Made by a program: the position numbers and the translations under genes
Shown: positions 1-64,000 of the stretch, piece by piece
Layout of the letters: the number at the start of each line of letters is the position of its first letter
How positions within the stretch are numbered: position 1 is the stretch's first letter
The notes under the pieces: generated by a model
Database searches by the model: none
What the model was told of the DNA's origin: nothing
Seen by the model: only the letters and a program-made list of their open reading frames with translations
Origin: Lentimicrobiaceae bacterium
Lineage (GTDB): Bacteria > Bacteroidota > Bacteroidia > Bacteroidales > JAAYJT01
Assembly: GCA_037445555.1 (NCBI GenBank)
Contig: JBBIKG010000008.1
Coordinates: forward strand, 14,945 to 78,944
Length of the DNA stretch: 64,000 bases
Reading direction: 5' to 3'

Positions 1-292
1 CGTAATATACGGGATGTCCCTTTTCATCGAGATATTGCAGCTCTATCACTCGTCCGTCCGGAAGTTCTTCCCTGACCGGGAGGTTATTTCTTAGTGCAAA
101 GTTTAAAGCAATTCGTTTTTCACGAATTGCTGTTGCTTTCAGCTCTTCCGAGAACTTTTTCAGCTCTTCGGTTTTCTCCTTCGGGTAGGCGGCCTGCTGG
201 CCGGTAATTGTCTGCGAATGCAGGACAAGAGTGAAGATGGTCAGCCAGACAGGCAAATATCCTTTAAGACGGCGAATGAGATAATCCGACAT
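1..292 (-). CDS. N-terminal fragment of a secreted protein (continues past window start); possibly a subtilisin-like peptidase
   Basis: Own translation from the ATG (complement of 290-292): MSDYLIRRLKGYLPVWLTIFTLVLHSQTITGQQAAYPKEKTEELKKF...LPDGRVIELQYLDEKGHPVYY. It has a hydrophobic signal-like segment and stays open to position 1. It is absent from the ORF track because it is truncated. The peptidase idea is recollection only. Confidence 0.4.
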   Translation of the reverse strand, partial: MSDYLIRRLKGYLPVWLTIFTLVLHSQTITGQQAAYPKEKTEELKKFSEELKATAIREKRIALNFALRNNLPVREELPDGRVIELQYLDEKGHPVYY

Positions 293-341
293 ATTACAAC
301 CAGTAAAACGTTAAGTGCACTCCTGATGAGGCGAGTGACTA

Positions 342-349
342 CAAAGGTA
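342..349 (-). promoter_or_regulatory. Bacteroidetes-type -7 box (TACCTTTG on minus strand)
   Basis: Plus strand caaaggta is the reverse complement of TAnnTTTG. It lies about 50 nt upstream of the ATG at 292. Confidence 0.35.
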
Positions 350-373
350 CAAAACAAATGCGGATGCCATGGA

Positions 374-410
374 TGTAAAAAGAGCTGCTCCGTTGCCGGA
401 ACAGCTCTTT
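374..410 (-). terminator. Rho-independent terminator after the first susD-like gene
   Basis: aaagagctg(378-387)/cagctcttt(402-410) form a 9-bp stem with an inner tccg/cgga extension. A T-run follows on the minus strand. Confidence 0.55.
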
Positions 411-431
411 CAGTAATCAAATAAGGTTATC

Positions 432-1922
432 TTATGGATTCTGGACCATCTTGGGATTTGCTTTCATTTCGTCTTCGGGGATCATCCACTGCCAGCGGTT
501 GTCACCGGCCGGTACATCGAAAGTGAAAGCGAGAGAAGCAGTATGGTTTGCACCATTTCGGTTCAGGGCAATGTCGAGACGTTTCATATCATAGAACCTG
601 AAGCCTTCGCCCCAGAGCTCAATACGCCTGTGAAGAAGAATATGATCAATCAGGGCGGTACCGGTCAGGGTCGACTTCACATAGCCCGGGTCGCGTGATG
701 AAATCAGGGTGAACAACCTGTCTTGTGCCAGAGTGTTATTGCCGAAACGCGCATAGGCTTCTGCTTCGATCAGGTACATTTCTGCTACACGCATGTAGGG
801 GAAGTCTCCGCGGCTGTCAGCCTGGTCAACTGCCCTGAACTTGAAGTTATGGTGCGTGGTAGCTGTGAAGGTGGTCGGGATACCGGCAGCGGTAAGCCTT
901 GTGCGGGCAGCTGCCGATGTGGCTTCCCACCATTGTCTGCGCACGTCGGTAGCAGGTATCTGGTTATACAACAGAACATTACACCTTTTTGGGTTGGATC
1001 TGTTCATCGTAGAGCTGAAGTTGAACGACATATAGGCGTAGAACGAAAAGAAGAAGGTGGTTTGGTCTGACACCACTTCGCATCCCCAAATATACTCAGG
1101 GTTGGTGATTTTGCTGAACCCTTCGAGCAGCTGGGCCTGGCTCATCAGGCTGAGTCCGGCACGGGCGAGAGCAGCCATTTCATAAGCCGTCTGCCAGTTG
1201 CCGGTGGTAAGGGCAACGCGGGCCTTGATACCACGGGCCACAGCCACGCTGATATGAGATTTGGCTCTGGTAGGCTTACCGTTGAGCAGCGCAATGGCAT
1301 CATCCAGGTCTTTGTTGATCTGTGTGTACACCTCTTCGACCGTCGCGCGGGCCTGGGGTTCGGTAGTGCTCTTGATCATAATGGGCACGCCAAGCTGGGT
1401 GTTGGGTTTTGCCGTCCAGTTATAGCGTTTGCCGTAGATTTGCACCAGCTGGTAGTGTGCCCATCCCCGGTAGGCAAGCGCCTGTCCTTTGATGTGATCT
1501 TTTTCAGATGCGACCCCTGTGGCGTTGTCGATGTTTTCAAGAATCATGTTACAGTTGGCAATGACCCTGTAATACATACGCCAGGCAAAATACACGGTGG
1601 CGTTGGTTGAGGTCATATGACCCCTCCATTGATGGTGGGTGTTGTACCAACCTGAACCGGCAGCAGTCATTACAATGTCTTCGCCGAGGTAATCGGAATT
1701 GATACACATGCTCTGTTCGCCGGCCTGGTCTTGCTGCGCCCATTGCATGTAGAGCAACCGGTGAATGCCGTTGATGGCTCCCCAGGCATTTTTGGTAGTG
1801 GCGAACACGGTCGATGGGCCGACGGAGTCGGAAGGAATCGTGTCAAGATAATCTTTGCTGCACCCCTGTGCAAGCAAGAGTGCTGCTACGGCTAATATAC
1901 TGTTTCTAAATATTCTTTTCAT
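432..1922 (-). CDS. SusD/RagB-family nutrient-binding outer-membrane lipoprotein
   Basis: 496-aa ORF with a lipoprotein signal (LLLAQGCSKDYLD). It sits immediately downstream of a SusC-like gene and has a typical SusD length and TPR-like composition. Confidence 0.9.
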   Translation of the reverse strand: MKRIFRNSILAVAALLLAQGCSKDYLDTIPSDSVGPSTVFATTKNAWGAINGIHRLLYMQWAQQDQAGEQSMCINSDYLGEDIVMTAAGSGWYNTHHQWRGHMTSTNATVYFAWRMYYRVIANCNMILENIDNATGVASEKDHIKGQALAYRGWAHYQLVQIYGKRYNWTAKPNTQLGVPIMIKSTTEPQARATVEEVYTQINKDLDDAIALLNGKPTRAKSHISVAVARGIKARVALTTGNWQTAYEMAALARAGLSLMSQAQLLEGFSKITNPEYIWGCEVVSDQTTFFFSFYAYMSFNFSSTMNRSNPKRCNVLLYNQIPATDVRRQWWEATSAAARTRLTAAGIPTTFTATTHHNFKFRAVDQADSRGDFPYMRVAEMYLIEAEAYARFGNNTLAQDRLFTLISSRDPGYVKSTLTGTALIDHILLHRRIELWGEGFRFYDMKRLDIALNRNGANHTASLAFTFDVPAGDNRWQWMIPEDEMKANPKMVQNP

Positions 1923-1933
1923 GTCTGTAAAGA

Positions 1934-4900
1934 TTAAAGTGATAAGTCAAGACCGAACGTAAAAATGCGGGCCGGTTGGTAGAAATTGCCCGGCACTCCG
2001 GAGAATGCCTGGTTTACGTCCATCCCGCGCCTTTTCGAGAACAGTCTCAGGTTCTCGGCGCTGAAGTAGGCTTTTGCACGCTGCAAAGTCAGCTTCTGTG
2101 CCAGCGACTTTGGCAGGTCATAATAGAGATTTACGGCACGCACATTCAGGTAGGATGCATCGATGAGCCAGCGGGTCGAGCCAGCTCCGAAATTCGATGT
2201 CTGCGCAGCGTCGAGGCGTGGTACATCGGTCTTGTCGCCGGGCTTTTGCCAACGGTTCAGGATATCCACATGATATGATCCGCCATAGTTACCGGCGCTC
2301 ATCAAACTGGCGTAAGGGCTGTCATAAACATAGCCACCCAGCTGCCAGCTTAACAGCACAGTAAGCTCCAGATTCCTGTATTTGAAGCTGTTGGTGAAAC
2401 CACCCAGCAGGTCGGGAATAGCGCTTCCTTTAAAATCGTAAAGGGCATGGCTGGGATTGGTGGTAAGGGTATCCTTGTCAAACACCCTGATGTTTGTTAA
2501 AGCGAGTTTGCGATCCCAGGCATATAGTGCCGCGCCATCGGCAGGGTCAACCCCCTTGTACACGCGCAACCAGTAATCATAGATTCCTTTACCTACCATC
2601 AGCTTCTTGGTGCCGGAGATGATTTCCTGAGGTTTGCCGTCTTTATCAAGGGGCATCTTCTTGATTTCATTGGTAAACTTGGTGAAGTTGACGTCGATGT
2701 TCCAGGTGAAGTTCTTTTTCTGGATGATATCGGTACCCAGCCTGAACTCGATACCGCGGTTTTCAACCGAACCGATGTTTTTCAACTCGCTGGTGATACC
2801 GCTTGAGATCGGCAGAGGTACATCGAATAACAGGTCGAGCGAGCTACGGTTGAAGTATTCGATGGTACCCACCATGCGGTTGAAGAAACCAAAGTCGAGG
2901 CCGACGCCCCAGTTATGGTTCGATTCCCATTTCAGGCCGCGGCTTTCAAGCTTCGACTGGTACATACCGGGCTCCGTAGCGTTGTTGCGTCCGAGCAGGT
3001 AAAGGGCTTGCCAGGCATAGTAGTTGCTTCCGCCACCCAATGCATCGCTACCAACCTGTCCGTATGAGGCCCTGAGTTTCGCCATATTGATCCAGGCTTG
3101 CTTGGCGAGGAATTTTTCCTTGTCAATACGCCAGCCCAAACCGAAGGAGAAGAAATTACCCCAACGGTTGTCTTTATAGAAACGTGAGGAACCATCGCGG
3201 CGGAACGAACCTGACAGCAGGTATTTTCCGTCGAAGTCGTAGTTGACACGGCCCAGGTATGATTCCTGCCTGTAATTATCCACATATGAGGTAAGCGAGT
3301 TGGTGGTTGTAAAGTTCACGAGTTCTGTATTTCCGTCGAGGATAATGTCCTGTCTGAAGCCATAGAAATATTCATACTTATACGAGTAATTTTCATGGCC
3401 TGCCAGGAAATCGAACCCGTGTTTACCCATATTCTTTTTGTACGAAAGAAGCTGGCTGTTGGTGTTGGTAGTAGAGAGCGAGTTGGTACGGCTCGAACGT
3501 CCGGCCGGTGAGCCATCGCCCACAAAACGGTTGTCGAAATTGGCTGAGTTGTAGGCATTCACGTCGAGGCTGAAATTGAACGTAAGGGCCAGGCCTTCCA
3601 TCAAGCGGAATTCGCCGTAGGTTTTGGCGTTGATTACGTTGCGGGTGAAGAGGTCATCATTCCACAATGTTTCGGCTACGGCATGACGGCCAGGCGAAGC
3701 GCCTGAAGCGCGGTTAGGAATGCCGGCGATCTGTCCCCAGTCGAAAATTTTGTTGCCATAATCGTCCACGGCATACGTGCCCGGAGTTTTACCCACGGTG
3801 TTTCCGAATTGGTAAACGCCCCAGATTGGATATATAGGACCAATGGAGCGGGTCCAGCGGAACGGGTTGACAAAACCTGTGCTACTACCGTCACGGGCTG
3901 ATTGTGACTGAGAGCGGTTTGCGGCAAGATTAAATCCGGTCTTGAACCATGACTTCAGTTGCGAGTTCATGTTGATACGCCCGGTGAAGCGTTTGAAATC
4001 CGATTCGATCAGGTATCCCTTGTCATCGAGGTAGCCCAGCGAAACATAATGGTCGCTCTTTTGCGAACCGCCCGAGAAGGTAACATTGAACTCCTTGCGG
4101 TCGCCAAGACGGAGCAGTTGCTTTTCCCAGTCAAGGTCTTCCTGGGTGTAAATCAGAGTGGCTGCGGGGTTGAGGGTACCATTTTCCAGCATGATCTGGG
4201 TGGGATCAATGTTGTAAGGGTTGAATAACAGGTTCTGGAAAATGTCATTGAAGTTGGTATTGGGAATACCCAGTCCCGTGTTGCTGTACACCTGCAATCC
4301 GGATGCATTCCTGTTTCCCCAGGTACCAGAGGCAACTTTACTTGCATCGGCCAGCGGCAGGTTGATGGTACGGCTGTAGGCAAGGCTGTTGCGGTATGAC
4401 TCCCAGTTGACGGGATAGTAGTCTTTTTCGCCTATTAGCTCATACTCATCCAAACCGCGGGTGCTGAACCCCTGGGTGGCCCTCACCGTGAATGTGCTGC
4501 GATCTTTGTTCCCTCTCTTGGTGGTGACCATGATCACGCCGTTGGCGGCGCGGTTTCCGTAAAGGGCGGTGGCTGCAGCATCTTTCAGGATGGTGATGCT
4601 CTCGATGTCGGCAGGGTTGAGGTTGCTGAGGGCGTAGTCATAGGGTGCGCCGTCCACTACATACAAGGGGGCATTTGAGAAGTTAACCGACCCAAAACCC
4701 CTGATGCGTATATCCTGTCCGGCACCCGGCTGGCCGCTGCCCGAGGTAACCTGCACACCGGGTGTCTGGCCTTCGATAGCGCGGCTGATGTTGGAGATGG
4801 GACGCGACTCAATTTTCTGGCTTCCCACCACCGTGGCTGAACCGGTAAAGGTGCCTCGCGTGGCGGTACCGTAGGCCATGACGACCACTTCGTCAAGCGC

Positions 4901-5200
4901 TTCGGCTGTGGGCTCCATCACCACATTAATAACATTTCTTCCGGCGATGGCTATTTCCTGGGTCCTCATGCCAATAAAACTGAAGACCAAAGTAGTAGCG
5001 TTTGCCGGAACATTCAGCGTGTAATTACCGTTGACATTGGTCACCACACCGGTGGTAGTGCCCTTGACCACGATAGATACACTGGGTATGCCTTTGCCAT
5101 CCTCGCTGCTGGTTACAGCTCCGGTGATGGTCCGCTGAGCATACGCTACCTGCACTGCTGATAGCATGCAGGCAAGCAGAAACAACGCAATTTTTCTCAT
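1934..5200 (-). CDS. SusC/RagA-family TonB-dependent outer-membrane transporter
   Basis: 1088 aa. It has a signal peptide, a carboxypeptidase-regulatory-like N-domain (ITGAVTSSEDGKGIPSVSIVVKGTTTGVVTNVNGNYTL), a plug (DEVVVMAYG) and a beta-barrel ending in ...FGLDLSL. Confidence 0.95.
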   Translation of the reverse strand: MRKIALFLLACMLSAVQVAYAQRTITGAVTSSEDGKGIPSVSIVVKGTTTGVVTNVNGNYTLNVPANATTLVFSFIGMRTQEIAIAGRNVINVVMEPTAEALDEVVVMAYGTATRGTFTGSATVVGSQKIESRPISNISRAIEGQTPGVQVTSGSGQPGAGQDIRIRGFGSVNFSNAPLYVVDGAPYDYALSNLNPADIESITILKDAAATALYGNRAANGVIMVTTKRGNKDRSTFTVRATQGFSTRGLDEYELIGEKDYYPVNWESYRNSLAYSRTINLPLADASKVASGTWGNRNASGLQVYSNTGLGIPNTNFNDIFQNLLFNPYNIDPTQIMLENGTLNPAATLIYTQEDLDWEKQLLRLGDRKEFNVTFSGGSQKSDHYVSLGYLDDKGYLIESDFKRFTGRINMNSQLKSWFKTGFNLAANRSQSQSARDGSSTGFVNPFRWTRSIGPIYPIWGVYQFGNTVGKTPGTYAVDDYGNKIFDWGQIAGIPNRASGASPGRHAVAETLWNDDLFTRNVINAKTYGEFRLMEGLALTFNFSLDVNAYNSANFDNRFVGDGSPAGRSSRTNSLSTTNTNSQLLSYKKNMGKHGFDFLAGHENYSYKYEYFYGFRQDIILDGNTELVNFTTTNSLTSYVDNYRQESYLGRVNYDFDGKYLLSGSFRRDGSSRFYKDNRWGNFFSFGLGWRIDKEKFLAKQAWINMAKLRASYGQVGSDALGGGSNYYAWQALYLLGRNNATEPGMYQSKLESRGLKWESNHNWGVGLDFGFFNRMVGTIEYFNRSSLDLLFDVPLPISSGITSELKNIGSVENRGIEFRLGTDIIQKKNFTWNIDVNFTKFTNEIKKMPLDKDGKPQEIISGTKKLMVGKGIYDYWLRVYKGVDPADGAALYAWDRKLALTNIRVFDKDTLTTNPSHALYDFKGSAIPDLLGGFTNSFKYRNLELTVLLSWQLGGYVYDSPYASLMSAGNYGGSYHVDILNRWQKPGDKTDVPRLDAAQTSNFGAGSTRWLIDASYLNVRAVNLYYDLPKSLAQKLTLQRAKAYFSAENLRLFSKRRGMDVNQAFSGVPGNFYQPARIFTFGLDLSL

Positions 5201-5343
5201 AAGACTTGATTTTGGTTAGGAAATGTTTGAAAAGGTTGATAATACCTGAATATTGTAATAAAACATTATGTCAGCTAAGTGACTGATTTTATATGGTGTT
5301 ACAAAATTTTGGCACCAGAGTATGTTCCATTCCGAAAAGCGAG

Positions 5344-5353
5344 TGCTAATATA
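5344..5353 (-). promoter_or_regulatory. Conserved 10-mer TATATTAGCA (minus strand) upstream of susC copy 1; near-consensus -7 box or regulator site
   Basis: tgctaatata is identical at 5344-5353, 10236-10245 and 15277-15286. Each copy is preceded on the minus strand by a TTTTTG-like stretch. Confidence 0.4.
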
Positions 5354-5396
5354 ACAATTTTTAATATTCTGCTTTTCAAACTCTTTTTTTTTTAAC

Positions 5397-5431
5397 AAAA
5401 AGAGGCTGCCCTTGTGAGGCAGCCTCTTCGT
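5397..5431 (-). terminator. Rho-independent terminator after the second susD-like gene
   Basis: agaggctgcc(5401-5410)/ggcagcctct(5418-5427) form a 10-bp stem. A T-run follows on the minus strand (aaaa at 5397-5400 on plus). Confidence 0.7.
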
Positions 5432-5448
5432 GTTAAAAAGAAATTTCG

Positions 5449-6870
5449 TTACGGAACATCCCACCACACTCGCATGGTGACTGATTTGTCCTTTGGCATA
5501 TTTACGCCATTATACAACCTTTCATCCTGCGGGTAGATAAACCTGCGGGGGATGACACCGGCAGTAACGTTTCCTACAGCGGGAGTCAGGGTCGGAATAC
5601 CGGTTCTTCTCCAGTCGCAATAAGCCTCGGGCTGCATATACAGGTGGGTATATTTGGCGAGGATGATTTGCTGGATAGTGATGTTGGCATCCGTAATTGC
5701 TCCGTAGTTGGTGGTGACCCATGCGGCATCGGCCACACCGTACTGCGACAGTGAGGCATTGATACCATCGCGCAGCGCCTGTGCAGCACCGGCGGTGCTG
5801 GTACGGAAACGCCATTCGGCCTCTATAAACTTCACCTCGGCAAAGGTCATGTAGTAAGCCGGTGAGTTGCGACTGGCCATGGCGGGTCCGGCCCAGTTGG
5901 CAGAAGTAAGCTGGGCACCGGGATTTGAGCCCACATATGTTGTGGGTACAGTAAAACTGGTCGCACTGGTGCCCGAGAAATACCTGGGCCGGCGCGGGTC
6001 GGAATTGGCATTCATCAGGTTAACGATGTACGCACCGGCCCTGATGTCGCCACGATTGGTTTCGAAGTTATACACAGGACCTGTTTCTACAGAAGGGGTA
6101 CCAAAAGTAAACTGGAAATTGTCGGCATTTGCAGCCAGCAAACCTCCGGCGGTTATCAATTGTCCAACAGTGGTCCAGTTGCCGTCGCGTTTTTGTTTAT
6201 GCAGCGCATACTTCAATTTCAGCGACCGGGCAGCCTGAGCCCAACGGGTAATATTGCCCCTGTAAATCAGGTCGTCCACGGTGCCGGGCGCCGGAACGCC
6301 CAGGGGTGCAGCCGTAGCGAATTTTGCAATGGCATCGTCGAGCAGGGTATTGATGGTGGTAAAAATCTGCTGCTGCGTATCATAGGGCGACTGCAGTTTG
6401 GTTTCTCCAATCAACGCCTGGCTGTAAGGAATGTCATCCCAAACATCGGTGAGCATGCCCAGCACATGAGCGGTCATCACGTTGATAACACCTATGTAGT
6501 GGATAGCACCGAGGGCGGTTGCTTTTTCCCTGGCTTTGGCCAGGTCTTTAAGCGCCCCGCCGTAAATGGTATTCCACAGGTTATTGATGTCCGACTCACT
6601 CTGCTGGTAGGTTTCAAAACCGTAGGCCTGGCGGTCAACACCCGATGAGTGTTGCATCCAGATGGCCGGGAAACGGGCATAGTCGCCGGCATAGCAATAG
6701 GCTACGGCAGCGGCGGCCGAAGGTAACAGCAGATTCAGGGGAACATCTGAAGGAGAGTTCGGATTGATGTTGTAATCAGGGTCGATCCATTTCTCGCACG
6801 AGCTGAATAGCAAAAGGAATGAGAGCGAGAATGCTGCGATAATCTTATGTATATTTTTCATGTCTGGCAA
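5449..6870 (-). CDS. SusD-like (SusD_like_2-type) outer-membrane lipoprotein
   Basis: 473 aa with a lipoprotein signal (LLLFSSCEKW). It lies 3 nt downstream of a SusC-like gene. It is divergent from the other two SusD copies. Confidence 0.8.
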   Translation of the reverse strand: MPDMKNIHKIIAAFSLSFLLLFSSCEKWIDPDYNINPNSPSDVPLNLLLPSAAAAVAYCYAGDYARFPAIWMQHSSGVDRQAYGFETYQQSESDINNLWNTIYGGALKDLAKAREKATALGAIHYIGVINVMTAHVLGMLTDVWDDIPYSQALIGETKLQSPYDTQQQIFTTINTLLDDAIAKFATAAPLGVPAPGTVDDLIYRGNITRWAQAARSLKLKYALHKQKRDGNWTTVGQLITAGGLLAANADNFQFTFGTPSVETGPVYNFETNRGDIRAGAYIVNLMNANSDPRRPRYFSGTSATSFTVPTTYVGSNPGAQLTSANWAGPAMASRNSPAYYMTFAEVKFIEAEWRFRTSTAGAAQALRDGINASLSQYGVADAAWVTTNYGAITDANITIQQIILAKYTHLYMQPEAYCDWRRTGIPTLTPAVGNVTAGVIPRRFIYPQDERLYNGVNMPKDKSVTMRVWWDVP

Positions 6871-6873
6871 TTA

Positions 6874-9800
6874 TTAGAAGTTTAACTTAAGACCAACCGT
6901 AAATGTCTTTGTGCCGGGCATGTTGAAGTATTCAAGTCCCTGTGCATTGTTCGAGCCATAGAGGCTGGTTTCGGGGTCAACACCTGAAAACGGGGTATCC
7001 AGCCACAGGTTGCGTCCGGTAGCATAGATTTCGGCACCATACAGGAAGGCTTTGCCGACGAGTTTTGCAGGCAACGTGTATGAAAGCGTCACCTCGCGAA
7101 GGCGCACCCAGTCGGTTGCTTCAACAAACTGCGATCCGGCGCCAAAGAAACCGCCGCCTTCGTTCTGATACCACGATTGGTTCAGAGTCATCGGGATGGA
7201 AACCTTGGTGCCAATGCCTTCCGAATTCAGCGTGGAGAGGCCTACACCATCGTATTTGTAAGTAGCTCCCCGCTGTTCGGTATCTTTGTGCGTACCGAAC
7301 TGATACATGGCTCCCTCGGTTCCGTTCCACATATAACCTCCTTTTTTCACTTCGATCAGGAAGGTGAAGTTGATGCCTTTAAAGCTGAGTCCGTTGTTGA
7401 TGCCCAGGGTATAGTCGGGCAGCACATCGCCTAGCGCTGCATCTGCGGCAGACAGGATCGGCCAGCCGTATTTGGCATTGGCAACACCGCCTATGGTAGC
7501 GCGGTCGTCTATGATCAGGTTTCCGTTTTTGTCTTTGCGGAATTCGCTGCCAAAGATGCTTCCATACGAGTTACCTACAACGGCGCGGGCCTGAGCAGAG
7601 GTAAACCCACCGAGGAATACGTTGGGAACGCCTTCGGCCAGCGACAGAACCTTGTTCTTGTTGCGGGTAAAGTTGAAGTTCATGTTCCAGTGGAAATCTT
7701 TGGTTTTAACCGGGCTGAGTGACAGAACGGCTTCAATACCTTTGTTTTCCATGCTTCCTGCGTTGAGGTTAGCGCTGTAGTACCCGGATGATTTTGCCAC
7801 AGGTACAGCCAGGATCAGGTCTTCGTTGAGGATCTCGTAGTAGGTGAGATCAAGACCGACTTTTCCTTTCAGGAACCTCAGATCGGCTCCTACCTCCCAG
7901 GTGGTGGCTTTTTCGGGCTTGAGATTGGCATTGGGCAGGGTGTTGGTTACCGTAAAGCCCGATGACCCAAAGGCAGGGAATGAGATGGCCGTAGTGGTCC
8001 AACCGTCGCCAAAGGCAGCCGTCGGGAAGGTAGGCTGTGTGCCGTAGATAGGAGCATCGTTGGCAATTTTTGAATACGATCCCCTGAGTTTTCCAAACGA
8101 AAGGATGTTGTTGTCTTTTAGTGGGGCCAACTCTGTGAAGATGAAGCTACCGCTTACAGACGGGAACCCGAAGTTGTTGTAATCTTTGGGTAACGATGTG
8201 CTCCATTCGTGCCTGTAGGTGGCATTTAAGTAAAGCATCGACTGGTACGACAAACTGAGGTCGGCGTACATGGCCATGGTGCGTTTCCGGTTGAGCGATT
8301 CAAAAGCCTCCCTGGTTGATGCATTGCCGATATTCCGGTAATTCGGAATTACCAGAGTGGTGCCACGCATAAATACATTCTGCATCCTGGTCTGATACAG
8401 GTTATTACCAAGAATAAGAGCAGATGATAGTCCGGGGATAAACTCGCGGTTGATGGTCAGGAACACATCCTGGGTGATGTCGTGATTGGTGTAATTATCT
8501 TCTATGATACGACCTGAGGCAATGGTACGCGAGCCAATTTCGAAAAACTGCCTGCGGCGGTCAGCATAAAAGTCGTTCCCGACGCGATACGTAAGATTGA
8601 TCCAGTCGGCAAAGGTAGCAACCGTGTTAAAACTGGTGGTGATGCGGTCTACCACGTCGTTGAACGGGTTGTTGTTTACCGTCCAGTAGGGATTATCATA
8701 CCCTCCGCCGCGATGCTGGTTCCTTTGTGTCCAGTTGGCAAAGCGGTATGACTGCCATTCTTCCCATGGTTTGTCGAAACCTGCGGCATTGTCCCAGCTT
8801 GGAGCCTGACGCATAAGGCTGAGCATAACTCCTGAGGTGTTGGAGCCTTGCTGAATACGGGTACCGCCCGAGTTGGTATAGGTTACCTTGGCACCGCTGG
8901 TGAGCCAGCGTGAAAATTTATGCTCGGCGTTCATGGTGAATGAGGAACGGGTCCACTGGTTGAGCGGAACGATTCCCTTTGAGTTCAGGTGTCCTACCGA
9001 GAAAAAATATTTGGTCTGGTCATTACCGCCCGACAACGAAATATTGTTATTCAGGCTGATTCCATCAACCCAGAAATTCTTGGCATTATCAATAGGAACA
9101 ACCACGGCGCCGGCGTTGGCATCCGTTGATGGAACTATCACACCCTTAAAGTCGCCGAGTTTGGCATCATAGTAATACGGGTCTTTTGTTGTTTTTGAGT
9201 GCCTAAGGTCGGTCAGCTTCGGGCCCCAGGCAGAGGTCGAGTTATTGACATATGCACCGGCTGAACCCTGTGCATATATAAGCTGCATGGGAGGTAACTG
9301 CGTAACCCGATCTACTGACATGTAACTGTTCACGCTGATATTCAGCTTCTTGCCGGGAGTAGCAGCGCCTTTCTTGGTGGTGATGATTACCACACCGTTA
9401 GCAGCCCGCAGGCCATAGAGTGCAGTGGCGGCACCACCCTTGAGCACGCTGAGGCTCTCGATATCGCTCGGATTGATATCCATAGCGCGGTTTGAATAGG
9501 CAACCCCGGCTGTCAGGGTTTCGGTAGCCAGCTGTGAGTTGTCGATAGGGATACCGTCAACCACAAACAGAGGCTGGTTGTTGCCGGTAATTGACGACAT
9601 TCCTCGGACTACCAGGAACGAAGAACCACCGGCAGCACCTGTCGAGCTGGTAACCTGTACACCGGCCACCTTGCCGCTCAGGCTGTTCACCATATTGGTG
9701 TTCGACGATTTGGTAAGCTCCTCGCCGCCTACTGCCTGAATAGAATACCCCAGAGCTTTGGCTTCGCGCTTGATACCGATGGCCGTAACTACCACCCCTT

Positions 9801-10104
9801 CGATATCCAGCACGTCGGGATTGAGGCGTACATTGATCACCGACTGGTTTTCGATGGCCACCTCACTGGTTTTCATCCCTACGAATGAAAACACCAGTAC
9901 ACGCGCATTGGCAGGAACAGACAGCTGGTATTTGCCGGCCAGGTCGGTGGTGACACCGATTGTGGTCCCTTTCACGACCACGGACACACCGGGAATGGCT
10001 GATCCATCCTCGGCGTTGGCTACCGTACCAGTGATTGTTCTTTGCGCCAGCACTGCCTGAAATGCAAATAGCATACAGACAAGCAACATTGTAATTTTTC
10101 TCAT
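6874..10104 (-). CDS. SusC/RagA-family TonB-dependent outer-membrane transporter
   Basis: 1076 aa. Its N-terminus is paralogous to the other two copies (MRKITMLLVCMLFAFQAVLAQRTITGTV...). It has plug and barrel regions and a terminal F. Confidence 0.95.
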   Translation of the reverse strand: MRKITMLLVCMLFAFQAVLAQRTITGTVANAEDGSAIPGVSVVVKGTTIGVTTDLAGKYQLSVPANARVLVFSFVGMKTSEVAIENQSVINVRLNPDVLDIEGVVVTAIGIKREAKALGYSIQAVGGEELTKSSNTNMVNSLSGKVAGVQVTSSTGAAGGSSFLVVRGMSSITGNNQPLFVVDGIPIDNSQLATETLTAGVAYSNRAMDINPSDIESLSVLKGGAATALYGLRAANGVVIITTKKGAATPGKKLNISVNSYMSVDRVTQLPPMQLIYAQGSAGAYVNNSTSAWGPKLTDLRHSKTTKDPYYYDAKLGDFKGVIVPSTDANAGAVVVPIDNAKNFWVDGISLNNNISLSGGNDQTKYFFSVGHLNSKGIVPLNQWTRSSFTMNAEHKFSRWLTSGAKVTYTNSGGTRIQQGSNTSGVMLSLMRQAPSWDNAAGFDKPWEEWQSYRFANWTQRNQHRGGGYDNPYWTVNNNPFNDVVDRITTSFNTVATFADWINLTYRVGNDFYADRRRQFFEIGSRTIASGRIIEDNYTNHDITQDVFLTINREFIPGLSSALILGNNLYQTRMQNVFMRGTTLVIPNYRNIGNASTREAFESLNRKRTMAMYADLSLSYQSMLYLNATYRHEWSTSLPKDYNNFGFPSVSGSFIFTELAPLKDNNILSFGKLRGSYSKIANDAPIYGTQPTFPTAAFGDGWTTTAISFPAFGSSGFTVTNTLPNANLKPEKATTWEVGADLRFLKGKVGLDLTYYEILNEDLILAVPVAKSSGYYSANLNAGSMENKGIEAVLSLSPVKTKDFHWNMNFNFTRNKNKVLSLAEGVPNVFLGGFTSAQARAVVGNSYGSIFGSEFRKDKNGNLIIDDRATIGGVANAKYGWPILSAADAALGDVLPDYTLGINNGLSFKGINFTFLIEVKKGGYMWNGTEGAMYQFGTHKDTEQRGATYKYDGVGLSTLNSEGIGTKVSIPMTLNQSWYQNEGGGFFGAGSQFVEATDWVRLREVTLSYTLPAKLVGKAFLYGAEIYATGRNLWLDTPFSGVDPETSLYGSNNAQGLEYFNMPGTKTFTVGLKLNF

Positions 10105-10235
10105 ACTGATTTGATTTTGGTTAGAACTGTTAAAACTTTGATAGAACTTGACTTGGTTTGTTTCGCATACTTGTCATTCACATATTTTTGGTTAGACATA
10201 TTTGTTAAAAAGAAGTGATTCAATTACCTACAATC

Positions 10236-10245
10236 TGCTAATATA
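10236..10245 (-). promoter_or_regulatory. Conserved 10-mer TATATTAGCA upstream of susC copy 2
   Basis: Same 10-mer as at 5344 and 15277, about 135 nt upstream of the start codon. Confidence 0.4.
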
Positions 10246-10330
10246 CTATCAAAAAGCATTTGTTACACAAAAATGCATAATTTTTATAAAAAAGTAAGCG
10301 CGATATGCAATCAAAGATAGTAAATTTAAT

Positions 10331-10367
10331 GACAGGAGGCCGCCTCAATCCGAGGCGGCCTCCTGTC
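10331..10367 (-). terminator. Strong hairpin terminator after the third susD-like gene
   Basis: gacaggaggccgcctc / gaggcggcctcctgtc form a perfect 16-bp stem with a 5-nt loop, 25 nt past the stop codon. Confidence 0.7.
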
Positions 10368-10391
10368 ATTATCCTACTATAAGGTGTTTGA

Positions 10392-11876
10392 TTAGTTCGG
10401 CTGTACCAGCAAATTGGTGTTCAACTCAGTCTGCGGAATTGGCCATACATATACCGGAGAAGTTGACGGCAGGGCATTCACGCCAGCTTTGGCTCCGTGA
10501 GCAGCCAGGCGGCGCATGGTATCCATATTTCTGATGCCCTCGCCAAGGAATTCAAGGTTACGCTCAAGCATCAGGCGGTTCACAAATGCATCAGCATTGG
10601 CGAAGCTTGCCGTGGTAAAGGCGGTGCCACCGGTATTCGATCTCAGATACACTGCATTGAGCAAGGCAACGGCGCGGGTAGTCACGCCATTCTGGCGTGC
10701 TTCGGCCTCGGCCAGGTTGAGCAACACTTCGGCATACCTGATCACTGGAGCCCAGTCCGAATGCGGGAACAGGGAGTATTTGTTGATGAAGTTATACACG
10801 GTACCACCCACCGTACTAGGTGATACCAGAACTTTGCGGGCGTCGGTAGCAAGAAAAGCGGTGCTTGACCAAACCACACTCAACGGGTTGATGGGATACT
10901 CATTGTTCCCGACCGTTGAGGCGGAGAAATAATGAGCCAGACCGTTTTGAGTACCCGGCAGTTCGGCTGAGGTCATTGGCATCGATAGAATGGATTCGGC
11001 CGTGGTGTAGGGTGTACGGAAAATGGACACAAATGTGCTGGCCAGTGCATTAGCTACACCTGATGGAGACACGAATGGGGCAGCTGTCGGAACGATTTTG
11101 TTGGCTTCGGTTATCACATTTGACCAGGCTTCCATGTGCAGGTACACCCTGGTTTTGAAAGCGATCACGGTGTTTTTGTGCACCCTTGTCACATAGGCCG
11201 CCGAATTTGCCGTTCCGGCAGTAACGGTTGGCAGCAGGGTTTCGGCGGTGTTCAGGTCGCTGAGAATCTGTTCGTAGGTTTTGGCCAGAGTTTCGCGTGC
11301 CTGGCTGTTATCTGCGCCCGATTTGGCAGCCTTCAGGCGGAGTATGGCTCCAAAATTTGAAGCACCTGCCTTGTAGGGTTTGGCATAGAGCTGGATGAGA
11401 TGGTGATAGGCTATCCCCCTTAGCGCTAAGGCTTCGCCCTTGTAGCGATCGAATTCGGCCTGAGTCAGGATGTTTCCACTGATAATTTTGGCTTTGCTAG
11501 CTTCCAGTCCATCAAGGAACAGATTTACACGGTTGACGGCCGCATAAATGGCATCCCACAGGTTCTGCACTTCGTTTGTGGAGGCAGTGATGGTGTGGTT
11601 CCAGGTCATCATACCTGTAACCCCGTTATTTTGAAGCATCAGGTAGTCGTCGCCTCGGATGTCATTATATACCTGGAAGCGTCCGCCAAGATATTGTCCG
11701 CTCTTGAATGAGGAATAAATGCCCCTGATCTGTCCTTCGATCCTGGATTTGGTATCGAAAGCTGAGAGGTCGCTGATGGCCGTTTTAGGCACCGGGTCGA
11801 GGTATTCTTTGAAACAGGAAGTGAGAAGCACCTGAACCAGAAGAAGCGAAATCGCGTATTTCAATATATTTTTCAT
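10392..11876 (-). CDS. SusD/RagB-family nutrient-binding outer-membrane lipoprotein
   Basis: 494 aa with a lipoprotein signal (VLLTSCFKEYLD). It is paired with the upstream SusC-like gene. Confidence 0.9.
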   Translation of the reverse strand: MKNILKYAISLLLVQVLLTSCFKEYLDPVPKTAISDLSAFDTKSRIEGQIRGIYSSFKSGQYLGGRFQVYNDIRGDDYLMLQNNGVTGMMTWNHTITASTNEVQNLWDAIYAAVNRVNLFLDGLEASKAKIISGNILTQAEFDRYKGEALALRGIAYHHLIQLYAKPYKAGASNFGAILRLKAAKSGADNSQARETLAKTYEQILSDLNTAETLLPTVTAGTANSAAYVTRVHKNTVIAFKTRVYLHMEAWSNVITEANKIVPTAAPFVSPSGVANALASTFVSIFRTPYTTAESILSMPMTSAELPGTQNGLAHYFSASTVGNNEYPINPLSVVWSSTAFLATDARKVLVSPSTVGGTVYNFINKYSLFPHSDWAPVIRYAEVLLNLAEAEARQNGVTTRAVALLNAVYLRSNTGGTAFTTASFANADAFVNRLMLERNLEFLGEGIRNMDTMRRLAAHGAKAGVNALPSTSPVYVWPIPQTELNTNLLVQPN

Positions 11877-11894
11877 GGTATTCAGATTTTAAAG

Positions 11895-14800
11895 TTAGAA
11901 GGTTACGTTGATTCCAAATGAAATGGTGCGTGCCTGCGGAACCGTGTTCCTGTCAACACCCGGAGTCAGGTTGGTGTCACCGTTCGACGAAATTTCGGGG
12001 TCGGCTCCGGTGTAGTTGGTGAATGTGTAGGCATTGAATATCTGCGAGTAGATACGCAGGCTGCTCACATTGGCACGTTTGAGGAGGTTATTTTTCAACG
12101 TATAGCCAAGGCTGAGGTTCCTGACCTTGACAAAGTCGCCTCTTTCCATATTCTGCTCTTGTACCATGGAGGAACCATTCGATACGTTGTCACCCCATAC
12201 CGGTCTTGGAATCGGGGTAATATCACCGGCTTTTTTCCAGTATTTCTCGGCAACTTCGGCAGAGTTGTTCCAGTTACGCTGGTCTCTCAGCCCGGCTTTT
12301 GATCCGTTATAAACGTAGAAATCAAAGGCATAGGTAAGGCCCAGGTTAAAGTCGAAATTTCCGAAGGTAATGGTATTGTCAAGCCCGCCAAAGTATTTTG
12401 GAATGGGGCTGCCCAGAGGTTCGCCATCGTTTGAGATGTCCACCGAACGTGATACGTTGCCATCGGCATCGCGCCAGCCCGAAGTGGCCACGCCCGACTG
12501 ATGGTTGTAAAACACCTTGGTGTAAGTTCCATCCCATTTTCCGCTTGTATTATAATTCTTGCGCCAGAACACGCGGCGGCCGGTAGCCGGATCAACGCCG
12601 TCAGTTCTCACGCCCCAGATCATACCGAGCGGATAACCCACAATGGTTCTGTTGGTTGTTTCGAGCTGAGTTACTCCAGCCAGGAAAGGAACGCCATCGG
12701 CAAGCGAGGTTACTTCGTTCTTCAGGTAAGTGAAGTTAAAGTTGGTATTCCACTTGAATTTGGCTTTGTTGATGTTGTAGCTCGTAAGGGTAAATTCCAA
12801 CCCCTTGTTGAACATCGAACCCACGTTCATAGGCAATACGTTGCCAGGGATACCCTTCGATGGCGACTGGGGCACATTGAGGATAAGGCCATCGATGTCG
12901 TTGTTGAAGTAGTTGAATTCAAACTGCATCCTGTCCCTGAGTATGGCAAATGATAGACCCACGTCAAATTTGTTGCTGGTCTCCCACTTCAGGTCGGCAT
13001 TTCCAGCCTGATTGAAGAACAGGGTGGCTTCCTGGTTGTAGGTTCCGGCTCCGTACAAAAACAATGAAGCGTATGAACCTACTCCCGAAATGTTACCTAC
13101 ACGGCCATAGCTGGCTTTAATCCGGAGATCTGACAGGTAGTCGCCCAGCGAGCTGTTTTTGACAAACTCCTCGTTCGAGATGTTCCACATGGCAGAGGCT
13201 CCGCCAAAGTTGCCATATTTGTTTCCTGCTGCCAATCCGGAGAATCCGTCGCGACGGGCGCTGAAGTCGATATAATACTTCTTGTCCCAGTCGGCATTGA
13301 TACGGCCAAAGTACGAAGTGAAGTAGTTTTCGGACAACATGGCTGTCGGAGGTTGCTGCGGAGTGGTGAAGCTGCCCTGGTAATCGGTAAAGAACACATC
13401 AGCTAATCCGGTTCTGCGACCTGACCAGCCGTTGAAGTTTGAATACTGTTCTTCAGATCCGACCAGTGCTTTCAGGTTCAGTTTTTCGAACAGATTCATA
13501 CCATAATTGATTGTGTTGGTCCAGTTCCAGCGGTTGCGGCGGTCAAAATAGTTAAAAACTTCGCCACCGTTGGTTCTGCCATCGCCATGGTCAGGATGCC
13601 AGAAGGTTTTGGACTCAACCAGGCTGTTGTCAAGGCCGAATACCGAGCGCAGGAACAAACCCTTAATGGGTTCAGCCGTCACGGAAAGGTTGGTAAGCAG
13701 GCGGTCACTCTGGCTGTTGCCATAGTTTTTATCCTGCAAAAACACCGGGTGGAAGAATCCAACAGGCTGGGTGTTTGTTCCCAGGCCCACGCGGTTGTTT
13801 GCCCAGTCAATGTTGTAGTCGCCATTGGGCAGGTAAACTGGTACCACCGGTGAGGTTACAAATGCCAGACGGCCTGCACCTGCCGTTGAGAAGTTAGCTC
13901 CGGCAAGCGATCCCGTATTTGGTGCGTTAGTGAATGAATTGGTGTAGTTGAGGCTTGCTCCCAGCGAAACCCAGCGGTTGAGTTTGTGATCGAGATTCAG
14001 ACGGGCATTCTTACGAATATAATTGTTGGTTTTGATGATACCATCGTTGTTGGAATACCCTACTGAGAGGAAGTAGCTGGTGGTAGGCGAACCGCCCGAA
14101 ACGCTGAGCGAATGGGTGTGCTGGAAACCAGTTTGATATACATAGTCGTTCCAGTTCGTATTCACATCGTTGCCATCCTTGTCCTTCTGTACAAAGTAGG
14201 CAGCGGCCAGGTTGTTGGCATTGGCACGGGCCTGGTTCTTCACTTCGATAAACTGGTAAGCATCCATCAGGTCATACAGCCGGTAAGCGGATGAGTACCC
14301 CATGTTGGCATCATAGGAAACGGTAACCTTGCCGGCAGCGCCCTTCTTAGTGGTAATGATGATTACACCGTTGGCTGCCCTTGAGCCGTAAATAGCCGTT
14401 GCCGAGGCATCTTTCAGCACTTCGATGGAAGCGATGTCGGCCGGATTGATGTCGCCCAGGGCATTGAGAGCCGAATTCGTACGCGAGAGGTCACCTGTGA
14501 ATACAGGAACACCGTCCACCACATACAACGGGCTTGAACTGCCCGAGATGGAGTTGAACCCGCGAACGCGAACCATAGGCGGGTTGCCAAGCACAGCATT
14601 GGGAATAGTAAGGGTTACCCCGGCAGCTTTCCCTTGCAGGGCCTGGTCAAATGTCTGAACAGGAATGGTCTTGATAGCGTCGCCCCGCACAGTAGTAATT
14701 GAACCGGACACGTCGCGGCGTTGCTGCACACCGTACCCGATAACTACAAACTCTTCGATGGCAAACACGTCCTGTTCCATAGCCACGCTCACCGTAGTGC

Positions 14801-15056
14801 GGTTTTCGAGAGAAACCTCGAGGGTTTTCAGACCAACCACCGAGAATACCAGGACTGATGTGGGAGGAGCAACAAGCTCAAACTTCCCGTTCATATCCGT
14901 ACTGGTACCAAGTGTAGTGCCTTTAACACGAACAGTAACACCCGGAATAGGCGTGCCTTCTTCCTTGCTTGTCACCGTTCCTGAAACCGGCCGCTGAGCA
15001 ATCACAGCCTGCCACGCAATGAGCATGCAGGCAAGCAGAATGGTAATTTTTCTCAT
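11895..15056 (-). CDS. SusC/RagA-family TonB-dependent outer-membrane transporter
   Basis: 1053 aa with a paralogous N-terminus (MRKITILLACMLIAWQAVIAQRPVSGTV...), a plug, a barrel and a terminal F. Confidence 0.95.
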   Translation of the reverse strand: MRKITILLACMLIAWQAVIAQRPVSGTVTSKEEGTPIPGVTVRVKGTTLGTSTDMNGKFELVAPPTSVLVFSVVGLKTLEVSLENRTTVSVAMEQDVFAIEEFVVIGYGVQQRRDVSGSITTVRGDAIKTIPVQTFDQALQGKAAGVTLTIPNAVLGNPPMVRVRGFNSISGSSSPLYVVDGVPVFTGDLSRTNSALNALGDINPADIASIEVLKDASATAIYGSRAANGVIIITTKKGAAGKVTVSYDANMGYSSAYRLYDLMDAYQFIEVKNQARANANNLAAAYFVQKDKDGNDVNTNWNDYVYQTGFQHTHSLSVSGGSPTTSYFLSVGYSNNDGIIKTNNYIRKNARLNLDHKLNRWVSLGASLNYTNSFTNAPNTGSLAGANFSTAGAGRLAFVTSPVVPVYLPNGDYNIDWANNRVGLGTNTQPVGFFHPVFLQDKNYGNSQSDRLLTNLSVTAEPIKGLFLRSVFGLDNSLVESKTFWHPDHGDGRTNGGEVFNYFDRRNRWNWTNTINYGMNLFEKLNLKALVGSEEQYSNFNGWSGRRTGLADVFFTDYQGSFTTPQQPPTAMLSENYFTSYFGRINADWDKKYYIDFSARRDGFSGLAAGNKYGNFGGASAMWNISNEEFVKNSSLGDYLSDLRIKASYGRVGNISGVGSYASLFLYGAGTYNQEATLFFNQAGNADLKWETSNKFDVGLSFAILRDRMQFEFNYFNNDIDGLILNVPQSPSKGIPGNVLPMNVGSMFNKGLEFTLTSYNINKAKFKWNTNFNFTYLKNEVTSLADGVPFLAGVTQLETTNRTIVGYPLGMIWGVRTDGVDPATGRRVFWRKNYNTSGKWDGTYTKVFYNHQSGVATSGWRDADGNVSRSVDISNDGEPLGSPIPKYFGGLDNTITFGNFDFNLGLTYAFDFYVYNGSKAGLRDQRNWNNSAEVAEKYWKKAGDITPIPRPVWGDNVSNGSSMVQEQNMERGDFVKVRNLSLGYTLKNNLLKRANVSSLRIYSQIFNAYTFTNYTGADPEISSNGDTNLTPGVDRNTVPQARTISFGINVTF

Positions 15057-15276
15057 AACTGGTTTGATTTTGGTTAATAAATAAACAATACGTAAAACTG
15101 GTCTTAGAATTTAGGTTTGACTGTCATTAATAAATATGGGTTAAACTTTCATCTGTCATTCAAAAAATACACACGCCACAATGCTACCATGTTGCGCCAC
15201 GATAGCAACTGGCTGAATATCTGATTTTTAATCACAAATTCGTTAATTCCAACCCTTGCTTGTCGATTAAAAACGG

Positions 15277-15286
15277 TGCTAATATA
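15277..15286 (-). promoter_or_regulatory. Conserved 10-mer TATATTAGCA upstream of susC copy 3
   Basis: Same 10-mer as at 5344 and 10236, about 225 nt upstream of the start codon. Confidence 0.4.
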
Positions 15287-15420
15287 ATAACAAAAACATA
15301 TAGTACGCATCTGTTTTGTGAATTTTATGGGTCTCCACAAAAATTTTTATTACTACTGCGGGGAATATCAGGAACCGATGAAGGCAAAGGTGCACACGGT
15401 CTGTTTCGGCATGTGGCAGG

Positions 15421-16959
15421 TTATTCAAGGCTCCCGACATTTTTCTCTACCTCCGTCAGGATTTCACATGACTTGACAAGCTCCTTCATCGCATTATGGT
15501 CGGGATACAGGGGCCGGTCAATATCAAGATAGTTCACATATTTTCTGATAACGGCACGTGCCACCCGGGACCCTGCCCCGAATAAATAAGGAGTTTCAAA
15601 CTTTTCGCGCAGGTCAAGTGCCTGGGCGGCACACATTAGCTCGATGCCAAGAATTCCGTAAGCATTGTCAAGGATCTGGAAATTTTTCAGGGCGGTGTTC
15701 ATGCCCATTGACACAAAATCTTCCTGATCGGCAGCGGCAGGAATGGATTGAATGGAGGCTGGCATCGAAAGGATGCGTTGTTCCACTATCTGCATGTCGG
15801 CCGTATACTGGCTGAGCATCATGCCCGAAAACATACCGGCGCCCCTGGTCAGAAAGGGTGGCAATCCAACGCTTAGGGCAGGGTTGTTCAGCCGATTCAT
15901 ACGCCGCTCAGATAGCACGCTAACCATCGTAACGGCTGCGCCAATCATATCCATGGGCAGGCTGACCGGTGTTCCCTGGAAGTTAGCTCCTGAGAGTTGC
16001 AGGTTTTCTTCGGCAAAAAAGATAGGATTGTCGCCCACGCCATTCAGTTCAGTCTCAACCTGGCTCCTGGCCCATGCCAGGGCATCATGCGCGGCCCCGA
16101 TCACCTGGGGCGTTGAGCGCATGCTGTAGGCGTCCTGCACTTTAACTTTTAACCGTTTTTCCATCAGGTCGCCACCGGCTGCCACCTTGCGGATGGCGGC
16201 TGCACTGCGGATGGCGCCGGGGAAACCCCTGACCTGGTGTATTTTATGATTGTAGGGACCGAAATTTGCCTTCAAAGCTTCGAGGGTCATGGCACATGCA
16301 ATCTCGGCCTGCTTGAGCCATCGGTTGGTATCATAGAGCATGATGGCGCTCATGGCAGTCAGCACATTGGAACCATTGATGGCGGCAAGGCCATCGCGTG
16401 CCTGCAGGCCGGGCACAGCAATGCCGGCCCGTTCTAGAGCTATGTGACCCTCAAGGAGTTCGCCCTGATAATATGCAAGTCCTTCGCCCATCATAAGCAA
16501 GGCGATTTGCGACATGGGCGAAAGATCACCGCAGGCGCCCACGGAGCCCTGGCGGCACACATGGGGTGTAACGCCTTTGTTAAGCATATCAACCATGGTT
16601 TGGGTAATTTCAAGGCGAGATCCGGAATTACCGTGGGCATGTACGTTGATGCGTCCAAGCATGGCCCCCCTTACCCATTCTTCGGGCATAGGATCGCCTA
16701 TACCTGCGGCGTGGTTATAAATCAGGTACTTCTGAAAATCCGCTACCTGTTCATCGGATAAAACCACTTCCGAAAATTCTCCTATGCCGGTATTGATGCC
16801 GTACATAATCTCCCGGGCTTCAATTTTTCTTTCGAGCATAGCCCGGCAGGCGTTGATGCGTTCAACAGCTCCGGGATGAAGCTGAACGTGCTGGTGGTGT
16901 CGGGCGACATTTACCACATCTTCGATGGTAAGCCCTGATCCGGTAATGATGAGTGTCAT
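15421..16959 (-). CDS. Aromatic amino acid / histidine ammonia-lyase-family (MIO-enzyme family) protein with an Ala-Cys-Gly variant tripeptide
   Basis: 512 aa. It aligns by eye to HAL: YGINTGIGEF, LIYNHAAGIG, GSVGACGDLSP (canonical GSxGASGDLAP), NGSNVL, QDAYSMRSTPQV. Confidence 0.8.
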   Translation of the reverse strand: MTLIITGSGLTIEDVVNVARHHQHVQLHPGAVERINACRAMLERKIEAREIMYGINTGIGEFSEVVLSDEQVADFQKYLIYNHAAGIGDPMPEEWVRGAMLGRINVHAHGNSGSRLEITQTMVDMLNKGVTPHVCRQGSVGACGDLSPMSQIALLMMGEGLAYYQGELLEGHIALERAGIAVPGLQARDGLAAINGSNVLTAMSAIMLYDTNRWLKQAEIACAMTLEALKANFGPYNHKIHQVRGFPGAIRSAAAIRKVAAGGDLMEKRLKVKVQDAYSMRSTPQVIGAAHDALAWARSQVETELNGVGDNPIFFAEENLQLSGANFQGTPVSLPMDMIGAAVTMVSVLSERRMNRLNNPALSVGLPPFLTRGAGMFSGMMLSQYTADMQIVEQRILSMPASIQSIPAAADQEDFVSMGMNTALKNFQILDNAYGILGIELMCAAQALDLREKFETPYLFGAGSRVARAVIRKYVNYLDIDRPLYPDHNAMKELVKSCEILTEVEKNVGSLE

Positions 16960-17102
16960 AAGCGTGTATTTATCGTAGGTACATTTATGGCTTTCGTGCC
17001 CGGCCTCACACCGGGTATATATAATTTAATGTATCTGAACGGTTTCTTCGGCCAGTAACAATTATCTTCAAACCATGTGGGAAAAGTGTGAGCAGTTTAC
17101 AA

Positions 17103-18278
17103 TCAGTCGTTGCGTGATTCGGAAGAAATGGTGTGCATCTTGGTTACAGGTCTTCCGTCGAAGATGATGCGGTAGGTGATGTGTTTTTTTGAAAATTTAC
17201 CTTCCACGGCAGCATGGAGGCGCTGCATTTTGGGATTGAAATCACCTACCCATGACAATTCTACCTCTTTGTAAGAGGGCTTGTGTTTCATCATTTTATC
17301 CATGTGCCAGAAAATGGCCGATTCAATTCCGTAGCGCTGAAACCGGGGTATAACCCCCATCACGGTAATACGGGCTTTTGTAAAAAGCTTTTTTCGTCTG
17401 AGTTGAAGGAATTTCAGTTTATCGAAGAACGAGAGCTTTCCGTCAAAGAACCTGAGTATCTGGTTGACATCCGGAAACATCACCAGAAAGGCGATAGGTT
17501 GATTATCGTGATAGGCAAACCAGATGAATTCTTCGTCGAGAATGACCCGGGCTTTTTCCAACTCTGCCTTAACTGAATCGATTTTCAGGGGGGTGAAGTG
17601 TTCGTGGTACACCCATGCCTGGTCATACACCTCTTTCAGGTCATGGATATATTTATCGGCTTTTTTAAATTGGAAGTGCTCGAAACTGAATCCCGGTTTC
17701 TGCCTCACCCAGTCGGCTATCTTCCAAAAGCGTTCGGGGAAAGGCCGGGTCAGGTCAATTTTATTGGTAATCTGCTCATAATATTCACGAAACCCGTATT
17801 CTTCAAACAATGCCCTGTAGTAGGGCTTATGGTAATTCATGCCGTAGCTGGCATTTTCAAAACCATCGACGAGCAAACCCCAGTAGGAGTCATTTTCACC
17901 AAAATTTATCGGGCCATCCATGGCTTCCAAGCCCTCTCCGATCAGCCATTGGCGGCATGCATCAAACAGCATGGAGGCTGCTTTACTGTCGTCAATACAT
18001 TCAAAAAAACCCATGCCTCCGGTTTTTTGTTCGAACCGGGCTGCCTTGGCGCGGTTGTAAAACGCCGCCACACGGCCTGTCAGGTTGCCGTCATCATCTG
18101 TCAAAAACCACCGGATAGCATTGCCACCCTGAAAATAGGCATTTTTTTTGGGATTGAATATGGCCTCGATGTCTTGGTCGAGAGGACAAACAAAATAAGG
18201 ATCATCTTTATAGATAACCCTTAGCACATCGTGGAACTGTTCGGCAGTTTTACGATTGGTAACCTGTATTAGTTTCAT
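17103..18278 (-). CDS. Conserved Bacteroidetes GNAT-like (N-acyltransferase fold) protein of unknown function
   Basis: 391-aa intact ORF. It resembles the roughly 380-aa GNAT-family proteins common in Bacteroidetes (GFFECIDD...LFDA...GP(I/L)xF). The call is by recollection, not by search. Confidence 0.5.
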   Translation of the reverse strand: MKLIQVTNRKTAEQFHDVLRVIYKDDPYFVCPLDQDIEAIFNPKKNAYFQGGNAIRWFLTDDDGNLTGRVAAFYNRAKAARFEQKTGGMGFFECIDDSKAASMLFDACRQWLIGEGLEAMDGPINFGENDSYWGLLVDGFENASYGMNYHKPYYRALFEEYGFREYYEQITNKIDLTRPFPERFWKIADWVRQKPGFSFEHFQFKKADKYIHDLKEVYDQAWVYHEHFTPLKIDSVKAELEKARVILDEEFIWFAYHDNQPIAFLVMFPDVNQILRFFDGKLSFFDKLKFLQLRRKKLFTKARITVMGVIPRFQRYGIESAIFWHMDKMMKHKPSYKEVELSWVGDFNPKMQRLHAAVEGKFSKKHITYRIIFDGRPVTKMHTISSESRND

Positions 18279-18391
18279 GACCGGCTGGTTGATACGACGT
18301 TGCCCCTGTGGTGGATGGCAAATATAATCAGATTATCCGCATCTCAAAATATGCATAACTTTTTTTAACCAGTCTGTACGGCTTAAATCCG

Positions 18392-18399
18392 TAATTTTG
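18392..18399 (+). promoter_or_regulatory. -7 box TAATTTTG
   Basis: Matches TAnnTTTG, 24 nt upstream of the ATG at 18423. Confidence 0.45.
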
Positions 18400-18422
18400 C
18401 CCAACAAAGTACCGAAATCACA

Positions 18423-19886
18423 ATGGCCTTTCCCCGAATTAAGAGGCTCGACTGGCTCATTCTTAAATCGTATGCCGGACCAATGGCGCTCACGTTTGTG
18501 ATAGCGATATTTGTGCTGGTGATGCAGTTTGTGTGGAAGTATGTGGATGAACTGGTTGGCAAGGGCTTGCCCTGGAGTGTAATTGCCGAGTTGTTGTTTT
18601 ACGCTGCTACCACTTTTGTGCCGATGGCCCTGCCCCTTGCGATTCTCCTGTCCTCGCTGATGACCTTCGGCAACCTGGGCGAGAATTACGAACTGGTTGC
18701 AGTCAAATCTTCAGGAATCTCGCTTCGAAGGGCTATGTATCCGCTGATTGTCCTTTCTGCTGTAATAAGTATCGTCGCGTTTTATTTTTCGAACAACCTG
18801 CTGCCTGTCACCAATCTGAAATTCCGGACCATTCTTTATGATGTCCGCCAGACAAAACTGGCACTCAATATCAAGGAGGGAATTTATTACAATGGCCTTG
18901 ACGGGTATGTCATCAGGGTTGGCAGCAAGGATAAGGATGAGAAGACCCTGCGGGATATCATGATGTATGATCATACCTCGGGATTAGGAAACACAACCTT
19001 CAGCAGGGCGGAATGGGGTACGATGGAACAGACTGATGACGGGCGTTTTCTGGTGCTGACACTTTATAACGGCGAAAGCTACGATGACAAACCAAACCGG
19101 AATAACCCGGTGGGCAATCCGTTTACCCGCATCAGGTTTGATAAAGAGGTGAGGCGTTTCGACCTGTCTGCATTTAAGCTGAACCGCACTGATGAGGCAT
19201 TTTTCAAGAACAACTACCAAATGTTCAACCTGAAGCAACTTAGCCATGCCCGCGATTCGCTTTACACCGAACTTGAGAACAGGTTGAACAACATCGCCCG
19301 TTCGGCCCGGTACAATTATTATTATTTCGCAAACATAGATACGACCAAGTTTGTTGCCCGGGACACGAGCCTGAGGTTTCGTGGTGATTTTCTGGCTGGA
19401 TTTACGCAAGAGGAAAGGGCCAACGTAATAGAATCGGCATTGAACGCGACCCGGAATATGCAATCAACCTCAGATTATACCGTATCAAGTATAGAAAGCC
19501 AACACAAAACCATCCGCCGTCACGACATTGAGTGGCACCGCAAGTTTACGCTGTCATTTGCCTGTTTTATCCTGTTTTTTGTGGGGGCACCCCTTGGTGC
19601 AATCATCCGAAAGGGCGGGTTGGGCATGCCAATCGTAGTATCTACATTTCTTTTTATACTTTTTCACATAGCCTCCACTACCGGTGATAAATACGTACGC
19701 ACGGGGCTTCTCGACCCGTTCACTGGCATGTGGTTGCCCACCGCCCTTTTTCTGCCGCTCGGAATCTGGCTCACATACAAGGCCGTGACCGACTCGCCAT
19801 TGATGGATGCTGACGCCTGGGGCAAGTTATTGAAAAGGATTCATGCATCTGACCCCGCCAACCAGGATCAGGGTGGCCGACCGTAA
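18423..19886 (+). CDS. LptF/LptG-family (YjgP/YjgQ) LPS export permease
   Basis: 487 aa. The N-terminus reads LDWLILKSYAGPMALTFVIAIFVLVMQFVWKYVDELVGKGL. It has a large periplasmic loop and C-terminal TM helices. Confidence 0.85.
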   Translation: MAFPRIKRLDWLILKSYAGPMALTFVIAIFVLVMQFVWKYVDELVGKGLPWSVIAELLFYAATTFVPMALPLAILLSSLMTFGNLGENYELVAVKSSGISLRRAMYPLIVLSAVISIVAFYFSNNLLPVTNLKFRTILYDVRQTKLALNIKEGIYYNGLDGYVIRVGSKDKDEKTLRDIMMYDHTSGLGNTTFSRAEWGTMEQTDDGRFLVLTLYNGESYDDKPNRNNPVGNPFTRIRFDKEVRRFDLSAFKLNRTDEAFFKNNYQMFNLKQLSHARDSLYTELENRLNNIARSARYNYYYFANIDTTKFVARDTSLRFRGDFLAGFTQEERANVIESALNATRNMQSTSDYTVSSIESQHKTIRRHDIEWHRKFTLSFACFILFFVGAPLGAIIRKGGLGMPIVVSTFLFILFHIASTTGDKYVRTGLLDPFTGMWLPTALFLPLGIWLTYKAVTDSPLMDADAWGKLLKRIHASDPANQDQGGRP

Positions 19887-21050
19887 CTACTGGTTTCGTT
19901 TCGTGGGAGTCCACACCCCCGTCAGGTTCCCCTTCATGAAGTTGATCATACCCATGAGCAATGCAAGGTTCATGGCATAAAAGTGGGTGATGAGCCTCAG
20001 CAGGCTGATGTGCAGGTGTATTGCGGCTCCCAGCCGATCGAGGACAGGCACTACACACATAAGAAACAGCTGGAAAATACTGATGTACACGAAATAACTA
20101 TCAGAAGTGGCCAGCACCGCGCTTGCCAGCAGCAACAGGAGCAGTAGCACCGGACCGAGCCACCGTATAACCTTATGCGATAGAAATGCGAAGCTAATCG
20201 GCTTCCAGGGGGTAAGCAGCAGGTGTGCAAATCGGGCCAGGTTCTGGAAATTTCCGGTGGCGATTCGAACTTTGCGCCTGTACTCCAGCCAAAGATTGTT
20301 TGAAACATCTTCAAATACCATTGCCTTCAATTCGTTAATGGCCTTTTTTCCGGACTCAAGAATGCGCATACAGATAAAGAAGTCATCTACCAGCGACTCG
20401 GGTGGAACAGGGATGAATTCATCCCTCCGCACGGCATAGCATCCGCCGAACGGTCCCATCATCGCGCCCCAGGCAAGGCTCTCGTAGTGTTTGATACTGA
20501 CCTCACGGGTGATGTATGCTTTCTCCTGGTACGAGATGCCATCGGGCTTCGTACCGGTATTAATCATACGCGAATCAACCAGGCCGATCGTCGGATTTTT
20601 GAAATGTTTTGCAAGCTCAAAAATCGTTTGCGGATGAAACATCACGTTGGCATCCGTAAACACTAATATTTCGCCTCTGGCTTCACCCGCCAGGTCGTTG
20701 ATCACTGACGGCTTGCCGCGTCTCTGGCTGAAGTGAAGGCACCGGATATTCGAATATTGCCGGGCGAGTTGCCGGACAATCTCAACGGTCCGGTCGCCGG
20801 AGGCATCACTCCCTACAAGGATTTCAAGCTTTCCTGCCGGGTAATCTGACCCAATCACACTTAAGATCTTCTCGCCTATCACCTTTTCCTCGTTATAGGC
20901 GGATATCAGAACCGAGACTGTGGGTTCTTCACCCCGACCATAAGTGAGCGGGTTGGGCTTTTTTCTGATCGAAATTAAACGGACCAGTGCCGGGTAAAGG
21001 ACGTAGGTAAAACCGACCAGGAGCAGTGATATCCAGAAAACAAAAAGCAT
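19887..21050 (-). CDS. Family-2 glycosyltransferase (membrane-anchored)
   Basis: 387 aa. Motifs: VSVLISAYNEE, VGSDASGD, FTDANVMF, plus C-terminal TM helices. Confidence 0.85.
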   Translation of the reverse strand: MLFVFWISLLLVGFTYVLYPALVRLISIRKKPNPLTYGRGEEPTVSVLISAYNEEKVIGEKILSVIGSDYPAGKLEILVGSDASGDRTVEIVRQLARQYSNIRCLHFSQRRGKPSVINDLAGEARGEILVFTDANVMFHPQTIFELAKHFKNPTIGLVDSRMINTGTKPDGISYQEKAYITREVSIKHYESLAWGAMMGPFGGCYAVRRDEFIPVPPESLVDDFFICMRILESGKKAINELKAMVFEDVSNNLWLEYRRKVRIATGNFQNLARFAHLLLTPWKPISFAFLSHKVIRWLGPVLLLLLLLASAVLATSDSYFVYISIFQLFLMCVVPVLDRLGAAIHLHISLLRLITHFYAMNLALLMGMINFMKGNLTGVWTPTKRNQ

Positions 21051-21051
21051 C

Positions 21052-22266
21052 TCAGGGAAGATGAGTTAGGTAAAAACGGGCCAGTGCGTCGGCTACTTTC
21101 AGGTTATCGTAATTCTCGCGGGCAAATTGCATGGCGTTTTGTCCCATGGCTTGAATACGTGTAGGATCACCAAGCAGGTAGTGGAGGGCCTGCACCATCT
21201 CGTCAACCGTGTCGGCAACCATGATATTTTCCTTGTGGCTGCAATCAATTCCTTCCACGCCCACAGTAGTTGAAATAATGGCTTTGCCCAGGGCCATGCC
21301 CTCGATGATCTTGATGCGCAGGCCGCTGGCCGAAAACAAGGGGACGACCATGATGCCTTTGCTGCGCATGAATTCGAAGGCATTATCCACCTCGCCTAAA
21401 AAGACAACGTTGGGCAATGCAATATTCGAAAAGGAAAAGGTGGCGTTACGCCCCGCCAGGTAAAACTTCAGGTGAGGAAATTCACGGTGTATCCGAGGCC
21501 AGGCATGGGTTAGGAACCAGCGCACACCATCAATATTGGGAGCCCAGTCCAAGGCTCCGATATGAAAGATTGAATTAAGATCCTCGCCGTTGGTAGCAGG
21601 TATGAGTTCATTCGGATCGATCCCGGTGGGTGAAACATGGATGGGCAGTTTGCATCCTAGCCGGCGGTAAATGGCTGCATCGCGTGCGGTAATGGGTATC
21701 AGCACATCGTAGTTGTTGATCATTGAGGTTTCGAACCTTTTGATCCGCTTTGCCAGGCTGTGAAGGTAGGCCCGTTTGGGCCAGGGAGTCATCACTGATA
21801 CCCTTTGCCATATTTCGTGCTCTACGTTGGGCGGCCTCATGCTTATGAGTGAGGTGGTGTGTCTGCGGATAGTACGGATGTAGGGCCCCAGGTAGGCGCC
21901 TTCGAGGTGTATTACATCGAAATGCCGCTGTGAGAGCAACTCGCCGAGTTTCTGGTCGTAGGCCGGAGTTATAAACCGCTCGGCATTGTAAGGTACTGAG
22001 CTTATCAGAAAATTTCTCAATGCCCTCAGTACCGAAATATCCGTATTCACATCCACAGGGATTATTTCAATTTTTTGGCGCACCTGATCCGGTACATTTT
22101 CGAGCCTGAAATAGTGTTTCGACGTGTTCATGACGAGCATGGTAACCGCATGGCCCAGATCGGCGAGCCCTAATGCTGTGTTTAATGTGGCAATTGCTCC
22201 TCCATCCTTGGGAGGATAGGGCATTTTGTTCGAAAGCATCAGCACCCTGAGCCTGGAAGCACTCAT
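21052..22266 (-). CDS. Family-4 (GT-B) glycosyltransferase
   Basis: 404 aa. N-terminus PYPPKDGGAIA and C-terminal motif SASGLRIKIIEGMALGKAIISTTVG (EX7E-type). Confidence 0.85.
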   Translation of the reverse strand: MSASRLRVLMLSNKMPYPPKDGGAIATLNTALGLADLGHAVTMLVMNTSKHYFRLENVPDQVRQKIEIIPVDVNTDISVLRALRNFLISSVPYNAERFITPAYDQKLGELLSQRHFDVIHLEGAYLGPYIRTIRRHTTSLISMRPPNVEHEIWQRVSVMTPWPKRAYLHSLAKRIKRFETSMINNYDVLIPITARDAAIYRRLGCKLPIHVSPTGIDPNELIPATNGEDLNSIFHIGALDWAPNIDGVRWFLTHAWPRIHREFPHLKFYLAGRNATFSFSNIALPNVVFLGEVDNAFEFMRSKGIMVVPLFSASGLRIKIIEGMALGKAIISTTVGVEGIDCSHKENIMVADTVDEMVQALHYLLGDPTRIQAMGQNAMQFARENYDNLKVADALARFYLTHLP

Positions 22267-22368
22267 AAATAAATTGGCGGTTGGCTATGCAAACATAGGT
22301 ATATGATTTGTGGTATCCAAAGAATGGGACATTACGGATGCGTTCAATGGGTGCTTTCGCTGTTTTAT

Positions 22369-22376
22369 TAGTTTTG
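22369..22376 (+). promoter_or_regulatory. -7 box TAGTTTTG
   Basis: Matches TAnnTTTG, 27 nt upstream of the ettA ATG. Confidence 0.45.
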
Positions 22377-22402
22377 CACCGGAATGTTAAAGACCTTTTA
22401 TT

Positions 22403-24079
22403 ATGAGCGAAGACAACAAAATTATTTTTTCGATGGTGGGGATCGGAAAGATTGTGCCTCCCAACCGGCAAATTCTGAAAGATATATACCTGAGTTTTTA
22501 TTACGGGGCAAAAATTGGCATTATCGGGCTCAACGGTTCAGGAAAATCGAGCCTCCTGAAGATCATTGCAGGTTTGGATTCCTCGTATATTGGCCAGGTG
22601 GTATTTTCACCCGGATACAGCATCGGGCTTTTGGAACAGGAACCTTTGCTTGACAACACAAAAACGGTTCGTGAGGTTGTAGAGCAAGGGGTTCAGAAAG
22701 TTGCAAACCTACTGAAAGAATACGAGGAGGTAAATAACCGGTTTGCCGAACCAATGAACGATGCCGAAATGAACCGGCTCATTGAACGCCAGGGAGAGCT
22801 CACAGACCTTATTGAACAATGCGATGGCTGGGAACTCGACTCCAAACTCGAACGGGCCATGGATGCACTGCGCTGTCCTGAACCCGATACACCAATAATT
22901 AACCTCAGCGGGGGCGAACGGAGAAGGGTAGCACTGTGTCGGCTTCTGCTTAAAGAGCCCGATATCCTTCTTCTCGATGAGCCAACCAACCATCTGGACG
23001 CAGAATCTGTTGAATGGCTCGAACATCACCTGCAACAATACAAGGGCACCGTGATTGCAGTGACCCATGACCGTTATTTTCTCGACAACGTAGCAGGCTG
23101 GATACTGGAACTTGACCGCGGCGAGGGCATTCCCTGGAAGGGAAATTACAGCTCGTGGCTTGAGCAGAAATCTAACCGTCTGGCTTTGGAAGAAAAAACC
23201 GAAAGTCGTCGGCGCAAAACACTCGAGCGTGAGCTTGAATGGGTGCGAATGTCGCCAAAGGCACGCCAGGCAAAAGGTAAGGCACGCTTATCAGCCTATG
23301 AAAAGCTGATGAATGAAGACATCAAACAAAAGGAAGATCGCCTTGAAATCTTTATACCCAACGGGCCAAGGCTTGGCAATAAAGTGATTGAGGCTAAAGA
23401 CGTGTCCAAATCGTATGGTGATAAACTTCTGTTCGAAAACCTGTCCTTCTCTGTTCCTCCGGGAAGTATCGTGGGTATTATCGGACCAAACGGTGCCGGA
23501 AAAACAACCCTTTTCAGGATGCTGATGCGACAGGAAACCCCTGATAGTGGAAGTTTCGGGCTTGGAGACACCGTTAAGCTTGGCTACATTGACCAGGCGC
23601 ATGCCGAAATTGATCCTGGAAAAAATGTCTGGGAAGTGATAAGCCAGGGCCATGAGCTTATTCAGCTCGGCGGGAGGCAAATGAACTCACGAGCGTATGT
23701 TGCAAGGTTCAACTTTACCGGGGCCGATCAGGCCAAGAAAGCTGGCGTATTGAGCGGAGGAGAGCGTAACCGCTTGCATCTGGCCCTCACCTTGCGTAGC
23801 GAAGCCAATGTTCTCCTGCTCGACGAGCCGACAAACGACATAGACGTCAACACCCTTCGAGCGCTTGAAGAAGGCCTGGAGAATTTTGCGGGCTGTGTCC
23901 TAATCATCTCTCACGACAGGTGGTTTCTCGACCGCATTGCCACACATATACTCGCTTTTGAAGGCAACTCGCAGGTGTACTTTTTCGAAGGAGGCTACAC
24001 CGATTACGAAGAAAACAAGCGGAAACGCCTGGGCGACGAAGGCCCCAAACGCATCAGATACAAAAAGCTGGTGAAATAA
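22403..24079 (+). CDS. ettA: Energy-dependent translational throttle protein EttA (ABC-F ATPase)
   Basis: 558 aa with two ABC cassettes (GLNGSGKSS / LSGGERRR; GPNGAGKTT / LSGGERNR). The N-terminus IIFSMVGIGKIVPPNRQILKDIYLSFYYGAKIG is typical of EttA. Confidence 0.9.
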   Translation: MSEDNKIIFSMVGIGKIVPPNRQILKDIYLSFYYGAKIGIIGLNGSGKSSLLKIIAGLDSSYIGQVVFSPGYSIGLLEQEPLLDNTKTVREVVEQGVQKVANLLKEYEEVNNRFAEPMNDAEMNRLIERQGELTDLIEQCDGWELDSKLERAMDALRCPEPDTPIINLSGGERRRVALCRLLLKEPDILLLDEPTNHLDAESVEWLEHHLQQYKGTVIAVTHDRYFLDNVAGWILELDRGEGIPWKGNYSSWLEQKSNRLALEEKTESRRRKTLERELEWVRMSPKARQAKGKARLSAYEKLMNEDIKQKEDRLEIFIPNGPRLGNKVIEAKDVSKSYGDKLLFENLSFSVPPGSIVGIIGPNGAGKTTLFRMLMRQETPDSGSFGLGDTVKLGYIDQAHAEIDPGKNVWEVISQGHELIQLGGRQMNSRAYVARFNFTGADQAKKAGVLSGGERNRLHLALTLRSEANVLLLDEPTNDIDVNTLRALEEGLENFAGCVLIISHDRWFLDRIATHILAFEGNSQVYFFEGGYTDYEENKRKRLGDEGPKRIRYKKLVK

Positions 24080-24154
24080 AGCTACAGATTCAGTACACAC
24101 CGGAATTACCAGTCTGAGTTTGGCTTTTCATTAGGTCTGAGTACCTAAAATCTT

Positions 24155-24162
24155 TACATTTG
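24155..24162 (+). promoter_or_regulatory. -7 box TACATTTG
   Basis: Matches TAnnTTTG, 26 nt upstream of the hisS ATG. Confidence 0.45.
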
Positions 24163-24187
24163 CGGGGTTTTATCCCAATCAGAACAC

Positions 24188-25549
24188 ATGGCCAAGCATT
24201 CGTCAATCCCGAAAGGAACAAGAGATTTTCTGCCTCAGGAAAGCCTGCGGCGCGCTTATATTTTTTCCACTATCCGGTCGGTTTTCAGGCTTTATGGATA
24301 TCAGCCCATCGAAACGCCGGCCATGGAAAACCTTTCTACCCTCCTGGGTAAGTATGGAGAGGAAGGAGATAAGCTGCTTTTCAGGATTCTCAACTCCGGT
24401 AATTTTTTATCCGGTGTACCTGCAGATGCGTTGCATCAGGGTGAAGCCACTGCCCTGGCCTCGAAGATTTGCGAAAAAGGTTTACGTTATGACCTGACTG
24501 TGCCTTTTGCGCGTTTTGTTGTTCAGCATCTGAATGAAATTACTTTTCCGTTCAAACGCTACCAGATTCAACCCGTGTGGCGCGCTGACCGTCCACAAAA
24601 GGGACGCTACCGCGAATTTTTTCAGTGCGATGCAGATGTGATCGGAAGCGACTCCCTGCTAAATGAAGCTGAGATGGTTCAGATTATCGATGATGTTTTT
24701 TCCTCGCTTGGCATCCGGGTTCGTATTATCCTGAATAACCGCAAGATTCTTGCGGGAATAGCCGAAGTCCTCGGCATTGCAGGCAAGCTGATTCCGTTCA
24801 CTATTGCCATCGACAAAATCGAAAAAGCCGGTATAGACTCTGTGCATACGGAGCTCCTTGCGCTTGGGGTGCCGGAAACAGCCCTCGAGCGCCTGACTGG
24901 GGTCCTCAACCCGGCAAGCCAGGGAGTTCAGGTTCCGTCGGTGATAGAGCAAATGATAGCTGACAGTGAAATAGGACGGAAAGGTATCATCGAGATGACC
25001 GAAATATTGAAATATCTTTCTGCCTTGCCCCTGAAGTCAGAAGTTGTGATTAACCCCTCGCTTGCACGAGGACTGAATTACTATACCGGAACCATTATCG
25101 AAGTGAAAGCTGCGGATGTCCAGATCGGCAGTATTTGCGGAGGAGGACGCTACGATGACCTGACCAGAATTTTTGGACTCCCCGGCGTATCTGGCGTGGG
25201 TGTATCTTTTGGCGCTGAGCGCATCTATGATGTACTCGCTGAACTGAAGGCTTTCCCGGCCGCGATGGAAGGAAGTACCAAGGTGCTGTTCATAAATTTT
25301 GGCCGAGCCGAAGCCATGCGCTGTCTGGCACTCATGCAGCAGCTCAGGGCTAAGGGTATTAGCACCGAGCTATATCCCGATAATGCAAAAATCAAGAAAC
25401 AGTTTTCATATGCGGACGCCAGGCAGATACCTTTGGTAGCCATTATCGGCGAGGAAGAATTATCATCCGGAAAGGTGATCCTCAAGAACATGGTATCAGG
25501 AGAGCAGGTTGTCGCCGAACAGGCACAATTGGCTGATTTAATAGTTTAA
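24188..25549 (+). CDS. hisS: Histidine--tRNA ligase
   Basis: 453 aa. Motifs: KGTRDFLP, YQIQPVWRADRPQKGRYREFFQCDADVIG, GGGRYD. Confidence 0.95.
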   Translation: MAKHSSIPKGTRDFLPQESLRRAYIFSTIRSVFRLYGYQPIETPAMENLSTLLGKYGEEGDKLLFRILNSGNFLSGVPADALHQGEATALASKICEKGLRYDLTVPFARFVVQHLNEITFPFKRYQIQPVWRADRPQKGRYREFFQCDADVIGSDSLLNEAEMVQIIDDVFSSLGIRVRIILNNRKILAGIAEVLGIAGKLIPFTIAIDKIEKAGIDSVHTELLALGVPETALERLTGVLNPASQGVQVPSVIEQMIADSEIGRKGIIEMTEILKYLSALPLKSEVVINPSLARGLNYYTGTIIEVKAADVQIGSICGGGRYDDLTRIFGLPGVSGVGVSFGAERIYDVLAELKAFPAAMEGSTKVLFINFGRAEAMRCLALMQQLRAKGISTELYPDNAKIKKQFSYADARQIPLVAIIGEEELSSGKVILKNMVSGEQVVAEQAQLADLIV

Positions 25550-25558
25550 AGGAGTTGT

Positions 25559-27085
25559 ATGGCTGAGAAGTTTGTAATTGACTGTGGCCTTCTGGATTTC
25601 GAAATCATTGAGGCCATTCTTGTAGAAGGCAGGCAGCTGGTACTGGCACCAGAGACCATTGAACGTATTCAACGTTGCCGCGACTATCTTGACAACAAAG
25701 TCGAAACCTCTGCAGAACCCATTTATGGTGTCAATACCGGTTTTGGCGCGCTGTGTGATGTGAAAATCTCTAAGCACGAGCTGGGCACGTTGCAGCGAAA
25801 TCTGGTGATGAGCCATGCCTGCGGCGTGGGTAACGAAGTTTCGTCCGACATAGTCAAACTGATGCTGCTGCTCAAAATTCAGTCGCTCGCTTACGGCCAT
25901 AGCGCGGTCCAGGTTGAGACAGTGCAGCGGTTGGTTGATTTTTTCAATCACGACGTGTTGCCGGTGGTATATGAATTCGGGTCGCTGGGTGCTTCGGGCG
26001 ACCTTGCCCCCCTTGCACACGTGTCGCTACCTCTGTTGGGAATGGGTGAGGTTTGGTTTGAAGGGGGAAAAAAACCGGCATCAGATGTGCAGAAAAAATT
26101 CGGTTGGCAACCCATTGAGATGAAATCAAAGGAGGGGCTGGCGTTGCTGAATGGAACCCAGTTTATGAGCGCTATCGGCGTTATGGCTTGCCTGAAGGCA
26201 TTCAGGTTATCGCGCCTGGCCGATATTATTTCAGCCATATCACTCGATGCGTTTGATGGCCGGATCGAACCTTTTCATGAACACATACAACAGATCAGGC
26301 CGCATAAAGGCCAGATTAAAACTGCCGCACGCATACGTGCCCTGCTTGACGGAAGCGAGCTGATAAACCGTTTCAAACTCCACGTGCAGGACCCGTATTC
26401 GTTCCGTTGCATACCCCAGGTTCACGGCGCATCAAAAGACTCGATCAATTATGTAGCGTATGTTTTCCGCAAGGAGATCAACAGCGTGACGGATAATCCC
26501 ACTGTGTTCCCTGACGAAGACCTGGTAATCTCGGCAGGAAATTTCCATGGTCAACCCCTTGCCCTGGCTTTTGATAACCTCTGCATTGCTCTGGCCGAAC
26601 TTGGCAGCATATCCGAGAGGCGCACTTACCAGCTTCTGGCAGGCAAACGGGGCCTCCCACATTTTCTGGTAGCCAACTCAGGCCTGAATTCGGGCTTCAT
26701 GATACCACAATATACCGCAGCATCACTGGTAAGCCGAAACAAGCAGCTTTGCACCCCATCATCGGTGGACAGCCTTGAATCGTCGCAGGGGCAGGAAGAC
26801 CATGTGAGCATGGGGGCCAATGCGGCCACCAAAACGCTGCAGGTAATTGACAACCTGAGGAGAATACTGGCTATAGAGTTGTACAATGCCGCACAGGCTA
26901 TGGATTTCCGTCGTCCGGCCGAAACATCAGCGGTGCTTGAGCGCTTCCTGAAAGCCTACCGCAACAGGGTTGCCTTTGTAAGTGACGACAAGGTGATGTA
27001 CCACGACATTGCCGCCAGCGTTGAATTTCTGCAGGAAGTGGGCATTGAACTTCCCGGGGAGGATGTGAAGGTTTACAAACTCTGA
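25559..27085 (+). CDS. hutH: Histidine ammonia-lyase (canonical ASG MIO motif)
   Basis: 508 aa. Motifs: YGVNTGFGAL, LVMSHACGVG (Ser-His selectivity pair), GSLGASGDLAPLAH (ASG codons at 25991-25999), QDPYSFRCIPQVHG. Confidence 0.9.
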   Translation: MAEKFVIDCGLLDFEIIEAILVEGRQLVLAPETIERIQRCRDYLDNKVETSAEPIYGVNTGFGALCDVKISKHELGTLQRNLVMSHACGVGNEVSSDIVKLMLLLKIQSLAYGHSAVQVETVQRLVDFFNHDVLPVVYEFGSLGASGDLAPLAHVSLPLLGMGEVWFEGGKKPASDVQKKFGWQPIEMKSKEGLALLNGTQFMSAIGVMACLKAFRLSRLADIISAISLDAFDGRIEPFHEHIQQIRPHKGQIKTAARIRALLDGSELINRFKLHVQDPYSFRCIPQVHGASKDSINYVAYVFRKEINSVTDNPTVFPDEDLVISAGNFHGQPLALAFDNLCIALAELGSISERRTYQLLAGKRGLPHFLVANSGLNSGFMIPQYTAASLVSRNKQLCTPSSVDSLESSQGQEDHVSMGANAATKTLQVIDNLRRILAIELYNAAQAMDFRRPAETSAVLERFLKAYRNRVAFVSDDKVMYHDIAASVEFLQEVGIELPGEDVKVYKL

Positions 27086-27097
27086 AATACGTGGTAC

Positions 27098-29989
27098 ATG
27101 AAGAAGTTCCTTTTCGCCGGAATGTTATTTATGCTTGTACATGCTCAGGCGCAATACTATACGGCCGGGCAGGATCCTTTTTTGCAACGGTGGAGGCAGT
27201 TGACGACCCCTGGCTTCCGTTTCATTTATCCTGAAAACTGGGAAGGTAATATCCAGGAATTGGCGAAATTCCACGAAATGATAAGACCGCCTCTCTCATC
27301 CCAGCTGGGCAGCAATCCCAGCAGGATACCGGTAGTGCTTCGAAGCCAGAGCATGTTGAGTAATGGTTTTGTGATGTGGGCACCGAAAAGGGTCGAAATG
27401 ATTACTTCCGTTCCTTACGATCACGAAGCCAGCGATTGGATAAATCACCTGACCATACACGAGTTCAGGCATGTGGCGCAGGTTGAAGCTGCCAACGTAT
27501 CCACCACCCGATTCTTATCCCGTATTTTCGGACAGCACATTACAGGTGCTGTTACGGGGCTGCACCTTCCTCTCTGGTTTCTGGAAGGAGACGCCGTGCT
27601 TGCGGAAACCATCTTTTCAAAGGCAGGCCGCGGCAGGCTTCCTTCGTTTTATATGCCCCTTGCCGCCCAGCTGGCCGAAAAGGAAATATATTCATACGAT
27701 AAAGCCATCTTTGGCTCCTACCGCGACATGAATCCCAATCATTACGTAATCGGCTACCACCTGGTATCAGGAATTCAAAAAGATTTTGGTTTTCAACCTT
27801 TCCGGCAGGGCCTTCACCGCTCCGGGACTGTTCCGTTTTTGCCGGCCCGATTTTCGGGTGGAGTTAAACAGGTTACCGGAAAAAGGCCTGAAAAACTTTA
27901 CAGACAGATTTTTTCGAATCTTGCGCAGCAATGGAAAACAGAATCCGGAACAACACAAACATCAGAGTTCGTATCGGTAAGCGGTACCACCAGACTTGAT
28001 TACGCAAACTATCACAACCCGCATTTCCTGGATTCATCGGGGGCCATGATTGCCGTTCGTACTGCACCCTCCGATATACCGAGAGTGGTTGTAGTAAATG
28101 AAAACAAGAAAGATTCCATTCTTTTCTCGCCCGGATACGGATTTTACAACACCTTCAGCTATGCCTCGGGCAGGGCAGTGTGGACGGAGATTACCTACGA
28201 TCCCCGGTGGTCATATCGCGTATATTCCAACATACGGGTGCTTGACCTCGCAGGAGGAAAGAGCCGGTTAATTGGCGGGAAGCAAAGACTGCAATCTCCC
28301 GGATTATCTGCCGACGGAAAAAAAATCGTTGCCATCGAACTGGACGAAATCAACAAATGGAGACTCGTTCTTGTAGATGCGGAATCAGGGGAGGAATTAT
28401 ATTCATACAGCAACAACAGTTTTTCATTGTTACAGGACCCATGTTTCGATGAAGCAGACGGCACCATAGTCGCAGTAGGGTTCGAGCAAACTTCGGGTAA
28501 ATGGCTGGTAGCCATCAACCCCTGCAATCAGACCATCGTTCCTCTTTTCAATGCCGGACACACGCAGATAAGCCATCCTGTGGTTTATGACGGCATCATA
28601 TACTTTACCGGGGCCTGGAGCGGAAAAGATGAAATTTATGCGTTCGATCGCAGGTCAGAACATGTCAGCAGGTGCGTAAACACTCCTTTTGGAGCAATGC
28701 ATGCTAAGTTATCAACCGACGGCGGAACAATCGTATTCAACAATCTGACCAGTGAAGGAACTAAGATTGCCAAAGCAGGAAACAAACCCGGTGCCATCGT
28801 TGATCCGAAGGGAATCACTGACTCCTCTCCGCGACTTTTTTTGAGGGGGCAGCAGGAAACAATATTTCCTCTCAAAGAAATTGCATATGCTGATACCATT
28901 TTCCCTACCCGAAAGTTTAACAAACTGATGAACGCGTTGCACTTTCACAGCTGGGCGCCTGCCTACCTGAATGTTGCAGGTATGACGGCAGGAACAGGAC
29001 TGACGTTTTTTTCGCAGGACCTGCTTGGATCCACCGTATTCTCAGGGGGCTATCAATCGGTGCCTGAAAACAAAGGCAACTGGTTTTTTGCTGATCTCTC
29101 GCTAAAAGCATTCTATCCTGTGCTTTCCGTCAGAAACGAAACCGGATGGGAAGACCGTCATTACCGCACCGGAGATCAGACGACAGTGAAACTGAAAACC
29201 GACGTATACAAGCTGACGGGGTCGGCAAGTCTTCCGTTATCGTTTCAGTCCAATTCCATCCTTTGGGGATTTTCGCCCCGGGTGAGCACCTCTCAGGAAT
29301 TTTATGTCTTTACCTACCAGAACAAAGAGAATCAAAGAAGCATCCAGTCGATGTCGTATCGCATGTATTTATATGCGTATCGTCGTATGGCTTTGCGTGA
29401 CTTGTTTCCCAGGCTTGGGATTGCTTCGTCCTTTCAGTTCAGCCACACTCCCTTTGCCGGCGACAATACCAGCAACCGTATTGATGCAGGAACCCGGAAA
29501 ATTTTCGAGGTATCAACCTACCTGCCTGGTTTGCTAAGACACCACAGCTTCAGGGCGTATTACGGAAAACAGTTCATCCATCCGCAGCGCACCTATTTCA
29601 CAAGCGCCCTGCCATTCGCACGTGGATATACCAGTCCTTCGTCGCCATCAGAATTAACCACCCTGCTGCTGCGATACTCGTTTCCCTTGGCCTATCCCGA
29701 CCTTGCCGTAGGCTCGCTCTTGTATGCCAAGCGGCTGAAGGCAACCCTTTTCTACGATTTCAGCTACCGCTCTTTAGATGGCGGTTCCGGCAGTTTTGAA
29801 TCGGCAGGTCTGGATGTACTGGCCGATGTTCACCTATTGAGAATGCCTATGCCTTTTGAGCTGGGATTTCGTTTTATATACCGGCTGAATGACAATAAGC
29901 CAGGCTTTAAGCTGGTTTGGAGTGTGGATTTCTACACCCTGGGCAGGTTGTTCGGATCGGGATCGTTTGCACCTCTTGTTTTTAAATAG
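27098..29989 (+). CDS. Large secreted protein: MA-clan HExxH metallopeptidase-like N-domain, TolB/PD40-like beta-propeller repeats and a probable beta-rich C-terminal region
   Basis: 963 aa with a signal peptide (MLFMLVHAQAQ). It has HEFRH followed by WFLEGDAVLAE (Peptidase_MA_2-like pattern) and repeats such as LSADGKKIVAIE and LSTDGGTIVFN. Confidence 0.55.
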   Translation: MKKFLFAGMLFMLVHAQAQYYTAGQDPFLQRWRQLTTPGFRFIYPENWEGNIQELAKFHEMIRPPLSSQLGSNPSRIPVVLRSQSMLSNGFVMWAPKRVEMITSVPYDHEASDWINHLTIHEFRHVAQVEAANVSTTRFLSRIFGQHITGAVTGLHLPLWFLEGDAVLAETIFSKAGRGRLPSFYMPLAAQLAEKEIYSYDKAIFGSYRDMNPNHYVIGYHLVSGIQKDFGFQPFRQGLHRSGTVPFLPARFSGGVKQVTGKRPEKLYRQIFSNLAQQWKTESGTTQTSEFVSVSGTTRLDYANYHNPHFLDSSGAMIAVRTAPSDIPRVVVVNENKKDSILFSPGYGFYNTFSYASGRAVWTEITYDPRWSYRVYSNIRVLDLAGGKSRLIGGKQRLQSPGLSADGKKIVAIELDEINKWRLVLVDAESGEELYSYSNNSFSLLQDPCFDEADGTIVAVGFEQTSGKWLVAINPCNQTIVPLFNAGHTQISHPVVYDGIIYFTGAWSGKDEIYAFDRRSEHVSRCVNTPFGAMHAKLSTDGGTIVFNNLTSEGTKIAKAGNKPGAIVDPKGITDSSPRLFLRGQQETIFPLKEIAYADTIFPTRKFNKLMNALHFHSWAPAYLNVAGMTAGTGLTFFSQDLLGSTVFSGGYQSVPENKGNWFFADLSLKAFYPVLSVRNETGWEDRHYRTGDQTTVKLKTDVYKLTGSASLPLSFQSNSILWGFSPRVSTSQEFYVFTYQNKENQRSIQSMSYRMYLYAYRRMALRDLFPRLGIASSFQFSHTPFAGDNTSNRIDAGTRKIFEVSTYLPGLLRHHSFRAYYGKQFIHPQRTYFTSALPFARGYTSPSSPSELTTLLLRYSFPLAYPDLAVGSLLYAKRLKATLFYDFSYRSLDGGSGSFESAGLDVLADVHLLRMPMPFELGFRFIYRLNDNKPGFKLVWSVDFYTLGRLFGSGSFAPLVFK

Positions 29990-30052
29990 TCTCCGCAGCG
30001 GGCTATTGTTTATCGGGAACGTTTATTGCATCTTTGTAGAAAAATATTTGCC

Positions 30053-30394
30053 ATGAATTTTCTGCTAAGAGTCATTATTACTGCCATTGCAGCCATTGTT
30101 GCCGCATGGCTCCTGCCGGGCGTAAGTATTGACGGCTTTCTTACAGCCATCGTATTTGCCTTTGTGCTCGCCTTGCTGAACTCTATCCTCAAACCCATCC
30201 TAGTCATCCTGACCATACCGATTACGCTACTCACCTTCGGATTGTTTCTGCTTGTCATCAACGCCTTGCTGGTTTTACTGGCAGATCGTATCACAACCGG
30301 GGTGACAGTAGAAGGATTTTGGTGGGCGCTGTTGTTCAGCATTGTGCTCTCGATCGTTTCAGCAATCCTGGGTATCGATAAAACTAAGAAATAG
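30053..30394 (+). CDS. Phage-holin-family-IV-like (Phage_holin_4_2) small membrane protein
   Basis: Start taken at ATG 30053 (MNFLLRVIITAIAAIVAAWLLPGV...). It has four predicted TM helices. The ILKPILVILTIPITLLTFGLFLLVINAL pattern is typical of the family. Confidence 0.7.
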   Translation: MNFLLRVIITAIAAIVAAWLLPGVSIDGFLTAIVFAFVLALLNSILKPILVILTIPITLLTFGLFLLVINALLVLLADRITTGVTVEGFWWALLFSIVLSIVSAILGIDKTKK

Positions 30395-30436
30395 GCCAGC
30401 AGAAATTTCATCCCCTGTGGTTCAAATATTAGCCGT

Positions 30437-30901
30437 ATGAAACACCGTCAAATCACCTCCCGGAATACTCTGGATGAAATTATCCGGAAATGCAGCTTTT
30501 GCTCGGTAGCCATGGTCGATCAGCACCAGCGTCCCTATGTATTGCCGATGAATTTCGGATACGAAGATGGTGTAATCTATCTGCACTCGGCACCAGAGGG
30601 GAAAAAAGTCGATATTCTCAGGACCAATAACCAGGTGTGCATAAACTTTTCGACAGATCTCGAACTGAGGCACCAGAATGAGGAGGTCGCTTGCAGCTAC
30701 GGTATGAAATACAAGAGTGTACTTGCCTTTGGAAAGGTTGAATTTATTGACGATCCGGAAGAGAAACGGAAAATTCTCGACATCCTCATGCGTCAGTACA
30801 CCGGCCGCACAGGATACACCTACAACGACCCGGCTGTAATTAACGTAAAGGTGTATAAAATTGTGGCCGAGAAACTTGAAGGCAGAGTGTATGGCTATTG
30901 A
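30437..30901 (+). CDS. Pyridoxamine-5'-phosphate-oxidase-family (Nim-like flavin-binding split-barrel) protein
   Basis: 154 aa. RPYVLPMNFGYEDGVIYLHSAPEGKK...VLAFGKVEFIDDPEEKRKILDILMRQY resembles the Pyridox_ox_2/Nim family. Confidence 0.7.
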   Translation: MKHRQITSRNTLDEIIRKCSFCSVAMVDQHQRPYVLPMNFGYEDGVIYLHSAPEGKKVDILRTNNQVCINFSTDLELRHQNEEVACSYGMKYKSVLAFGKVEFIDDPEEKRKILDILMRQYTGRTGYTYNDPAVINVKVYKIVAEKLEGRVYGY

Positions 30902-30903
30902 CT

Positions 30904-31506
30904 TTAAAGCCTGCCAGTACAGGTTTGTCTTTTATTAATCTGTCCAAGCACATATTTCATCAGGAAATAAACGAAAGCAGCTTCGATACTTCCAACCATA
31001 GCCCCCACCAGTACATCGCCCGGGTAATGCGCTCCAAGGTATATGCGGCTGTAGCAAACCCCTGCTGCCCAAACCAACATCAGCAGGATGTATGGGTGGT
31101 ATCTACGCCCGATAGCCAATACCATAAACACTGCCAGGGCAAAGCTATTGCTGGCGTGCGAGGAGATAAATCCATACTTGCCCCCGCATCCATCAATGGC
31201 ACGTACCATTCCCTGTAGCGAAGGTTCGTGACATGGCCTCAGCCGCAAAAAAACATTTTTGAAAAGGTGTACTGAAACCTGGTCGCTGATTGTTATGAGC
31301 AGCACAACCATTAACAGCACAACTATTGCCTTGCGCCTGTAGGCTTTAATAACAAGGAAAATCAAAAAGACGTATAATGGTATCCATACAGGTTTGTTAC
31401 TAAGCCAGTACATGAGGAAGTCAGCAACGCCTGAGTGCCAGCTATTCAAAAGCAAAAACACCTGTTGATCGAATTCCAGGATCTGCTCCAGCATAATTTC
31501 AGGCAA
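30904..31506 (-). CDS. PAP2-family phosphatase (undecaprenyl-diphosphatase-like)
   Basis: 200 aa. PAP2 motifs: [27 protein letters not shown]. Multiple TM helices. Confidence 0.85.
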
Positions 31507-32497
31507 GGGTTTTGTCCAGGTATTTCCAGAGAAGGTCTTTCAGCTTTTGAAGACCTTTTTGGGCAACGGATGAAATAAACACATACGGGATACCGGGGAG
31601 GTCTGCTTCCATTTCCTTTTCCAATTCCCTGTCAATCAGATCTGCCTTTGTGAGGGCCAGCACCCTCTCCTTATCCAGCAAGTCAGGATTGTAGTTGCGA
31701 AGCTCGCTGAGCAAGGTCTCATACTCTTTACGTATATCGGGGCTATCGACCGATATCATGAATAACAGAAGGGAGTTTCGTTCGATATGTCGCAGAAACC
31801 GGAGTCCGAGACCCTTGCCCTCGCTGGCTCCTTCTATGATGCCTGGAATATCAGCCATGATGAAGGAACGACCGTCTCGGTATGATACAATGCCCAGGTT
31901 TGGCGTGAGGGTAGTAAAAGGGTAGTCGCCAATTTCGGGTTTGGCTGCCGAGAGCACCGATAACAGGGTTGATTTTCCAGCATTAGGAAACCCTACCAGA
32001 CCCACATCGGCCAGAATCTTGAGTTCGAGGATAATCCACGCTTCATCCCCTGGTTCACCGGGCTGGGCATAGCGTGGTGTTTGGTGGGTGGCTGATTTGA
32101 AGTGGTCATTGCCTAATCCGCCGCGGCCTCCGTGGAATAAAATTTTTTCTTCGCCATGCTCAAGCACCTCCAGCAATGTCCGGCCGGTTTCTGCATCCTT
32201 TGCAACAGTACCCAGTGGCACTTCGATGATTACATCCTCGCCCGAAGCTCCGGTCATCAGCTGGCCGCGTCCATTTTCGCCGTCCGGTGCATGAATGTGC
32301 TTGGTATATTTCAGATGCAGCAGGGTCCAGAGTTGGCTGTGGCCCCTGAGTATGATATGGGCACCCCGGCCGCCGTCGCCGCCGTCGGGGCCGCCGCGTG
32401 CCGTAAATCGGGTACGTATGAAATGTACCGACCCGGCGCCACCTTTTCCAGACCGGCAGAATATTTTTACATAATCAACAAAGTTCTGATTACTCAT
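31499..32497 (-). CDS. obg: GTPase Obg/CgtA
   Basis: 332 aa. Motifs: [21 protein letters not shown], glycine-rich Obg fold, [25 protein letters not shown]-like TKADL. Confidence 0.95.
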
Positions 32498-33090
32498 AGG
32501 CCAGACGAAGATTCAACCGGATAGACAGACTCGATAAGGCGGGTAACGCGGCCGAACACCTCGGAAATGGTCCCAAAGCCATCAACGGTGTGATATTTTC
32601 CAAGTGACTTGTAAAAACACGCGACCGGGGCGGTTTTGTTCTTATATTCCTGCATGCGGAAGTTGATCACATCCGGAGTATCGTCGCTGCGGCCTTCCAG
32701 TTTTGATCGCTCCAGCATGCGTTTGATCAGTTCTTCCTGGGGCACCTCAAGGCTGAGCATACAGGTTAGTGATGTTCCCTTTTGCGAAAGGAGTTTTTCA
32801 AGGCCTTCAGCCTGAACCACCGTGCGCGGAAATCCGTCAAACAACATGCCCTTATTCCTCAAACACTTGCTGATTCGCTTACCCACAATCTCGAAAATCA
32901 ATTCATCGCTCACAAGCTCACCGCGATCAATAATTTTTTTTGCCGCCATCCCCAATTCTGTCTTTTCGGCAATCTCTTTACGAAGAATTTCGCCGGTTGA
33001 GAGATAGGTAAGTTGATATTTTTCCTGCAACAGTTTCGACTGGGTTCCTTTTCCCGCTCCGGGAGGCCCGAAAAGTGCTATGTTCAGCAT
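32494..33090 (-). CDS. adk: Adenylate kinase
   Basis: Start taken at [17 protein letters not shown] (the track start is 12 nt upstream). GFPRT motif present. There is a 4-nt overlap with the obg start. Confidence 0.9.
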
Positions 33091-33127
33091 GTTAATAGAC
33101 ATTGGCAGTTATGGCTAAAACGATTGC

Positions 33128-33664
33128 CTATGAAATCACTCTGTAGATGTCCGGAAGATTGCGACCCAGGCCGTCATAATCCAGCCCGTAACCCACGATA
33201 AAGTCGTTCGGGATTTCCATTCCCACATAATCTATTTTCAGATCTTTACGCAAAGCCTTGGGTTTGAGCAGGAACGTAGCCACCTTAACCTCGGCTGCCT
33301 CCTGTTCCCTGAGTCGTATTACTATGTCATCCATGGTATGGCCTGTGTCGATAATATCTTCGACCACCACCACGGTCCGGCCTTTCAGCACCTCATTCAA
33401 CCCCATCAACTCTTTGATCTTCTCGGTTGATTGTGTCCCGCTGTAAGAGGATAAACGCATAAAGGAAATTTCGCAGCCAAAATTCATTTTACGCAGCAGG
33501 TCGGCGGCAAAAACGAATGCCCCACTAAGGATAACCAGGAAAAGCGGATTTTTTGTACTCAGATCCCTGTTCATCTGAATGGCCATTTCTTCCACGGCCT
33601 TCTGTATCTCTTCCTCTCGAATAAAGAGCTCAAACGAACGATTATGCAAGGTGATTGTTTTCAT
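33128..33664 (-). CDS. hpt: Hypoxanthine phosphoribosyltransferase
   Basis: 178 aa with PRPP-binding motif VVVVEDIIDTGHTM and C-terminal FIVGYGLDY. Confidence 0.9.
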   Translation of the reverse strand: MKTITLHNRSFELFIREEEIQKAVEEMAIQMNRDLSTKNPLFLVILSGAFVFAADLLRKMNFGCEISFMRLSSYSGTQSTEKIKELMGLNEVLKGRTVVVVEDIIDTGHTMDDIVIRLREQEAAEVKVATFLLKPKALRKDLKIDYVGMEIPNDFIVGYGLDYDGLGRNLPDIYRVIS

Positions 33665-33730
33665 ATGAAAATCCCAAACCTTTATTCAGAACAGAAATTA
33701 GTTGCTGACAGTATTTTTGATACCAGAATG

Positions 33731-33738
33731 CAAACCTA
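33731..33738 (-). promoter_or_regulatory. -7 box TAGGTTTG (minus strand)
   Basis: Plus strand caaaccta, about 65 nt upstream of the hpt start. Confidence 0.35.
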
Positions 33739-33837
33739 CGTCAATTTCACCACATACGGCTCATTGTACCATAATGGTTTGACTTTTGTCTCACCGAACA
33801 GATGACACCTGTGGTCAGATCCCTGATTTACTTGCGA

Positions 33838-35040
33838 TCACACCGCTTCAATCACTGCAGCAATGCCCTGGCCTACACCAATACACATGGTACAGAGGGC
33901 TTTTCTGCGACCTGTTTGCCTTAGCTGGTGCGCGGCGGTGGTAATTAATCTTGCCCCGCTCATACCGAGAGGATGTCCCAGGGCTATTGCGCCGCCATAC
34001 CTGTTTATTCTTGGGTCTTGATCGTCAAGGTTCAAGCTGCGGATGCAGGCCAGGGCCTGAGCGGCAAATGCTTCATTCAGTTCTATGATGTCCATCTGAT
34101 CTATCGACAGGGAAAGCCTGTTGAGCAGTTTTGCGGTGGCCGGCACCGGCCCTATACCCATGACACGAGGTAAAACACCTGCTGTAGCAACGCCTAAAAC
34201 GCGGGCCATAGGTTCCAGCCTGAATCGTCTGACGGCTGAATCAGAGGCGATCAGCAGTGCGGCAGCACCATCGTTTATGCCTGAAGAGTTCCCTGCAGTG
34301 ATAGTGCCTTCAGGGCGTGTGAGCGGTTTCAGGGCTGCAAGTTTTTCAGCGGAGGTAGGCCTCGGATGCTCGTCAGCGGATACCATGAGGGGATCACTTT
34401 TTCGTTGTGGGATCACCACTGGAACAGTTTCCGCTTCAAAATACCTGTTTTGCTGAGCTTCCAAGGCCTTTTCCTGACTCCAGAGGGCAAAGGCATCCTG
34501 GTCTTCACGACTGATATTCATTTCAGTCGCAAGATTTTCGGCTGTCTCCATCATCGAATCGATACCGTATCGTTTTTCAATGGCCGGGTTTACAAACCGC
34601 CAACCGAGCGTAGTGTCATACATTTTTACAGATCTTGAAAAAGGTTCAGTGGCCTTATCCATCACAAACGGGGCGCGCGACATGCTTTCCACCCCACCTG
34701 CAATGACCAGGTCGGTTTCACCAGCCATGATTGCCCTGGCCGCCATTCCGACAGCATCCATGCCCGACCCGCAAAGCCTGTTAACCGTAACCCCTGAAAT
34801 GGTTTCAGGCAAGCCTGCCAGCAGCAGGGCCAAACGTGCTACATTCCGGTTGTCCTCTCCTGCCTGGTTGGCACATCCGGCCATGACATCATCAAGCTGT
34901 GTCCAATCGACACCGGCATGGCGCTGCGCGAGTTCACGAATCACATATGCCAGCAGATCGTCAGGCCTGACTGGTGACAACGCCCCGCCATAACGGCCAA
35001 TCGGTGTCCGAAGAGCATCAATAATATAGGCTTCTTTCAT
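33838..35040 (-). CDS. Acetyl-CoA C-acyltransferase (thiolase)
   Basis: Start taken at [15 protein letters not shown]. Motifs: [11 protein letters not shown] (active-site Cys), [30 protein letters not shown]. Confidence 0.9.
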
Positions 35041-35105
35041 CTTTAATATAATTTTGGCCGAGAGGTCACCAGAGTATCCCACTGATGATCAACTATATGA
35101 ATTTC

Positions 35106-36455
35106 TCAGGCAATAATCTTTTCGAGATCGGCTTTAAAGTATCTAAAGGCTCCCAACATTGCTTCCGCAAGTCGATCAACTTCAAACTGGGTTAAGGCGG
35201 TTGAAAACATGCAGGACAAAGTGTTCACCATCATTATCCTTTCCCGGTGAAACAGATAATTCAGTATCTCATCCACGAGCGCTGCGGTTTCTTTTGGTTG
35301 ATAGGCTTCGCGGTAGGTAGCGGGTGGTGTTTGTTGTAGATGAATACGGAACATAGAACCGGCCCCTGTCAGCGATACCGGCACATCGGCGACTCTGACG
35401 GCCTCTTCAATCTGGTCCATTGCCTTGCGGGTCATCTGGTTAAGCCGCTGAACAGCCAGTTGATCAAACAGTTCCATGGCCACCCTTCCGGCGGTTGTTG
35501 TAATCGGATTTGCTGAAAACGTTCCGGAGTGCGGAAAGAGCAGTTTGCTCATACGCGGATCCAGCACCTGCATCACTTCGGTGCGGCCGCCGAATGCGCC
35601 AACAGGGAAACCTCCACCGATGATTTTTCCAAAAGCCGTAAGATCGGGACGAACCGAGTATCTTTCCTGCGCACCGCCATATCCAACCCTGAAAGTCACC
35701 ACTTCATCAAAAACCAGCAGGGCACCATGTTTTCTGGTCCAGGCATGAACAGCCTCCACAAACTCATCGCTTGCAGGCACCAGGCCTACGCGATGCGGCA
35801 CCGGGTCGAGCAAAACACAGGCAATGCTGCCGGCATGCCGGTCAAGAATGGTTAGCGTTTTCTCAACATCGTTGAACGGGAAAATGATCACATCCTCAAG
35901 CACACCCTTGGGTGTGCCATATGCCAGCGGAACACTACTGGGATTCTCAACATCTCCCCAATTCGCAGGATTGGATGTTTGGCTCACTTCGGCATAGTCG
36001 TAGGTGCCATGATACGCCCCTTCAGCCTTTGCAATTTTTGGCCGTCCGGTAAACGCTCTGGCTGCCTTGATCATGGCCATGACTGCTTCGGTGCCTGAAT
36101 TCACGAAACGTATTTTCTCGAGTCCTGCAACACGCTGCGTCATCAGCCTGGCAAACTGAACTTCGGCCTCAGTAGCCATGGTGTATGCAGTGCCCTTGGT
36201 CAGCTGTTCAACAACGGCTGCAACAATAGCCGGGTGTGCGTGACCATGTATCAGCGAAGCCATGTTATTGGCAAAATCGACTCGGCAAACTCCGTCCACA
36301 TCGGTGACATAACAACCAGAGGCGTATGACGCGTAATGGGGATGAGGTTTCTGGAAAACTGTGTTGCGGCTGACACCGCCGGCAATGAACTGACATGCCA
36401 GTTCATACAGGCTCCCGCTTTTTTTATCCTGCTGTTGGTCTGATTGATTTGTCAT
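35106..36455 (-). CDS. Class-III (GSA-2,1-aminomutase-like) PLP aminotransferase; candidate beta-amino acid / beta-aminoacyl transaminase
   Basis: Start chosen at MTNQSDQ (M53 of the track ORF); alternatives are at 36548 and 36611. Motifs: GGVSRN, FVNSGTEA, LVFDEVVTFR, FGKIIGGGFPVGAFGG (Schiff-base Lys context). Confidence 0.75.
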   Translation of the reverse strand: MTNQSDQQQDKKSGSLYELACQFIAGGVSRNTVFQKPHPHYASYASGCYVTDVDGVCRVDFANNMASLIHGHAHPAIVAAVVEQLTKGTAYTMATEAEVQFARLMTQRVAGLEKIRFVNSGTEAVMAMIKAARAFTGRPKIAKAEGAYHGTYDYAEVSQTSNPANWGDVENPSSVPLAYGTPKGVLEDVIIFPFNDVEKTLTILDRHAGSIACVLLDPVPHRVGLVPASDEFVEAVHAWTRKHGALLVFDEVVTFRVGYGGAQERYSVRPDLTAFGKIIGGGFPVGAFGGRTEVMQVLDPRMSKLLFPHSGTFSANPITTTAGRVAMELFDQLAVQRLNQMTRKAMDQIEEAVRVADVPVSLTGAGSMFRIHLQQTPPATYREAYQPKETAALVDEILNYLFHRERIMMVNTLSCMFSTALTQFEVDRLAEAMLGAFRYFKADLEKIIA

Positions 36456-36588
36456 TCCGCGGTAAGGCGTTGAATTAATATGATTTTCCGTAAAGCAGAT
36501 TTTTCTGGGTACTGACAATTTGCCGTTGTGGCCGGCAGCAATATTCATTGCATTTTTATAAGTGTTTATGCCCTTCCTTTTTGATGTA

Positions 36589-37245
36589 TCAATACGTGAA
36601 AAGCCTGGCATCGGTTTTCTCCTGAAGGTATCCGAAGCTTACACCTGGAGCCATCTCCCTGACAAAAAGCTTGTTGTCGAACACATCAATCACTGCAAGA
36701 TTGGTATAGATACGGTTTACCACTCCTTTGCCGGTCAGGGGATAGGTGCACTCTCCTACAATCTTGGATTCTCCGGTTTTTGTATTGTGCTGGCTTATCA
36801 CATAGATTGTCTTCACGCCGGCCACAAGATCCATTGCTCCACCCACGGCGGGAATGGCATCGGGTTCACCCGTTGACCAGTTGGCCAGGTCGCCCGATTC
36901 TGACACCTGCAAGGCTCCGAGAACGCAGACATCGATATGTCCTCCGCGTATCATGGTGAAGCTATCAGCGTGATGAAAAAAACATGCGCCCGGGATGGCT
37001 GTGACGCATTTCTTTCCGGCATTGATCAGCTCCGGATCTTCAGAACCCCGAGCGGCGGTCGGTCCCATACCAAGCATGCCATTTTCAGTATGGTAGATCA
37101 CTTCGCGGCCTTCGGGCACAAAAGTGGCTACCAGCTCTGGAATTCCAATTCCGAGGTTGACGTATGCCCCATCCGGTATGTCCGATGCCACCTTGCGGGC
37201 CACTTCATTCATATCCCACCCTATGGGTGTGTCACTGGCTACCAT
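36589..37245 (-). CDS. 3-oxoacid CoA-transferase subunit B
   Basis: 218 aa with the typical YVNLGIGIP and TENGMLGMGP (catalytic Glu context) motifs. It overlaps subunit A by 7 nt. Confidence 0.9.
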   Translation of the reverse strand: MVASDTPIGWDMNEVARKVASDIPDGAYVNLGIGIPELVATFVPEGREVIYHTENGMLGMGPTAARGSEDPELINAGKKCVTAIPGACFFHHADSFTMIRGGHIDVCVLGALQVSESGDLANWSTGEPDAIPAVGGAMDLVAGVKTIYVISQHNTKTGESKIVGECTYPLTGKGVVNRIYTNLAVIDVFDNKLFVREMAPGVSFGYLQEKTDARLFTY

Positions 37246-37952
37246 GGGTACCTCCTTTGTTCTGCTATCAGTCTCGATTCGTCGGCAGGGTTTGCAACCT
37301 GAACAACCCTTGAAACAAAAATTCCCGGTGTGATAATGGATTCAGGATCAAGCCAGCCTACTTCAACAATTTCTCTGGCCTGAACAATGGTGGTGCCGGC
37401 GGCGGTGCACATAACCGGCCCAAAATTTCGGGCTGTTTTATTGTACACTAGATTTCCGTAACGGTCGGCAGCCTTGCATTTTACCAGAGCAAAATCGGCG
37501 CGGATGCCATATTCCATCACGTACTTCTTCCCTTTGAACAGCCTGATCTCCTTGCCTTCGGCCAGCACAGTATCGACACCCGAGGGCGTGAAGAATGCAG
37601 GAATGCCTGCCCCGCCAGCTCTGATGCGCTCGGCAAGAGTACCCTGGGGTACAAGTTCGAGTTCAATTTCGCCGTTGCGGTATAATTCAGGAAAAGCGAC
37701 CGAGGCGGCGCTGCGGGGAAAAGAACAGACCACCTTGCTCACCTGACGGTTGGCAATCAGCGCAGCCAATCCCACATAGCCGTTGCCGGTATTATTGCTT
37801 ATCACGGTCAGGTTCTTCACACCGTGGTCCACCAGGGCATGTATCAGTTCAACCGGGCTGCCTGCCTCACCAAAACCACTGATCAGAACAGATGCTCCGT
37901 CAAAAATATCCGACACCGCTTCTGCAACAGATCCGACAATCTTATTTATCAT
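37239..37952 (-). CDS. 3-oxoacid CoA-transferase subunit A
   Basis: 237 aa. Motifs: GASVLISGFGEAGSP, LTVISNN, ELVPQGTLAERIRAGGAGIPAFFTPSG. Confidence 0.9.
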   Translation of the reverse strand: MINKIVGSVAEAVSDIFDGASVLISGFGEAGSPVELIHALVDHGVKNLTVISNNTGNGYVGLAALIANRQVSKVVCSFPRSAASVAFPELYRNGEIELELVPQGTLAERIRAGGAGIPAFFTPSGVDTVLAEGKEIRLFKGKKYVMEYGIRADFALVKCKAADRYGNLVYNKTARNFGPVMCTAAGTTIVQAREIVEVGWLDPESIITPGIFVSRVVQVANPADESRLIAEQRRYPW

Positions 37953-37967
37953 AATAACCTCGGTTTA

Positions 37968-39554
37968 TTACCTGTTTTTTTGCCTGACTTCCTGAATGCT
38001 TTGGAGCAGAAGGTTTTCAATCTCCACCAGTTCATCTTCGTAGAAATGCTTCTCAGACCCGTAGGGCTTCAGGTGAGCGATGGTGTTTTCCTTTTCGTCG
38101 TAGTAGGCAAGAAAAACCTTATCCATCCATTCCATGTTGCGCCCTTCGTTAAACTTAAGAGCAAACAATTTTTGTCCGTTCAGTTCAAGAGTGCCAAGCA
38201 GGGAAATTTTACCGGCGGATGAAGTCATGGTGATGTAGCGCGAAGGCCTGTTGATGGACGGCAGGGAGCGGTATACCATACTGAATACTTTGTCGATCTG
38301 AGCCAGGGGCTGGGTGAAGTAATGGTGCTCTCCGGTAGGTCGGGCGCAGTACATCGAATGAAATCCAATGCCAAGCATGGCAAACAGATTTCCAAGGTCA
38401 ATCCAGTTACCGGCTGATCGATCCACATCCACATTGCCATTTTCGTCCTGGAACAGGCTGATATGATTCATAACCGGGCTTTGGCTTTTGACGGTGGCTC
38501 CATGAGCTTTCAGTCGTCGAATGGCGGCAATGGTGCTAGGGTTCATCAGCTCGCGTGGAGTTGAAAAATGCGACATAAACACCAACTGAATCCCATTGTC
38601 GTAGAGTTTGCGGAATAATTTGAGCATTGGATCGTATTCCCGGGTAATGATCATTTCAGGGTGATACGTGAGCACACGAGTACCGAGGCGAATTGTCTTA
38701 ATATGGCTGAGTTCGGGATCATCAATGATTGGCGTTATATACTCCTCAAAGCGGCTGGCTTTAATCAGCCCTGCATCGCCACCGGTGATAAGCAGATCTG
38801 TTACCTCCTTGTGCTGCTTCAGGTACTGGTGGATCTGATGCACCTCTTTCTGGATAAACATATCGTCATCGCCCCTAACCTGCGCATGCCTGAAACAGTA
38901 GTTGCAGAAAGCGAAGCAGTTCTGGGTTTGCACATCAAAAACAAGCTTGCATTGCGGATATTTATGCTGGCTGCCTTCCACCACCTCAAATTCACCGTCT
39001 TCGTTGATGAAAGTGGGCTTATTTAATTGTTGTTTACCGTCGTGCGGGTTGGTTTCCCTGATGTATTCGCGGGCTATTTTCTCACGTTCCTTGTCAGATC
39101 TGGCTTCGAGGTATTTTTTAGTGACGTCGGCCCTCATCATACCTGGTTGCGGGAAGACGAGCTGAAATACAGAATCCTTTTCAAAATTAGCCCAGTTGAT
39201 AGTGTTGAGCACGTGCTTGGTGGCCATAAACCGATACACTCTGATAAATAATTCGCGCTCGTCGAGATGGCCGATTTTGATTCCGTGATCTGCAAGTACC
39301 TGAACTATTTCTCTGAACCCGCTGATGCCTGAATAATGTTTCTTTTCGTTAAACAGGAATTCGGCATCTTCGTTGAATCCGCTGTATTGCGGATAGGCAA
39401 GGTGCAGGCGGTGCAGTAAACCCTTAGGCAATAGTTCTTCGTGGCGGATAATAGTTTTGGTTTCTTCCGTGAAATGAAAGCGGCCCATTATGGCTTCGAT
39501 GTGCGTGTCTGAAAAGATGCTTTCGTCAACTGAGGTTATCGCTTTATGACTCAT
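37968..39554 (-). CDS. KamA-family radical-SAM/PLP 2,3-aminomutase homolog, extended form (528 aa)
   Basis: CFAFCNYCFRH (CxxxCxxC), LLITGGDAGL (GGD SAM motif), IRLGTRV, and SSAGK at the position of the KamA PLP lysine (GGGGK). Confidence 0.8.
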   Translation of the reverse strand: MSHKAITSVDESIFSDTHIEAIMGRFHFTEETKTIIRHEELLPKGLLHRLHLAYPQYSGFNEDAEFLFNEKKHYSGISGFREIVQVLADHGIKIGHLDERELFIRVYRFMATKHVLNTINWANFEKDSVFQLVFPQPGMMRADVTKKYLEARSDKEREKIAREYIRETNPHDGKQQLNKPTFINEDGEFEVVEGSQHKYPQCKLVFDVQTQNCFAFCNYCFRHAQVRGDDDMFIQKEVHQIHQYLKQHKEVTDLLITGGDAGLIKASRFEEYITPIIDDPELSHIKTIRLGTRVLTYHPEMIITREYDPMLKLFRKLYDNGIQLVFMSHFSTPRELMNPSTIAAIRRLKAHGATVKSQSPVMNHISLFQDENGNVDVDRSAGNWIDLGNLFAMLGIGFHSMYCARPTGEHHYFTQPLAQIDKVFSMVYRSLPSINRPSRYITMTSSAGKISLLGTLELNGQKLFALKFNEGRNMEWMDKVFLAYYDEKENTIAHLKPYGSEKHFYEDELVEIENLLLQSIQEVRQKNR

Positions 39555-39680
39555 GAGTAATTGATGTTTTTTATTTACCGTTCACAAGGCTGTCGACCCA
39601 TTCCGGAAATCCTGACTATCAAGCTAAAACCTTTAACGATAGTGCCTTGCAAACCCAATAAGTGACGGGTTAATTTATGG

Positions 39681-39688
39681 CAAATGTA
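39681..39688 (-). promoter_or_regulatory. -7 box TACATTTG (minus strand) for the aminomutase operon
   Basis: Plus strand caaatgta. It implies a leader of about 120 nt before the ATG at 39554. Confidence 0.35.
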
Positions 39689-39897
39689 TGGATATTTGGG
39701 CAGACCGCAGGCTATTTTAATATTGCAAAAAGAATTTTTTCGGTGTTATGGTGGGTATGAATAAACCGGGGCGGCTTGTATTCCCGATAGCCCTGGGGGT
39801 AAACTGCGATGCCCACAGAAATATACTGCTGAATATGAGGATAATGTACCTGCACGCGTAAGGCTTCGATTTTTTGACAACCTGCAGGGTTTTGAAT

Positions 39898-39905
39898 TAT
39901 ATTTG
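39898..39905 (+). promoter_or_regulatory. -7 box TATATTTG
   Basis: Matches TAnnTTTG, 21 nt upstream of ATG 39927. It lies inside the track's TTG-extended ORF, which argues for the ATG start. Confidence 0.45.
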
Positions 39906-39926
39906 CGACCATATTCCAATGCAACC

Positions 39927-41267
39927 ATGAATATTATTATAGCCGGAGATGGCGAGGTAGGGTTTCATCTAGCCAAACTGCTTTCAGATGAACGGCACAA
40001 TATCCGCATAGTAGATCCGCACGAGGAATTGCTCAAGATGGTTGAATCGCATACCGATTTGTTGGCCATTACCGGTAATTCCACGTCCATTTCGGTGCTC
40101 GAAAACGCCAACATTCGCAAAGCCGATTTATTGATATCGGTAGTCCACGACGAACACATCAACCTGGTCACCTGTGTACTAGGCAAGAAACTGGGGGCAA
40201 AGCGCACCATTGCCCGTATCAACAATGCGGAGTACCTGATTCCCGAAAACCAGGAGCTCCTCCGATCGCTGGGTATCGACGCCTTGGTCTGTCCTGAACG
40301 TATTGCGGCTGCAGAGATAATTCGACTGCTTCAGCAAACAGCAGCTACAGAGATATTTGACTTTTCAGGCGGCCGGCTGATGCTTTTTCTCATCAAGCTC
40401 GATGAAAAAGCGCTGGTGCTAAACAAATCGCTCAACGAAATCGCAACCGAAAACCCAAGGCTGGAATTCAGGGCGGTGGCCATTCACCGCGCGGGCAAAA
40501 CAATCATTCCGAGGGGGGAAGACAAGTTTATGATCAACGATCTTGCTTATGTGGTCACCAAGCCGTCAGGAGTGTCGGAGTTGCTCAGACTGGGGGGCAA
40601 GGTGAAACACGAAATCCGAAACGTGATGATTATCGGAGGTGGACGTATAGGACGCGAATCTGCTCTTAGGCTCGAGAACCAATACAATGTTAAATTGGTT
40701 GAAATCGACAAGGATCGCTGCGTGGCCTTGTCGGACATTTTGCTGAACACACTTATAATCAACGGAGATGCCCGCGACACCCATCTTCTTGAAGACGAAG
40801 GCATCCGGAGCATGGACGCATTCATTGCGGTTACGGATGATACCGAAACCAACCTTTTCTCGTGTTTGCTTGCACAAAGGCTTGGGGTGAAAAGGGTAAT
40901 CCCCCTGATCGAAAATATTGACTACATCGATATTTCGCAGAGCATTGGCATTGAGTCTATTATCAATAAAAAACTCACCACCGCCAGCCACATAGCACAA
41001 TATACCATGGATGCCGAGGTGTCAGCCATCAAGTACCTGAGCGGAATAGATGCCGAAGTGTTGGAGTTTGTGGCCCGGCCGAACTCTAAAATCACCAAAA
41101 ATCAGATCAAGAAAGTGACCACGCCTCCCGGCTCGCTGATCGGAGGTGTTATCCGAGGCGAGGAAAGCATTATAGCCGTTGGAAGCACTCAGGTGATGGA
41201 AGGCGACAAAGTGGTTGTGTTTTCTATTCCCGAAAGTGTAAGCAAGGTGCTTGAGCTTTTCAAATAG
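39927..41267 (+). CDS. trkA: Trk potassium uptake system NAD-binding protein TrkA
   Basis: Start at MNIIIAGDGEVG. There is a second Rossmann motif (VMIIGGGRIG) and two RCK_C regions. Confidence 0.9.
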   Translation: MNIIIAGDGEVGFHLAKLLSDERHNIRIVDPHEELLKMVESHTDLLAITGNSTSISVLENANIRKADLLISVVHDEHINLVTCVLGKKLGAKRTIARINNAEYLIPENQELLRSLGIDALVCPERIAAAEIIRLLQQTAATEIFDFSGGRLMLFLIKLDEKALVLNKSLNEIATENPRLEFRAVAIHRAGKTIIPRGEDKFMINDLAYVVTKPSGVSELLRLGGKVKHEIRNVMIIGGGRIGRESALRLENQYNVKLVEIDKDRCVALSDILLNTLIINGDARDTHLLEDEGIRSMDAFIAVTDDTETNLFSCLLAQRLGVKRVIPLIENIDYIDISQSIGIESIINKKLTTASHIAQYTMDAEVSAIKYLSGIDAEVLEFVARPNSKITKNQIKKVTTPPGSLIGGVIRGEESIIAVGSTQVMEGDKVVVFSIPESVSKVLELFK

Positions 41268-41298
41268 CACACTGCTTCCCTAAACCCACACTGGTCTT

Positions 41299-42762
41299 AT
41301 GCCCGACTCTAGCAGGATACATATAGGTGTGATCATTAAATCGCAAGGTGTTTTCCTGATGATTGTAGGAGCTATGATGGCCACCAGTGCCTTTTTCTCC
41401 TTTTACTACAAGGAAAACGACGGATATGCCATATTGCTTTCGAGTGGCATTACCATCCTGACCGGCCTTGTGCTCTACCTCGTCAACCGCAGGGTTGACA
41501 TGAGCCTCATCAGCAAGAAGGATGGATTTGTGATTGTCTCATCCACCTGGGTTTTTATGTCGCTTTTCGGCACCTTGCCTTTCCTGATCAGCGGCCAGAT
41601 ACCGGATTTCACCGACGCCTTTTTCGAAACGATGTCGGGGTTCACAACTACTGGTGCCACCATACTCACTGACATTGAAAGCATGACGCATGGCCTGCTT
41701 TTCTGGCGCAGCCTGACGCACTGGATCGGTGGGATGGGCATAATTGTTCTTTCGCTGGCCATAATGCCGGTGTTGGGTATCGGAGGGATGCAGCTTTTTG
41801 TTGCCGAGGTTCCGGGGCCAACCAAGGACAAGCTTCATCCGCGGATAGCTGATACCGCAAAAAGGTTATGGGGAATCTATGTCATTCTTACCGTGCTCGA
41901 AACCGGACTTCTGATGGCCGGCGGGATGAATCTGCACGAAGGCCTTTGCCATGCCTTCGGTACCATGGCCACCGGGGGGTTTTCGACGCGCAACGACAGT
42001 ATTGCAGGATTTTCGCCCTACATTCAATATGTGATCATCGTATTCATGTTCCTGGCCGGAGTAAGTTTCGTGCTTCACTATTATGCCTTGCATCTTAAGT
42101 TCAATAAGGTTTTCCGGAATGAAGAATTCAGGGCATATACCATTTTGATCGTGCTTTCGGCAATAGCTCTGTCTGTTTCATTGCTGCTATTTCACGAGTT
42201 GGGTGTGGAAGAAACTTTCCGTGCATCGCTTTTCCAAACTGTTTCGATAGTCACCACCACCGGATATATAACGTCGGATTATCTCTTCTGGCCCTCATTC
42301 ACCTGGCTGCTCATCTTCCTGCTCATGTTTACCGGGGGATGCGCCGGGAGCACTGGAGGCAGTGTCAAAATTATTCGTCAACTGTTACTCCTAAAAAACA
42401 GCCGTCTTGAGCTGAAAAGGCTTATCCATCCCAAAGCCATAATTCCGGTACGCCTCGACGGAAAATCGATTTCGGAGCAGGTAATTAACAATGTTCTCGC
42501 GTTTTTCCTGATATATATGCTGGTTTTTATTTCCGGATCCCTGATCATGTCGATGCTCGGCCTCGACTTTGAAAGCTCGCTCGGGTCGGTGGCGGCATGC
42601 CTGGGCAATGTGGGCCCCGGAATTGGCCTGGTGGGACCGGTGCACAATTATTCATTTATTCCTGTTGCCGGAAAATGGGTTCTGGCATTTTTGATGCTGC
42701 TTGGAAGGCTTGAACTTTTCACGGTATTGATCCTCTTCTCCGCCTCATTCTGGCGAAAATAA
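41299..42762 (+). CDS. trkH: Trk-type K+ transporter membrane subunit TrkH (copy 1)
   Basis: 487 aa, polytopic. Motifs: FFETMSGFTTTGATIL, WRSLTHWIGGMGIIVL, GGCAGSTGGSVK. Confidence 0.9.
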   Translation: MPDSSRIHIGVIIKSQGVFLMIVGAMMATSAFFSFYYKENDGYAILLSSGITILTGLVLYLVNRRVDMSLISKKDGFVIVSSTWVFMSLFGTLPFLISGQIPDFTDAFFETMSGFTTTGATILTDIESMTHGLLFWRSLTHWIGGMGIIVLSLAIMPVLGIGGMQLFVAEVPGPTKDKLHPRIADTAKRLWGIYVILTVLETGLLMAGGMNLHEGLCHAFGTMATGGFSTRNDSIAGFSPYIQYVIIVFMFLAGVSFVLHYYALHLKFNKVFRNEEFRAYTILIVLSAIALSVSLLLFHELGVEETFRASLFQTVSIVTTTGYITSDYLFWPSFTWLLIFLLMFTGGCAGSTGGSVKIIRQLLLLKNSRLELKRLIHPKAIIPVRLDGKSISEQVINNVLAFFLIYMLVFISGSLIMSMLGLDFESSLGSVAACLGNVGPGIGLVGPVHNYSFIPVAGKWVLAFLMLLGRLELFTVLILFSASFWRK

Positions 42763-42768
42763 CATGTC

Positions 42769-44223
42769 ATGACGGCTATTCATTTTCGGGTAATTATAAA
42801 GAGTATCAGTCTTTTCCTGATAGTTATCGCGGGATTTATGCTGGCGTGTATCCCTGTTTCGATGCTGTACGGAGCTTTGGCGGTTAATGCCCTGGTCAAA
42901 TCATTTGCAATCACCATATCGTTTGGACTATTGGGATGGTTCGTTGCCGGACCTTTTGAAAAAGAAAATCTCGGACGTCGCGAGTCATTCATCATCGTAA
43001 CCCTTACCTGGGTGATTATTGCGGTGTTCGGATCCCTACCCTATCTGTTTAGCGGATCAATCCATACGTTCACCGATGCTTTTTTTGAGACCATGTCAGG
43101 CTTCACAACTACGGGGGCTTCGATACTTACGGACATCGAAGCCGTTCCACGCAGCATTCTGTTTTGGCGAAGCCTTACCCACTGGATCGGAGGCATGGGC
43201 ATCGTTGTTTTTTCAATCGCCTTCCTGCCGTTTTTCGGTATTGGGGGCATGCAGCTCTTTGCTGCCGAGGTTCCGGGGCCTACCAAGGACAAGATTCATC
43301 CGCGTATCACACAAACAGCCAAACGCTTGTGGCTGATTTATTTTACCCTGACCGTGGCGCAGATCATATTTCTGTTGTTCGGACACATGAATTTGTTCGA
43401 AGCCACCTGCCATTCGTTCGCTACTGTATCAAGCGGCGGATTTTCAACACGAAATCTGAGCATTGGAGCTTTTTCGCCCTATGTTCAATACATCACGGTG
43501 TTTTTTATGATAATGGCCGGGGTCAATTTCACCATGCATTACCTTGTTCAGCATGGGCGATTCAGGGAAGTATTTCATAATGAAGAACTTAGACTCTATC
43601 TTGGCGTAATAGCTGTAGCGGTTGCAGTGCTGACCTTCGCATTGTACAGGCTCGACTACGCCTCGCTCGAAAAAACCTTCCGCCACGTGCTTTTTCAGGT
43701 TGTTAGTATTGTGACCTGTACAGGTTTCGGCACAGCCGACTACATGCGCTGGCCATCGTTTGCCTGGTTCATGATTTTTTTGTTGATGTTTGCCGGAGGA
43801 TGTGCCGGAAGCACTAGCGGAGGAATAAAAATGATACGGCATGTCTTACTTTTCAAGAATGCCTACCTGGAGTTTCGTTCTATTATTCACCCCTCGGCTT
43901 ACGTTCCCCTGCGTTATAATCAAAAACCGGTAAGTAATAATATCCGCATCAATGTACTAGCCATTTTCTTTCTTTACCTGGCCACATTTGCATTAGGTTC
44001 ACTGCTGATGGGCGCCGCGGGTCTCGATAAAATTAGCGCAATGGGCTCTGTCGCCTCATGCATGGGCGGCATTGGCCCCGGGTTGGGATCAACCGGTCCG
44101 TCACTCAACTATGCCGAGGTCAGCGTCGCAGGAAAATGGATTTTGTCAGCCCTGATGCTTATTGGGCGACTGGAGCTCTTGACTGTCTATGTGTTATTTA
44201 TGAAAAAATTTTGGAAGAATTAA
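42769..44223 (+). CDS. trkH: Trk-type K+ transporter membrane subunit TrkH (copy 2, tandem paralog)
   Basis: 484 aa with the same motifs (FFETMSGFTTTGASIL, WRSLTHWIGGMGIVVF, GGCAGSTSGGIK). It lies 6 nt after copy 1. Confidence 0.9.
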   Translation: MTAIHFRVIIKSISLFLIVIAGFMLACIPVSMLYGALAVNALVKSFAITISFGLLGWFVAGPFEKENLGRRESFIIVTLTWVIIAVFGSLPYLFSGSIHTFTDAFFETMSGFTTTGASILTDIEAVPRSILFWRSLTHWIGGMGIVVFSIAFLPFFGIGGMQLFAAEVPGPTKDKIHPRITQTAKRLWLIYFTLTVAQIIFLLFGHMNLFEATCHSFATVSSGGFSTRNLSIGAFSPYVQYITVFFMIMAGVNFTMHYLVQHGRFREVFHNEELRLYLGVIAVAVAVLTFALYRLDYASLEKTFRHVLFQVVSIVTCTGFGTADYMRWPSFAWFMIFLLMFAGGCAGSTSGGIKMIRHVLLFKNAYLEFRSIIHPSAYVPLRYNQKPVSNNIRINVLAIFFLYLATFALGSLLMGAAGLDKISAMGSVASCMGGIGPGLGSTGPSLNYAEVSVAGKWILSALMLIGRLELLTVYVLFMKKFWKN

Positions 44224-44288
44224 AATCCGACAGGCCTGCAGCTTACACACGGACATTTGTTGACACGGGCGCACTGCAACAATAGCAC

Positions 44289-44296
44289 TACCTTTG
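44289..44296 (+). promoter_or_regulatory. -7 box TACCTTTG
   Basis: Matches TAnnTTTG. It lies inside the track's extended ORF, which supports a downstream TTG start at 44320. Confidence 0.4.
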
Positions 44297-44319
44297 CTCC
44301 CGCCCTAAAACTTTCATTA

Positions 44320-45651
44320 TTGAAAAATCTCCCCACTAACAAGCAAATCTGGAAGATTGCCAATCCGATCATTTTGAGCCTGCTGGCGCAAAATGTAGTG
44401 AACGTGGTGGATACCGCTTTCCTAGGCCGGGTGGGTGAAGTAGAGCTGGGAGCGGCTGCCATCGCTATCATCTTTTATGTGGTGCTCTATATGTTGGGGT
44501 TTGGATTCAGCATTGGTGCCCAGATATTAATGGCGCGCCGTCACGGTGAGGGAAACACAAAAGAAGTGGGGCGCATCATGGATCACAGCCTGTATTTCAT
44601 GTTTGGTATGGGCGTGGTATTGTTTATCATTATCCGGTGGTTCAGCCCCGAGATGCTCAGGCCTTTTATAGCCTCTGATGAGATTTTTCATGCTTCGGTG
44701 AGCTATCTTCAGAACAGAATTTATGGTGTATTCTTCGCATTTTTCAATGTAATGTCCAGGGCTTTCTTTGTATCCATCACCCGGACAAGGATTTTAACGT
44801 GGAGTGCCGCCCTCATGGCCATTGTAAATGTATTGCTTGATTATGCCATGATTTTCGGACACTGGGGTTTTCCACAGATGGGCATTGCAGGCGCCGCACT
44901 CGCTTCAGCCATCGCTGAAGGCGCCTCGGCTGCGGTGTTTCTCATTGGCATCCTAAAGCTCAGCGACCGCAGCAGGTTCAAGGTATTCAGATTTCCCTGT
45001 CCCCAGTGGGCTGTAATAAGAAAGACGCTCGAAGTTTCAGTTTTTGTGATGATACAGCACTTTATCTCCCTAAGCGCCTGGTTTCTGTTCTTTATCATCA
45101 TCGAAAAAATGGGCGAGAGATCACTGGCTATCTCCAATATCATCCGAAGCATTTACATGGTGTTGATGATTCCGGTATGGGCTTTCAGCTCTACCACCAA
45201 TACATTGGTTAGCAACACCATAGGCGCAGGGCATAAAGAACATGTAATGCCGATTATCCGGAAAATCACTTTACTAAGCCTCGCCTCAGTGGCCGTCCTG
45301 ATGATTCCTCTGATCTTTATTCCCGGCCACCTCATACGGGTGTACACGTCCGATGTATCGCTTGTTGCAGCCGCAACACCCTCGTTGTATATGATCTTTC
45401 TGGCTACCCTGATTTTCGCCTCTGCACAAAATATGTTCAGCGGCGTTTCGGGAACAGGAAACACACGTGACGCGCTACTGATCGAAACCTTTACCCTGAT
45501 GATCTACCTTTTTTTTGCCTGGCTTATCGGTATATACTGGAAACAACCCATTACCCTCGTTTGGCTTTGCGAACATATCTATTTCGTGCTGTTAGGGTTA
45601 TTTTCATGGCTTTATCTGAAATCAGGCCGCTGGCAGCACAAAACTATCTGA
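44320..45651 (+). CDS. MATE-family multidrug/efflux transporter
   Basis: The frame has no ATG near its 5' end. The TTG at 44320 gives MKNLPTNKQIWKIANPIILSLLAQNVVNVVDTAFLGRVG, a typical MATE N-terminus. 12 TM-like segments. Confidence 0.8.
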   Translation: MKNLPTNKQIWKIANPIILSLLAQNVVNVVDTAFLGRVGEVELGAAAIAIIFYVVLYMLGFGFSIGAQILMARRHGEGNTKEVGRIMDHSLYFMFGMGVVLFIIIRWFSPEMLRPFIASDEIFHASVSYLQNRIYGVFFAFFNVMSRAFFVSITRTRILTWSAALMAIVNVLLDYAMIFGHWGFPQMGIAGAALASAIAEGASAAVFLIGILKLSDRSRFKVFRFPCPQWAVIRKTLEVSVFVMIQHFISLSAWFLFFIIIEKMGERSLAISNIIRSIYMVLMIPVWAFSSTTNTLVSNTIGAGHKEHVMPIIRKITLLSLASVAVLMIPLIFIPGHLIRVYTSDVSLVAAATPSLYMIFLATLIFASAQNMFSGVSGTGNTRDALLIETFTLMIYLFFAWLIGIYWKQPITLVWLCEHIYFVLLGLFSWLYLKSGRWQHKTI

Positions 45652-45665
45652 GAGGTTTTTAGTTT

Positions 45666-45673
45666 TATATTTG
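45666..45673 (+). promoter_or_regulatory. -7 box TATATTTG
   Basis: Matches TAnnTTTG upstream of the O-antigen-ligase-like gene. Confidence 0.4.
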
Positions 45674-45756
45674 CTTTCGGCAACCTGGGGCCTTTGTTTA
45701 TAGCACTATGATTGCCCTCGAGTCAGATTTTAATAATTAATGTACCGAAGGCTGAT

Positions 45757-47472
45757 ATGACTGACCGCATCACCCTTGACCTTCGCAACGTAATACTGGG
45801 AGCAATGGCATTGCTCATGGCCTCGCTGACCTATTCGGTTTATGCTATGAGTGTATCACAGTTTTTACTTGCCGGGGCATGGATACTCGATGGAACCGAA
45901 CTTCCGGCCTTTAAGGGGATAAAGTCCGGCACAAAAACAGGAAAAGTGTGGAGTTGGCTCACAGGCCTGCTTTTTTCGGCTGGGAAAAACCTGATCCAGA
46001 AATTCCGTGACTTTTTCACCAACCGGGTGGCGCTCATCTTTGCTTCGGTTTTTTTTATGCATGTAGCCGGAGTGTTATACTCTTCCGATATTGCCTACGC
46101 ACTTAAAGACCTGCGCACAAAAATCCCCCTGTTCATTATTCCACTGTTTTTATCCACCATCCGGCCTGTGGAGAAAAACGAATACCGCTTTTTATTGCAA
46201 TTCTATGTGTTAGCCGTAGTGGTCAATTCATGGATAAGTACCTGGGTTCTCGTTACGCAGCAACCTGCGGACACCCGCAATATAGCACTCTATGTTTCAC
46301 ACATTCGTTTCGGCCTTAATATAGTGCTTGCCCTGAGCATATTGGCCTTTATGGCTTATGAAAGAGATTTCCTGCCGGCAGCGGCAAGGATAGCGGCAGG
46401 TATATTAGCCTTTTGGCTCTTTTTGTTTCTATTTCTGCTTCAATCCTTTTCGGGATTTTTGGCGCTGGCTGCAGTGGTCATGGGGCTCGGTTTGATTTGG
46501 CTCTCCCGATCGAGTAATCTTAAAAATAAAGTGGCAGGTATTGTATTTTTCCTTTTACTTGCTTTCGTCGGCAGCTGGCAATTGCGAACAGTGATACGAT
46601 CTTATACGGTGGCAGCACCTGTTAATTTTCAAAACCTCCCGACGCATACCATGCTTGGAAATCCATACACACATGATACTATAAGTTTGGGGATTGAACA
46701 CGGAAGGTACGTATGCCTTTTTTTGCAGTGGGAAGAGATGCGCCGAGCCTGGAACGAACGCAGCACAATGGACTTTGATGGCAGCGACACCAAGGGCAAC
46801 GAGCTTAAATACACACTTCTCAGGTATCTTAACTCGAAAAACCTGACCAAGGATGCGGCAGGCATCTCGTTTCTTAGCGAGCGGGATATCCGCTACATCG
46901 AGCAAGGAGTGGCTGATTTTAAGCTGACCGGGAAACTTAACATCCGTTCAAAACTCGGACATGTGATTCAGGGATACCTAACGCTCGCTAGGCGGCAAGA
47001 TCCCAACGCCAATACACTGCTCCAACGACTGGAATACTGGAAAACCTCCCTGTGGATCATAGGTCATCATCCGCTGGCGGGTGTAGGTACCGGTGACATG
47101 AATCTTGCATTTTCTGATGCCTATGATAAGCTTAACAGCAAGCTGCGCCCCGAGATGCGATGGCGGTCGCACAATCAGTTTCTTTCCATTACTGTAGGGT
47201 TCGGCATCCTCGGGTTGGCGTGGTTCGTCTTTGCCTTCCTATACCCGGTAGTTCGGTTGAAGGGATACCGGAATTATCTGTTCATGGCCTCTTTCCTGAT
47301 CTCAATATCGTCCATGCTGGTCGAAGATACCATTGAAACACAGGCCGGCGTGACTTTTTTCGTCGTCTTTTATTGTCTGTTCCTCTTCCATCCCCTAAAG
47401 AGCTCCACACTGGGTGAAAAAATCACAGGGCGCCCATCGGAGCAAAATAAATCACTAATGACCAACACATAA
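45757..47472 (+). CDS. O-antigen ligase (Wzy_C)-family membrane protein
   Basis: Start taken at ATG 45757 (MTDRITLDL...). It is polytopic, with a Wzy_C-like stretch (GHHPLAGVGTGD...HNQFLSITVGFGILGL). Confidence 0.75.
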   Translation: MTDRITLDLRNVILGAMALLMASLTYSVYAMSVSQFLLAGAWILDGTELPAFKGIKSGTKTGKVWSWLTGLLFSAGKNLIQKFRDFFTNRVALIFASVFFMHVAGVLYSSDIAYALKDLRTKIPLFIIPLFLSTIRPVEKNEYRFLLQFYVLAVVVNSWISTWVLVTQQPADTRNIALYVSHIRFGLNIVLALSILAFMAYERDFLPAAARIAAGILAFWLFLFLFLLQSFSGFLALAAVVMGLGLIWLSRSSNLKNKVAGIVFFLLLAFVGSWQLRTVIRSYTVAAPVNFQNLPTHTMLGNPYTHDTISLGIEHGRYVCLFLQWEEMRRAWNERSTMDFDGSDTKGNELKYTLLRYLNSKNLTKDAAGISFLSERDIRYIEQGVADFKLTGKLNIRSKLGHVIQGYLTLARRQDPNANTLLQRLEYWKTSLWIIGHHPLAGVGTGDMNLAFSDAYDKLNSKLRPEMRWRSHNQFLSITVGFGILGLAWFVFAFLYPVVRLKGYRNYLFMASFLISISSMLVEDTIETQAGVTFFVVFYCLFLFHPLKSSTLGEKITGRPSEQNKSLMTNT

Positions 47473-47494
47473 CCCTGCCTTAATCCTCCCCTCT

Positions 47495-48265
47495 ATGATA
47501 CCTCTTTCCGTAGTCATCATCACATTTAACGAAGAAGCAAACATCGCCAGGTGCCTGGAATCCGTCAAAGGTGTAGCCGATGAAGTGGTGGTGGTCGACT
47601 CATTGTCAAAAGACCGGACCAGGGCGATTTGTGAATCGTATGGTGTCCGTTTCATCGAGCAACCCTGGCGGGGGTACATCGCACAAAAAAATTATGCCGC
47701 GGCTCAAGCCGCTCATGATCTTGTTTTGTCGCTTGATGCTGATGAAGCACTTTCGGAGAAACTAAAATTGTCTGTGATGCAGATGAAGGAGACACCCGAA
47801 GCCGATGGCTATACGATGAACCGCCTGACAAACTACTGCGGCCGGTGGATCAGGCACTGTGGCTGGTATCCCGACAGAAAGCTGAGGCTCTTTGACAGGA
47901 GAAAAGGCCAATGGGACGGTCAGTATATTCATGAATCGGTGCTGATGGAACCCACATCTTTCGTCAGGCACCTTTCCGGCGACTTATTACATTTTTCATA
48001 CTACAGCATTGAGCAACACATAAAACAGGTAAATGATTTCACACAACTCAATGCACAACGTTTGGCACAAAACGACAGAAAGCCATCCTTACTCAAAATC
48101 ATTGGGTCAGCCTGGTTCCGTTTTTTCAGGGATTATTTCCTGAGGGGTGGGTTCAGGGATGGGTATTACGGGTTTGTGATCTGCCGGATTTCAGCGCATG
48201 CTTCTTTCTTGAAATACGCAAAAACCAGACAGCTTTGGGAACAAAAAAAACACCGGGATTCCTGA
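47495..48265 (+). CDS. Family-2 glycosyltransferase (LPS-core type)
   Basis: 256 aa. Motifs: LSVVIITFNEEANIARCL, VVVDSLSKD, SLDADE. Confidence 0.85.
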   Translation: MIPLSVVIITFNEEANIARCLESVKGVADEVVVVDSLSKDRTRAICESYGVRFIEQPWRGYIAQKNYAAAQAAHDLVLSLDADEALSEKLKLSVMQMKETPEADGYTMNRLTNYCGRWIRHCGWYPDRKLRLFDRRKGQWDGQYIHESVLMEPTSFVRHLSGDLLHFSYYSIEQHIKQVNDFTQLNAQRLAQNDRKPSLLKIIGSAWFRFFRDYFLRGGFRDGYYGFVICRISAHASFLKYAKTRQLWEQKKHRDS

Positions 48266-49320
48266 CTGAAGGCAATATCCTGATCAGTCGTACGGATTCT
48301 ATTGGCGATGTAGTGCTGACGCTGCCCCTGGCCGGATATCTGAAAACAAGATTTCCAGGCACCCGGATCATTTTTCTGGGCAGAAGCTATACCGAGCCTG
48401 TTATAAAGGCATGCAAATACGTGGATGAATTTATAAACCGCGATGAATTCATAGCCCTGGACGAAGCTTCGAAAGTTGATCGTTTTGTGATGCTGAAAGC
48501 CGACTGCGTGGTTCATGTGTTTCCGGACAAAGAGATCGCCCGGCTGTGTAAGAAAGCAGGAATCCCGTTTCGCATAGGCACATCGCATCGGTGGTATCAC
48601 TGGATGTATTGCAATCACCTTCCTTCTTTTTCGAGGCGTAGATCTGAAAAACACGAAGCTGTACTTAACTTCTGCCTGCTTGAACCATTGACCGGTGTGA
48701 TGTATCCGACCGATGAGGAATTGTTTCAATACACCGGCCTGAGCCATGTACAGCCGCTTCCTGCCCGGATAAAACAACTACTGAACCCGGTTAGGTTTAG
48801 CCTGATTTTACATCCCAAATCAAAGGGGAGCAGCCGCGAATGGGACCAGGAAAAGTACCTTGCCCTGATGCATCTGCTGCCCGCAGAGGATTTCAGCTTC
48901 TTTATTACCGGCACAAAAGAGGACGGGGAACAAATTTCGACCTTGCTTACGCACCTTCCTGTCAACGCTGCAGATCTCACAGGAAAATTGAACCTGGTGG
49001 ACCTCCTGGCACTCATACAGGCCAGTGATGGTATTGTGGCTAGTAGTACCGGCCCTCTGCATTTGGGCGCCGCGCTTGGCAAAGTGGCTGTCGGTCTTTA
49101 TCCTCCCATCAAACCTATGCACCCTGGCCGCTGGCGACCTATCGGGCCACGGGCCACCACTTTCAGCGCTGAAAAAAATTGCAATCGCTGTCGCGAAGGA
49201 TCCAAATGTCTATGTATGGATGAGATTGATCCAGCCCGGGTGGCAGAGTATTTGCTGGAGGCATGTGTGCAGAAAAAGAAGAACAATTGTGCAGAGGCTT
49301 TCCAATCGCCCATATGCTGA
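48235..49320 (+). CDS. Family-9 glycosyltransferase (heptosyltransferase-like)
   Basis: 361 aa as tracked. Motifs: ILISRTDSIGDVVLTLPL, LHPKSKGSSREW, SSTGPLHLGAALG. There is no ATG near the 5' end, so the start (TTG 48235?) is uncertain. It overlaps the GT2 gene by 31 nt. Confidence 0.75.
   Translation: MGTKKTPGFLTEGNILISRTDSIGDVVLTLPLAGYLKTRFPGTRIIFLGRSYTEPVIKACKYVDEFINRDEFIALDEASKVDRFVMLKADCVVHVFPDKEIARLCKKAGIPFRIGTSHRWYHWMYCNHLPSFSRRRSEKHEAVLNFCLLEPLTGVMYPTDEELFQYTGLSHVQPLPARIKQLLNPVRFSLILHPKSKGSSREWDQEKYLALMHLLPAEDFSFFITGTKEDGEQISTLLTHLPVNAADLTGKLNLVDLLALIQASDGIVASSTGPLHLGAALGKVAVGLYPPIKPMHPGRWRPIGPRATTFSAEKNCNRCREGSKCLCMDEIDPARVAEYLLEACVQKKKNNCAEAFQSPIC
48243..48250 (+). repeat. Homopolymeric A8 tract at the GT2/GT9 gene junction
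   Basis: acAAAAAAAAcacc. It lies within the last codons of the GT2 ORF and the first codons of the GT9 ORF. Confidence 0.9.
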
Positions 49321-49455
49321 AAAAAGCCAATTCGACCGCTATGCATCTGTATCAATAAAAAATGTATTTTTGGCCTTGTGAGTCAATCGCCGACATTTGC
49401 CCTGAACACAACTCTGCAACCACCCATGTACACCAGGTGTATCTAACCCTTCCAA

Positions 49456-50451
49456 ATGGCCAGCGACAAGAAAAATACCGAGTGGTTTATAATCGTCAAT
49501 CCCAATGCCGGCAGGCGTAAGGGAGAAAAAGACTGGCCTGAAATCAGTCGCCTGCTCACGAAATACAACATTAAGTACCAGTGCGTTTTCACTCAACACC
49601 GCATTCATGCCATCCGTATGGCGCGCCGCTATGTTGAGATGGGGTATAAAAACATCATTGTGGTGGGCGGCGATGGCACGCTGAACGAAGTAGTGAACGG
49701 AATCTTTACACAAAAAAAATTCCCGACCAACAGCATCACTGTCGGCATGATACCCGTTGGGACAGGCAACGACTGGGGCCGCACCTTCGGCCTTCCGCAC
49801 GATTACGAACAGGCTATCCGGGTGATTACCGAGGGAAAAACTTTTTTACAGGACATAGGATACGTCAGGTTCATGCAGGAAGGTGAAGAAAAGGGCCGAT
49901 ATTTTGCCAATATGGCCGGAATGGGCTATGATGCCATGGTGGCTGAGAAAACAAACCGGCAGAAAGACGCCGGCAAATCAAACCCATTCTCCTATTTCAT
50001 CAATATTTTTACCAGTCTGTTTGGTTTTAAGGAATCCAATACCACCGTTTTTGTTGACGATCACGAAGCGTTGAAAGCAAGGGTCTTCACTATGGTGGTG
50101 GGTATCTGCAACTTCAACGGGGGTGGAATGATGCAGCTGCCCAAAGCGATTCCCGACGACGGCAACCTCGATATGACTGTGATCACTCAGCTTAGCCGGT
50201 TCAGTGTGGTGCGAAATGTCCGGAAGCTCTACGACGGTTCCTTTCTCAACCTGCCGCAGGTACGTACTTTCAGAGGTAAAACGATTCAGATTGAATCACA
50301 CCCGCCCATCTACATGGAGGCCGATGGTGAATCGCTGGGGCATTCTCCGTTCAGATTCGGGCTGTTCCCAAAATCCTTGCGGGTAATTGCCGGCAAAGAC
50401 ATGAAGGCTACGGATTTTGCCAACGACCCTGCTCCTTCAACAACCGAATAA
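49456..50451 (+). CDS. Diacylglycerol-kinase-family lipid kinase (YegS/BmrU-like)
   Basis: 331 aa. Motifs: FIIVNPNAGRRKG, VVGGDGTLNEVVNG, PVGTGNDW. Confidence 0.85.
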   Translation: MASDKKNTEWFIIVNPNAGRRKGEKDWPEISRLLTKYNIKYQCVFTQHRIHAIRMARRYVEMGYKNIIVVGGDGTLNEVVNGIFTQKKFPTNSITVGMIPVGTGNDWGRTFGLPHDYEQAIRVITEGKTFLQDIGYVRFMQEGEEKGRYFANMAGMGYDAMVAEKTNRQKDAGKSNPFSYFINIFTSLFGFKESNTTVFVDDHEALKARVFTMVVGICNFNGGGMMQLPKAIPDDGNLDMTVITQLSRFSVVRNVRKLYDGSFLNLPQVRTFRGKTIQIESHPPIYMEADGESLGHSPFRFGLFPKSLRVIAGKDMKATDFANDPAPSTTE

Positions 50452-52171
50452 GTTCATCCACGGCTTCTGCCTCGCTGATTCCTCTGCGAACCGCTACCTT
50501 TCCCGCATAAAGAGTCACTTTTCCGTTGCCCTGCCCTACGTACCCGTAATCGGCATCTGCCATCTCGCCGGGCCCGTTTACAATGCAGCCCATTACTGCA
50601 ATTTTTAATCCTTTGAGGTGAGAGGTGGCTTTTTTGACTTTCTCCAGCGCCCCTTCCAGATCATACTTGGTTCTTCCGCAGCCCGGGCAGGCGATATACT
50701 CCGTTCTGACTATTCTCGACCGGGTTGCCTGCAATATAGTATAGCCCACCTCTGCCACCAGGGTTTCAGGCATATGTTTGTTTTCAAGCACGATGCCATC
50801 CGTGTATCCGTCCACCAGCAACGGGCCGTGAAGCAAAGCTGCTGTGATGGCAAACTCCCCTCCATCACTCATGTTCAGCCCCACAAAGGACAACAGGGGG
50901 TTAGCCAAACCCGACAATTCCATGACTCCGATCAGCCTTTTTGCATGGTCAAGCGAACGTTGATCTTTGAGCCGTAGCACCGGTACAAGCATACCGGGGC
51001 TCTTTTGCTCAGCAGTTTGCAGGAAATTGCTGATGTCAGCGTCGCCTGCTATATCAAAAAGTTTCAGACTCTTCTCGTGAGCCAATCCGTCGCCTGTGAG
51101 CCTGTCATCAGAGAATTCGCTAAGCCACCCTTCACGTTCCATTTTTTCTGACATCAGCCAAAAACCTTCATCTGAAATGGCTACTGTCGGTGGGTTGCTG
51201 CCGCCAAATACTCCAACATCGGTCGATCTACGTCGCTGGTAGCCAAACAGAGCATAATCAGCCGGTGCTGTGGGGGATTGGCCTGAAAAAATCCTGTTTG
51301 CAATTTGTTTTGGATAAAACTCACTGATCATCCTAGCAACCGGAATTTCATTTTCGGGGGGTTCAGTGAGTGACACGCGTATGGTGTCGCCAAGGCCGTC
51401 GGCAAGCAGGGTACCGATGCCCACAGCAGATTTGACGCGACCGTCCAGTCCGTTTCCTGCTTCGGTGACGCCAAGATGCAGCGGGTACTGCATATTTTCT
51501 TCTATCATCTTTGCGGCTAAAATCCGGGTGGCTGCTACCATCACCCGCACATTGCTCGACTTCATGGACAGCACAAGGTTATGAAACCCGTATCCATGAC
51601 AGATCCTGACAAACTCCATAGCCGACTCGGCCATTCCGAGCGGGCTGTCGCCGTATTGATCCATGATACGCTGCGAGAGCGAGCCATGGTTGGTTCCGAT
51701 ACGGATCACCGTGCCATACTGCTTGCAAATATCCAGCAGGGGCAAAAGCTTCTCTGATATTCTTTCAACTTCGCTTTTATCGCCGGATTTTGACTTGCTG
51801 TGCGACGTATTGCGCGGATTGTCGGCATAATTTCCCGGGTTGATTCTGACTTTTTCGACCAGACGGGCGGCAATTTCGGCCACCGTCGGATTAAAATGCA
51901 CATCGGCAATTAACGGAATATGGTATCCTGCCCTGACCATTTCCTTTTTGATGACGGCCAGATGTTCAGCTTCGCGGGGCGAGGGCGTGGCCAGGCGGAT
52001 ATAGTCGGCCCCGGCATTGGCAAGCCGGATACACTGCTCTACAGTGGCCCGTGTATCGAGGGTGTTGGTATTGGTCATGCTCTGCAACCTGACCGGGTGA
52101 GAGCCTCCCAGCTCCGTACCGCCAATGCTAACTTCGCGCGGGTACCATTGATAAAATACAGGATGCGGCAT
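50408..52171 (-). CDS. ispG: 4-hydroxy-3-methylbut-2-en-1-yl diphosphate synthase (long, three-domain form)
   Basis: 587 aa. Motifs: VRLQSMTNT, RINPGN, IACPGCGRT, MGCIVNGPGE. It has the inserted domain typical of Bacteroidetes and plastid-type IspG. Confidence 0.95.
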   Translation of the reverse strand: MPHPVFYQWYPREVSIGGTELGGSHPVRLQSMTNTNTLDTRATVEQCIRLANAGADYIRLATPSPREAEHLAVIKKEMVRAGYHIPLIADVHFNPTVAEIAARLVEKVRINPGNYADNPRNTSHSKSKSGDKSEVERISEKLLPLLDICKQYGTVIRIGTNHGSLSQRIMDQYGDSPLGMAESAMEFVRICHGYGFHNLVLSMKSSNVRVMVAATRILAAKMIEENMQYPLHLGVTEAGNGLDGRVKSAVGIGTLLADGLGDTIRVSLTEPPENEIPVARMISEFYPKQIANRIFSGQSPTAPADYALFGYQRRRSTDVGVFGGSNPPTVAISDEGFWLMSEKMEREGWLSEFSDDRLTGDGLAHEKSLKLFDIAGDADISNFLQTAEQKSPGMLVPVLRLKDQRSLDHAKRLIGVMELSGLANPLLSFVGLNMSDGGEFAITAALLHGPLLVDGYTDGIVLENKHMPETLVAEVGYTILQATRSRIVRTEYIACPGCGRTKYDLEGALEKVKKATSHLKGLKIAVMGCIVNGPGEMADADYGYVGQGNGKVTLYAGKVAVRRGISEAEAVDELIRLLKEQGRWQNP

Positions 52172-52205
52172 ATTAAAAACTTTTCCAAACCCGGATTTCA
52201 GAAGA

Positions 52206-52213
52206 CAAAAATA
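52206..52213 (-). promoter_or_regulatory. -7 box TATTTTTG (minus strand) for ispG
   Basis: Plus strand caaaaata, 35 nt upstream of the ispG ATG. Confidence 0.4.
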
Positions 52214-52231
52214 TAAAATGCGCCGTTTATA

Positions 52232-52239
52232 TACATTTG
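52232..52239 (+). promoter_or_regulatory. -7 box TACATTTG for the divergent lipoprotein gene
   Basis: Matches TAnnTTTG, 43 nt upstream of ATG 52282. Confidence 0.4.
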
Positions 52240-52281
52240 CAGCAGTTTGTGGTTGTTGGATAACAAATCAATATAGCATGT

Positions 52282-52836
52282 ATGAACCTTACTGTTAAAT
52301 ATTTGTTTCTCGTTTTCCTGACTGGCATTGTGTCGTGCAGCCGGCCCGGCAACGATAAATGGATCATTACCGACCGGATTCAATACGACGTAATCATCAA
52401 AAGCCCTGATGTTACGTTGGACTGGTGGGTGCAGAATATCGAAGGCCGCGACCGGGAGATATTCATCAATACCCTTATTGAAGGTGCTGCCAATGGAAAA
52501 ATAAAGGCCTATGATGCCTTTTCCTTTTCCTTGATCACCCCTGAGGCAGTCAGTAAGATCTTTCACCGCACCGACACCATCTCCTTATTTCAGAAATATC
52601 CGCCTTACGAGGCGTATGACTCGGTGGTTCAAAAAACACTGAGCAGGCAGGAAATCACGCGTATGAGGTTTCTCGAAGAATGGCTTCAGAATAAAAAGAC
52701 CCTGGAGATCCAAAAAAATGTGATCGGGTACTGCCCTATGATGCAGAGCTTTGACCAGGAAGGCAATCTGAGGGGGTATATGCCTTTGTTCTGGGTCTTT
52801 ACCCGCGACGGGTATCCCGAAATACTTAAGAAATAA
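52282..52836 (+). CDS. Hypothetical lipoprotein
   Basis: 184 aa with a lipobox (LTGIVSCS). No family recognised. Confidence 0.6.
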   Translation: MNLTVKYLFLVFLTGIVSCSRPGNDKWIITDRIQYDVIIKSPDVTLDWWVQNIEGRDREIFINTLIEGAANGKIKAYDAFSFSLITPEAVSKIFHRTDTISLFQKYPPYEAYDSVVQKTLSRQEITRMRFLEEWLQNKKTLEIQKNVIGYCPMMQSFDQEGNLRGYMPLFWVFTRDGYPEILKK

Positions 52837-52849
52837 ACCCGGAGGCGCC

Positions 52850-53482
52850 ATGGATGAGCAGGTTCAACAGTATGTGCTGGCGCATACGTCGCCCGGGATG
52901 GATGTTTTGGCCGGGCTTGCCCGCGAAACCTGGGTACACGTTTACGCCCCCCAGATGATGGCCAGCCCACTGCAGGGAGCTTTTTTACGCATGGTGAGCC
53001 ACATGGTAAAGCCCAATACTGTCCTCGAGCTGGGCACATTCACTGGGTATTCTGCCATCTGTCTCGCCCAGGGGTTGCGTAGAGGCGGACGGCTGCATAC
53101 GGTTGAAATAAACCTCGAACTTACCGAAATTGCCGCACGGTATTTTGCCAAAGCAGGCTTAAGCGAATCCATTGTGCAGCACACAGGCGATGCGCGCGAC
53201 ATAGTCCCCTCGCTTGATGACACATTTGACCTTATTTACCTCGACACCGGAAAAGAAATCTATAGCACCCTTTACGAGCTGTTAATTCCAAAACTAAAAA
53301 CAGGTGGGTTCTTGCTTGCGGATAATACACTCTGGTATGGCAAGGTGGCAGATTCTGATTTAAAAGCCGACAAAGACACCGCATCGCTCCGGCAGTTTAA
53401 TGACCTGGTGCAGAATGATTCAAGGGTCGAAAACCTGCTACTGCCTTTTGAGGATGGCATCATGGTGGTAAGAAAAATATAG
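52850..53482 (+). CDS. Class-I SAM-dependent O-methyltransferase (caffeoyl-CoA OMT-like)
   Basis: 210 aa. Motifs: VLELGTFTGYSAICLA, IYLDTGK, GGFLLADNTLWYG. Confidence 0.85.
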   Translation: MDEQVQQYVLAHTSPGMDVLAGLARETWVHVYAPQMMASPLQGAFLRMVSHMVKPNTVLELGTFTGYSAICLAQGLRRGGRLHTVEINLELTEIAARYFAKAGLSESIVQHTGDARDIVPSLDDTFDLIYLDTGKEIYSTLYELLIPKLKTGGFLLADNTLWYGKVADSDLKADKDTASLRQFNDLVQNDSRVENLLLPFEDGIMVVRKI

Positions 53483-53566
53483 GCACATTTACCGGGGATT
53501 TCGGGGCGATTTTTGTTCGAATGTGTAATTTAGCCAAACAAAATATATCACCTTAAATGCCAGCGT

Positions 53567-54076
53567 ATGAAAAGCAAAGAAAAAAGCATCGATTTGCTCA
53601 ACCGGGCTGTGGCCGATGAGCTGTCAGCGGTTCACCAGTATATGTATTTCCACTTCCACTGCAATGACATGGGCTTTGATCTCCTTGCCGGTTTGTTCAA
53701 AAAAACCGCTATCGAGGAGATGATGCATATCGAGCTTCTGGCCGAACGGGTTCTGTTTCTCAAAGGCGAGGTGGAGATGGTGGCCAGTCATAACGTGACA
53801 AAGATTACTGACGTCAGGCAGATGCTTGAACTGGCGGCAAAAATGGAAACAGGCAGCGCCAACGACTACAACGAATGGGCCAACGAATGCGCCCAAAATG
53901 CCGACTCGATGTCCAAAAAACTCTTTGAAACACTAGTGGCCGACGAAGAGCGGCATTTCGACCAGTACGACGTGGAAATGAATAACTTGAAGAAGTTTGG
54001 CGACAACTATCTCGCCCTTCAATCCATTGAGCGAAGCAAAGTTATTGGCCAGCCGGGAAGACCCGCAGCAGTCTAG
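53567..54076 (+). CDS. bfr: Bacterioferritin-like ferritin-family protein
   Basis: 169 aa. LNRAVADELSAVHQYMYFHF...EEMMHIELLAERVLFLKGE...DEERH matches di-iron ferroxidase ligand spacing. Confidence 0.75.
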   Translation: MKSKEKSIDLLNRAVADELSAVHQYMYFHFHCNDMGFDLLAGLFKKTAIEEMMHIELLAERVLFLKGEVEMVASHNVTKITDVRQMLELAAKMETGSANDYNEWANECAQNADSMSKKLFETLVADEERHFDQYDVEMNNLKKFGDNYLALQSIERSKVIGQPGRPAAV

Positions 54077-54208
54077 AACAGCCTTATCGCAATTTCATCC
54101 GACCCGGATTTCTGCATGGCAATAGGTACCGGGACACAAACGAATCCCACGCTGCACTCCTCAATCGAAAGATGACGCACTACTGCCCAATGCAAATTTT
54201 CAGCACCT

Positions 54209-55300
54209 ATGGAATACATCGCGCGGCCCACCCTGCTACTGGATGAGGCCAAATGCATCACAAACATAAGGCGCATGGCTCACAAGGCCAGGGAGAATGG
54301 CGTGCTACTCCGGCCCCACTTCAAGACCCACCAGAGCCGGGATATTGGTCGTTTTTTTCAGGACTTTGGCGTGGACTCCGTCACGGTGTCATCGGTACCG
54401 ATGGCACAATATTTTGCTGCGGCGAGCTGGAGCAATATTACGATAGCTTTTCCGGTGAATCTTCGCGAGCTGCCCGGAATAAACCAACTGGCCGGGAAAG
54501 TACGCCTAAATGTACTGGTCGATTCTGCAGAGGTGGTAAAACGGCTCAGCCAGGGGCTGCATCACCAGGCTGGAGTATTCATAGAGATTGATACGGGCGG
54601 GGGGCGCTCGGGAGCGCCCCCCGCCAACAAAGCCCATCTTCAAGGTCTGATTAGCGAAATCAAAAAATCCCCGAATCTGGAATTTCGTGGCTTCCTGACA
54701 CATGCCGGTCAAACCTATGAGGCGCGGGGCGAACAGGCAATCCTGCAGATTCATACCCAATCCACAGCCCTGATGGCCGAACTGAAAAACTATTTTTCAT
54801 CAGAAAACCCAATCATTTCCACAGGCGACACCCCCTCGTGCAGCCTGGCCAATGAGTTTGGCTGCACCGATGAAATCCGGCCCGGAAATTTTGTGTTTTA
54901 CGACCTTACGCAGCACTATATCGGAAGCTGCGCACTGGAAGATGTTGCCGTGGCAGTGGCCTGCCCCGTGGTGGCGAAATACGCTTCACGCAACGAGCTG
55001 GTGATCTGTGGCGGGGCTATTCACCTGAGTAAAGATTTTGCTGTCAATTCACGCGGCGTGAAAGTGTTTGGACGCCTGGCCTTACTTGATGACGATCACT
55101 GGAAGGCTCTGCCGGAAGGTAATGAGCTGATCTCGCTGTCGCAGGAACACGGAGTAGCCCGGATGGAAGAAAAGTACATAAAGCTGCTTTCGCCCGGCGA
55201 CCTGGTCTGCGTCATACCTGCCCATTCCTGCCTTACAGTTGCATTACACAGCCAGTATCAGGGCCTGAGCGGCAGGCAATACGACATCATGCAGCGGTAA
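54209..55300 (+). CDS. D-TA-family PLP enzyme (alanine-racemase-fold; D-threonine aldolase / D-serine dehydratase-like)
   Basis: 363 aa. RPHFKTHQS (PLP-Lys context), and HSC near the C-terminus. Confidence 0.7.
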   Translation: MEYIARPTLLLDEAKCITNIRRMAHKARENGVLLRPHFKTHQSRDIGRFFQDFGVDSVTVSSVPMAQYFAAASWSNITIAFPVNLRELPGINQLAGKVRLNVLVDSAEVVKRLSQGLHHQAGVFIEIDTGGGRSGAPPANKAHLQGLISEIKKSPNLEFRGFLTHAGQTYEARGEQAILQIHTQSTALMAELKNYFSSENPIISTGDTPSCSLANEFGCTDEIRPGNFVFYDLTQHYIGSCALEDVAVAVACPVVAKYASRNELVICGGAIHLSKDFAVNSRGVKVFGRLALLDDDHWKALPEGNELISLSQEHGVARMEEKYIKLLSPGDLVCVIPAHSCLTVALHSQYQGLSGRQYDIMQR

Positions 55301-55353
55301 ACAAAGAGCCTGGTTCATCAATCAAGACGCAACTGCTGCAGGACAATTTTTGA

Positions 55354-58323
55354 TCATGCTTCGGGCTTGAATACCACCCCGATGTTCTTCTTGCCGTCAA
55401 TAAGCACCGGAAGCGGTTTGTCAAACCTTACGTGACGAAGATATTCGTCTTCGTATAGCGCCGGTTGCTTCGACAAGTACTCCACATCATACACCCCTTC
55501 GTTGATGTAGGGATTAATGGTAAAATACCCCACCCTGAATGAGGTCAGGTTGTGGAAGAAGTGGGTGCCCTGGCTGGGATCTATCCTGTAGTTCTCCAAG
55601 CCGGATTCAACCATGACACGTGCGTTGGAAATCTGGGGCCATTTCACGGGTATGCCCAGCCATGGATCGCTTGATCCCCAGCGGCCAGGGCCAACGAGTA
55701 TATAAAATCTTTTTTCCGCAATCATCTGTTCGTTCAACCTGGCTAGGTCTTCGGCAATCTCGCTATTCTTTGCTGCGTTGAACGATTCGGGTTTTACATA
55801 CACCACATCAGTCAGGTTGCCGATGGTACCGTTGCCCATAGCCGTGGTCGAATACAGCAGTACCGACGACAGGTCGACAGCCTCAAGGTTGGTTTCCACC
55901 ATCTCCTTGCTTTGTACGATGGGCCTTATCTGGAGGAGGTTGAATACTTTTGGGTTCCCCTGGGTGTCAAGGTTTACAGCAAATTCTATTTCCACAGGTT
56001 TATTCATAGCCCGGTGCCCCATCGCAAGCGCTTCCAAGATAATATCAGCCAACGGAAACACATTATGCGTCAGTATGGCGCTGAAGGTGACAATCCGTCT
56101 GCCCTCGTCAAACATGCCGTCGCGCAGCTGGTTGGAGTGCGGGTCGAAGGTGCTGGCTACGAACCTCAGCGCGGGATGTTTCTCGGCTTCAGACAAACGC
56201 AGCTTCTTGATATTTACCCCGTCGTCGATGCAGGGATAAAAACTTTCGGCCTGAAGATCCAGGGCATGAAACGTGCGCTGCGTTTCTCTCAGGGCCAGTT
56301 CCGGAGTGCTGGTCTGCAGGATCTTTTTCGGGTACCGCGGCGAAAAGCGCAAGGTGAGCCCTCCATCCACGATGTACTTACCTAATCCATAGGCTATATT
56401 GGCGATGCCATCCATCGGCTTTTCGGGGGGTATCGGGTAAAAGTTAATGGATCGTGCCACCCCCGAAATGGTGGGATAATACAGATCGCCGTGTTGCGAT
56501 CCGCACACCTCCTGCAGCACAATGGCCATTTTTTCTTCTTCCATCACATTCAGCGTAGCCGACATGTAGGCCTTGCTGTCCTTATAATACGCCGAGGCAT
56601 ACACACTCTTGATGGCACCTGTCAGCATTTCTATCATCAACCGCTCTTCATTGGCTACGTAGGGTACCATATAGGTGCTGTAAATACCCGCAAATGGCTG
56701 ATAATACGAGTCTTCGAGCAGGCTTGACGAGCGTATGGCGATGGGACTTTTAACCACCGTGATGAAGGTATACAAATCTTCGTGTATGCGGAAAGGGAGG
56801 CGCGCGTTGACAAAATGCCGAAGGATCTCCTCATCGGGCAAATCACTCAGAGCCACCTGGTGCAACCGGTTGTCTTCCATAAACTCATCGAAAATATCGG
56901 TACAAAGCACCACGGTACGGGGGATGGTGATCTGAACGTCGGAATATTTCTCAAACGCGTGGTTCTGTTTGATCAGGTTATCGAGAAAAGCCAGACCGCG
57001 TGCCTTACCCCCGATCGAGCCGTCGCCTATGCGGGTGAAGTTGAGGTATTCATCAAAACTGTCGCGGTTGAATTTGGCGATGATGCCTCTCGATTTATTT
57101 AGCCTGTAAATGGCAATGGCATCAAACATGAAGCGGCGGAGGTCGTCCAGATCATTGAAATCTTCGGGGCGAAGCTCACGGAAAAGGTCGGCAAGCGAAA
57201 AGAGCGCCCTGGCCCGAAGCCATTTCGAGAAATGGTTTCGATCGACGTGATATTCAAGCGAACTGTCGGGGATGTCAAAAATTCTTTGCTGAAGTGCTTT
57301 GAGGTCATCTGCCCGCGCCACTTCGAGCTGGGTTAAAGGATCCTTGAAAACAAACGGACCGAACGAAAGATATTCAATCAGGAAACGCTTCAGCTCAAGC
57401 GAAAGGGTTTTGGAGTGCTTGTGGATAAAGCTTACCCTCAGTTGTTTTGCCGCCTCTCTCGCTTCCAGGTCGGATGATTGCAAAAGTATCGGCATAAACT
57501 CGTCTTGGGCTTTGACTTTTTGCACCAGCCTCAGCCCTGCTTCCGGATCAACTACGCCATTCCGGTTGTATTTCATATCGGTGATCACACCCAGAAGGTT
57601 ATGCTGATACTTATCGAACAGCTCCACCGCCTCCTCGTATGTGGTGGCGAGCAACACTTTTGGCCTCCCGCGCATCCGTAGCATCATCTGGTGTTCGTTA
57701 AGGCCTTCGGTCATGAATATTTTGCTCTGCTTGAAGATGATTTTAAAAATATGCGGCAGATAGGCCGAATAGAAACGTATGCTGTCCTCCACAAGCAGTA
57801 CGGCCTGCACACCCACCTCCTTCATATCATGCTCCATATTCATCTTATCCTCTATCAGCTTGACGATGGCAAGCAGGATGTCCGAATTACCGAGCCAGCA
57901 GAAGATGTAATCAATCACACTGGTATCCTCGCGGCTTACCTTGAGGGTGACCTCGCGCGAAAAAGCAGTAAGGACGACGATGGGAATATTCGGCCTGAAT
58001 TTCTTCACTTTTTTTGCCAGGTCAAACGTGTCGATGCCTTCATCGCTGAGCATGGTAATGATGAGGTCGATGTTTTCTTCGGCCAGGGTACGGAATGCCG
58101 CTTCGGGATTGTTAACCACAAAAAACTGGGGCGGGTAGCGCAAGCTCAGCGACACATATTCCATAAAAATCTGTTCATCCACCCTGCCGTCGCCTTCGAG
58201 TATAAAGGTGTCGTACTCACTGGCTATGAGAAGTATGTGATAGATACGCTTTTTCATCAGGTTGACAAAAGGCGTGTCTTCGAGGTAATATTTCTGAGCC
58301 AGTAATTTTTGCGCTTTATCCAT
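55354..58323 (-). CDS. Pseudo-receiver + receiver + PEP/pyruvate-binding (PPDK_N ATP-grasp-like) domain protein
   Basis: 989 aa. REC-like 1 is degenerate (ILLIASEYD, DLIITMLS). REC 2 keeps its acidic residues (VLLVEDS, GVITDMKY, FIHKHS). IGGKARGLAFL...IAIRSSSLLED resembles the PpsA/PPDK N-terminal nucleotide-binding domain. No GGxTSHAA swivel motif was seen. Confidence 0.7.
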   Translation of the reverse strand: MDKAQKLLAQKYYLEDTPFVNLMKKRIYHILLIASEYDTFILEGDGRVDEQIFMEYVSLSLRYPPQFFVVNNPEAAFRTLAEENIDLIITMLSDEGIDTFDLAKKVKKFRPNIPIVVLTAFSREVTLKVSREDTSVIDYIFCWLGNSDILLAIVKLIEDKMNMEHDMKEVGVQAVLLVEDSIRFYSAYLPHIFKIIFKQSKIFMTEGLNEHQMMLRMRGRPKVLLATTYEEAVELFDKYQHNLLGVITDMKYNRNGVVDPEAGLRLVQKVKAQDEFMPILLQSSDLEAREAAKQLRVSFIHKHSKTLSLELKRFLIEYLSFGPFVFKDPLTQLEVARADDLKALQQRIFDIPDSSLEYHVDRNHFSKWLRARALFSLADLFRELRPEDFNDLDDLRRFMFDAIAIYRLNKSRGIIAKFNRDSFDEYLNFTRIGDGSIGGKARGLAFLDNLIKQNHAFEKYSDVQITIPRTVVLCTDIFDEFMEDNRLHQVALSDLPDEEILRHFVNARLPFRIHEDLYTFITVVKSPIAIRSSSLLEDSYYQPFAGIYSTYMVPYVANEERLMIEMLTGAIKSVYASAYYKDSKAYMSATLNVMEEEKMAIVLQEVCGSQHGDLYYPTISGVARSINFYPIPPEKPMDGIANIAYGLGKYIVDGGLTLRFSPRYPKKILQTSTPELALRETQRTFHALDLQAESFYPCIDDGVNIKKLRLSEAEKHPALRFVASTFDPHSNQLRDGMFDEGRRIVTFSAILTHNVFPLADIILEALAMGHRAMNKPVEIEFAVNLDTQGNPKVFNLLQIRPIVQSKEMVETNLEAVDLSSVLLYSTTAMGNGTIGNLTDVVYVKPESFNAAKNSEIAEDLARLNEQMIAEKRFYILVGPGRWGSSDPWLGIPVKWPQISNARVMVESGLENYRIDPSQGTHFFHNLTSFRVGYFTINPYINEGVYDVEYLSKQPALYEDEYLRHVRFDKPLPVLIDGKKNIGVVFKPEA

Positions 58324-58399
58324 GGGGATGAAATCTTAGATGCGAATTGGGCATTCATCAAAAATAGGCATATTTTGCATAGAACGGGCACACTTTTTG

Positions 58400-58407
58400 T
58401 ATCTTTG
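58400..58407 (+). promoter_or_regulatory. -7 box TATCTTTG for ssrA
   Basis: Matches TAnnTTTG, 18 nt upstream of the mature tmRNA 5' end. Confidence 0.45.
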
Positions 58408-58424
58408 CAGGGCAGATATCATAT

Positions 58425-58796
58425 GGGACTGACCGGTTTTGACAGCAAGGAAGTGGTATTGTAAGCATGCCGGGCGTTGTGTTTTGGCCCGTTAATCCCA
58501 ATGCATATGCCAGATAAATGGCAACAATTACAATTACTCGTTAGCTGCTTAATCAAGCCTGATTAGGCGCTTTCTGCTTCCCGCAAAACTTTGCCTGGTG
58601 GTGTTGCGTACGAAGCATCGAAAAAACCGGGATTGGAAAGGTTCTGCTCTGCCGCCTTTCTGAAAAATCAGGAGCTAAGGATGTGGTGGGTTTGCCTTTG
58701 ACCAGTCTACATCCCGACAAGATAACAAAGGCTAAGCATGTAGAAAGCAGTATTGCTGCTTGTTTGGACGAGGGTTCGACTCCCTCCAGTTCCACC
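58425..58796 (+). ncRNA. ssrA: tmRNA (transfer-messenger RNA)
   Basis: The 5' GGGACUG pairs with the 3' CAGUUCC (G3:U wobble, the Ala identity element), followed by ACC. There is a T-arm GGGTTCGACTCCC. The tag reading frame is ggc aac aat tac aat tac tcg tta gct gct taa (58520-58552), giving GNNYNYSLAA*. Confidence 0.92.
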
Positions 58797-58803
58797 GCCA
58801 TAA

Positions 58804-58831
58804 GGCTGCCTCACCAGGGCAGCCTTTTTTT
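58804..58831 (+). terminator. Rho-independent terminator of ssrA
   Basis: ggctgcc / ggcagcc stem with a 7-nt loop, followed by T7. Confidence 0.8.
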
Positions 58832-59073
58832 ATAGGTAACCCCTTTGACAACCTCACGCTGCACCTGACCGGGATCTTGTTGGTGTTAAGTGCACTCAAA
58901 TGTTTATTCTTTAAATTTGTTACTTATAATGTGGCATTTGTAAGTTGAATCTGCCCATGAAGAAAGTTTTTTAAATGAACCAGCTTAGACAATTGCCGAC
59001 GCTCAACAGCCACATTTCCCCAAAGCCCTCGGTGGTATATTTTTGAGTTGAGTCTGCCGGGCCATTTTTTTAC

Positions 59074-59091
59074 TCCCGATTTTTATCGGGA
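59074..59091. repeat. Mini-palindrome family B copy (TCCCGAT-tttt-ATCGGGA)
   Basis: 7-bp arms with the same TCCCGA...TCGGGA core as 60101-60118 and 63347-63364. Confidence 0.8.
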
Positions 59092-59154
59092 CTCTGACAC
59101 GATCCGACTGAAAAACTTATCTTAACCGACTGAAATAGAAAACATAACTTGTAC

Positions 59155-62100
59155 ATGATTTTAAAAGAATTGAAACCTCGGAAGGCACTAAACAAAGCCT
59201 TTTTAAAAGTAAAACCGAACAGGACTGAAATTGAAGGTTTCAAGACTAATCTCATTACTTTACTCGAAAGGACAAATGACACGGAAAGCGAAGAGTTTCA
59301 TAAAAATTTGGTTTCCGACTTTCTTAAAGACACTTATTACAAGCAAAATCACTTTATAAATACCAAAGGTCGAAACGACCTTGTTATTCATAACGGACAA
59401 AATGCAAACTCGACAGTTGGAGTAATTATCGAAGCGAAAAAACCGACCAACAAAGCAGAAATGATTACTACCAAAAAACTGAATGCAAAAGCATTTCAGG
59501 AATTGGTTTTGTATTACCTACGTGAGAGAATTACACACAAAAATCTTGAAGTAAAACATTTGGTGGCGACCAACATAAACGAGTGGTTCATTTTTGACGC
59601 TACCCTATTCGACAGACTTTTTGCACAAAACAAAAACCTTGTAAAGCAATTCAACGACTTTGAAGCAGGTCGTTTGGCAGACACCAAAACGGACTTTTTC
59701 TACAAACAAGTTGTCGAGCCATTTATTGACCAATTATTAACTCCCCTCCCTGAAGGAGGGGCTGGGGGTGGGATTGAATTTACTTACTTCAACATTCAGG
59801 ACTTTCAAAAAACCATACGAAATAACGACAAAGCAGACGATAATTCGCTTATTGCCTTGTTCAAACTTTTATCGCCAGAGCATCTTCTAAAACTTCCGTT
59901 CACCAACGACAGCAACAGCCTTGACAAAAGATTTTACAGCGAGTTGTTGCACATCATCGGCTTGACCGAAACCAAAGAAGGAAGCAAAAAACTGATTGAA
60001 CGAAACAAAACAGGCGAACGAAACACAGGAACAATCCTTGAAGATGCTATTATTCAACTTGACAGCTTAGATAAACTTAGCCGACTTGAAAAGCCAAACC
60101 TCCCGATAGCTATCGGGATCGGAAACACACAGCAAGAAAGACTTTTTAATGTTGCTCTTGAACTTTCAATCACTTGGATAAACCGTATTTTGTTTTTGAA
60201 GTTGTTGGAAGCCCAACTCATCACCTATCACAAAGGCGACAAATCGTTTTCGTTTCTCAATCTTGACAAAATCAAAAACTATGACGACCTGAACAGCTTG
60301 TTTTTTCAGGTGTTGGCTCGTAAGTATGACGAGCGAAACGAAGATGTAAAAATGATTTTTGAGAAAGTGCCTTACCTCAATTCTTCTCTTTTCGAGCCGA
60401 CCGACATTGAGCAGGTTACTTTGTTTATCAGTAATCTGAAAGACGATAAAACTATTCCGATTTTTTCGCAAACCGTGCTGAAAGACCAGCAAGGAAAAAA
60501 ACGGACAGGCAACCTTTCAACGCTTCAATACCTGCTTGAGTTTTTGGATGCTTACGACTTTGGGGCAGAAGGCGGAGAAGAAATTCAGGAGGACAACAAA
60601 ACGCTTATCAATGCTTCGGTTCTTGGATTGATTTTCGAGAAAATAAACGGCTATAAAGACGGTTCGTTTTTCACTCCGGGTTTCATCACAATGTATATGT
60701 GCCGTGAAACCATTCGCAAAGCGGTGGTGCAGAAATTCAACGAAACCAAAAAATGGAACTGCACAACGCTTGAAGAACTTTACGACAAAATTGAAGACCG
60801 AAAAGAAGCCAACAAAATTGTAAACAGCATCAAAATTTGCGACCCTGCCGTTGGCTCCGGACACTTTTTGGTTTCGGCACTCAATGAAATGATTGCCGTT
60901 AAAAACGACTTGAAAATTCTGCAAGACCGTGACGGAAAACGCCTGAAAGAATATCAGGTGGAAGTGGTAAATGATGAATTGATTGTAACAGACGAAGAAG
61001 GAGAACTTTTTGAATACAACCCTACCAACAAGGAAAGCCAACGCATACAGGAAACACTGTTCCACGAAAAGCAAACCATTATTGAAAACTGCCTTTTCGG
61101 TGTGGACATCAATTCCAACTCTGTTAAAATTTGCCGTTTGCGTTTGTGGATTGAGCTTTTAAAAAACGCTTACTACATTCAAAGCTCCTCCCCTAATATA
61201 GGGGAGGTGTCCGAAGGACGGAGGGGTCAAGAACTATTAAATAACCTGCCATATTTAAAAACCTTCCGTAAAAATCTCCGCAAGAATCTGACTCCGGCAG
61301 AAGCTAAACTTTGGACAATGTTGAAAGGGAGGCAAATGGAAGGAAGAAAATTTAGAAGGCAACATAGTGTGGCTAATTATATTTTAGATTTTTATTGTCC
61401 TGAGGAACGACTTGCAATCGAATTAGACGGACAAGGGCATTTTGAGGATACTCAGGCAGAGTATGACCGCGAAAGAGATTTGTTTCTGGAGGCGTGTGGC
61501 ATTCGTGTATTAAGATTTGAGAACAAATGGGTGTGGGATAATCCTGACGGGCTGCTTGAGGAAGTAAAGAAGTATTTTGGCAAACAACCACCCCGTCAGC
61601 CTGTGGCTGACACCCCTCCTTACAAAGGAGGGGAACTATACAACCCCGGCTTTTCAAGCCACCCCTCCTTAATAGGAGGGGAGCTTAATGAGTTGCAAAC
61701 GCTACCGAATATTGACATCAACATCAAATGCGGAAACTCTTTGGTGAGCCGTTTTGCCATTGATGCTGACCTGAAACAAGCCTTGAAAAAAAGTAAGTGG
61801 ACCATTGACAGCTACCGAATTGCTGTTGACACATACCGCAATGCTGAAAGCAAGGAACAGAAAAGAGAAATGGAACGGCTGATTGCCGACATCAAATCGG
61901 ATTTCAGAAGTGAAATTGCTAAAAGTGATCCGAAGGCAAAAAAGCTGTATAGCCTCAAAGGAGAGCTACTCACACGAGCTACTCAGTATAAACTTTTTGA
62001 AATGAGCAAAAAGGAAAAAGCCGATTGGAACATAAAAGTAACGCAACTGACCGAAGAAACCAAAAAACTGGAGGCCGAAATTGAAGAAATCAATAACAAC

Positions 62101-63312
62101 AAGATTTTTGAAAATGCTTTTGAATGGCGTTTTGAATTTCCCGAAGTGCTGAATGATGATGGCGATTTTGTGGGCTTCGATGTGGTTATTGGAAATCCGC
62201 CGTATTTGACAGGCTCTGCATTTAGAGAGTATCAAAGTTTTTTCAACGCTACCTTCTCAACTGCGGAATATCAATTAGACCTTTATACTTTTTTCATTGA
62301 GTTGTCATATGGAATACTCAAATCAAAAGGAATTATTTCTCTTATCACACCAAATTCTTGGTTGAAAAATTTAAGGATGTCAAAAACAAGAAAATTTATT
62401 CTTGATAAATTTACAATCAAAGCATTAAATCCACATATCGCAAAAGCATTTGACGAAGCTTCGGTTGATACGCTCATTTTTATTGCATTTAAAGCTAAAA
62501 ACGAAAACAATTCACTTGAAATTTTTGATTTCAATTCATTAAAAAACTCTTTTACAAAAAATTCAATTCATCAAAACAGATTTTTAGAAAATGACAATTT
62601 AGTATTTGACGTTGAAGTTGATGAATCAGTTTTATTAATTCTGAAAAAAATCAGAAGCAATAGCGATATTCTTGCGGATAAATTTGAAATTACGAGAGGA
62701 GTAAATCCATACGATAAATATAGAGGACAAACTGAAGATGTTATTTCAACTAGAGCCTACCATTCTTCAACACAAAAAGACGACACATTTGTTCCCGAAC
62801 TTAAAGGCAAACACGTTTCAACATTCCACTATAAATGGGACAAAAAACATTTCATTAGTTACGGAAGTTGGTTAGCCGCGCCGAGAGAACCGAAATTTTT
62901 CAAAGGTATAAGGATAGTTTTTCGTGAAATTATCGGGGAACGATTTGTTTGCGCTGTAATTGAAGAAGATTTTATAATAGACCGCAGTCTATACATTGCA
63001 CTTCCTAAAGACGAAGAAATTGATGTTTATTACATTTTAGGTGTTTTATGTTCAAAAATGCTTGTGTGGCTATTTAAGTATGAGAAAAATGAATTTGACG
63101 AATTGTTCCCAAAAATCAGGCTTGAAGAATTTAAAAAGCTGCCTATTCCGAAAAGCAATAATCTCAAAGCAATAGGCAAGTTGGCTAAAGAAATTACAAA
63201 GTTGAAACAGCAAGGGATATACACAAGAGAAGAAGAAAACCAAATAGACCAATTGGTTTACCAACTTTACGACCTGACCGAAGAAGAAATTAAAATCATT
63301 GAGAACAGCTAA
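59155..63312 (+). CDS. Type IIG restriction-modification enzyme (PD-(D/E)xK nuclease + gamma-class N6-adenine methyltransferase, Eco57I-like + TaqI_C-like specificity region) with an in-frame DUF559 insertion
   Basis: ATG at 59155 (the track's TTG is 6 nt upstream). The N-terminus has D...EAK (NDLVIHNG...VGVIIEAKKP). Motif I is CDPAVGSGHFLV. Also NIKCGNSLVSRF and motif IV VVIGNPPY. The C-terminal third is a target-recognition-like region (ITRGVNPYD...). Confidence 0.85.
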   Translation: MILKELKPRKALNKAFLKVKPNRTEIEGFKTNLITLLERTNDTESEEFHKNLVSDFLKDTYYKQNHFINTKGRNDLVIHNGQNANSTVGVIIEAKKPTNKAEMITTKKLNAKAFQELVLYYLRERITHKNLEVKHLVATNINEWFIFDATLFDRLFAQNKNLVKQFNDFEAGRLADTKTDFFYKQVVEPFIDQLLTPLPEGGAGGGIEFTYFNIQDFQKTIRNNDKADDNSLIALFKLLSPEHLLKLPFTNDSNSLDKRFYSELLHIIGLTETKEGSKKLIERNKTGERNTGTILEDAIIQLDSLDKLSRLEKPNLPIAIGIGNTQQERLFNVALELSITWINRILFLKLLEAQLITYHKGDKSFSFLNLDKIKNYDDLNSLFFQVLARKYDERNEDVKMIFEKVPYLNSSLFEPTDIEQVTLFISNLKDDKTIPIFSQTVLKDQQGKKRTGNLSTLQYLLEFLDAYDFGAEGGEEIQEDNKTLINASVLGLIFEKINGYKDGSFFTPGFITMYMCRETIRKAVVQKFNETKKWNCTTLEELYDKIEDRKEANKIVNSIKICDPAVGSGHFLVSALNEMIAVKNDLKILQDRDGKRLKEYQVEVVNDELIVTDEEGELFEYNPTNKESQRIQETLFHEKQTIIENCLFGVDINSNSVKICRLRLWIELLKNAYYIQSSSPNIGEVSEGRRGQELLNNLPYLKTFRKNLRKNLTPAEAKLWTMLKGRQMEGRKFRRQHSVANYILDFYCPEERLAIELDGQGHFEDTQAEYDRERDLFLEACGIRVLRFENKWVWDNPDGLLEEVKKYFGKQPPRQPVADTPPYKGGELYNPGFSSHPSLIGGELNELQTLPNIDINIKCGNSLVSRFAIDADLKQALKKSKWTIDSYRIAVDTYRNAESKEQKREMERLIADIKSDFRSEIAKSDPKAKKLYSLKGELLTRATQYKLFEMSKKEKADWNIKVTQLTEETKKLEAEIEEINNNKIFENAFEWRFEFPEVLNDDGDFVGFDVVIGNPPYLTGSAFREYQSFFNATFSTAEYQLDLYTFFIELSYGILKSKGIISLITPNSWLKNLRMSKTRKFILDKFTIKALNPHIAKAFDEASVDTLIFIAFKAKNENNSLEIFDFNSLKNSFTKNSIHQNRFLENDNLVFDVEVDESVLLILKKIRSNSDILADKFEITRGVNPYDKYRGQTEDVISTRAYHSSTQKDDTFVPELKGKHVSTFHYKWDKKHFISYGSWLAAPREPKFFKGIRIVFREIIGERFVCAVIEEDFIIDRSLYIALPKDEEIDVYYILGVLCSKMLVWLFKYEKNEFDELFPKIRLEEFKKLPIPKSNNLKAIGKLAKEITKLKQQGIYTREEENQIDQLVYQLYDLTEEEIKIIENS
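59743..59761. repeat. Mini-palindrome family A copy (CCCCTCC-ctgaa-GGAGGGG), translated in-frame as ...PLPEGGAGGG...
   Basis: Perfect 7-bp GC-rich arms inside the R-M ORF. Confidence 0.85.
60101..60118. repeat. Mini-palindrome family B copy (TCCCGATAGCTATCGGGA), translated in-frame as ...LPIAIGIG...
   Basis: Perfect 18-bp palindrome inside the R-M ORF. Confidence 0.85.
61187..61207. repeat. Mini-palindrome family A variant (CCTCCCCT-aatat-AGGGGAGG) at the left edge of the DUF559 insert
   Basis: Perfect 8-bp arms, followed by a second small hairpin (gtcc-gaa-ggac). Translated as SSPNIGEVSEGRRG. Confidence 0.85.
61246..61578 (+). mobile_element. DUF559 / Vsr-like endonuclease module nested in-frame within the R-M gene
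   Basis: LPYLKTFRKNLRKNLTPAEAKLWTMLKGRQMEGRKFRRQHSVANYILDFYCPEERLAIELDGQGHF...YDRERDLFLEACGIRVLRFEN matches the remembered DUF559 pattern (LR...T.aE..LW..LR......FrRQ..i..yi.DF.c...klviE.DG..H......D..Rd..L...G..vlRf). Confidence 0.7.
61613..61633. repeat. Mini-palindrome family A copy (CCCCTCCT-tacaa-AGGAGGGG) at the right edge of the DUF559 insert
   Basis: Perfect 8-bp arms. Translated as TPPYKGGE. Confidence 0.85.
61662..61681. repeat. Mini-palindrome family A copy (CCCCTCCT-taat-AGGAGGGG), second copy at the right edge
   Basis: Perfect 8-bp arms. Translated as HPSLIGGE. Confidence 0.85.
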
Positions 63313-63346
63313 AAAGCCAGAAATGCCACCGCTTCACAGTCACGCA

Positions 63347-63364
63347 TCCCGAAAGCTTTCGGAA
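63347..63364. repeat. Mini-palindrome family B-like copy (TCCCGAAAGCTTTCGGAA) just past the R-M stop codon
   Basis: 14-bp perfect core ccgaaagctttcgg. It shares the TCCCGAnAGCTnTCGG design with 60101-60118. Confidence 0.7.
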
Positions 63365-63656
63365 GCAGGTCGCATAACAGGCAGACTATCAACACGAAAG
63401 ACAGAAGGGCAAAAACTCATCGAATAGACACCCCCTACAATCTTTAGCTGGCGGGGAGTGCCTTTCTTACCATCCCGGTGTTCGCTGCAGGGGCGGCTCA
63501 ATAGGTTGCAGGGCAACGTGCTAATCGACGATTCCGGACTCTGTGTAAACGTTTATAGTTTATTTCGATAAAACCGGCCCGGGCAGCTCATCCTGACGAA
63601 AATGATTTACTGTAACTTATGCGAATTTGCGCTGTTTGCAAATGGACAATTTCCTG

Positions 63657-64000
63657 TCAGTATGGGTTATCCTCCCATGTTAAGCTCACTAATTTGTTTT
63701 CTGTATTCTGTTTTTTCAACCCTTTTCCCGATAGAACCTGTTTCGAATAGTCGTCATACATCATAAGACGATGCCCCTTGCCCGGCAGCAAAGGGACTTT
63801 GTTGTACACATGCTCAAGCCCGTTGAACTTCCATCCTGCCATGCCCTTATCTCCGGATGCCGCAATGGTAAGTGACGCAATGGCGCCTGTGCGGCAGTCG
63901 TCAGTAAACATCCGTGAAACAAAGTTTCCGAGCGAATAGAGAACCAGCGCCTTACGGGGCACCCCGCAGAGATCCTCCACCTCTACCCTGCATCCGTTAT
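63657..64000 (-). CDS. C-terminal fragment of a CapA/PGA_cap-family (metallophosphatase-like) protein; continues past the window end
   Basis: ...ALVLYSLGNFVSRMF... resembles the CapA-family SLGNF motif. The frame is open to position 64000. Confidence 0.45.
   Translation of the reverse strand, partial: NGCRVEVEDLCGVPRKALVLYSLGNFVSRMFTDDCRTGAIASLTIAASGDKGMAGWKFNGLEHVYNKVPLLPGKGHRLMMYDDYSKQVLSGKGLKKQNTENKLVSLTWEDNPY

Follow-up and report, generated by a model that had tools for sequence, protein, structure and literature searches.

A 64,000-nucleotide stretch of DNA from a Lentimicrobiaceae bacterium (the window) carries five intact, co-directional genes on the minus strand at positions 33838–39554, combining a radical-SAM aminomutase with a two-subunit CoA-transferase, an aminotransferase and a thiolase. 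The question they raise is which amino acid such a set would break down. A sequence-only reading of the window had proposed a route of four steps (aminomutase, beta-transaminase, 3-oxoacid CoA-transferase and thiolase), and this logic gains support from the family assignments and the conserved gene order described below; none of its refuting conditions that could be checked spoke against it.

Operon layout and conservation

As listed, the open reading frames (ORFs) run from 39554 to 37968 (aminomutase, 528 aa), 37952 to 37239 (CoA-transferase subunit A, 237 aa) and 37245 to 36589 (subunit B, 218 aa), followed by longest ORFs of 501 aa for the aminotransferase (36611 to 35106) and 414 aa for the thiolase (35082 to 33838). 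Because these last two align to their reference families only from Met53 and Met15 onwards, their likely starts are 36455 (449 aa) and 35040 (400 aa), compared with homologue lengths of ~441–447 aa and ~400 aa. Intergenic distances in gene order are 15, −7, 133 and 65 nt, the last two following from the start codons chosen; the tight packing seen by the sequence-only reading is real, with the gap of 15 nt and the overlap of 7 nt exactly as claimed.

Upstream lies a 348-nt intergenic region (39555–39902), shared with a divergent trkA and presumed to hold the promoter and regulatory sites. It contains no ORF of at least 80 aa, and a sigma-70 scan, using a consensus that does not cover Bacteroidota promoters, found sites no commoner than in shuffled sequence. 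An XRE-HTH/cupin regulator occupies the corresponding position in 26 related Bacteroidales loci and is absent upstream of the operon in the present window. The reported absence of the canonical lysine-fermentation genes holds for the part scanned: none of the 20 flanking ORFs examined between 15.4 and 55.3 kb encodes a domain of the kamDE, kdd, kce or kal type. Of three SusC/SusD-like pairs at the window's left end, the first was confirmed against solved structures.

The aminomutase family occurs in ~469 stretches from a one-genome-per-species collection. All five genes are colinear, on one strand and in identical order in 71 of the 86 loci in which a relative of the aminomutase occurs; the remaining 15 comprise 14 interrupted by a contig end and one exception. 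This arrangement is far beyond chance, and flanking genes differ and are unrelated between lineages. The module is present in Bacteroidota, Ignavibacteriota, Edwardsbacteria, Cloacimonadota, Sumerlaeota, Acidobacteriota, Desulfuromonadales and Alpha-, Beta- and Gammaproteobacteria, with the thiolase missing from the cluster in Burkholderiales and some other loci. The set is therefore kept as a unit across Bacteroidota and other phyla. A literature search found no paper describing it, and the module is both widely conserved and undescribed.

Enzyme families and active-site residues

Judged by family models and pairwise identity, the genes for the last steps are pcaIJF orthologues. Subunit A of the 3-oxoacid (3-oxoadipate-type) CoA-transferase (37239–37952; Pfam CoA_trans) scores 346 bits on TIGR02429 pcaI_scoA (cut-off 128.5), and subunit B (36589–37245) scores 294 bits on TIGR02428 pcaJ_scoB (cut-off 243.6) and carries TENG, which we take to be the catalytic-glutamate motif of class I CoA-transferases. 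They are 61% and ~57% identical to PcaI and PcaJ, respectively, of a Rhizobium plasmid IclR-pcaIJF operon, and the thiolase (33838–35040) is 64% identical to PcaF of the same operon. The latter, a predicted 3-oxoadipyl-CoA thiolase of the PcaF type with Thiolase_N/C domains, passes the cut-offs of NF006551 (667 bits, cut-off 605) and TIGR02430 pcaF (643 bits, cut-off 597), and contains the motifs NRLCGSG, GHPLG and CIGVGQG, in which the catalytic Cys, His and Cys residues typical of thiolases presumably lie. Other 3-oxoacids, too, can serve as substrates for transferases of the PcaIJ family and thiolases of the PcaF type.

The aminotransferase (35106–36455) is a class-III, GSA-aminomutase-like enzyme (Pfam Aminotran_3, 199 bits). 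Identity with HemL was rejected, the equivalog score being 343 bits against a cut-off of 527 and HemL structures scoring ~230 bits, as compared with 385 bits for 6K8H; the earlier reading as a beta-transaminase rather than a bona fide HemL is thereby supported. Its closest solved relative, 6K8H, is the beta/gamma-amino-acid transaminase StoTA of Sphaerobacter (ForI scores 322 bits among solved structures); of StoTA, R36, the proposed binder of the beta-amino-acid carboxylate, K282 (the PLP lysine) and T317 are all kept. Both this relationship and the conserved arginine liken the enzyme to transaminases that act on free beta-amino acids.

The first gene (37968–39554) encodes a divergent KamA-family radical-SAM/PLP aminomutase, assigned through weak family matches and fold. 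It scores 74 bits on TIGR00238 (KamA family; cut-off 199), has no Pfam match and reaches 55–74 bits on models of EpmB and the lysine, glutamate and arginine 2,3-aminomutases (cut-offs 369–650). Falling below all of these, it belongs to a tight family of its own, a placement that leaves the proposed catabolic role intact; the nearest relatives of this family (25–41% identity) are uncharacterised. Compared by sequence with solved structures, it matches only lysine 2,3-aminomutase 2A5H (51 bits). An AlphaFold2 model (pLDDT 86.6, pTM 0.88) likewise has 2A5H as its top Foldseek match (E 4e-13, target-normalised TM 0.63), with all other radical-SAM enzymes trailing by about nine orders of magnitude. 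Invariant in the family are C213, C217 and C220 (CxxxCxxC), G258-G259-D260, R222 (KamA R134), R405 (KamA D293) and K449 (KamA K337). Aminomutase chemistry is retained, as judged from the CxxxCxxC and GGD motifs, the R134 and K337 equivalents and the 2A5H-like predicted fold.

In KamA, Asp293 binds the epsilon-ammonium of lysine. Its replacement by invariant R405, an alignment inference at about 16–17% identity on which MAFFT and hhalign (probability 99.9) concur, as they do on the anchors, would switch the charge of the distal pocket and suggests a substrate with an acidic side chain. MAFFT places Thr or Ser at D330, a correspondence supported only by equal anchor spacing, and hhalign leaves D330 in a gap. 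Glutamate, or some other dicarboxylic amino acid, would likewise be compatible with an arginine in place of D293.

Proposed substrate, pathway and alternatives

Lysine and hydroxylysine breakdown both give rise to 2-aminoadipate, and the module's surroundings suggest a link to this compound. L-piperideine-6-carboxylate dehydrogenase, the product of which is 2-aminoadipate, is encoded no more than 10 kb from the module at 16 of 78 loci, mostly proteobacterial or Desulfuromonadales, and often in the same operon (L095, L121, L136, L142, L146 and L163); all six module-adjoining candidates tested score 772–827 bits on NF050084 (cut-off 730). Four of these 16 loci also have a saccharopine-dehydrogenase-family gene, adjoining the module in L136, L142 and L160 and, in L143, located ~8.6 kb upstream and oppositely oriented. 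A SAR324 locus encodes a fusion protein with hydroxylysine-kinase/phospholyase-like architecture, the hydroxylysine pathway having been described (PMC5200902), together with a polar amino-acid ABC transporter. The dehydrogenase association is seen only outside Bacteroidota, and no 2-aminoadipate-forming gene was found nearby in the window or in Bacteroidales loci; within the window's lineage, the substrate would carry over by orthology (58–80% identity, invariant pocket residues).

We propose, with a probability of roughly 0.7, that the five-gene set is a self-contained module for the catabolism of L-2-aminoadipate via 3-aminoadipate and 3-oxoadipate. The substrate is narrowed to 2-aminoadipate by the D293-to-Arg replacement, pcaIJF orthology and the piperideine-6-carboxylate dehydrogenase neighbours, and most likely falls outside the Lys, Leu, Glu and Arg named by the sequence-only reading, under its 'other'. 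The aminomutase, as a 2-aminoadipate 2,3-aminomutase, would shift the amino group from C2 to C3 to give 3-aminoadipate, for which we found no documented biology in the searchable literature, and the aminotransferase, as a 3-aminoadipate (beta) transaminase, would pass it to a 2-oxo acid, yielding 3-oxoadipate. These two steps, like the choice of substrate, are inferred from the residues of the active sites and the neighbouring genes, and the next two are predicted from orthology to characterised enzymes: the PcaIJ-type transferase would use succinyl-CoA as donor to form 3-oxoadipyl-CoA and succinate, and the PcaF-type thiolase would split 3-oxoadipyl-CoA into acetyl-CoA and succinyl-CoA, the latter being the shortened acyl-CoA expected from thiolysis and regenerating the CoA donor. 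In sum, 2-aminoadipate, a 2-oxo acid and CoA would give an amino acid, succinate and acetyl-CoA. Since it would need no O2, oxidative decarboxylation or net redox change, the pathway suits anaerobes; if correct, 2-aminoadipate is broken down anaerobically by joining known 3-oxoadipate steps.

The same substrate could be activated earlier, with the CoA-transferase forming 3-aminoadipyl-CoA and the aminotransferase then giving 3-oxoadipyl-CoA directly. Reactions in this sequence would follow the order of the genes (mutase, transferase A, transferase B, aminotransferase, thiolase), a 4HBT thioesterase that recurs beside the module in nine loci hints at CoA-ester housekeeping, and Kat, a class-III acyl-CoA beta-transaminase of alternative lysine fermentation, acts on 3-aminobutyryl-CoA. 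However, the 57–61% identity of the transferase to PcaIJ, the substrate of which is a free 3-oxo acid, and the use of free beta-amino acids by the closest characterised aminotransferase relative, with its proposed carboxylate-binding arginine kept, make this order unlikely.

Glutamate, far more abundant than 2-aminoadipate, would be converted through beta-glutamate and 3-oxoglutarate to 3-oxoglutaryl-CoA (giving malonyl-CoA and acetyl-CoA) or, via decarboxylation, through acetoacetate and acetoacetyl-CoA to two acetyl-CoA. Glutamate 2,3-aminomutase likewise has a basic residue (Lys) at the position of KamA D293. Catabolism of beta-glutamate is essentially unknown, with a single reaction in KEGG (PMC12502400). 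We nevertheless regard this substrate as improbable: the aminomutase reaches only 64 bits on the equivalog for glutamate 2,3-aminomutase (cut-off 650), the recurrent in-operon partners produce 2-aminoadipate instead, and the five genes would not dispose of malonyl-CoA. The thiolase is also of the PcaF type rather than the acetoacetyl-CoA type, both by family models (643–667 versus 348 bits) and by structures (520–530 bits for the P. putida beta-ketoadipyl-CoA thiolases 6PCA–6PCD versus ~305 for acetoacetyl-CoA thiolases).

Still smaller odds attach to another dicarboxylic or bifunctional substrate, such as 2-aminopimelate or meso-diaminopimelate from peptidoglycan, or to biosynthesis of 3- or 2-aminoadipate from succinyl-CoA and acetyl-CoA. 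The basic pocket residue indicates only an anionic distal group, all four reaction types are reversible in principle, and the nearest sequence relatives (31–36% identity) lie in NRPS/PKS clusters and presumably supply beta-amino acids there. Against these, equivalog-level similarity to PcaF points to a C6 dicarboxylate, no neighbour of the orthologous module that recurs or is annotated is an NRPS/PKS gene, and the surroundings are those usual for a catabolic locus, with regulators (LysR or XRE-cupin), transporters (amino-acid ABC, SSF and BCCT) and enzymes leading from lysine to 2-aminoadipate. Lysine fermentation, with kamDE, kdd and kce elsewhere and the operon supplying lysine 2,3-aminomutase, acetoacetate CoA-transferase, Kat-type transaminase and thiolase, is hardly credible: JGI labels family members 'lysine 2,3-aminomutase', and both canonical and Kat-variant fermentation use a CoA-transferase and the latter a thiolase, but Asp293 is Arg and Asp330 Thr or Ser in the operon enzyme, the lysine equivalog score is 68 bits (cut-off 525), genuine KamA proteins (~80% identical to the Clostridium enzyme) occur separately in Bacteroidales, the module stands alone or with 2-aminoadipate-forming genes with no kamDE, kdd or kce among annotated neighbours, and the transferase and thiolase are of the 3-oxoadipate type.

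Comparison with known systems

The operon's aminomutase shares with KamA of Clostridium subterminale (2A5H) the CxxxCxxC and GGD motifs, the alpha-carboxylate-binding arginine and the PLP lysine, and the same 1,2-amino shift is presumed. In contrast, identity is too low for BLAST to detect the relationship, every curated cut-off of the KamA family (AblA, EpmB and the glutamate and arginine 2,3-aminomutases) is missed, the protein has ~110 more residues and an enlarged N-terminal region, S380 stands in place of the zinc ligand Cys268, and the pocket residues differ at D293 and D330. The aminotransferase has its highest structural-database similarity to GSA-aminomutase-like beta-transaminases (StoTA 6K8H, Mesorhizobium 2YKU and Variovorax 4AO9) and ForI, sharing with StoTA the P-pocket arginine, the PLP lysine and the T317-equivalent threonine. 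Known beta-transaminases have been characterised as biocatalysts on aromatic or aliphatic beta-amino acids, and none is described as a physiological 3-aminoadipate transaminase.

With the last steps of the beta-ketoadipate pathway, the module has in common PcaIJ (3-oxoadipate:succinyl-CoA transferase) and PcaF (57–64% identity) and, as a prediction, the self-regenerating succinyl-CoA cycle. The source of 3-oxoadipate in the module would be an amino acid rather than aromatic ring cleavage, and the transferase and thiolase genes are interleaved with those for the aminomutase and aminotransferase. Its carriers include strict anaerobes and Bacteroidota, in which one would not expect the aerobic pathway for aromatics.

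The four-step logic equals that of the leucine 'beta-keto pathway' reportedly put forward by Poston in the 1970s (leucine 2,3-aminomutase, beta-leucine transaminase, CoA transfer and thiolysis), the aminomutase of which is said to be B12-dependent; a hydrophobic substrate is disfavoured here by the basic residue in the pocket, the PcaF type of the thiolase and the neighbours that form 2-aminoadipate. Lysine fermentation (KamA-KamDE-Kdd-Kce and the Kat variant) likewise couples a radical aminomutase to beta-keto cleavage, whereas the proposed module has neither the B12-dependent 5,6-aminomutase nor Kce. Among known lysine and 2-aminoadipate routes, the upstream part is shared at the proteobacterial and Desulfuromonadales loci, where a saccharopine-dehydrogenase-family enzyme and piperideine-6-carboxylate dehydrogenase lead to 2-aminoadipate. 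The proposed module would, however, bypass the C2 transamination, 2-oxoadipate and glutaryl-CoA of the 2-oxoadipate/glutaryl-CoA route and the O2-dependent HglS step of the HglS/DUF1338 route and, unlike the known routes, would yield succinyl-CoA and acetyl-CoA.

The five-gene unit in the window and in other genomes

The module comprises five intact open reading frames (ORFs) on the minus strand: the aminomutase (39554..37968; 528 amino acids (aa)), CoA-transferase subunits A (37952..37239; 237 aa) and B (37245..36589; 218 aa), a class-III aminotransferase (longest ORF 36611..35106; 501 aa) and a thiolase (longest ORF 35082..33838; 414 aa). These coordinates reproduce the 15-nt gap and 7-nt overlap described in the sequence-only reading. 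Because homologues of the last two proteins measure ~441–447 aa and ~400 aa, respectively, and family alignments begin at Met53 of the long aminotransferase ORF and Met15 of the long thiolase ORF, we set their starts to 36455 and 35040, leaving gaps of 133 nt and 65 nt. Housekeeping genes flank the module: on one side a PAP2 protein (Pfam) with hpt, adk and obg (read from translations), and on the other one TrkH copy, MatE and LPS genes (Pfam) with trkA and the other trkH (read from translations). The two TrkH-type genes are adjacent (41299–42762 and 42769–44223, plus strand) and follow trkA (39903–41267); the second is confirmed by Pfam and the first was recognized from its translation. A scan for promoter and terminator consensus sequences found sites no more numerous than in shuffled sequence, with a sigma-70 consensus whose range does not include Bacteroidota promoters.

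The sequence-only reading had treated these genes as a unit, and this is upheld by comparison with other genomes. The five genes are colinear on one strand in 71 of the 86 loci in our first set, 14 others ending at a contig edge and one being an exception. Three contexts from separate phyla (Edwardsbacteria, Melioribacteraceae and a Bacteroidales-like lineage) share an identical gene order despite unrelated flanks. Using a proteobacterial alignment to scan a collection holding one genome per species, we identified 469 stretches with the family, spanning cultured Shewanella, Photobacterium, Pseudoalteromonas and Motiliproteus as well as Desulfuromonadales, Geobacter, Cloacimonadota, Sumerlaeota, Acidobacteriota and others. 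In the second set of 78 loci, drawn with this alignment, the first four genes occur at every locus whose contig extends far enough, and Burkholderiales and a few further lineages lack the thiolase at this position.

Several other features of the window were recorded. Two Lyase_aromatic paralogues resembling histidine ammonia-lyase (15421–16959, minus, 532 bits; 25559–27085, plus, 635 bits) lie ~8.6 kb apart, one of them directly 3′ of hisS (24188–25549). Three tandem pairs occupy 432–15056 (minus), each consisting of a 1053–1088-aa ORF followed by a 473–496-aa ORF; the first of the three pairs matches SusC/RagA and SusD structures, and the pairs are probably three consecutive polysaccharide- or peptide-uptake loci. 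At 58000–64000, which holds a 1387-aa ORF (59149–63312), G+C is 0.39–0.42 compared with ~0.49 elsewhere in the window, and this segment may be foreign DNA. Two ORFs had no Pfam match at E≤1e-5 (963 aa at 27098–29989, plus; 391 aa at 17103–18278, minus), and the ORF at 54209–55300 (plus) carries Ala_racemase_N and D-ser_dehydrat domains, as in a D-serine/D-threonine dehydratase or aldolase-like protein.

Family, fold and active site of the aminomutase

Against the KamA family model TIGR00238 the aminomutase scores 74 bits, below the 199-bit cut-off, and it has no Pfam match, Radical_SAM being absent at E≤0.001. Models for lysine, glutamate, arginine, AblA-like and EpmB proteins return 55–69 bits (cut-offs 369–650), specifically 55 bits for EpmB (cut-off 369), 64 for glutamate 2,3-aminomutase (650), 65 for arginine 2,3-aminomutase (600) and 68 for lysine 2,3-aminomutase (TIGR03820; 525). 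An EpmB-type or otherwise non-catabolic protein would have undone the proposal; at 55–68 bits against cut-offs of 369–650, the protein is neither EpmB nor a characterized lysine, glutamate or arginine 2,3-aminomutase. Judged by its sequence, it represents a remote, separate subfamily.

No identical entry was on record when the aminomutase was searched by exact sequence, and its closest relatives, at ~80% identity, come from Lentimicrobiaceae and other Bacteroidales metagenome-assembled genomes, which assigns the window to a member of the Bacteroidales. A word-indexed search returned 1393 relatives, the best 120 of which share 65–82% identity over proteins of 485–573 aa and are mostly unnamed or labelled 'hypothetical protein' or 'lysine 2,3-aminomutase'. 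Essentially one full-length representative of the family remains in a library clustered at 50% identity, after which the next relatives fall to 25–41% identity and under every curated cut-off. Gene context around the nearest outgroups (P0124 and P0128) gave no useful information.

Among solved structures, the sole sequence match is Clostridium KamA (2A5H; 51 bits, residues 183–362). An AlphaFold2 model of the aminomutase (pLDDT 86.6, pTM 0.88) retrieved the same structure as the best Foldseek match (E 4e-13, target-normalized TM 0.63, ~434 columns), with other radical-SAM enzymes far behind at E above 6e-4. The protein is thus predicted to have a KamA-like three-dimensional fold.

For residue-level comparison, KamA numbering was verified through D293, D330 and K337 on genuine KamA fragments (partial proteins of ≤289 aa), and the family was aligned to KamA by MAFFT bridged with 60 intermediate relatives and by hhalign profile–profile comparison (probability 99.9). 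An unbridged profile alignment in forced global mode was meaningless in its C-terminal part, and the bridged alignment was used instead. Both aligners equate C213/C217/C220 with KamA C125/C129/C132 (CxxxCxxC, [4Fe-4S]/SAM), and G258-G259-D260 aligns with the KamA GGD SAM-binding motif; these residues show no variation across 46 + 7 family members. The aligners likewise agree on R222 as KamA R134 (alpha-carboxylate) and K449 as K337 (PLP Schiff-base lysine), both invariant, and on Y402, F413 and P416 as Y290, F301 and P304. At the zinc site, the KamA C268 position is an invariant or near-invariant serine (Ser380), and no CxCxxC occurs in the C-terminal sequence, a region not alignable with KamA.

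The substrate pocket differs from that for lysine. In the paper on the KamA structure, D293 and D330 reportedly hold the epsilon-ammonium of lysine; here the corresponding residues are R405 and T442. R405 is placed concordantly by both aligners and, like K449, is invariant in both family alignments. The T442 assignment comes from MAFFT and from spacing, hhalign putting D330 in a gap: the distance from the phenylalanine to the lysine is 36 residues in this family and in KamA alike, and the alignment between them is therefore ungapped. Arginine in place of D293 implies an anionic distal group on the substrate.

The nearest non-orthologous relatives, on a Mycetohabitans megaplasmid (L091) and Rhodococcus plasmid pDK3 (L092), are ~400–460 aa long, share 31–36% identity and are annotated 'lysine 2,3-aminomutase'. 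They lie within NRPS/PKS or ATP-grasp/carrier-protein clusters and are not orthologues; probably they are uncharacterized enzymes that supply natural-product pathways with beta-amino acids. Arginine occupies the KamA D293 position in 38 of 60 such relatives.

Downstream enzymes and neighbouring genes

CoA-transferase subunit A scores 346 bits against TIGR02429 (pcaI_scoA; cut-off 128.5) and subunit B 294 bits against TIGR02428 (pcaJ_scoB; cut-off 243.6), the NCBIfam model merging PcaIJ (3-oxoadipate CoA-transferase) with ScoAB. Subunit B contains TENG, which we take to be the catalytic-Glu motif of class I CoA-transferases, and the pair has the two-subunit architecture of a class I 3-oxoacid CoA-transferase of the PcaIJ/ScoAB type. 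Its solved-structure matches included no PcaIJ chain. Relative to an IclR-pcaI-pcaJ-pcaF operon on a Rhizobium plasmid, identity is 61% and ~57% for the subunits and 64% for the thiolase; a preference for 3-oxoadipate over acetoacetate is suggested indirectly, by this identity to an operon-defined PcaIJ and by the PcaF partner. The thiolase exceeds the cut-offs of the PcaF/PaaJ equivalog models (TIGR02430, 643 bits, cut-off 597; NF006551, 667 bits, cut-off 605), matches Pseudomonas putida beta-ketoadipyl-CoA thiolase structures at 520–530 bits versus ~305 bits for acetoacetyl-CoA thiolases, and contains the stretches that presumably carry the catalytic Cys, His and Cys.

Among plasmids, the transferase subunits have their closest homologues (67% and 65% identity) on Tistrella mobilis pTM2 (L087, 1599–9391). 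There they occur without an aminomutase and adjoin an HglS/DUF1338 2-oxoadipate dioxygenase-like gene, a gene for L-piperideine-6-carboxylate dehydrogenase (P6CDH; 798 bits) and an aminotransferase; this links the transferase subfamily to 2-aminoadipate metabolism in a second, distinct way.

A genuine HemL would have counted against the proposal, but the aminotransferase falls below the HemL cut-offs: it scores 343 bits against TIGR00713 (cut-off 527) and 339 against NF000818 (398), and among solved structures it matches 6K8H best (385 bits), followed by ForI (322), with HemL at ~230. The 6K8H protein is a Sphaerobacter thermophilus transaminase (StoTA) active on beta- and gamma-amino acids (PMC10589169), and the alignment shows its R36 (proposed to bind the carboxylate), K282 (PLP) and T317 to be retained. 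By these features the window protein is a predicted GSA-like class-III beta-amino-acid transaminase, with 3-aminoadipate as putative substrate.

Genes beside the module point to 2-aminoadipate, the product of P6CDH. In the sole exception among the 86 loci (L086, Rhodocyclaceae), the thiolase slot holds P6CDH (772 bits; cut-off 730). By tblastn, P6CDH lies ≤10 kb from the module in 16 of the 78 second-set loci, and all six candidates tested beside the module pass the equivalog cut-off (772–827 bits). Its position varies: directly 3′ of the aminotransferase in Ramlibacter, Rubrivivax, Rhodocyclaceae and Anderseniella; 3′ of the thiolase in L095 and L163; upstream on the same strand in L121, L136, L142 and L146 (Geobacter); and nearby in L102 (a SAR324 contig shared with L057), L123, L143 and L166. 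Four such loci also carry a gene of the saccharopine-dehydrogenase family, which includes lysine 6-dehydrogenase and saccharopine reductase. This gene is next to the module in L136, L142 (between P6CDH and the module) and L160; in L143 it is found on the other strand, ~8.6 kb upstream. L136 exemplifies a seven-gene operon (P6CDH-aminomutase-CoAT_A-CoAT_B-AT-thiolase-Sacchrp_dh).

A SAR324 locus (L090) encodes, at 5667–7916, a 749-aa fusion of an APH phosphotransferase and a class-III aminotransferase adjoining P6CDH, with a DadA-like flavoenzyme and a polar amino-acid ABC transporter among its further genes. The architecture of the fusion is that of hydroxylysine kinase plus phosphohydroxylysine phospho-lyase, which feed 2-aminoadipate semialdehyde (pathway drawn in PMC5200902), and it suggests bacterial catabolism of hydroxylysine (collagen). 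Other recurrent neighbours are LysR (XRE-HTH/cupin in Bacteroidales), ABC, SSF and BCCT transporters and a 4HBT thioesterase, the regulators and transporters being the signature of an inducible catabolic operon; an SSF symporter upstream in nine Bacteroidales loci hints at uptake of the module's substrate. Since no 2-aminoadipate-forming gene occurs in the window or at the Bacteroidales loci, the assignment in Bacteroidales leans on orthology (58–80% identity, invariant pocket).

Some neighbours are lineage-specific. In Candidatus Edwardsbacteria (L001/L002, 15748–21563), the module is followed directly, on the same strand, by Iso_dh, an unusual 744-aa fusion of HMGL-like and CoA_transf_3 domains, an unknown 229-aa protein and the large and small aconitase subunits. 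These could form a homocitrate- or citramalate-type chain elongation or a CoA-ester lyase set; a homocitrate-type route to 2-oxoadipate is kept as a tentative reading, since the set occurs in a single lineage and the fusion is atypical. A GIDA-like FAD oxidoreductase (~428 aa) without an NCBIfam match lies near the module in L093, L095, L121 and L146, a 542-aa protein without a family match recurs in L094, L095 and L146, and L093 has a POR-gamma-containing 2-oxoacid:ferredoxin oxidoreductase fragment near the module.

A candidate route from 2-aminoadipate to 3-oxoadipate

Three independent lines (active site, downstream enzymes and gene context) point to 2-aminoadipate as the probable substrate, a reading to which we assign a probability of about 0.7. 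As pcaIJF orthologues, the downstream enzymes would use 3-oxoadipate, a C6 dicarboxylate, and tracing it back through beta-transamination and a 2,3-amino shift leads to 2-aminoadipate as its source. In the proposed route, the radical-SAM/PLP 2,3-aminomutase would turn L-2-aminoadipate into 3-aminoadipate (step 1) and the beta-transaminase would turn 3-aminoadipate into 3-oxoadipate (step 2); the PcaIJ-type transferase would then form 3-oxoadipyl-CoA with succinyl-CoA as donor (step 3), and the PcaF-type thiolase would cleave it to succinyl-CoA and acetyl-CoA (step 4). With 2-aminoadipate the module would be closed in its stoichiometry, since the succinyl-CoA spent by the transferase is regenerated at the thiolase step. 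The sequence-only reading had outlined the same four-step logic for a beta-amino acid in general; its last two steps now have the backing of orthology, and we infer the first two.

Regarding the order of steps, two features favour transamination before CoA transfer: the resemblance of the transferase to PcaIJ, and the retention in the transaminase of the arginine for binding a free carboxylate. A Kat-like order, with transamination on the CoA ester instead of the free acid, is unlikely. Glutamate, processed via beta-glutamate, would be compatible with the basic pocket residue, but it does not fit the PcaF-type thiolase or the 2-aminoadipate-forming neighbours, and we downgraded it once P6CDH turned up beside the module. 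Other dicarboxylic amino acids, or operation in the biosynthetic direction, seem very improbable.

Lysine, whether through canonical or Kat-variant fermentation or through beta-lysine to 4-aminobutyryl-CoA, is contradicted by the pocket residues, the equivalog scores, the PcaF-type thiolase, the 2-aminoadipate-forming neighbours and a separate genuine KamA in Bacteroidales. Consistent with the earlier observation that canonical fermentation genes are missing beside this kamA homologue, kamDE, kdd, kce and kal were found neither among the 20 window ORFs scanned nor among annotated or recurrent neighbours in ~160 related loci, and the absence of kamDE, kdd and kce from the contexts examined also speaks against lysine fermentation. 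A classical beta-keto pathway for leucine is rejected, given a basic residue in the pocket, a thiolase of the PcaF type and neighbours that form 2-aminoadipate.

We consider it likely that the module is a widespread, O2-independent lower pathway for lysine, hydroxylysine and 2-aminoadipate, unrecognized before, which proceeds via 3-aminoadipate and is founded on a 2-aminoadipate 2,3-aminomutase, a new radical-SAM activity. A full-text literature search found no description of the cluster, the route, 3-aminoadipate metabolism or an aminoadipate aminomutase, and the sole occurrence of 'beta-aminoadipic' in the literature searched was a misprint in a reference list. To our knowledge, characterized radical-SAM 2,3-aminomutases form a small set, so far acting on Lys, Glu or Arg or in EF-P modification; the route, if correct, would add a new substrate class, give a beta-transaminase a physiological role and define 3-aminoadipate as a new metabolite. 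It would also offer strict anaerobes and many marine bacteria a means of disposing of 2-aminoadipate that requires neither 2-oxoadipate dehydrogenase plus glutaryl-CoA dehydrogenase nor the O2-dependent HglS. Re-annotation would have real impact, as ~470 species-level genomes carry the module, mostly under 'hypothetical protein' or the misleading 'lysine 2,3-aminomutase', and the hypothesis is directly testable in cultured carriers (Shewanella, Photobacterium, Pseudoalteromonas and Motiliproteus).

For bio-based adipic acid, PMC7241714 names as a bottleneck the step in which enzymes must strip the amino group from C6 acids derived from lysine; if the route holds, conversion of 2-aminoadipate to 3-oxoadipate or 3-oxoadipyl-CoA would tie lysine overproduction directly to the reverse-adipate-degradation pathway. 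Passage through 3-oxoadipate would connect the catabolism of amino acids with the final reactions of the beta-ketoadipate pathway. The enzyme families and their logic are known; what would be new is their combination, the substrate and the intermediate.

Follow-up and report, generated by a model that had tools for sequence, protein, structure and literature searches.

We found that a restriction-modification (R-M) gene in the window, the whole 64,000-nucleotide stretch of DNA analyzed here, carries two families of short palindromes in and around its coding sequence, one of which brackets an in-frame DUF559 nuclease domain. On the reading that we prefer, with a probability of roughly 65%, the palindromes are short insertions of structure-forming DNA from two unrelated families, acquired by a type IIG R-M gene that is horizontally mobile, and triplex-type (TM) units of one family form with DUF559 a mobile unit, TM–DUF559–TM. 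The observations behind this reading are the anatomy of the elements, their insertion polymorphism among alleles, the mirror covariation within TM units, and the association of TM units with DUF559.

The R-M islet and its palindromes

The R-M gene lies in a low-GC islet (33–43% GC for the gene in the GC profile, vs ~50% elsewhere in the window) that begins directly downstream of a tmRNA gene, after a terminator-like hairpin (58802–58826). We found no att-like direct repeat copying the 3′ end of the tmRNA gene as an islet boundary, and no integrase or transposase among the three adjoining ORFs checked. The features are as follows.

58425–58796, forward strand: tmRNA gene (ARAGORN; Rfam RF00023)
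59074–59091, unstranded: family B palindrome TCCCGATTTTTATCGGGA in the R-M gene leader (pattern search and upstream-region comparison of homologous loci)
59155–63312, forward strand: R-M host gene, 1385 aa, type IIG-like (DUF7149, DUF7814, Eco57I-type N6-adenine methyltransferase, TaqI_C specificity domain)
59739–59771, forward strand: solo TM unit (AACT; CCCCTCC, 59743–59749; loop CTGAA; GGAGGGG, 59755–59761; linker CTG; third strand GGGGTGG, 59765–59771)
60101–60118, unstranded: perfect family B 18-mer TCCCGATAGCTATCGGGA, in frame, read as LPIAIGI
61178–61696, forward strand: DUF559 cassette, in frame, 519 nt (TM unit, DUF559 ORF, two TM units)
61183–61228, forward strand: 5′ TM unit of the cassette (AGCT; CCTCCCCTA-ATA-TAGGGGAGG, 61187–61207; linker hairpin GTCCGAAGGAC, 61209–61219; third strand GGAGGGGT, 61220–61227)
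61258–61572, forward strand: DUF559 nuclease domain, Vsr-like PD-(D/E)XK, aa 702–806 (Pfam PF04480, 1.1e-30; PDB 3HRL, 2.8e-18)
61586–61633, reverse strand: 3′ TM unit 1 (CCCCTCCTT-TGT-AAGGAGGGG, 61613–61633; linker hairpin GTCAGCC-N3-GGCTGAC, 61595–61611; third strand GGGGTGGTT, complement of 61586–61594)
61640–61685, reverse strand: 3′ TM unit 2 (AGCT; CCCCTCCT-ATTA-AGGAGGGG, 61662–61681; linker hairpin; third strand GGGGTTGT, 1 mismatch)
63347–63364, unstranded: imperfect family B variant TCCCGAAAGCTTTCGGAA, 35 nt past the stop codon, 17 of 18 bases

The host protein has the predicted layout of a type IIG (Eco57I/MmeI-like) enzyme: an N-terminal putative nuclease (DUF7149, in which we read a D...EAK nuclease-type motif by eye), gamma-class N6-adenine methyltransferase motifs I and IV (DPAVGSGHF and NPPY), and a C-terminal specificity domain. 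The DUF559 insert splits the methyltransferase domain.

The palindromes listed in an earlier note on this DNA all exist. Exact pattern searches, with 0.00 to 0.02 matches expected from shuffles, gave CCCCTCC-N-GGAGGGG at 59743, 61613, and 61662 and CCTCCCC-N-GGGGAGG at 61187 (family A), and TCCCGA-N6-TCGGGA at 59074 and 60101 (family B). The copy at 63347 is imperfect, only CCGAAAGCTTTCGG (63349–63362) pairing perfectly, and its perfect form TCCCGAAAGCTTTCGGGA lies upstream of another allele (L060). The same searches found no further copies of either family in the other ~59 kb of the window, as the note had stated. The family A stems at 59743, 61187, 61613, and 61662 are perfect over 7–9 bp. 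The window has 13 perfect GC-rich hairpins whose stems reach 7 bp or more, 5 of them in the islet (7.5% of the length), and the remaining 8 have unrelated sequences. The note was also right that the intragenic copies are translated without breaking the frame: ORF 59155–63312 runs without a stop through the 60101 copy and all four family A copies inside the gene, which are read as PLPEGGAGGG, LPIAIGIG, SSSPNIGEV, PPYKGGE, and PSLIGGE.

The note saw only hairpins and compared them with REP/RPE-type or MITE-like elements. In family A the hairpin is part of a larger unit, in which a G/T tract comes after each copy and mirrors the purine arm. Family A is also not REP/RAYT-like: no GTAG or CGTC head is present, and no Y1 transposase was seen among the ORFs checked. 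A triplex-motif finder returned exactly four units in the 64 kb, all in the R-M gene (shuffle mean 0.11) and all with a mirrored third block at 0–1 mismatch; one is solo and three bracket the 519-nt cassette. The finder located none in the host DNA of the window outside the R-M gene, so the units are not multi-copy there, and together with the pattern searches this bears out the claim that the elements track with the foreign gene rather than with host DNA. In each unit (30–48 nt) a pyrimidine arm and then a purine arm enclose a loop, and a linker, often with a second variable hairpin, leads on to the G/T tract. The spacer from purine arm to third strand is 3 nt in the solo unit (a 27-nt in-frame insertion translated as PLPEGGAGG), but the three cassette units have 12–18 nt that include a second hairpin; both forms, short and long with hairpin, occur among solo units elsewhere. 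Arms covary with their own tails (GGAGGGG/GGGGTGGTT, GGAGGAG/GAGGTGGTT, GGGGAGG/GGAGGGGT, GGGGGAG/GAGGGGGT, GGGGAGC/TGAGGGGT), and over 150 related units the mirror was perfect in 87, with a matching fraction of 0.885 vs 0.811 when permuted (11 sd). Judged by this architecture, the family A copies appear to be the hairpin part of the BoxC/PIT/TM class of intrastrand triplex motifs. Placed against the hairpin, the G/T tract could serve as its third strand in antiparallel orientation (G on G-C, T or A on A-T), and we expect that the units would fold in this way in vivo. The TM hairpin recurs in at least 120 stretches (at least 152 copies, many phyla), and solo units elsewhere also lie inside ORFs that resemble housekeeping proteins (assigned by eye). 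An RNA element was considered and set aside: Rfam at permissive thresholds gave only sub-threshold miRNA-like hairpins.

Intrastrand triplex motifs have been reported as BoxC (E. coli, 1990s), PIT (Hoyne/Maher 2000), and TM/TMECO (Holder et al. 2015, PMC4666352). Family A shares with them the block order (pyrimidine arm, loop, purine arm, spacer, mirroring G/T tract) and a G/C-rich, highly conserved, multi-copy character, with occurrence in hundreds of genomes as single units or inverted pairs and with local indel variability. It differs in its arms (CCCCTCCTT or CCTCCCC vs CCCTCNCCC in E. coli TMECO), in its spacer (often 12–18 nt with a second hairpin vs 3 nt in TMECO, and 1–6 nt in ITxF; PMC4666352), in lying translated inside ORFs while TMECO is "always intergenic," and in bracketing a DUF559 nuclease gene. 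The 2015 study associated no mobility function and no common flanking gene with TM; TMECO formed a triplex as single-stranded DNA in vitro, by CD and NMR, and no in vivo triplex footprint was seen on duplex DNA (PMC4666352). According to the same paper, RNA does not form purine-motif triplexes, and PIT had no promoter or terminator activity (PMC4666352).

Insertion polymorphism and the DUF559 cassette

We compared 67 aligned alleles of the R-M gene, which are ~90% identical. Each palindrome is an insertion/deletion polymorphism among them, in keeping with the earlier suggestion that the palindromes are inserted elements colonizing coding sequence: 6 alleles have the 27-nt TM unit (decayed in 2), 3 have the 15-nt family B insert, and 12 have the DUF559 block, always at the identical codon position, while 50 of the 67 carry none of the three. 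None of the three sites is occupied in the closest alleles (92% DNA identity), and all four presence/absence combinations were found for every pair of sites. In the two alleles with decayed palindromes at the 27-nt site (L007 and L040), similar peptides are still encoded. The comparison with orthologous genes that had been proposed thus revealed empty sites, and no consistent target-site duplication could be defined between filled and empty junctions of the R-M alleles. At 59742 the flanking sequence covaries with the insert, and ARYT, conserved beside the TM hairpin, may be part of the element or a target preference. In one contig of a related sample, 61177 is joined directly to 61697 and the 519 nt are absent. 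Recent excision was rejected as the source of the "empty" contigs of sister samples (assembler contigs), which proved to be diverged alleles. In L041, L060, L066, and L072 the DUF559 site carries solo TM units that are independent and differ in sequence type, and the site appears to be a permissive hot spot because it gathers unrelated palindromes as well (L018, L036, L049, L054).

The family B copy at 59074 takes the place of GCCAACG, conserved in the leader of most alleles, and the copy at 60101 replaces the AAT of empty alleles (net +15 nt; the 3 alleles above). R-M loci contain 13 copies at 5 positions vs 0.1 expected, and at least 120 stretches contain the exact 18-mer, all from Bacteroidota among the matches listed. 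Family B flanks are not conserved, and flank repeats of 3–5 nt accompany 16 of 130 copies, some of them within tandem-repeat regions. Three loci (L313, L351, L358) hinted at insertion into hairpin loops, an idea that we dropped since extended flank symmetry was present in just 3 of 130. Family B (TCCCGA-TAGCTA-TCGGGA and variants) is a separate dispersed palindrome of 16–18 nt, unrelated to the DUF559 cassette and with no known protein partner.

In the methyltransferase domain the cassette separates KNAYY from ELxTLPNIDINIKC, and the third strands of its three TM units point inward. DUF559 is its sole ORF, and it has no recognized transposase. The ends in the window are of differing TM types, and hence are not strict terminal inverted repeats; the same is true of most R-M alleles, while L135 and L145 have perfect 46-nt inverted repeats. 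Only some DUF559-bearing alleles carry 3′ TM unit 2. The motifs of the window's DUF559 (ILDFYC, ELDG..H, VLRF.N) are intact, and 79 related copies have zero stops and invariant core motifs, conservation from which we consider the nuclease likely to be active. We found no intein or intron at the cassette (the ORF is continuous, with no Hint or splicing domain in Pfam and no intron in Rfam). Relatives at 61–92% identity sit in frame in HsdS, HsdM, type ISP, and PglX/Eco57I-type (type IIG) genes, and free-standing relatives at up to 68% identity lie in intergenic DNA of many phyla. A pyrimidine-arm hairpin flanks DUF559 on the 5′ side in 64 and on the 3′ side in 65 of 79 copies (about 81% each). 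Family A marks the cassette ends and family B does not; that these ends are recognized by whatever mobilizes the cassette, as the note suggested, would be a further step. In an AlphaFold2 model of aa 540–1100 (mean pLDDT 56.5), the whole insert (aa 672–870) falls below 50 and the host parts reach 70–85; the insert is predicted to sit between two helices, and the model is too weak for more.

Association of TM units with DUF559

The association extends beyond the R-M gene. In nine 50-kb controls, TM density was 2.47 per kb within 500 nt of DUF559 vs 0.153 per kb elsewhere (16-fold, p = 6e-23); TM units are mostly intergenic, which accounts for part of the enrichment, and the per-locus signal is still strong, with a TM unit within 500 nt of DUF559 in 9 of 9 local controls. 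Among distant DUF559 loci, 11 of 12 had TM units within 500 nt (33 matches vs 0.06 in shuffles). In E. coli, the distance from TMECO no. 9 to ycjD is 168 nt, assuming that the paper's coordinates are those of NC_000913.3, and the motif sequence is present there. When loci were sampled by TM hairpin, DUF559 was nearby in 8 of 120, vs 0 of 120 for loci sampled by family B. The searched literature on DUF559, ycjD, and the motifs contained no description of the association, and to our knowledge DUF559 action on triplex or hairpin DNA has never been demonstrated.

Other mobile or inserted elements resemble parts of this picture. The RPEs of Ogata et al. (2000) are reportedly selfish palindromic repeats that lie in frame in Rickettsia genes and are tolerated in surface-exposed segments. 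Like the window elements, they are short palindromic in-frame inserts translated as extra peptide; unlike them, they are 100–150 bp, AT-rich, and confined to Rickettsia, with no third-strand tract, no linked nuclease gene, and no sequence relationship. Genes for Vsr-like (EDxHD) homing endonucleases such as I-Bth0305I (Taylor et al. 2011, PMC3239194), and free-standing homing endonuclease genes, are comparable in that the insert is a small Vsr-fold nuclease ORF whose presence varies at a single precise site in an otherwise conserved host gene, and the insert-linked flank covariation at 59742 resembles their co-conversion. The cassette, however, involves no intron or intein and its insert stays in the protein, it occupies many unrelated host genes in contrast to classical site-specific homing, and it has structured TM ends, which do not characterize homing endonuclease genes. 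TM elements share inverted ends with MITEs and REP/BIME, and in both cases the protein-coding form is outnumbered by short non-autonomous units, inverted pairs, and arrays, but TM elements lack a recognized transposase, a clear target-site duplication, and the REP head tetranucleotide, and their hallmark is a mirror repeat in addition to an inverted one.

Proposed explanation and its rivals

We propose that the TM–DUF559–TM cassette is a mobile unit, as it is present or absent in near-identical alleles, in frame in other R-M proteins, and free-standing in many phyla. Its TM ends would fold while the DNA is single-stranded (replication, repair, transfer), and the DUF559 nuclease would recognize or nick the folded ends. 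Repair of the break could then copy either the whole cassette or just one of its ends to homologous alleles, and now and then to a new site. Inside genes, survival would be limited to in-frame copies located in permissive surface loops, which are translated as Gly/Pro/Ser-rich linkers, and family B would have been inserted separately at several positions in and around the R-M gene. Both the acting enzyme and the copying route in this scheme are ones that we infer. It also counts against the scheme that the patchiness within this one gene family could stem from one old insertion that later recombined and was lost in places. Extending the scheme further is a tentative step, which we place below even odds: DUF559 (YcjD-type, Vsr-fold) nucleases could be the missing protein partner of BoxC/PIT/TM, with TM–DUF559–TM as the autonomous form of a pan-bacterial, structure-defined mobile DNA whose ends are recognized as a folded hairpin/triplex, whose solo units are spread non-autonomous ends, and whose in-frame copies are non-splicing, intein-like inserts with a marked preference for R-M genes.

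It is unlikely, in our estimate, that TM units are passive structure-prone DNA and that DUF559 is a repair or housekeeping nuclease, or a passenger that landed or was kept between units, rather than the mobilizing enzyme. Such an account would explain why DUF559 is missing from the vicinity of ~90% of sampled TM hairpins, why distant lineages (Deinococcus, Klebsiella, E. coli) vary in the orientation of TM units relative to DUF559, and why unrelated palindromes gather at the DUF559 site, and it agrees with Holder et al., who tie TM to local instability without any mobility gene (PMC4666352). Against it, end structure and nuclease travel together into at least five R-M protein families across phyla, the TM arm type shifts with DUF559 lineage, and every local control paired the two. 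Less likely still is an adaptive gain of the DUF559 block, for example as an extra R-M nuclease module, with the patches selected as protein linkers and the DNA palindromy incidental. The embedded copies are indeed all in frame, intact, and conserved, the hosts of 10 representatives are all DNA-recognizing R-M proteins, and the decayed palindromes of L007 and L040 keep similar peptides; yet free-standing intergenic DUF559 genes and solo intergenic units have the flanks too, pairing and the mirror relation persist through peptide-altering changes, most alleles of this very conserved gene have no DUF559 domain, and the host already has a putative N-terminal nuclease domain (DUF7149, its motif read by eye).

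We assign a far smaller chance to REP/BIME- or IS200/IS605-type hairpins that a Y1 (RAYT/TnpA) transposase, encoded at another place in the donor genomes, would move in trans. The elements are short, hairpin-forming, dispersed, and non-coding, with solo units, inverted pairs, and arrays, as such hairpins would be, but the GTAG/CGTC heads are absent, a search for the transposase that the earlier note had suggested found none in the three ORFs beside the islet or at 160 inspected DUF559 and R-M loci, the statistically linked gene is DUF559, and a Y1 enzyme leaves the conserved mirrored third tract unexplained. Formation of the palindromes in place, by replication template switching (quasi-palindrome correction) or by chance, is effectively refuted: small perfect palindromes can arise so, and the unconserved flanks of family B would allow it, but the 18-mer and the TM units each recur in at least 120 sampled stretches, the insertions are clean additions of new sequence relative to empty alleles, and shuffles give about 0.

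BoxC/PIT/TM have been known since the 1990s from hundreds of bacterial genomes and still have no assigned function, origin, or means of spread. A reproducible link to one small nuclease family that includes E. coli YcjD turns this into a bench question, namely whether DUF559 binds or cuts the neighboring TM. TM repeats are not confined to intergenic DNA, as repeats and a whole nuclease domain are translated inside R-M enzymes. For annotation, DUF559 "fusions" and Gly/Pro-rich patches may be insertions, which bears on the diversification of R-M genes and on locating permissive insertion loops in R-M enzymes.

Palindromes and insertion polymorphism of the R-M gene

Exact pattern searches of the window located the palindromes as follows:

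59743, 61613 and 61662: family A hairpin, CCCCTCC-N-GGAGGGG
61187: family A hairpin in permuted form, CCTCCCC-N-GGGGAGG
59074 and 60101: family B palindrome, TCCCGA-N6-TCGGGA
63347: imperfect family B copy, TCCCGAAAGCTTTCGGAA, 17 of 18 bases pairing

Window shuffles gave an expectation of 0.00–0.02 matches for these patterns, and exact searches returned zero further copies in the other ~59 kb. The family A copies and the family B copies at 59074 and 60101 that the earlier note had listed are thus borne out, as is their absence elsewhere; the copy at 63347, taken there to be perfect, is present in imperfect form, and its perfect form was found upstream of another allele. Two GC-rich perfect inverted repeats, at 10327-10371 (20-bp stem TAATGACAGGAGGCCGCCTC, 5-nt loop) and 54596-54625 (14-bp stem GGCGGGGGGCGCTC, 2-nt loop), are unrelated to both families.

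The R-M ORF (59155-63312, 1385 aa) is open throughout and yields the peptides named in the earlier note, confirming that the intragenic copies are translated without a break in frame. It encodes DUF7149, DUF7814, an Eco57I-type N6-adenine methyltransferase domain interrupted by a DUF559 domain (aa 702-806), and a TaqI_C specificity domain. The GC content of the gene is 33–43%, compared to ~50% in the remaining window, and a tmRNA gene (58425-58796) lies immediately upstream. Together with a terminator-like hairpin that precedes the islet, this gene (tag peptide GNNYNYSLAA) spans 58425-58826. We found no integrase or transposase in the three neighbouring ORFs checked and no att-type repeat of the tmRNA end. 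The adjoining 988-aa ORF (55354-58323, minus strand), with response-regulator receiver and PPDK_N (pyruvate phosphate dikinase-type ATP-binding) domains, is ordinary host DNA bearing no relation to the islet.

At least 8000 database proteins match the R-M protein. Among the best 120 of these (64–93% identity), the majority are ~1205–1215 aa long without DUF559 and a minority are 1350–1480 aa long with it. Across 80 alleles (L001-L080), protein identity is 85–93% over the first two thirds, the C-terminal specificity domain is exchanged, and the bins are labelled Bacteroidota, Verrucomicrobia, Proteobacteria, Clostridia and Dojkabacteria. High identity across labelled phyla, together with the swapped specificity domain, points to a very mobile gene of shuffled specificity; binning error may lie behind some of the labels.

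Protein and DNA alignments of the alleles revealed that every palindrome of the R-M gene is an indel, in keeping with the earlier suggestion that such elements colonise coding sequence. Among 67 alleles, a 27-nt insert at 59742 occurs in 6 (2 of them decayed), a net 15-nt insert at 60101 in 3, and the DUF559 block, between KNAYY and ELxTLPNIDINIKC, in 12, while 50 carry none of the three. All four presence/absence combinations were seen for each pair of sites, and the alleles closest to the window (92% DNA identity) carry no insert at any of them, which establishes the insertion polymorphism. The family B copy at 59074 substitutes for the GCCAACG of a leader kept in most alleles.

The DUF559 insertion site is a hot spot: at the same position, alleles without DUF559 carry other short inserts, among them independent solo TM units (a hairpin plus a mirrored third-strand tract) of other sequence types (L041, L060, L066, L072) and unrelated palindromes (L018, L036, L049, L054). 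The latter all lie at the codon that corresponds to window ~61178; one of them, CCATAGCCCATGATTTAAATCATGGGCTATGG, is perfectly palindromic over 32 nt and encodes ...HGLNRGLW..., and that of L018 is 38 nt long with a 16-bp stem.

Triplex-type architecture and the DUF559 cassette

Family A is the hairpin of the TM unit. When units were sorted by purine arm, the G/T tract following the hairpin mirrored that arm, G being retained and A matched by T or A:

Purine arms and their mirrored tracts
GGAGGGG: GGGGTGGTT
GGAGGAG: GAGGTGGTT
GGGGAGG: GGAGGGGT
GGGGGAG: GAGGGGGT
GGGGAGC: TGAGGGGT

The mirror was perfect in 87 of 150 units and had at most one mismatch in 109; the arm-tract match fraction was 0.885 versus 0.811 when permuted (11 sd apart), which establishes the anatomy of the unit and its three-way covariation. 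Judged from sequence, the mirror repeat is the signature of a putative antiparallel purine-motif triple helix, and a variable second hairpin occupies the place where the connecting loop of such a triplex would lie. Selection by a dimeric DNA-binding protein would not be expected to yield a mirror repeat. Applied to both strands of the window, a finder for this architecture returned exactly four units, all within the R-M gene (mean of 0.11 in shuffles):

59743-59771, plus strand: TM unit
61187-61228, plus strand: TM unit
61586-61633, minus strand: TM unit
61640-61681, minus strand: TM unit

We fetched 80 loci related to the DUF559 segment (61–92% identity). DUF559 lies in frame inside a long ORF in about half, the embedding hosts examined being type I HsdS, HsdM, type ISP and PglX/Eco57I-type (type IIG) enzymes; relatives of ≤68% identity are free-standing genes. 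In nearly all, the 5′ flank reads ARYT, pyrimidine arm, loop, purine arm, variable second hairpin and GGGGTGGTT, and the 3′ flank is the reverse complement of this layout. The pyrimidine-arm hairpin was found 5′ of DUF559 in 64 of 79 loci and 3′ in 65 of 79, tying family A to the cassette as had been proposed; the units mark its ends. Solo units, cargo-free inverted pairs and tandem arrays also occur. The DUF559 ORF is intact in all 79 copies, with invariant ILDFYC, ELDG..H and VLRF.N motifs. Its nearest solved structure is 3HRL, an N. gonorrhoeae DUF559 protein, and the literature places the EDxHD homing endonuclease family within the DUF559/Vsr clade.

Among the hairpin matches listed, 20 of 152 TM copies lie within long ORFs, of which a few are probably spurious, in high-GC DNA. 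Judged by eye, some of these ORFs resemble, in Patescibacteria, RarA, Lgt and a beta-CASP nuclease; others resemble a PanE-like reductase, a 2265-aa surface protein and an MmeI-like R-M enzyme. The last, an ORF of 1148 aa at hairpin-scan locus L265, holds DUF559 together with five TM units, all translated, and is the most colonised gene seen.

Breadth of the DUF559 association, and family B

In a distant set of 12 DUF559 loci (35–48% identity; cyanobacteria, alpha-, beta- and gamma-proteobacteria, Deinococcus), TM-type units lay ≤500 nt away in 11, with 33 matches compared to 0.06 in shuffles; arm sequences were lineage-specific, each with its own mirrored tract. In nine 50-kb local controls, TM density was 2.47/kb within 500 nt of DUF559 and 0.153/kb elsewhere (16-fold, binomial p = 6e-23), and each of the nine had TM units near DUF559; by our reading of positions, ~13 separate TM clusters occupy the remaining 438 kb. 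The association of TM units with DUF559 is thereby established. Long regular TM-type arrays (spacing ~70–180 nt) were seen in Photobacterium sp. GJ3 (L413), one directly after the DUF559 gene and another ~17–20 kb off, and in an N. gonorrhoeae record (L418), as a 23-unit series 7–9.5 kb from the DUF559 gene.

In E. coli K-12, TMECO no. 9 (1,351,204-1,351,239) sits 168 nt past the stop codon of ycjD, a distance that presumes the published coordinates to be those of NC_000913.3, where the record confirms the motif sequence. We take ycjD to be the sole DUF559 gene of this strain. By our own estimate, the chance expectation of a TMECO that near is ~0.006 (23 copies per 4.6 Mb). A degenerate TM unit overlaps the ycjD stop codon, and the downstream region (L400; NC_000913.3, 1351040-1351410) holds a partial copy of the ycjD 3′ end, TM remnants and the complete TMECO; this series resembles a scar that rearrangement left at the cassette end.

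Sampling by hairpin only, 15 of the 152 copies listed were within 400 nt of a DUF559 ORF, and DUF559 was present at 8 of 120 loci listed, versus 0 of 120 listed from family B sampling. At least 120 stretches, all from Bacteroidota among the matches listed, hold the exact family B 18-mer, TCCCGATAGCTATCGGGA; our own estimate of its chance expectation in the whole collection is ~10–20. Its flanks lack conservation, and 11 of 130 copies lie within long ORFs. At 80 R-M loci, 13 family B copies or variants (variant cores TAGCTA, AAGCTT, TTTTTA and GACT) lie at five positions and affect only a minority of the alleles, where 0.1 were expected. We conclude that family B is a second palindromic mini-insertion, independent of family A. 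In L313, L351 and L358 the 18-mer lies in the linker of family-A-like units, between purine arm and G-rich tail, so the two families can be nested.

Known triplex repeats and a possible mechanism

The architecture of family A was first described from E. coli under the name BoxC and was later termed the "potential intrastrand triplex" (PIT) element. The fullest account is that of Holder et al. 2015 (PMC4666352), who call it the G/C-rich triplex motif (TM/TMECO), with consensus CCCTCNCCC-N3-6-GGGNGAGGG-N3-GGGNGAGGG and occurrences in >260 genomes. This places family A in a known class and not among new kinds of element. Rfam returned no matching family. According to that study, single-stranded TM DNA forms a stable triplex by CD and NMR, duplex DNA gave no triplex footprint in vivo, and the motif lacks promoter or terminator activity and is linked with indel variability nearby (PMC4666352). 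It further described TMECO in E. coli as "always intergenic" and found neither a mobility function nor a common flanking gene (PMC4666352), whereas family A here lies in frame inside genes and is paired with DUF559. Both features appear undescribed, and our literature search found no paper joining DUF559 with a triplex. The earlier note, which likened the palindromes to REP/RPE or MITE hairpins, was correct that they are real and largely right in spirit, yet incomplete, having seen only the hairpin of units that belong to a known class.

We infer that TM ends would fold in single-stranded DNA, that DUF559 would act on the folded ends, and that the cassette or single ends would be copied by break repair. 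Selection would retain in-frame copies in tolerant loops only, and the surviving pyrimidine and purine arms would thus be translated as Pro/Ser and Gly/Glu-rich linkers. A simple transposon model fits poorly with several observations: no target-site duplication was definable from filled and empty R-M alleles, the cassette ends in the window are of different TM types, distant lineages differ in how TM units are oriented to DUF559, and the alleles and loci compared gave no direct sign of recent movement. The DUF559 link, together with the translation of in-frame copies, brings a long-standing question about TM repeats within reach of a test.

Follow-up and report, generated by a model that had tools for sequence, protein, structure and literature searches.

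Selfish nuclease genes are thought to occupy essential or conserved genes with the help of a splicing vehicle, an intron or intein, or else to be seated between genes. The window analysed here, a 64-kb stretch of DNA from a Lentimicrobiaceae bacterium, poses the question of how a nuclease domain flanked by palindromes came to lie in frame within the methylase core of a restriction enzyme. The explanation that we favour, and regard as probable, is that the segment is a mobile-element-like selfish cassette (terminal module, DUF559 nuclease, inverted terminal module) which is lodged in the host gene in frame and tolerated as a domain insertion. Judging from its relatives, the cassette is one member of a widespread family found mostly within restriction–modification proteins, and in these hosts the nuclease gene would repeatedly have been kept in the mature protein, with self-made flexible linkers on its flanks. 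An initial sequence-only reading of the locus had offered two accounts. The first, a tolerated selfish hairpin–DUF559–hairpin cassette, has gained support from the optional presence of the insert, its inverted modules, its unrelated hosts and its discrete fold, while the second, a new restriction–modification architecture with two nucleases, is disfavoured. Nor is the arrangement the one-off that it had seemed, since related cassettes occur across phyla and in many hosts.

A nuclease domain inside a Type IIG enzyme

The host open reading frame (59149-63312, plus strand) comprises 1387 codons in the ORF list and is intact; the frame had been recognised as open throughout, though at a length of 1385 codons. 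Pfam assigns residues 8-254 of the protein to DUF7149, its N-terminal PD-ExK-type nuclease region, residues 255-487 to the helical DUF7814, residues 647-1093 to Eco57I as one stretch split by the insert, and residues 1216-1333 to the specificity domain TaqI_C, with DUF559 at residues 704-808 (E 1.1e-30). The three domains named in the sequence-only reading, DUF559, Eco57I and TaqI_C, have all been located in this way. The methylase is a gamma-class N6-adenine enzyme of the Eco57I family whose DPAVGSGHF and NPPY motifs can be read in the translation, and PADLOC calls the host REase_MTase_IIG (PDLC03612, E 6.5e-239). By sequence, the protein thus has the layout of a Type IIG (Eco57I/MmeI-like) enzyme, with nuclease region, methylase and specificity domain on a single polypeptide. 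An exact-protein look-up returned no record for it. With a genomic island at a tmRNA gene in mind, the tmRNA 3' end was compared with the sequence downstream of the gene, and no convincing direct repeat was found.

DNA-level alignment with one filled allele (L001) and one empty allele (L003) places the insert at 61177-61689 on the plus strand, 513 nt or 171 codons in frame; the earlier estimate of about 170 codons holds, and the limits of 61178-61690 given with it are superseded. Compared with the empty allele, the insert takes the place of four codons, KNAT, which belong to a loop in the methylase domain. The empty site reads ...NAYY|KNAT|ELETLPNID... in the protein and TACAAAAACAGCACAGAACTCGAAAC in the DNA, which bears out the expectation that a short linker normally runs into the LPN(I/L)D motif. 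The inserted peptide starts I-Q-S-S and finishes G-G-E-L-N ahead of ELQT; it lacks its own start codon and would be made as an internal stretch of the host protein. A DNA-level table of junctions covers 11 alleles: that of the window, those of nine filled loci, and the empty L003. All inserts in this set have lengths that are multiples of three, and no filled allele has a broken frame although the number of tandem units varies. The same junction recurs in many independent assemblies from NCBI, JGI, ENA and Logan, which argues against an assembly chimera, a concern raised at the outset.

By profile, solved relative and core motif alike, the insert encodes a DUF559 nuclease of the Vsr-fold PD-(D/E)xK type. 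Its core (LNNLPYLKTF...GKQPPR) spans 61237-61596 on the plus strand, the Pfam part being 61258-61572, and is matched by PDB 3HRL both in sequence (E 2.6e-18) and in fold (TM 0.86, rmsd 1.4 A). The catalytic domain of the homing endonuclease I-Bth0305I also resembles the model of the window's domain in fold (TM 0.71). The motif GRKFRRQ.S..NYILDFYCP.E.LA.ELDG..H...D..R is intact, and conservation of the acidic/His core motif reaches at least 90% across 81 copies, nested and free, of which the window's is one. The Pfam and 3HRL matches together confirm that a Vsr-like DUF559 module is nested in frame in the core of a Type IIG methylase. DUF559 is an orphan family of about 25,000 representative clusters; PADLOC places the insert in no catalogued defence-system protein, with weak matches to DpdF and mREase_II only, and Pfam finds DUF559 alone in the insert-encoded protein, a DDE, HUH or serine/tyrosine recombinase domain being absent.

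In the AF2 model the DUF559 core is well defined (pLDDT 87-96) and the linkers encoded by the modules are not (below 50). The insert is therefore predicted to fold as a discrete domain, carried by Pro/Gly-rich module peptides that are predicted to be disordered and can act as flexible linkers; the overall pTM of only 0.46 means that packing of the domain on the methylase cannot be claimed. The core has raw pN values of 0.07-0.2 against raw pS values of 0.7-1.0, the uncorrected values being used because synonymous sites are saturated and corrected dS is not computable for most pairs. By this sequence measure the nuclease is held under strong purifying selection.

Terminal modules of the insert

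Three hairpins have perfect stems, of 9 bp at 61187-61207 and 61613-61633 and of 8 bp at 61662-61681, and their chance expectation is nil (0 matches in 100 whole-window shuffles). The sequence-only reading had seen their positions, their perfect stems and an additional mini-hairpin correctly but had put every stem at 8 bp; two of the three are 9 bp. It had also described the nuclease module as bracketed by hairpins. They do bracket it, as parts of a larger conserved module of about 50 nt that combines a tag, a first hairpin (CCCCTCC/GGAGGGG), a covarying second hairpin and a G-rich tail. An anchored comparison of 80 loci gives the tag as A(A/G)CT and the tail as GGGGTGGT. The second hairpin forms a perfect stem of 4 bp or more in 77% of modules, compared with 11% of shuffles, and occurs in 69 distinct sequences.

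The insert has three copies of the module, laid out as inverted terminal repeats. The left one (61182-61228, plus strand) consists of AAGCT, hairpin 1 CCTCCCCTA-ATA-TAGGGGAGG, TG, hairpin 2 TCCGAAGGA, which is the mini-hairpin at 61210-61218, and the G-rich tail CGGAGGGGT; it encodes the linker SSSPNIGEVSEGRRG, predicted to be disordered (AF2 pLDDT below 50), and its DNA folds with z = -3.5. The right-hand pair of hairpins represents two tandem modules (direct repeats D3 and D4, spaced 48-49 nt apart). The inner right module (61587-61637, minus strand) is inverted relative to the left one and reads AGTT, hairpin 1 CCCCTCCTT-TGT-AAGGAGGGG, T, hairpin 2 GTCAGCC-ACA-GGCTGAC and GGGGTGGT. It encodes QPPRQPVADTPPYKGGEL and folds with z = -5.5, none of 200 shuffles folding as well. 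The outer right module (61640-61686, minus strand), with AAGCT, hairpin 1 CCCCTCCT-ATTA-AGGAGGGG, T, hairpin 2 GGCTT-GAA-AAGCC and GGGGTTGT, is the tandem second copy (z = -4.8) and is missing in the L001 allele, which has a single right module.

A solo module of short form is found in the same gene, 1.4 kb upstream of the insert (59739-59773, plus strand): AACT, hairpin 1 CCCCTCC-CTGAA-GGAGGGG, CT and GGGGGTGGG. It lies in frame and encodes PLPEGGAGGG, is decayed in L004 and is missing in most homologues, only P0001, P0020 and P0036 having a module in the indel table. Its hairpin (59743-59761) is the sole further one of the module type in the 64-kb window; outside the host gene the window holds neither such a hairpin nor a second DUF559 copy.

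Beyond the window, 80 genome loci belonging to several phyla have hairpin 1 on the flanks of the same DUF559 clade, whether the nuclease is nested or free. Its density is 6.5 per kb in the 100 nt nearest to the core and drops to 0.01-0.05 per kb more than 400 nt away. In sequence terms the insert has the terminal inverted repeats expected of a TIR transposon or MITE, and lacks a clear target-site duplication and a transposase of known class. The alignments with filled and empty alleles reveal no clear target-site duplication, and insertion replaced about 12 nt. No common target motif was found across hosts, the only shared feature being an A-rich stretch 5' of the tag.

Filled and empty alleles of the host family

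Some 8000 homologues of the host were found, and among the best 120 of these the insertion site is empty in 86, filled in 22 and occupied by short linkers of 14-20 aa in 12. Empty close relatives retain the short linker KNATELET, and all filled alleles of the family share one junction. Most of the closest Type IIG homologues thus lack the inserted residues. An ancient domain fixed in the family and devoid of hairpins is contradicted both by the 22 of 120 filled alleles and by the modules of those that could be read at the DNA level (the window, L001, L148 and the genome loci at this site), each of which has a module on at least one flank. On these alignments the insert is optional, a presence/absence polymorphism at a single fixed site.

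Filled alleles are dispersed among empty ones in clusterings of both the N-terminal and the C-terminal halves, and their nearest neighbours are mostly empty; the clusterings are UPGMA on identity, not maximum-likelihood trees. The nearest whole-gene relative of the window gene is itself empty at the site. Over its full length the window gene is 81-96% identical to the empty L003 at the nucleotide level (150-nt windows, one of them at 69%), whereas its insert shares just 74-80% identity with the closest insert sampled, and is more diverged than its flanks. Mosaic alleles are also found. The filled P0011 and the empty P0103 are 98-100% identical over most of their first 1650 nt (one 150-nt window being at 91%), identity then falls to 84% near the insertion site, and the crossover lies about 350 nt away from that site. 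In P0008 and P0011, near-identical inserts are joined to unrelated specificity domains. Ordinary recombination with swapping of specificity domains could give the same pattern of divergence and mosaics.

Origin of the cassette and comparison with known systems

In the reading that we prefer, the cassette is selfish and would pass between alleles of its host gene by homologous recombination, probably stimulated in a homing-like manner by a nick or break from its own nuclease, and jumps into new genes would be rare. The earlier suggestion that it had transposed survives as regards an in-frame cassette in a loop but is doubtful as regards the route, there being no target-site duplication and a spread that looks recombinational. 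The modules would be the cis-acting ends of the cassette, and solo modules its far more numerous non-autonomous counterparts, as REP sequences are to the RAYT gene. A seat in the methylation or specificity portion of a restriction system would shield the cassette, because a frameshift or imprecise deletion would cripple methylation while restriction persists. Parts of the pattern also allow plainer accounts. Since the filled alleles share one junction, a single ancient insertion followed by ordinary recombination and specificity-domain swapping would explain their scatter without homing, and a single crossover would be enough to account for the P0011/P0103 mosaic. An insert more diverged than its flanks is not what simple homing with co-conversion would predict.

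A bolder and more doubtful extension of the selfish-cassette reading would make the DUF559 clade the mobilising enzymes of two-hairpin palindromic elements. In such a REP/RAYT-like system a Vsr-fold nuclease would stand in for the HUH transposase, the elements would be built for read-through in any frame, the autonomous form would be specialised for residence within the methylation and specificity portions of restriction–modification systems, where post-segregational killing would police its reading frame, and the non-autonomous modules would sit in phage structural genes. DUF559 breaks may in that case drive specificity-domain exchange between alleles.

The distribution of hosts bears on whether the domain might instead serve the enzyme that carries it. 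Every locus with an identity of 67% or more is nested in frame, and the hosts among genome loci include other Type IIG enzymes, HsdS, HsdM, Type ISP, one unknown protein and an IcmF-like mutase. About 26 of the 28 nested genome loci have restriction–modification hosts, and an independent check on 50%-identity representatives gave such proteins in 18 of the 20 long matches scanned. More distant relatives are stand-alone genes from several phyla with modules on their flanks, six of 47 directly adjoining a restriction–modification gene; no close relative (above 60% identity) was found on plasmids. This bias, together with the strong purifying selection and the invariably in-frame position without a start codon, would fit a host-serving domain too, an adaptive accessory repeatedly recruited by restriction–modification enzymes for their own benefit. 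It might contribute an extra cut as a second nuclease or nickase, act as an effector, or supply breaks that are placed near the conserved/variable boundary and promote the exchange of specificity domains. The last role would suit the near-identical inserts of P0008 and P0011 and the crossover close to the site in P0011/P0103, and 'DUF559 domain-containing protein' is listed beside Eco57I methylases among enriched targets of programmed inversion (PMC9881135). We nevertheless consider adaptive recruitment unlikely. The insert is missing from 86 of the 120 close homologues, the nearest whole-gene relative included; it occupies non-homologous positions in unrelated subunits, among them the non-catalytic HsdS, and is present in the IcmF-like mutase, in HPPK and in a TPR-SpoIIE protein; and its terminal modules are common to free-standing copies and to solo elements of phage structural genes. 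The disordered flanks predicted for the insert and the low pTM give no ground for claiming that it packs against the methylase.

Somewhat less likely again is the idea that modules and nuclease are unrelated passengers, DUF559 having been captured once between REP-like or regulatory palindromes at permissive spots and the cassette having then spread only through general recombination and horizontal transfer of its host gene. Modules do occur mostly on their own, 92 of 94 modules on viral contigs and 84 of 86 on metagenome contigs lacking a nearby DUF559; in unbiased scans more than 97% have no DUF559 within 300 nt, and some lie in frame within phage portal and terminase genes. The nuclease–module link could for this reason be indirect. 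The single junction shared by all filled alleles is in keeping with one capture, and the same loop of the host family accommodates other insertions, a clean 21-nt insertion of the unrelated palindrome CTGCCTAGCCGGCAGG in L150 and solo modules in L152. Against this stand the roughly 500-fold enrichment of hairpins beside DUF559 in the 80 genome loci, across phyla and in at least eight insertion contexts, and a different DUF559 at another site in the same host family with its own matching but divergent type of module, which suggests co-evolution. Nested copies from different hosts are moreover intermixed with free copies in the DUF559 clustering, which requires repeated joint movement of nuclease and modules. 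That the insert is an intein, a group I or group II intron, an artefact of chimeric assembly or a decaying pseudogene fragment is very improbable: its fixed position within a conserved enzyme core is like that of inteins and introns, but Pfam detects no Hint domain in the host protein, there is no Cys/Ser...His-Asn splice junction, the insert and its modules match no intron or other RNA family in Rfam at E up to 5, and the open frames, codon-multiple lengths, purifying selection and recurrent junction described above all contradict it.

The selfish-cassette reading invites comparison with several kinds of known element. DUF559, Vsr and the I-Bth0305I-type homing endonuclease have been assigned to one PD-(D/E)xK cluster (PMC3424549), and free-standing Vsr-like or EDxHD homing endonuclease genes, including I-Bth0305I, have been described together with 'fractured genes' (Dassa et al. 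2009, PMC2677866; PMC3239194). These share with the window cassette a small gene for a Vsr-fold nuclease that occupies one fixed position in a conserved enzyme gene, adjacent hairpins, polymorphic presence and a similar catalytic fold. They reside, however, within group I introns or between the halves of split inteins and have their own start and stop, so that the host protein is restored through splicing. The window cassette has neither intron nor intein, its nuclease is translated within the host protein, and it is flanked by conserved inverted two-hairpin modules, which occur as solo elements too. Inteins proper are likewise nuclease-bearing selfish elements in frame in conserved enzymes and co-translated with them; lacking their Hint domain and splice-junction residues, the present insert must remain in the mature protein.

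A further parallel is ShiLan, an element inserted in a DNA methylase gene of actinophages (Arsenault et al. 2025, PMC11855218). It too leaves the frame of a DNA methylase open, is predicted to loop out from it, evolves in a homing-like manner and is neither intein nor intron. Its endonuclease is, though, of the HNH type and encoded in a frame different from that of the host, whereas here a DUF559 nuclease uses the host frame, and the abstract of that paper mentions no terminal hairpin modules of the kind that the window cassette has. Most of what is described of ShiLan concerns actinophages, and comparable HNH insertions, likewise out of frame, are reported from other phages and from prokaryotes. 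The present family occurs in several bacterial phyla and in restriction–modification proteins of several classes.

REPtrons (REP sequences with a RAYT gene) and Rickettsia palindromic elements have been summarised together (PMC3733652). Like a REPtron, the cassette is a single nuclease-type gene between inverted copies of a short tagged palindrome, and as in both groups the palindrome is far more abundant alone (here on viral and metagenome contigs) and may lie in frame within genes that stay intact. RAYT is nevertheless an HUH (Y1) tyrosine transposase and not a PD-(D/E)xK Vsr-fold nuclease, the REP tag is GTAG or CGTC where the window's modules have AGCT/AACT plus the GGGGTGGT tail, and only in the present case is the nuclease gene itself brought into coding regions. 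The resemblance is best regarded as an analogy of layout rather than as membership. Searches of the literature on DUF559, Vsr-like homing, in-frame palindromic elements, REPIN/RAYT and HsdS with Vsr turned up no such arrangement, in agreement with the initial impression that there was no known example, and the cassette family is apparently undescribed. Should the nuclease act on modules or on empty alleles, the DUF559 family would gain a function, the enzyme behind dispersed palindromic repeats, including those in phage genes, would be identified, and the evolution of restriction specificity would have a new player.

Two smaller observations concern the host proteins themselves. The insertion sites are loops that tolerate a 170-residue domain and may be of use in engineering Type IIG, Type I and Type ISP enzymes. 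Present annotation as 'DUF559 domain-containing' or 'very-short-patch-repair endonuclease' masks the restriction-enzyme identity of the proteins that harbour the cassette.

A DUF559 nuclease within a Type IIG methylase

The host gene (59149..63312, plus strand) is a frame of 1387 codons, open throughout, that encodes a Type IIG restriction enzyme-methyltransferase (PADLOC, E 6.5e-239) with Pfam matches to DUF7149 (residues 8-254), DUF7814 (residues 255-487), an Eco57I methylase (residues 647-1093) and TaqI_C (residues 1216-1333). The methylase match is a single stretch split by the insert, which carries a DUF559 domain at residues 704-808 (Pfam, E 1.1e-30). The sequence-only reading had proposed a DUF559 module lying in frame in the methylase core of an unbroken gene and bracketed by GC-rich hairpins, and this arrangement is borne out. 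Perfect hairpins are located at 61187-61207, 61613-61633 and 61662-61681, pattern searches returned none of this type in shuffled sequence, and the only further one in the 64-kb window lies within the same gene (59743-59761).

Structure prediction, the check proposed for whether the insert is a discrete domain, models it as one: in an AlphaFold model of residues 470-1110 (mean pLDDT 77.5) the DUF559 core reaches pLDDT 87-96, while the module-encoded peptides on both sides fall below 50 and are predicted to be disordered linkers. PDB 3HRL matches the core both in sequence (E 2.6e-18) and in a Foldseek comparison (TM 0.86, rmsd 1.4 A), which also pairs the domain more weakly with the catalytic domain of I-Bth0305I, a homing endonuclease (TM 0.71); the rest of the model matches CamA, M.TaqI and M.BseCI. 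Across 81 copies, conservation of the motif GRKFRRQ.S..NYILDFYCP.E.LA.ELDG..H...D..R is 90% or higher. In pairwise comparisons of nested copies pN is 0.07-0.2 against a saturated pS of 0.7-1.0, so the domain is under strong purifying selection; the host flanks of the filled alleles are likewise constrained (median pN 0.15-0.30, pS ~0.77).

The insert is also marked by an excess of G over C, with a skew of up to +0.41 in 200-nt windows (61200-61600) compared with ~0 elsewhere in the gene. A separate five-residue insertion, LPIAI, sits in one of the helical domain's loops (~60094-60108, residues ~316-320) and among the best 120 homologues is common only to the window protein, P0011 and P0103.

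Filled and empty alleles

When the best 120 of 8000 homologues were sorted by the linker that joins ...LLKNAYY to LPNIDINIKCGN, most (86/120) had eight residues, usually KNATELET; 12 had a linker of 14-20 residues and 22 carried a DUF559 insert of 155-262 residues exactly at the window's site. DNA alignment with a filled (L001) and an empty (L003) allele bounds the insert at 61177-61689, 513 nt that stand in place of the four codons for KNAT, with no clear target-site duplication. Its length is a multiple of three in every allele read at the DNA level, even though tandem units vary in number at either end. The insert is an optional, module-bounded nuclease cassette that is translated through in frame.

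Filled alleles are scattered in identity clusterings of both the N-terminal and the C-terminal halves of the host, their nearest neighbours being mostly empty. The window gene is 81-96% identical to the empty L003 over its whole length (150-nt windows, one down to 69%). Over the N-terminal part it shares 88-95% identity with the filled L074, but the inserts of the window and L074 are only 74-80% identical. The proteins P0011 (filled, locus L148) and P0103 (empty, L149) form a mosaic: their genes share 98-100% identity across most of the initial 1650 nt (with one window at 91%), identity is 84-86% in the 300 nt that precede the site and 82-84% beyond it, and their specificity regions are unrelated. 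This mosaic, together with the scatter, argues that the insert was probably gained or lost through recombination between alleles, which its own nuclease may drive; one crossover coupled to the swapping of specificity domains would account for the mosaic as well. Between the window, L074, L008 and L148 the insert is 74-83% identical in nucleotides (pS 0.7-1.0), whereas the host sequence on either side is less diverged (90-96%, pS 0.3-0.5 in close pairs). Immediately upstream, a stretch of 29 nt, TGCCGTTTGCGTTTGTGGATTGAGCTTTT, does not vary among the three aligned alleles.

The hairpin module, with and without a nuclease

Alignment of 80 genome loci, anchored at the hairpin, defines a module that runs from outside to inside as a tag A(A/G)CT, hairpin 1 (CCCCTCCTT-loop-AAGGAGGGG, with variants CCTCCCC and CTCCTCC), TG, hairpin 2 and a tail, CGGGGTGGT. 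Pairing is kept in hairpin 2 while its sequence and length vary: the spacer is 11 nt or longer in 149 of 272 modules, a perfect stem of 4 bp or more occurs in 77% of these compared with 11% of shuffles, and 69 distinct hairpin 2 sequences occur among them. A short form lacks hairpin 2. The window holds a left module (61182-61228, DNA fold z = -3.5), inverted right inner (61587-61637, z = -5.5) and right outer (61640-61686, z = -4.8) modules and, elsewhere in the host gene, a solo short-form module (59739-59773, z = -0.9) that is common only to the window, P0020 and P0036 and is decayed in locus L004. No Rfam family matches any module. The arms of hairpin 1 resemble a Shine-Dalgarno sequence (AAGGAGG) and, pairing with it, an anti-Shine-Dalgarno-like CCTCCTT (e.g. 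61613-61633), and its stems contain zero stop codons across six frames.

Searched independently of DUF559, the module also appears alone in large numbers. On viral contigs 92/94 modules have no DUF559 within 300 nt and 14/94 lie deep within long open frames; the corresponding figures for metagenome contigs, among the matches listed, are 84/86 evaluable modules and 18/86. Some viral contigs bear 5-7 copies. In-frame solo modules occur on the IMG/VR contigs L138, L097, L084, L095, L121, L130 and L127, and their viral hosts include SPP1-type and Mu-type portal proteins, an AAA ATPase and a large terminase. In locus L152 the loop occupied by the insert in the window (residue ~677) carries a sister-type solo module (CCCTCTCC/GGAGAGGG). 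Locus L150 (Chryseotalea sp., CP073016) has short palindromes unrelated to the module (ACCTGCCTGACCGGCAGGT and similar), in frame, at residues ~220, 364 and 682; one of them, of 21 nt, is cleanly inserted between TAC and AAAAAC at the cassette site. The empty alleles L003 and L149 have none of these.

Related cassettes and their possible origin

Cassettes of the same kind recur in many proteins, mostly of restriction-modification systems. When one genome per species was scanned with the window core as query, all loci at least 67% identical to it, and several at 62-66%, were nested in frame in a long ORF. Loci further removed in sequence are free-standing ORFs of 120-170 codons; 6/47 stand-alone copies adjoin a restriction-modification gene. 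The nested hosts are the window's Type IIG family (same site), two further Type IIG groups (past methylase motif X), the Type I subunits HsdM and HsdS (in HsdS between its two target-recognition domains), Type ISP enzymes (inside Type_ISP_C), an IcmF-like B12 mutase-MeaB fusion (L044) and one unknown protein. Independently of that scan, searching 1.8 billion representative proteins yielded 24,702 family members; the best 150 include 21 long proteins, and the 20 scanned for host domains comprise nine HsdS, five Type ISP, four Type IIG (one, the Eco57I-type P0256, with two DUF559 copies), one HPPK (P0311) and one TPR-SpoIIE phosphatase (P0313). A shorter match scanned beside them, P0251 (377 aa), consists of three tandem DUF559 domains and is itself no host of a nested copy.

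Hairpin density within 100 nt of a DUF559 core is ~500-fold that beyond 400 nt. Nested copies from different hosts intermix in the nuclease clustering with each other and with free copies, and the allele L027 holds a divergent DUF559 lineage at the window's own site. Another lineage (IIPYNPKLKELARELRNN...) sits in frame in a different loop of the host family, after motif X (P0090/L151, residues ~517-708), with modules of its own that are divergent but similar in build (TCCCCTC-TTGA-GAGGGGA, then GGGGTGTG); the equivalent loop is an insertion site also in the Type IIG groups L016/L021/L022 and L017/L024/L028.

We infer that the cassette is selfish, and class it as a variant, itself new, on known kinds of selfish element. 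The nuclease may promote its spread, either by homing-like action on empty alleles or by REP/RAYT-like action on the modules, and residence in methylation and specificity modules may be favoured because cognate restriction activity would punish frame-breaking mutations there. Vsr-like free-standing homing endonucleases rely on introns or split inteins (PMC2677866, PMC3239194). The ShiLan element of a phage methylase leaves its host frame open as the cassette does, but differs in an HNH hidden in another frame (PMC11855218). REP/RAYT and Rickettsia palindromic elements share the layout and in-frame tolerance and differ in their HUH transposase and tags (PMC3733652). Our literature search, whose incomplete coverage means that absence is not proof, found no published description of the two-hairpin module or of DUF559 cassettes nested in restriction-modification proteins.

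Poor fits to a selfish cassette are an insert more diverged than its flanks, the lack of a target-site duplication and the single junction common to all filled alleles of the window's host family. In the main rival reading, the DUF559 domain would be of use to the restriction system, for instance as a stimulus to specificity-domain exchange; that enriched inversion targets beside Eco57I methylases include a 'DUF559 domain-containing protein' (PMC9881135) would be consistent with it.

Upstream of the restriction gene, a tmRNA gene (58425-58796, plus strand; tag peptide GNNYNYSLAA) ends ~350 nt away. No flanking direct repeat was found for a candidate island there; the proximity of the restriction gene and its lower G+C (~0.25-0.42 compared with 0.45-0.55 in its neighbours) suggest a genomic island at the tmRNA gene.
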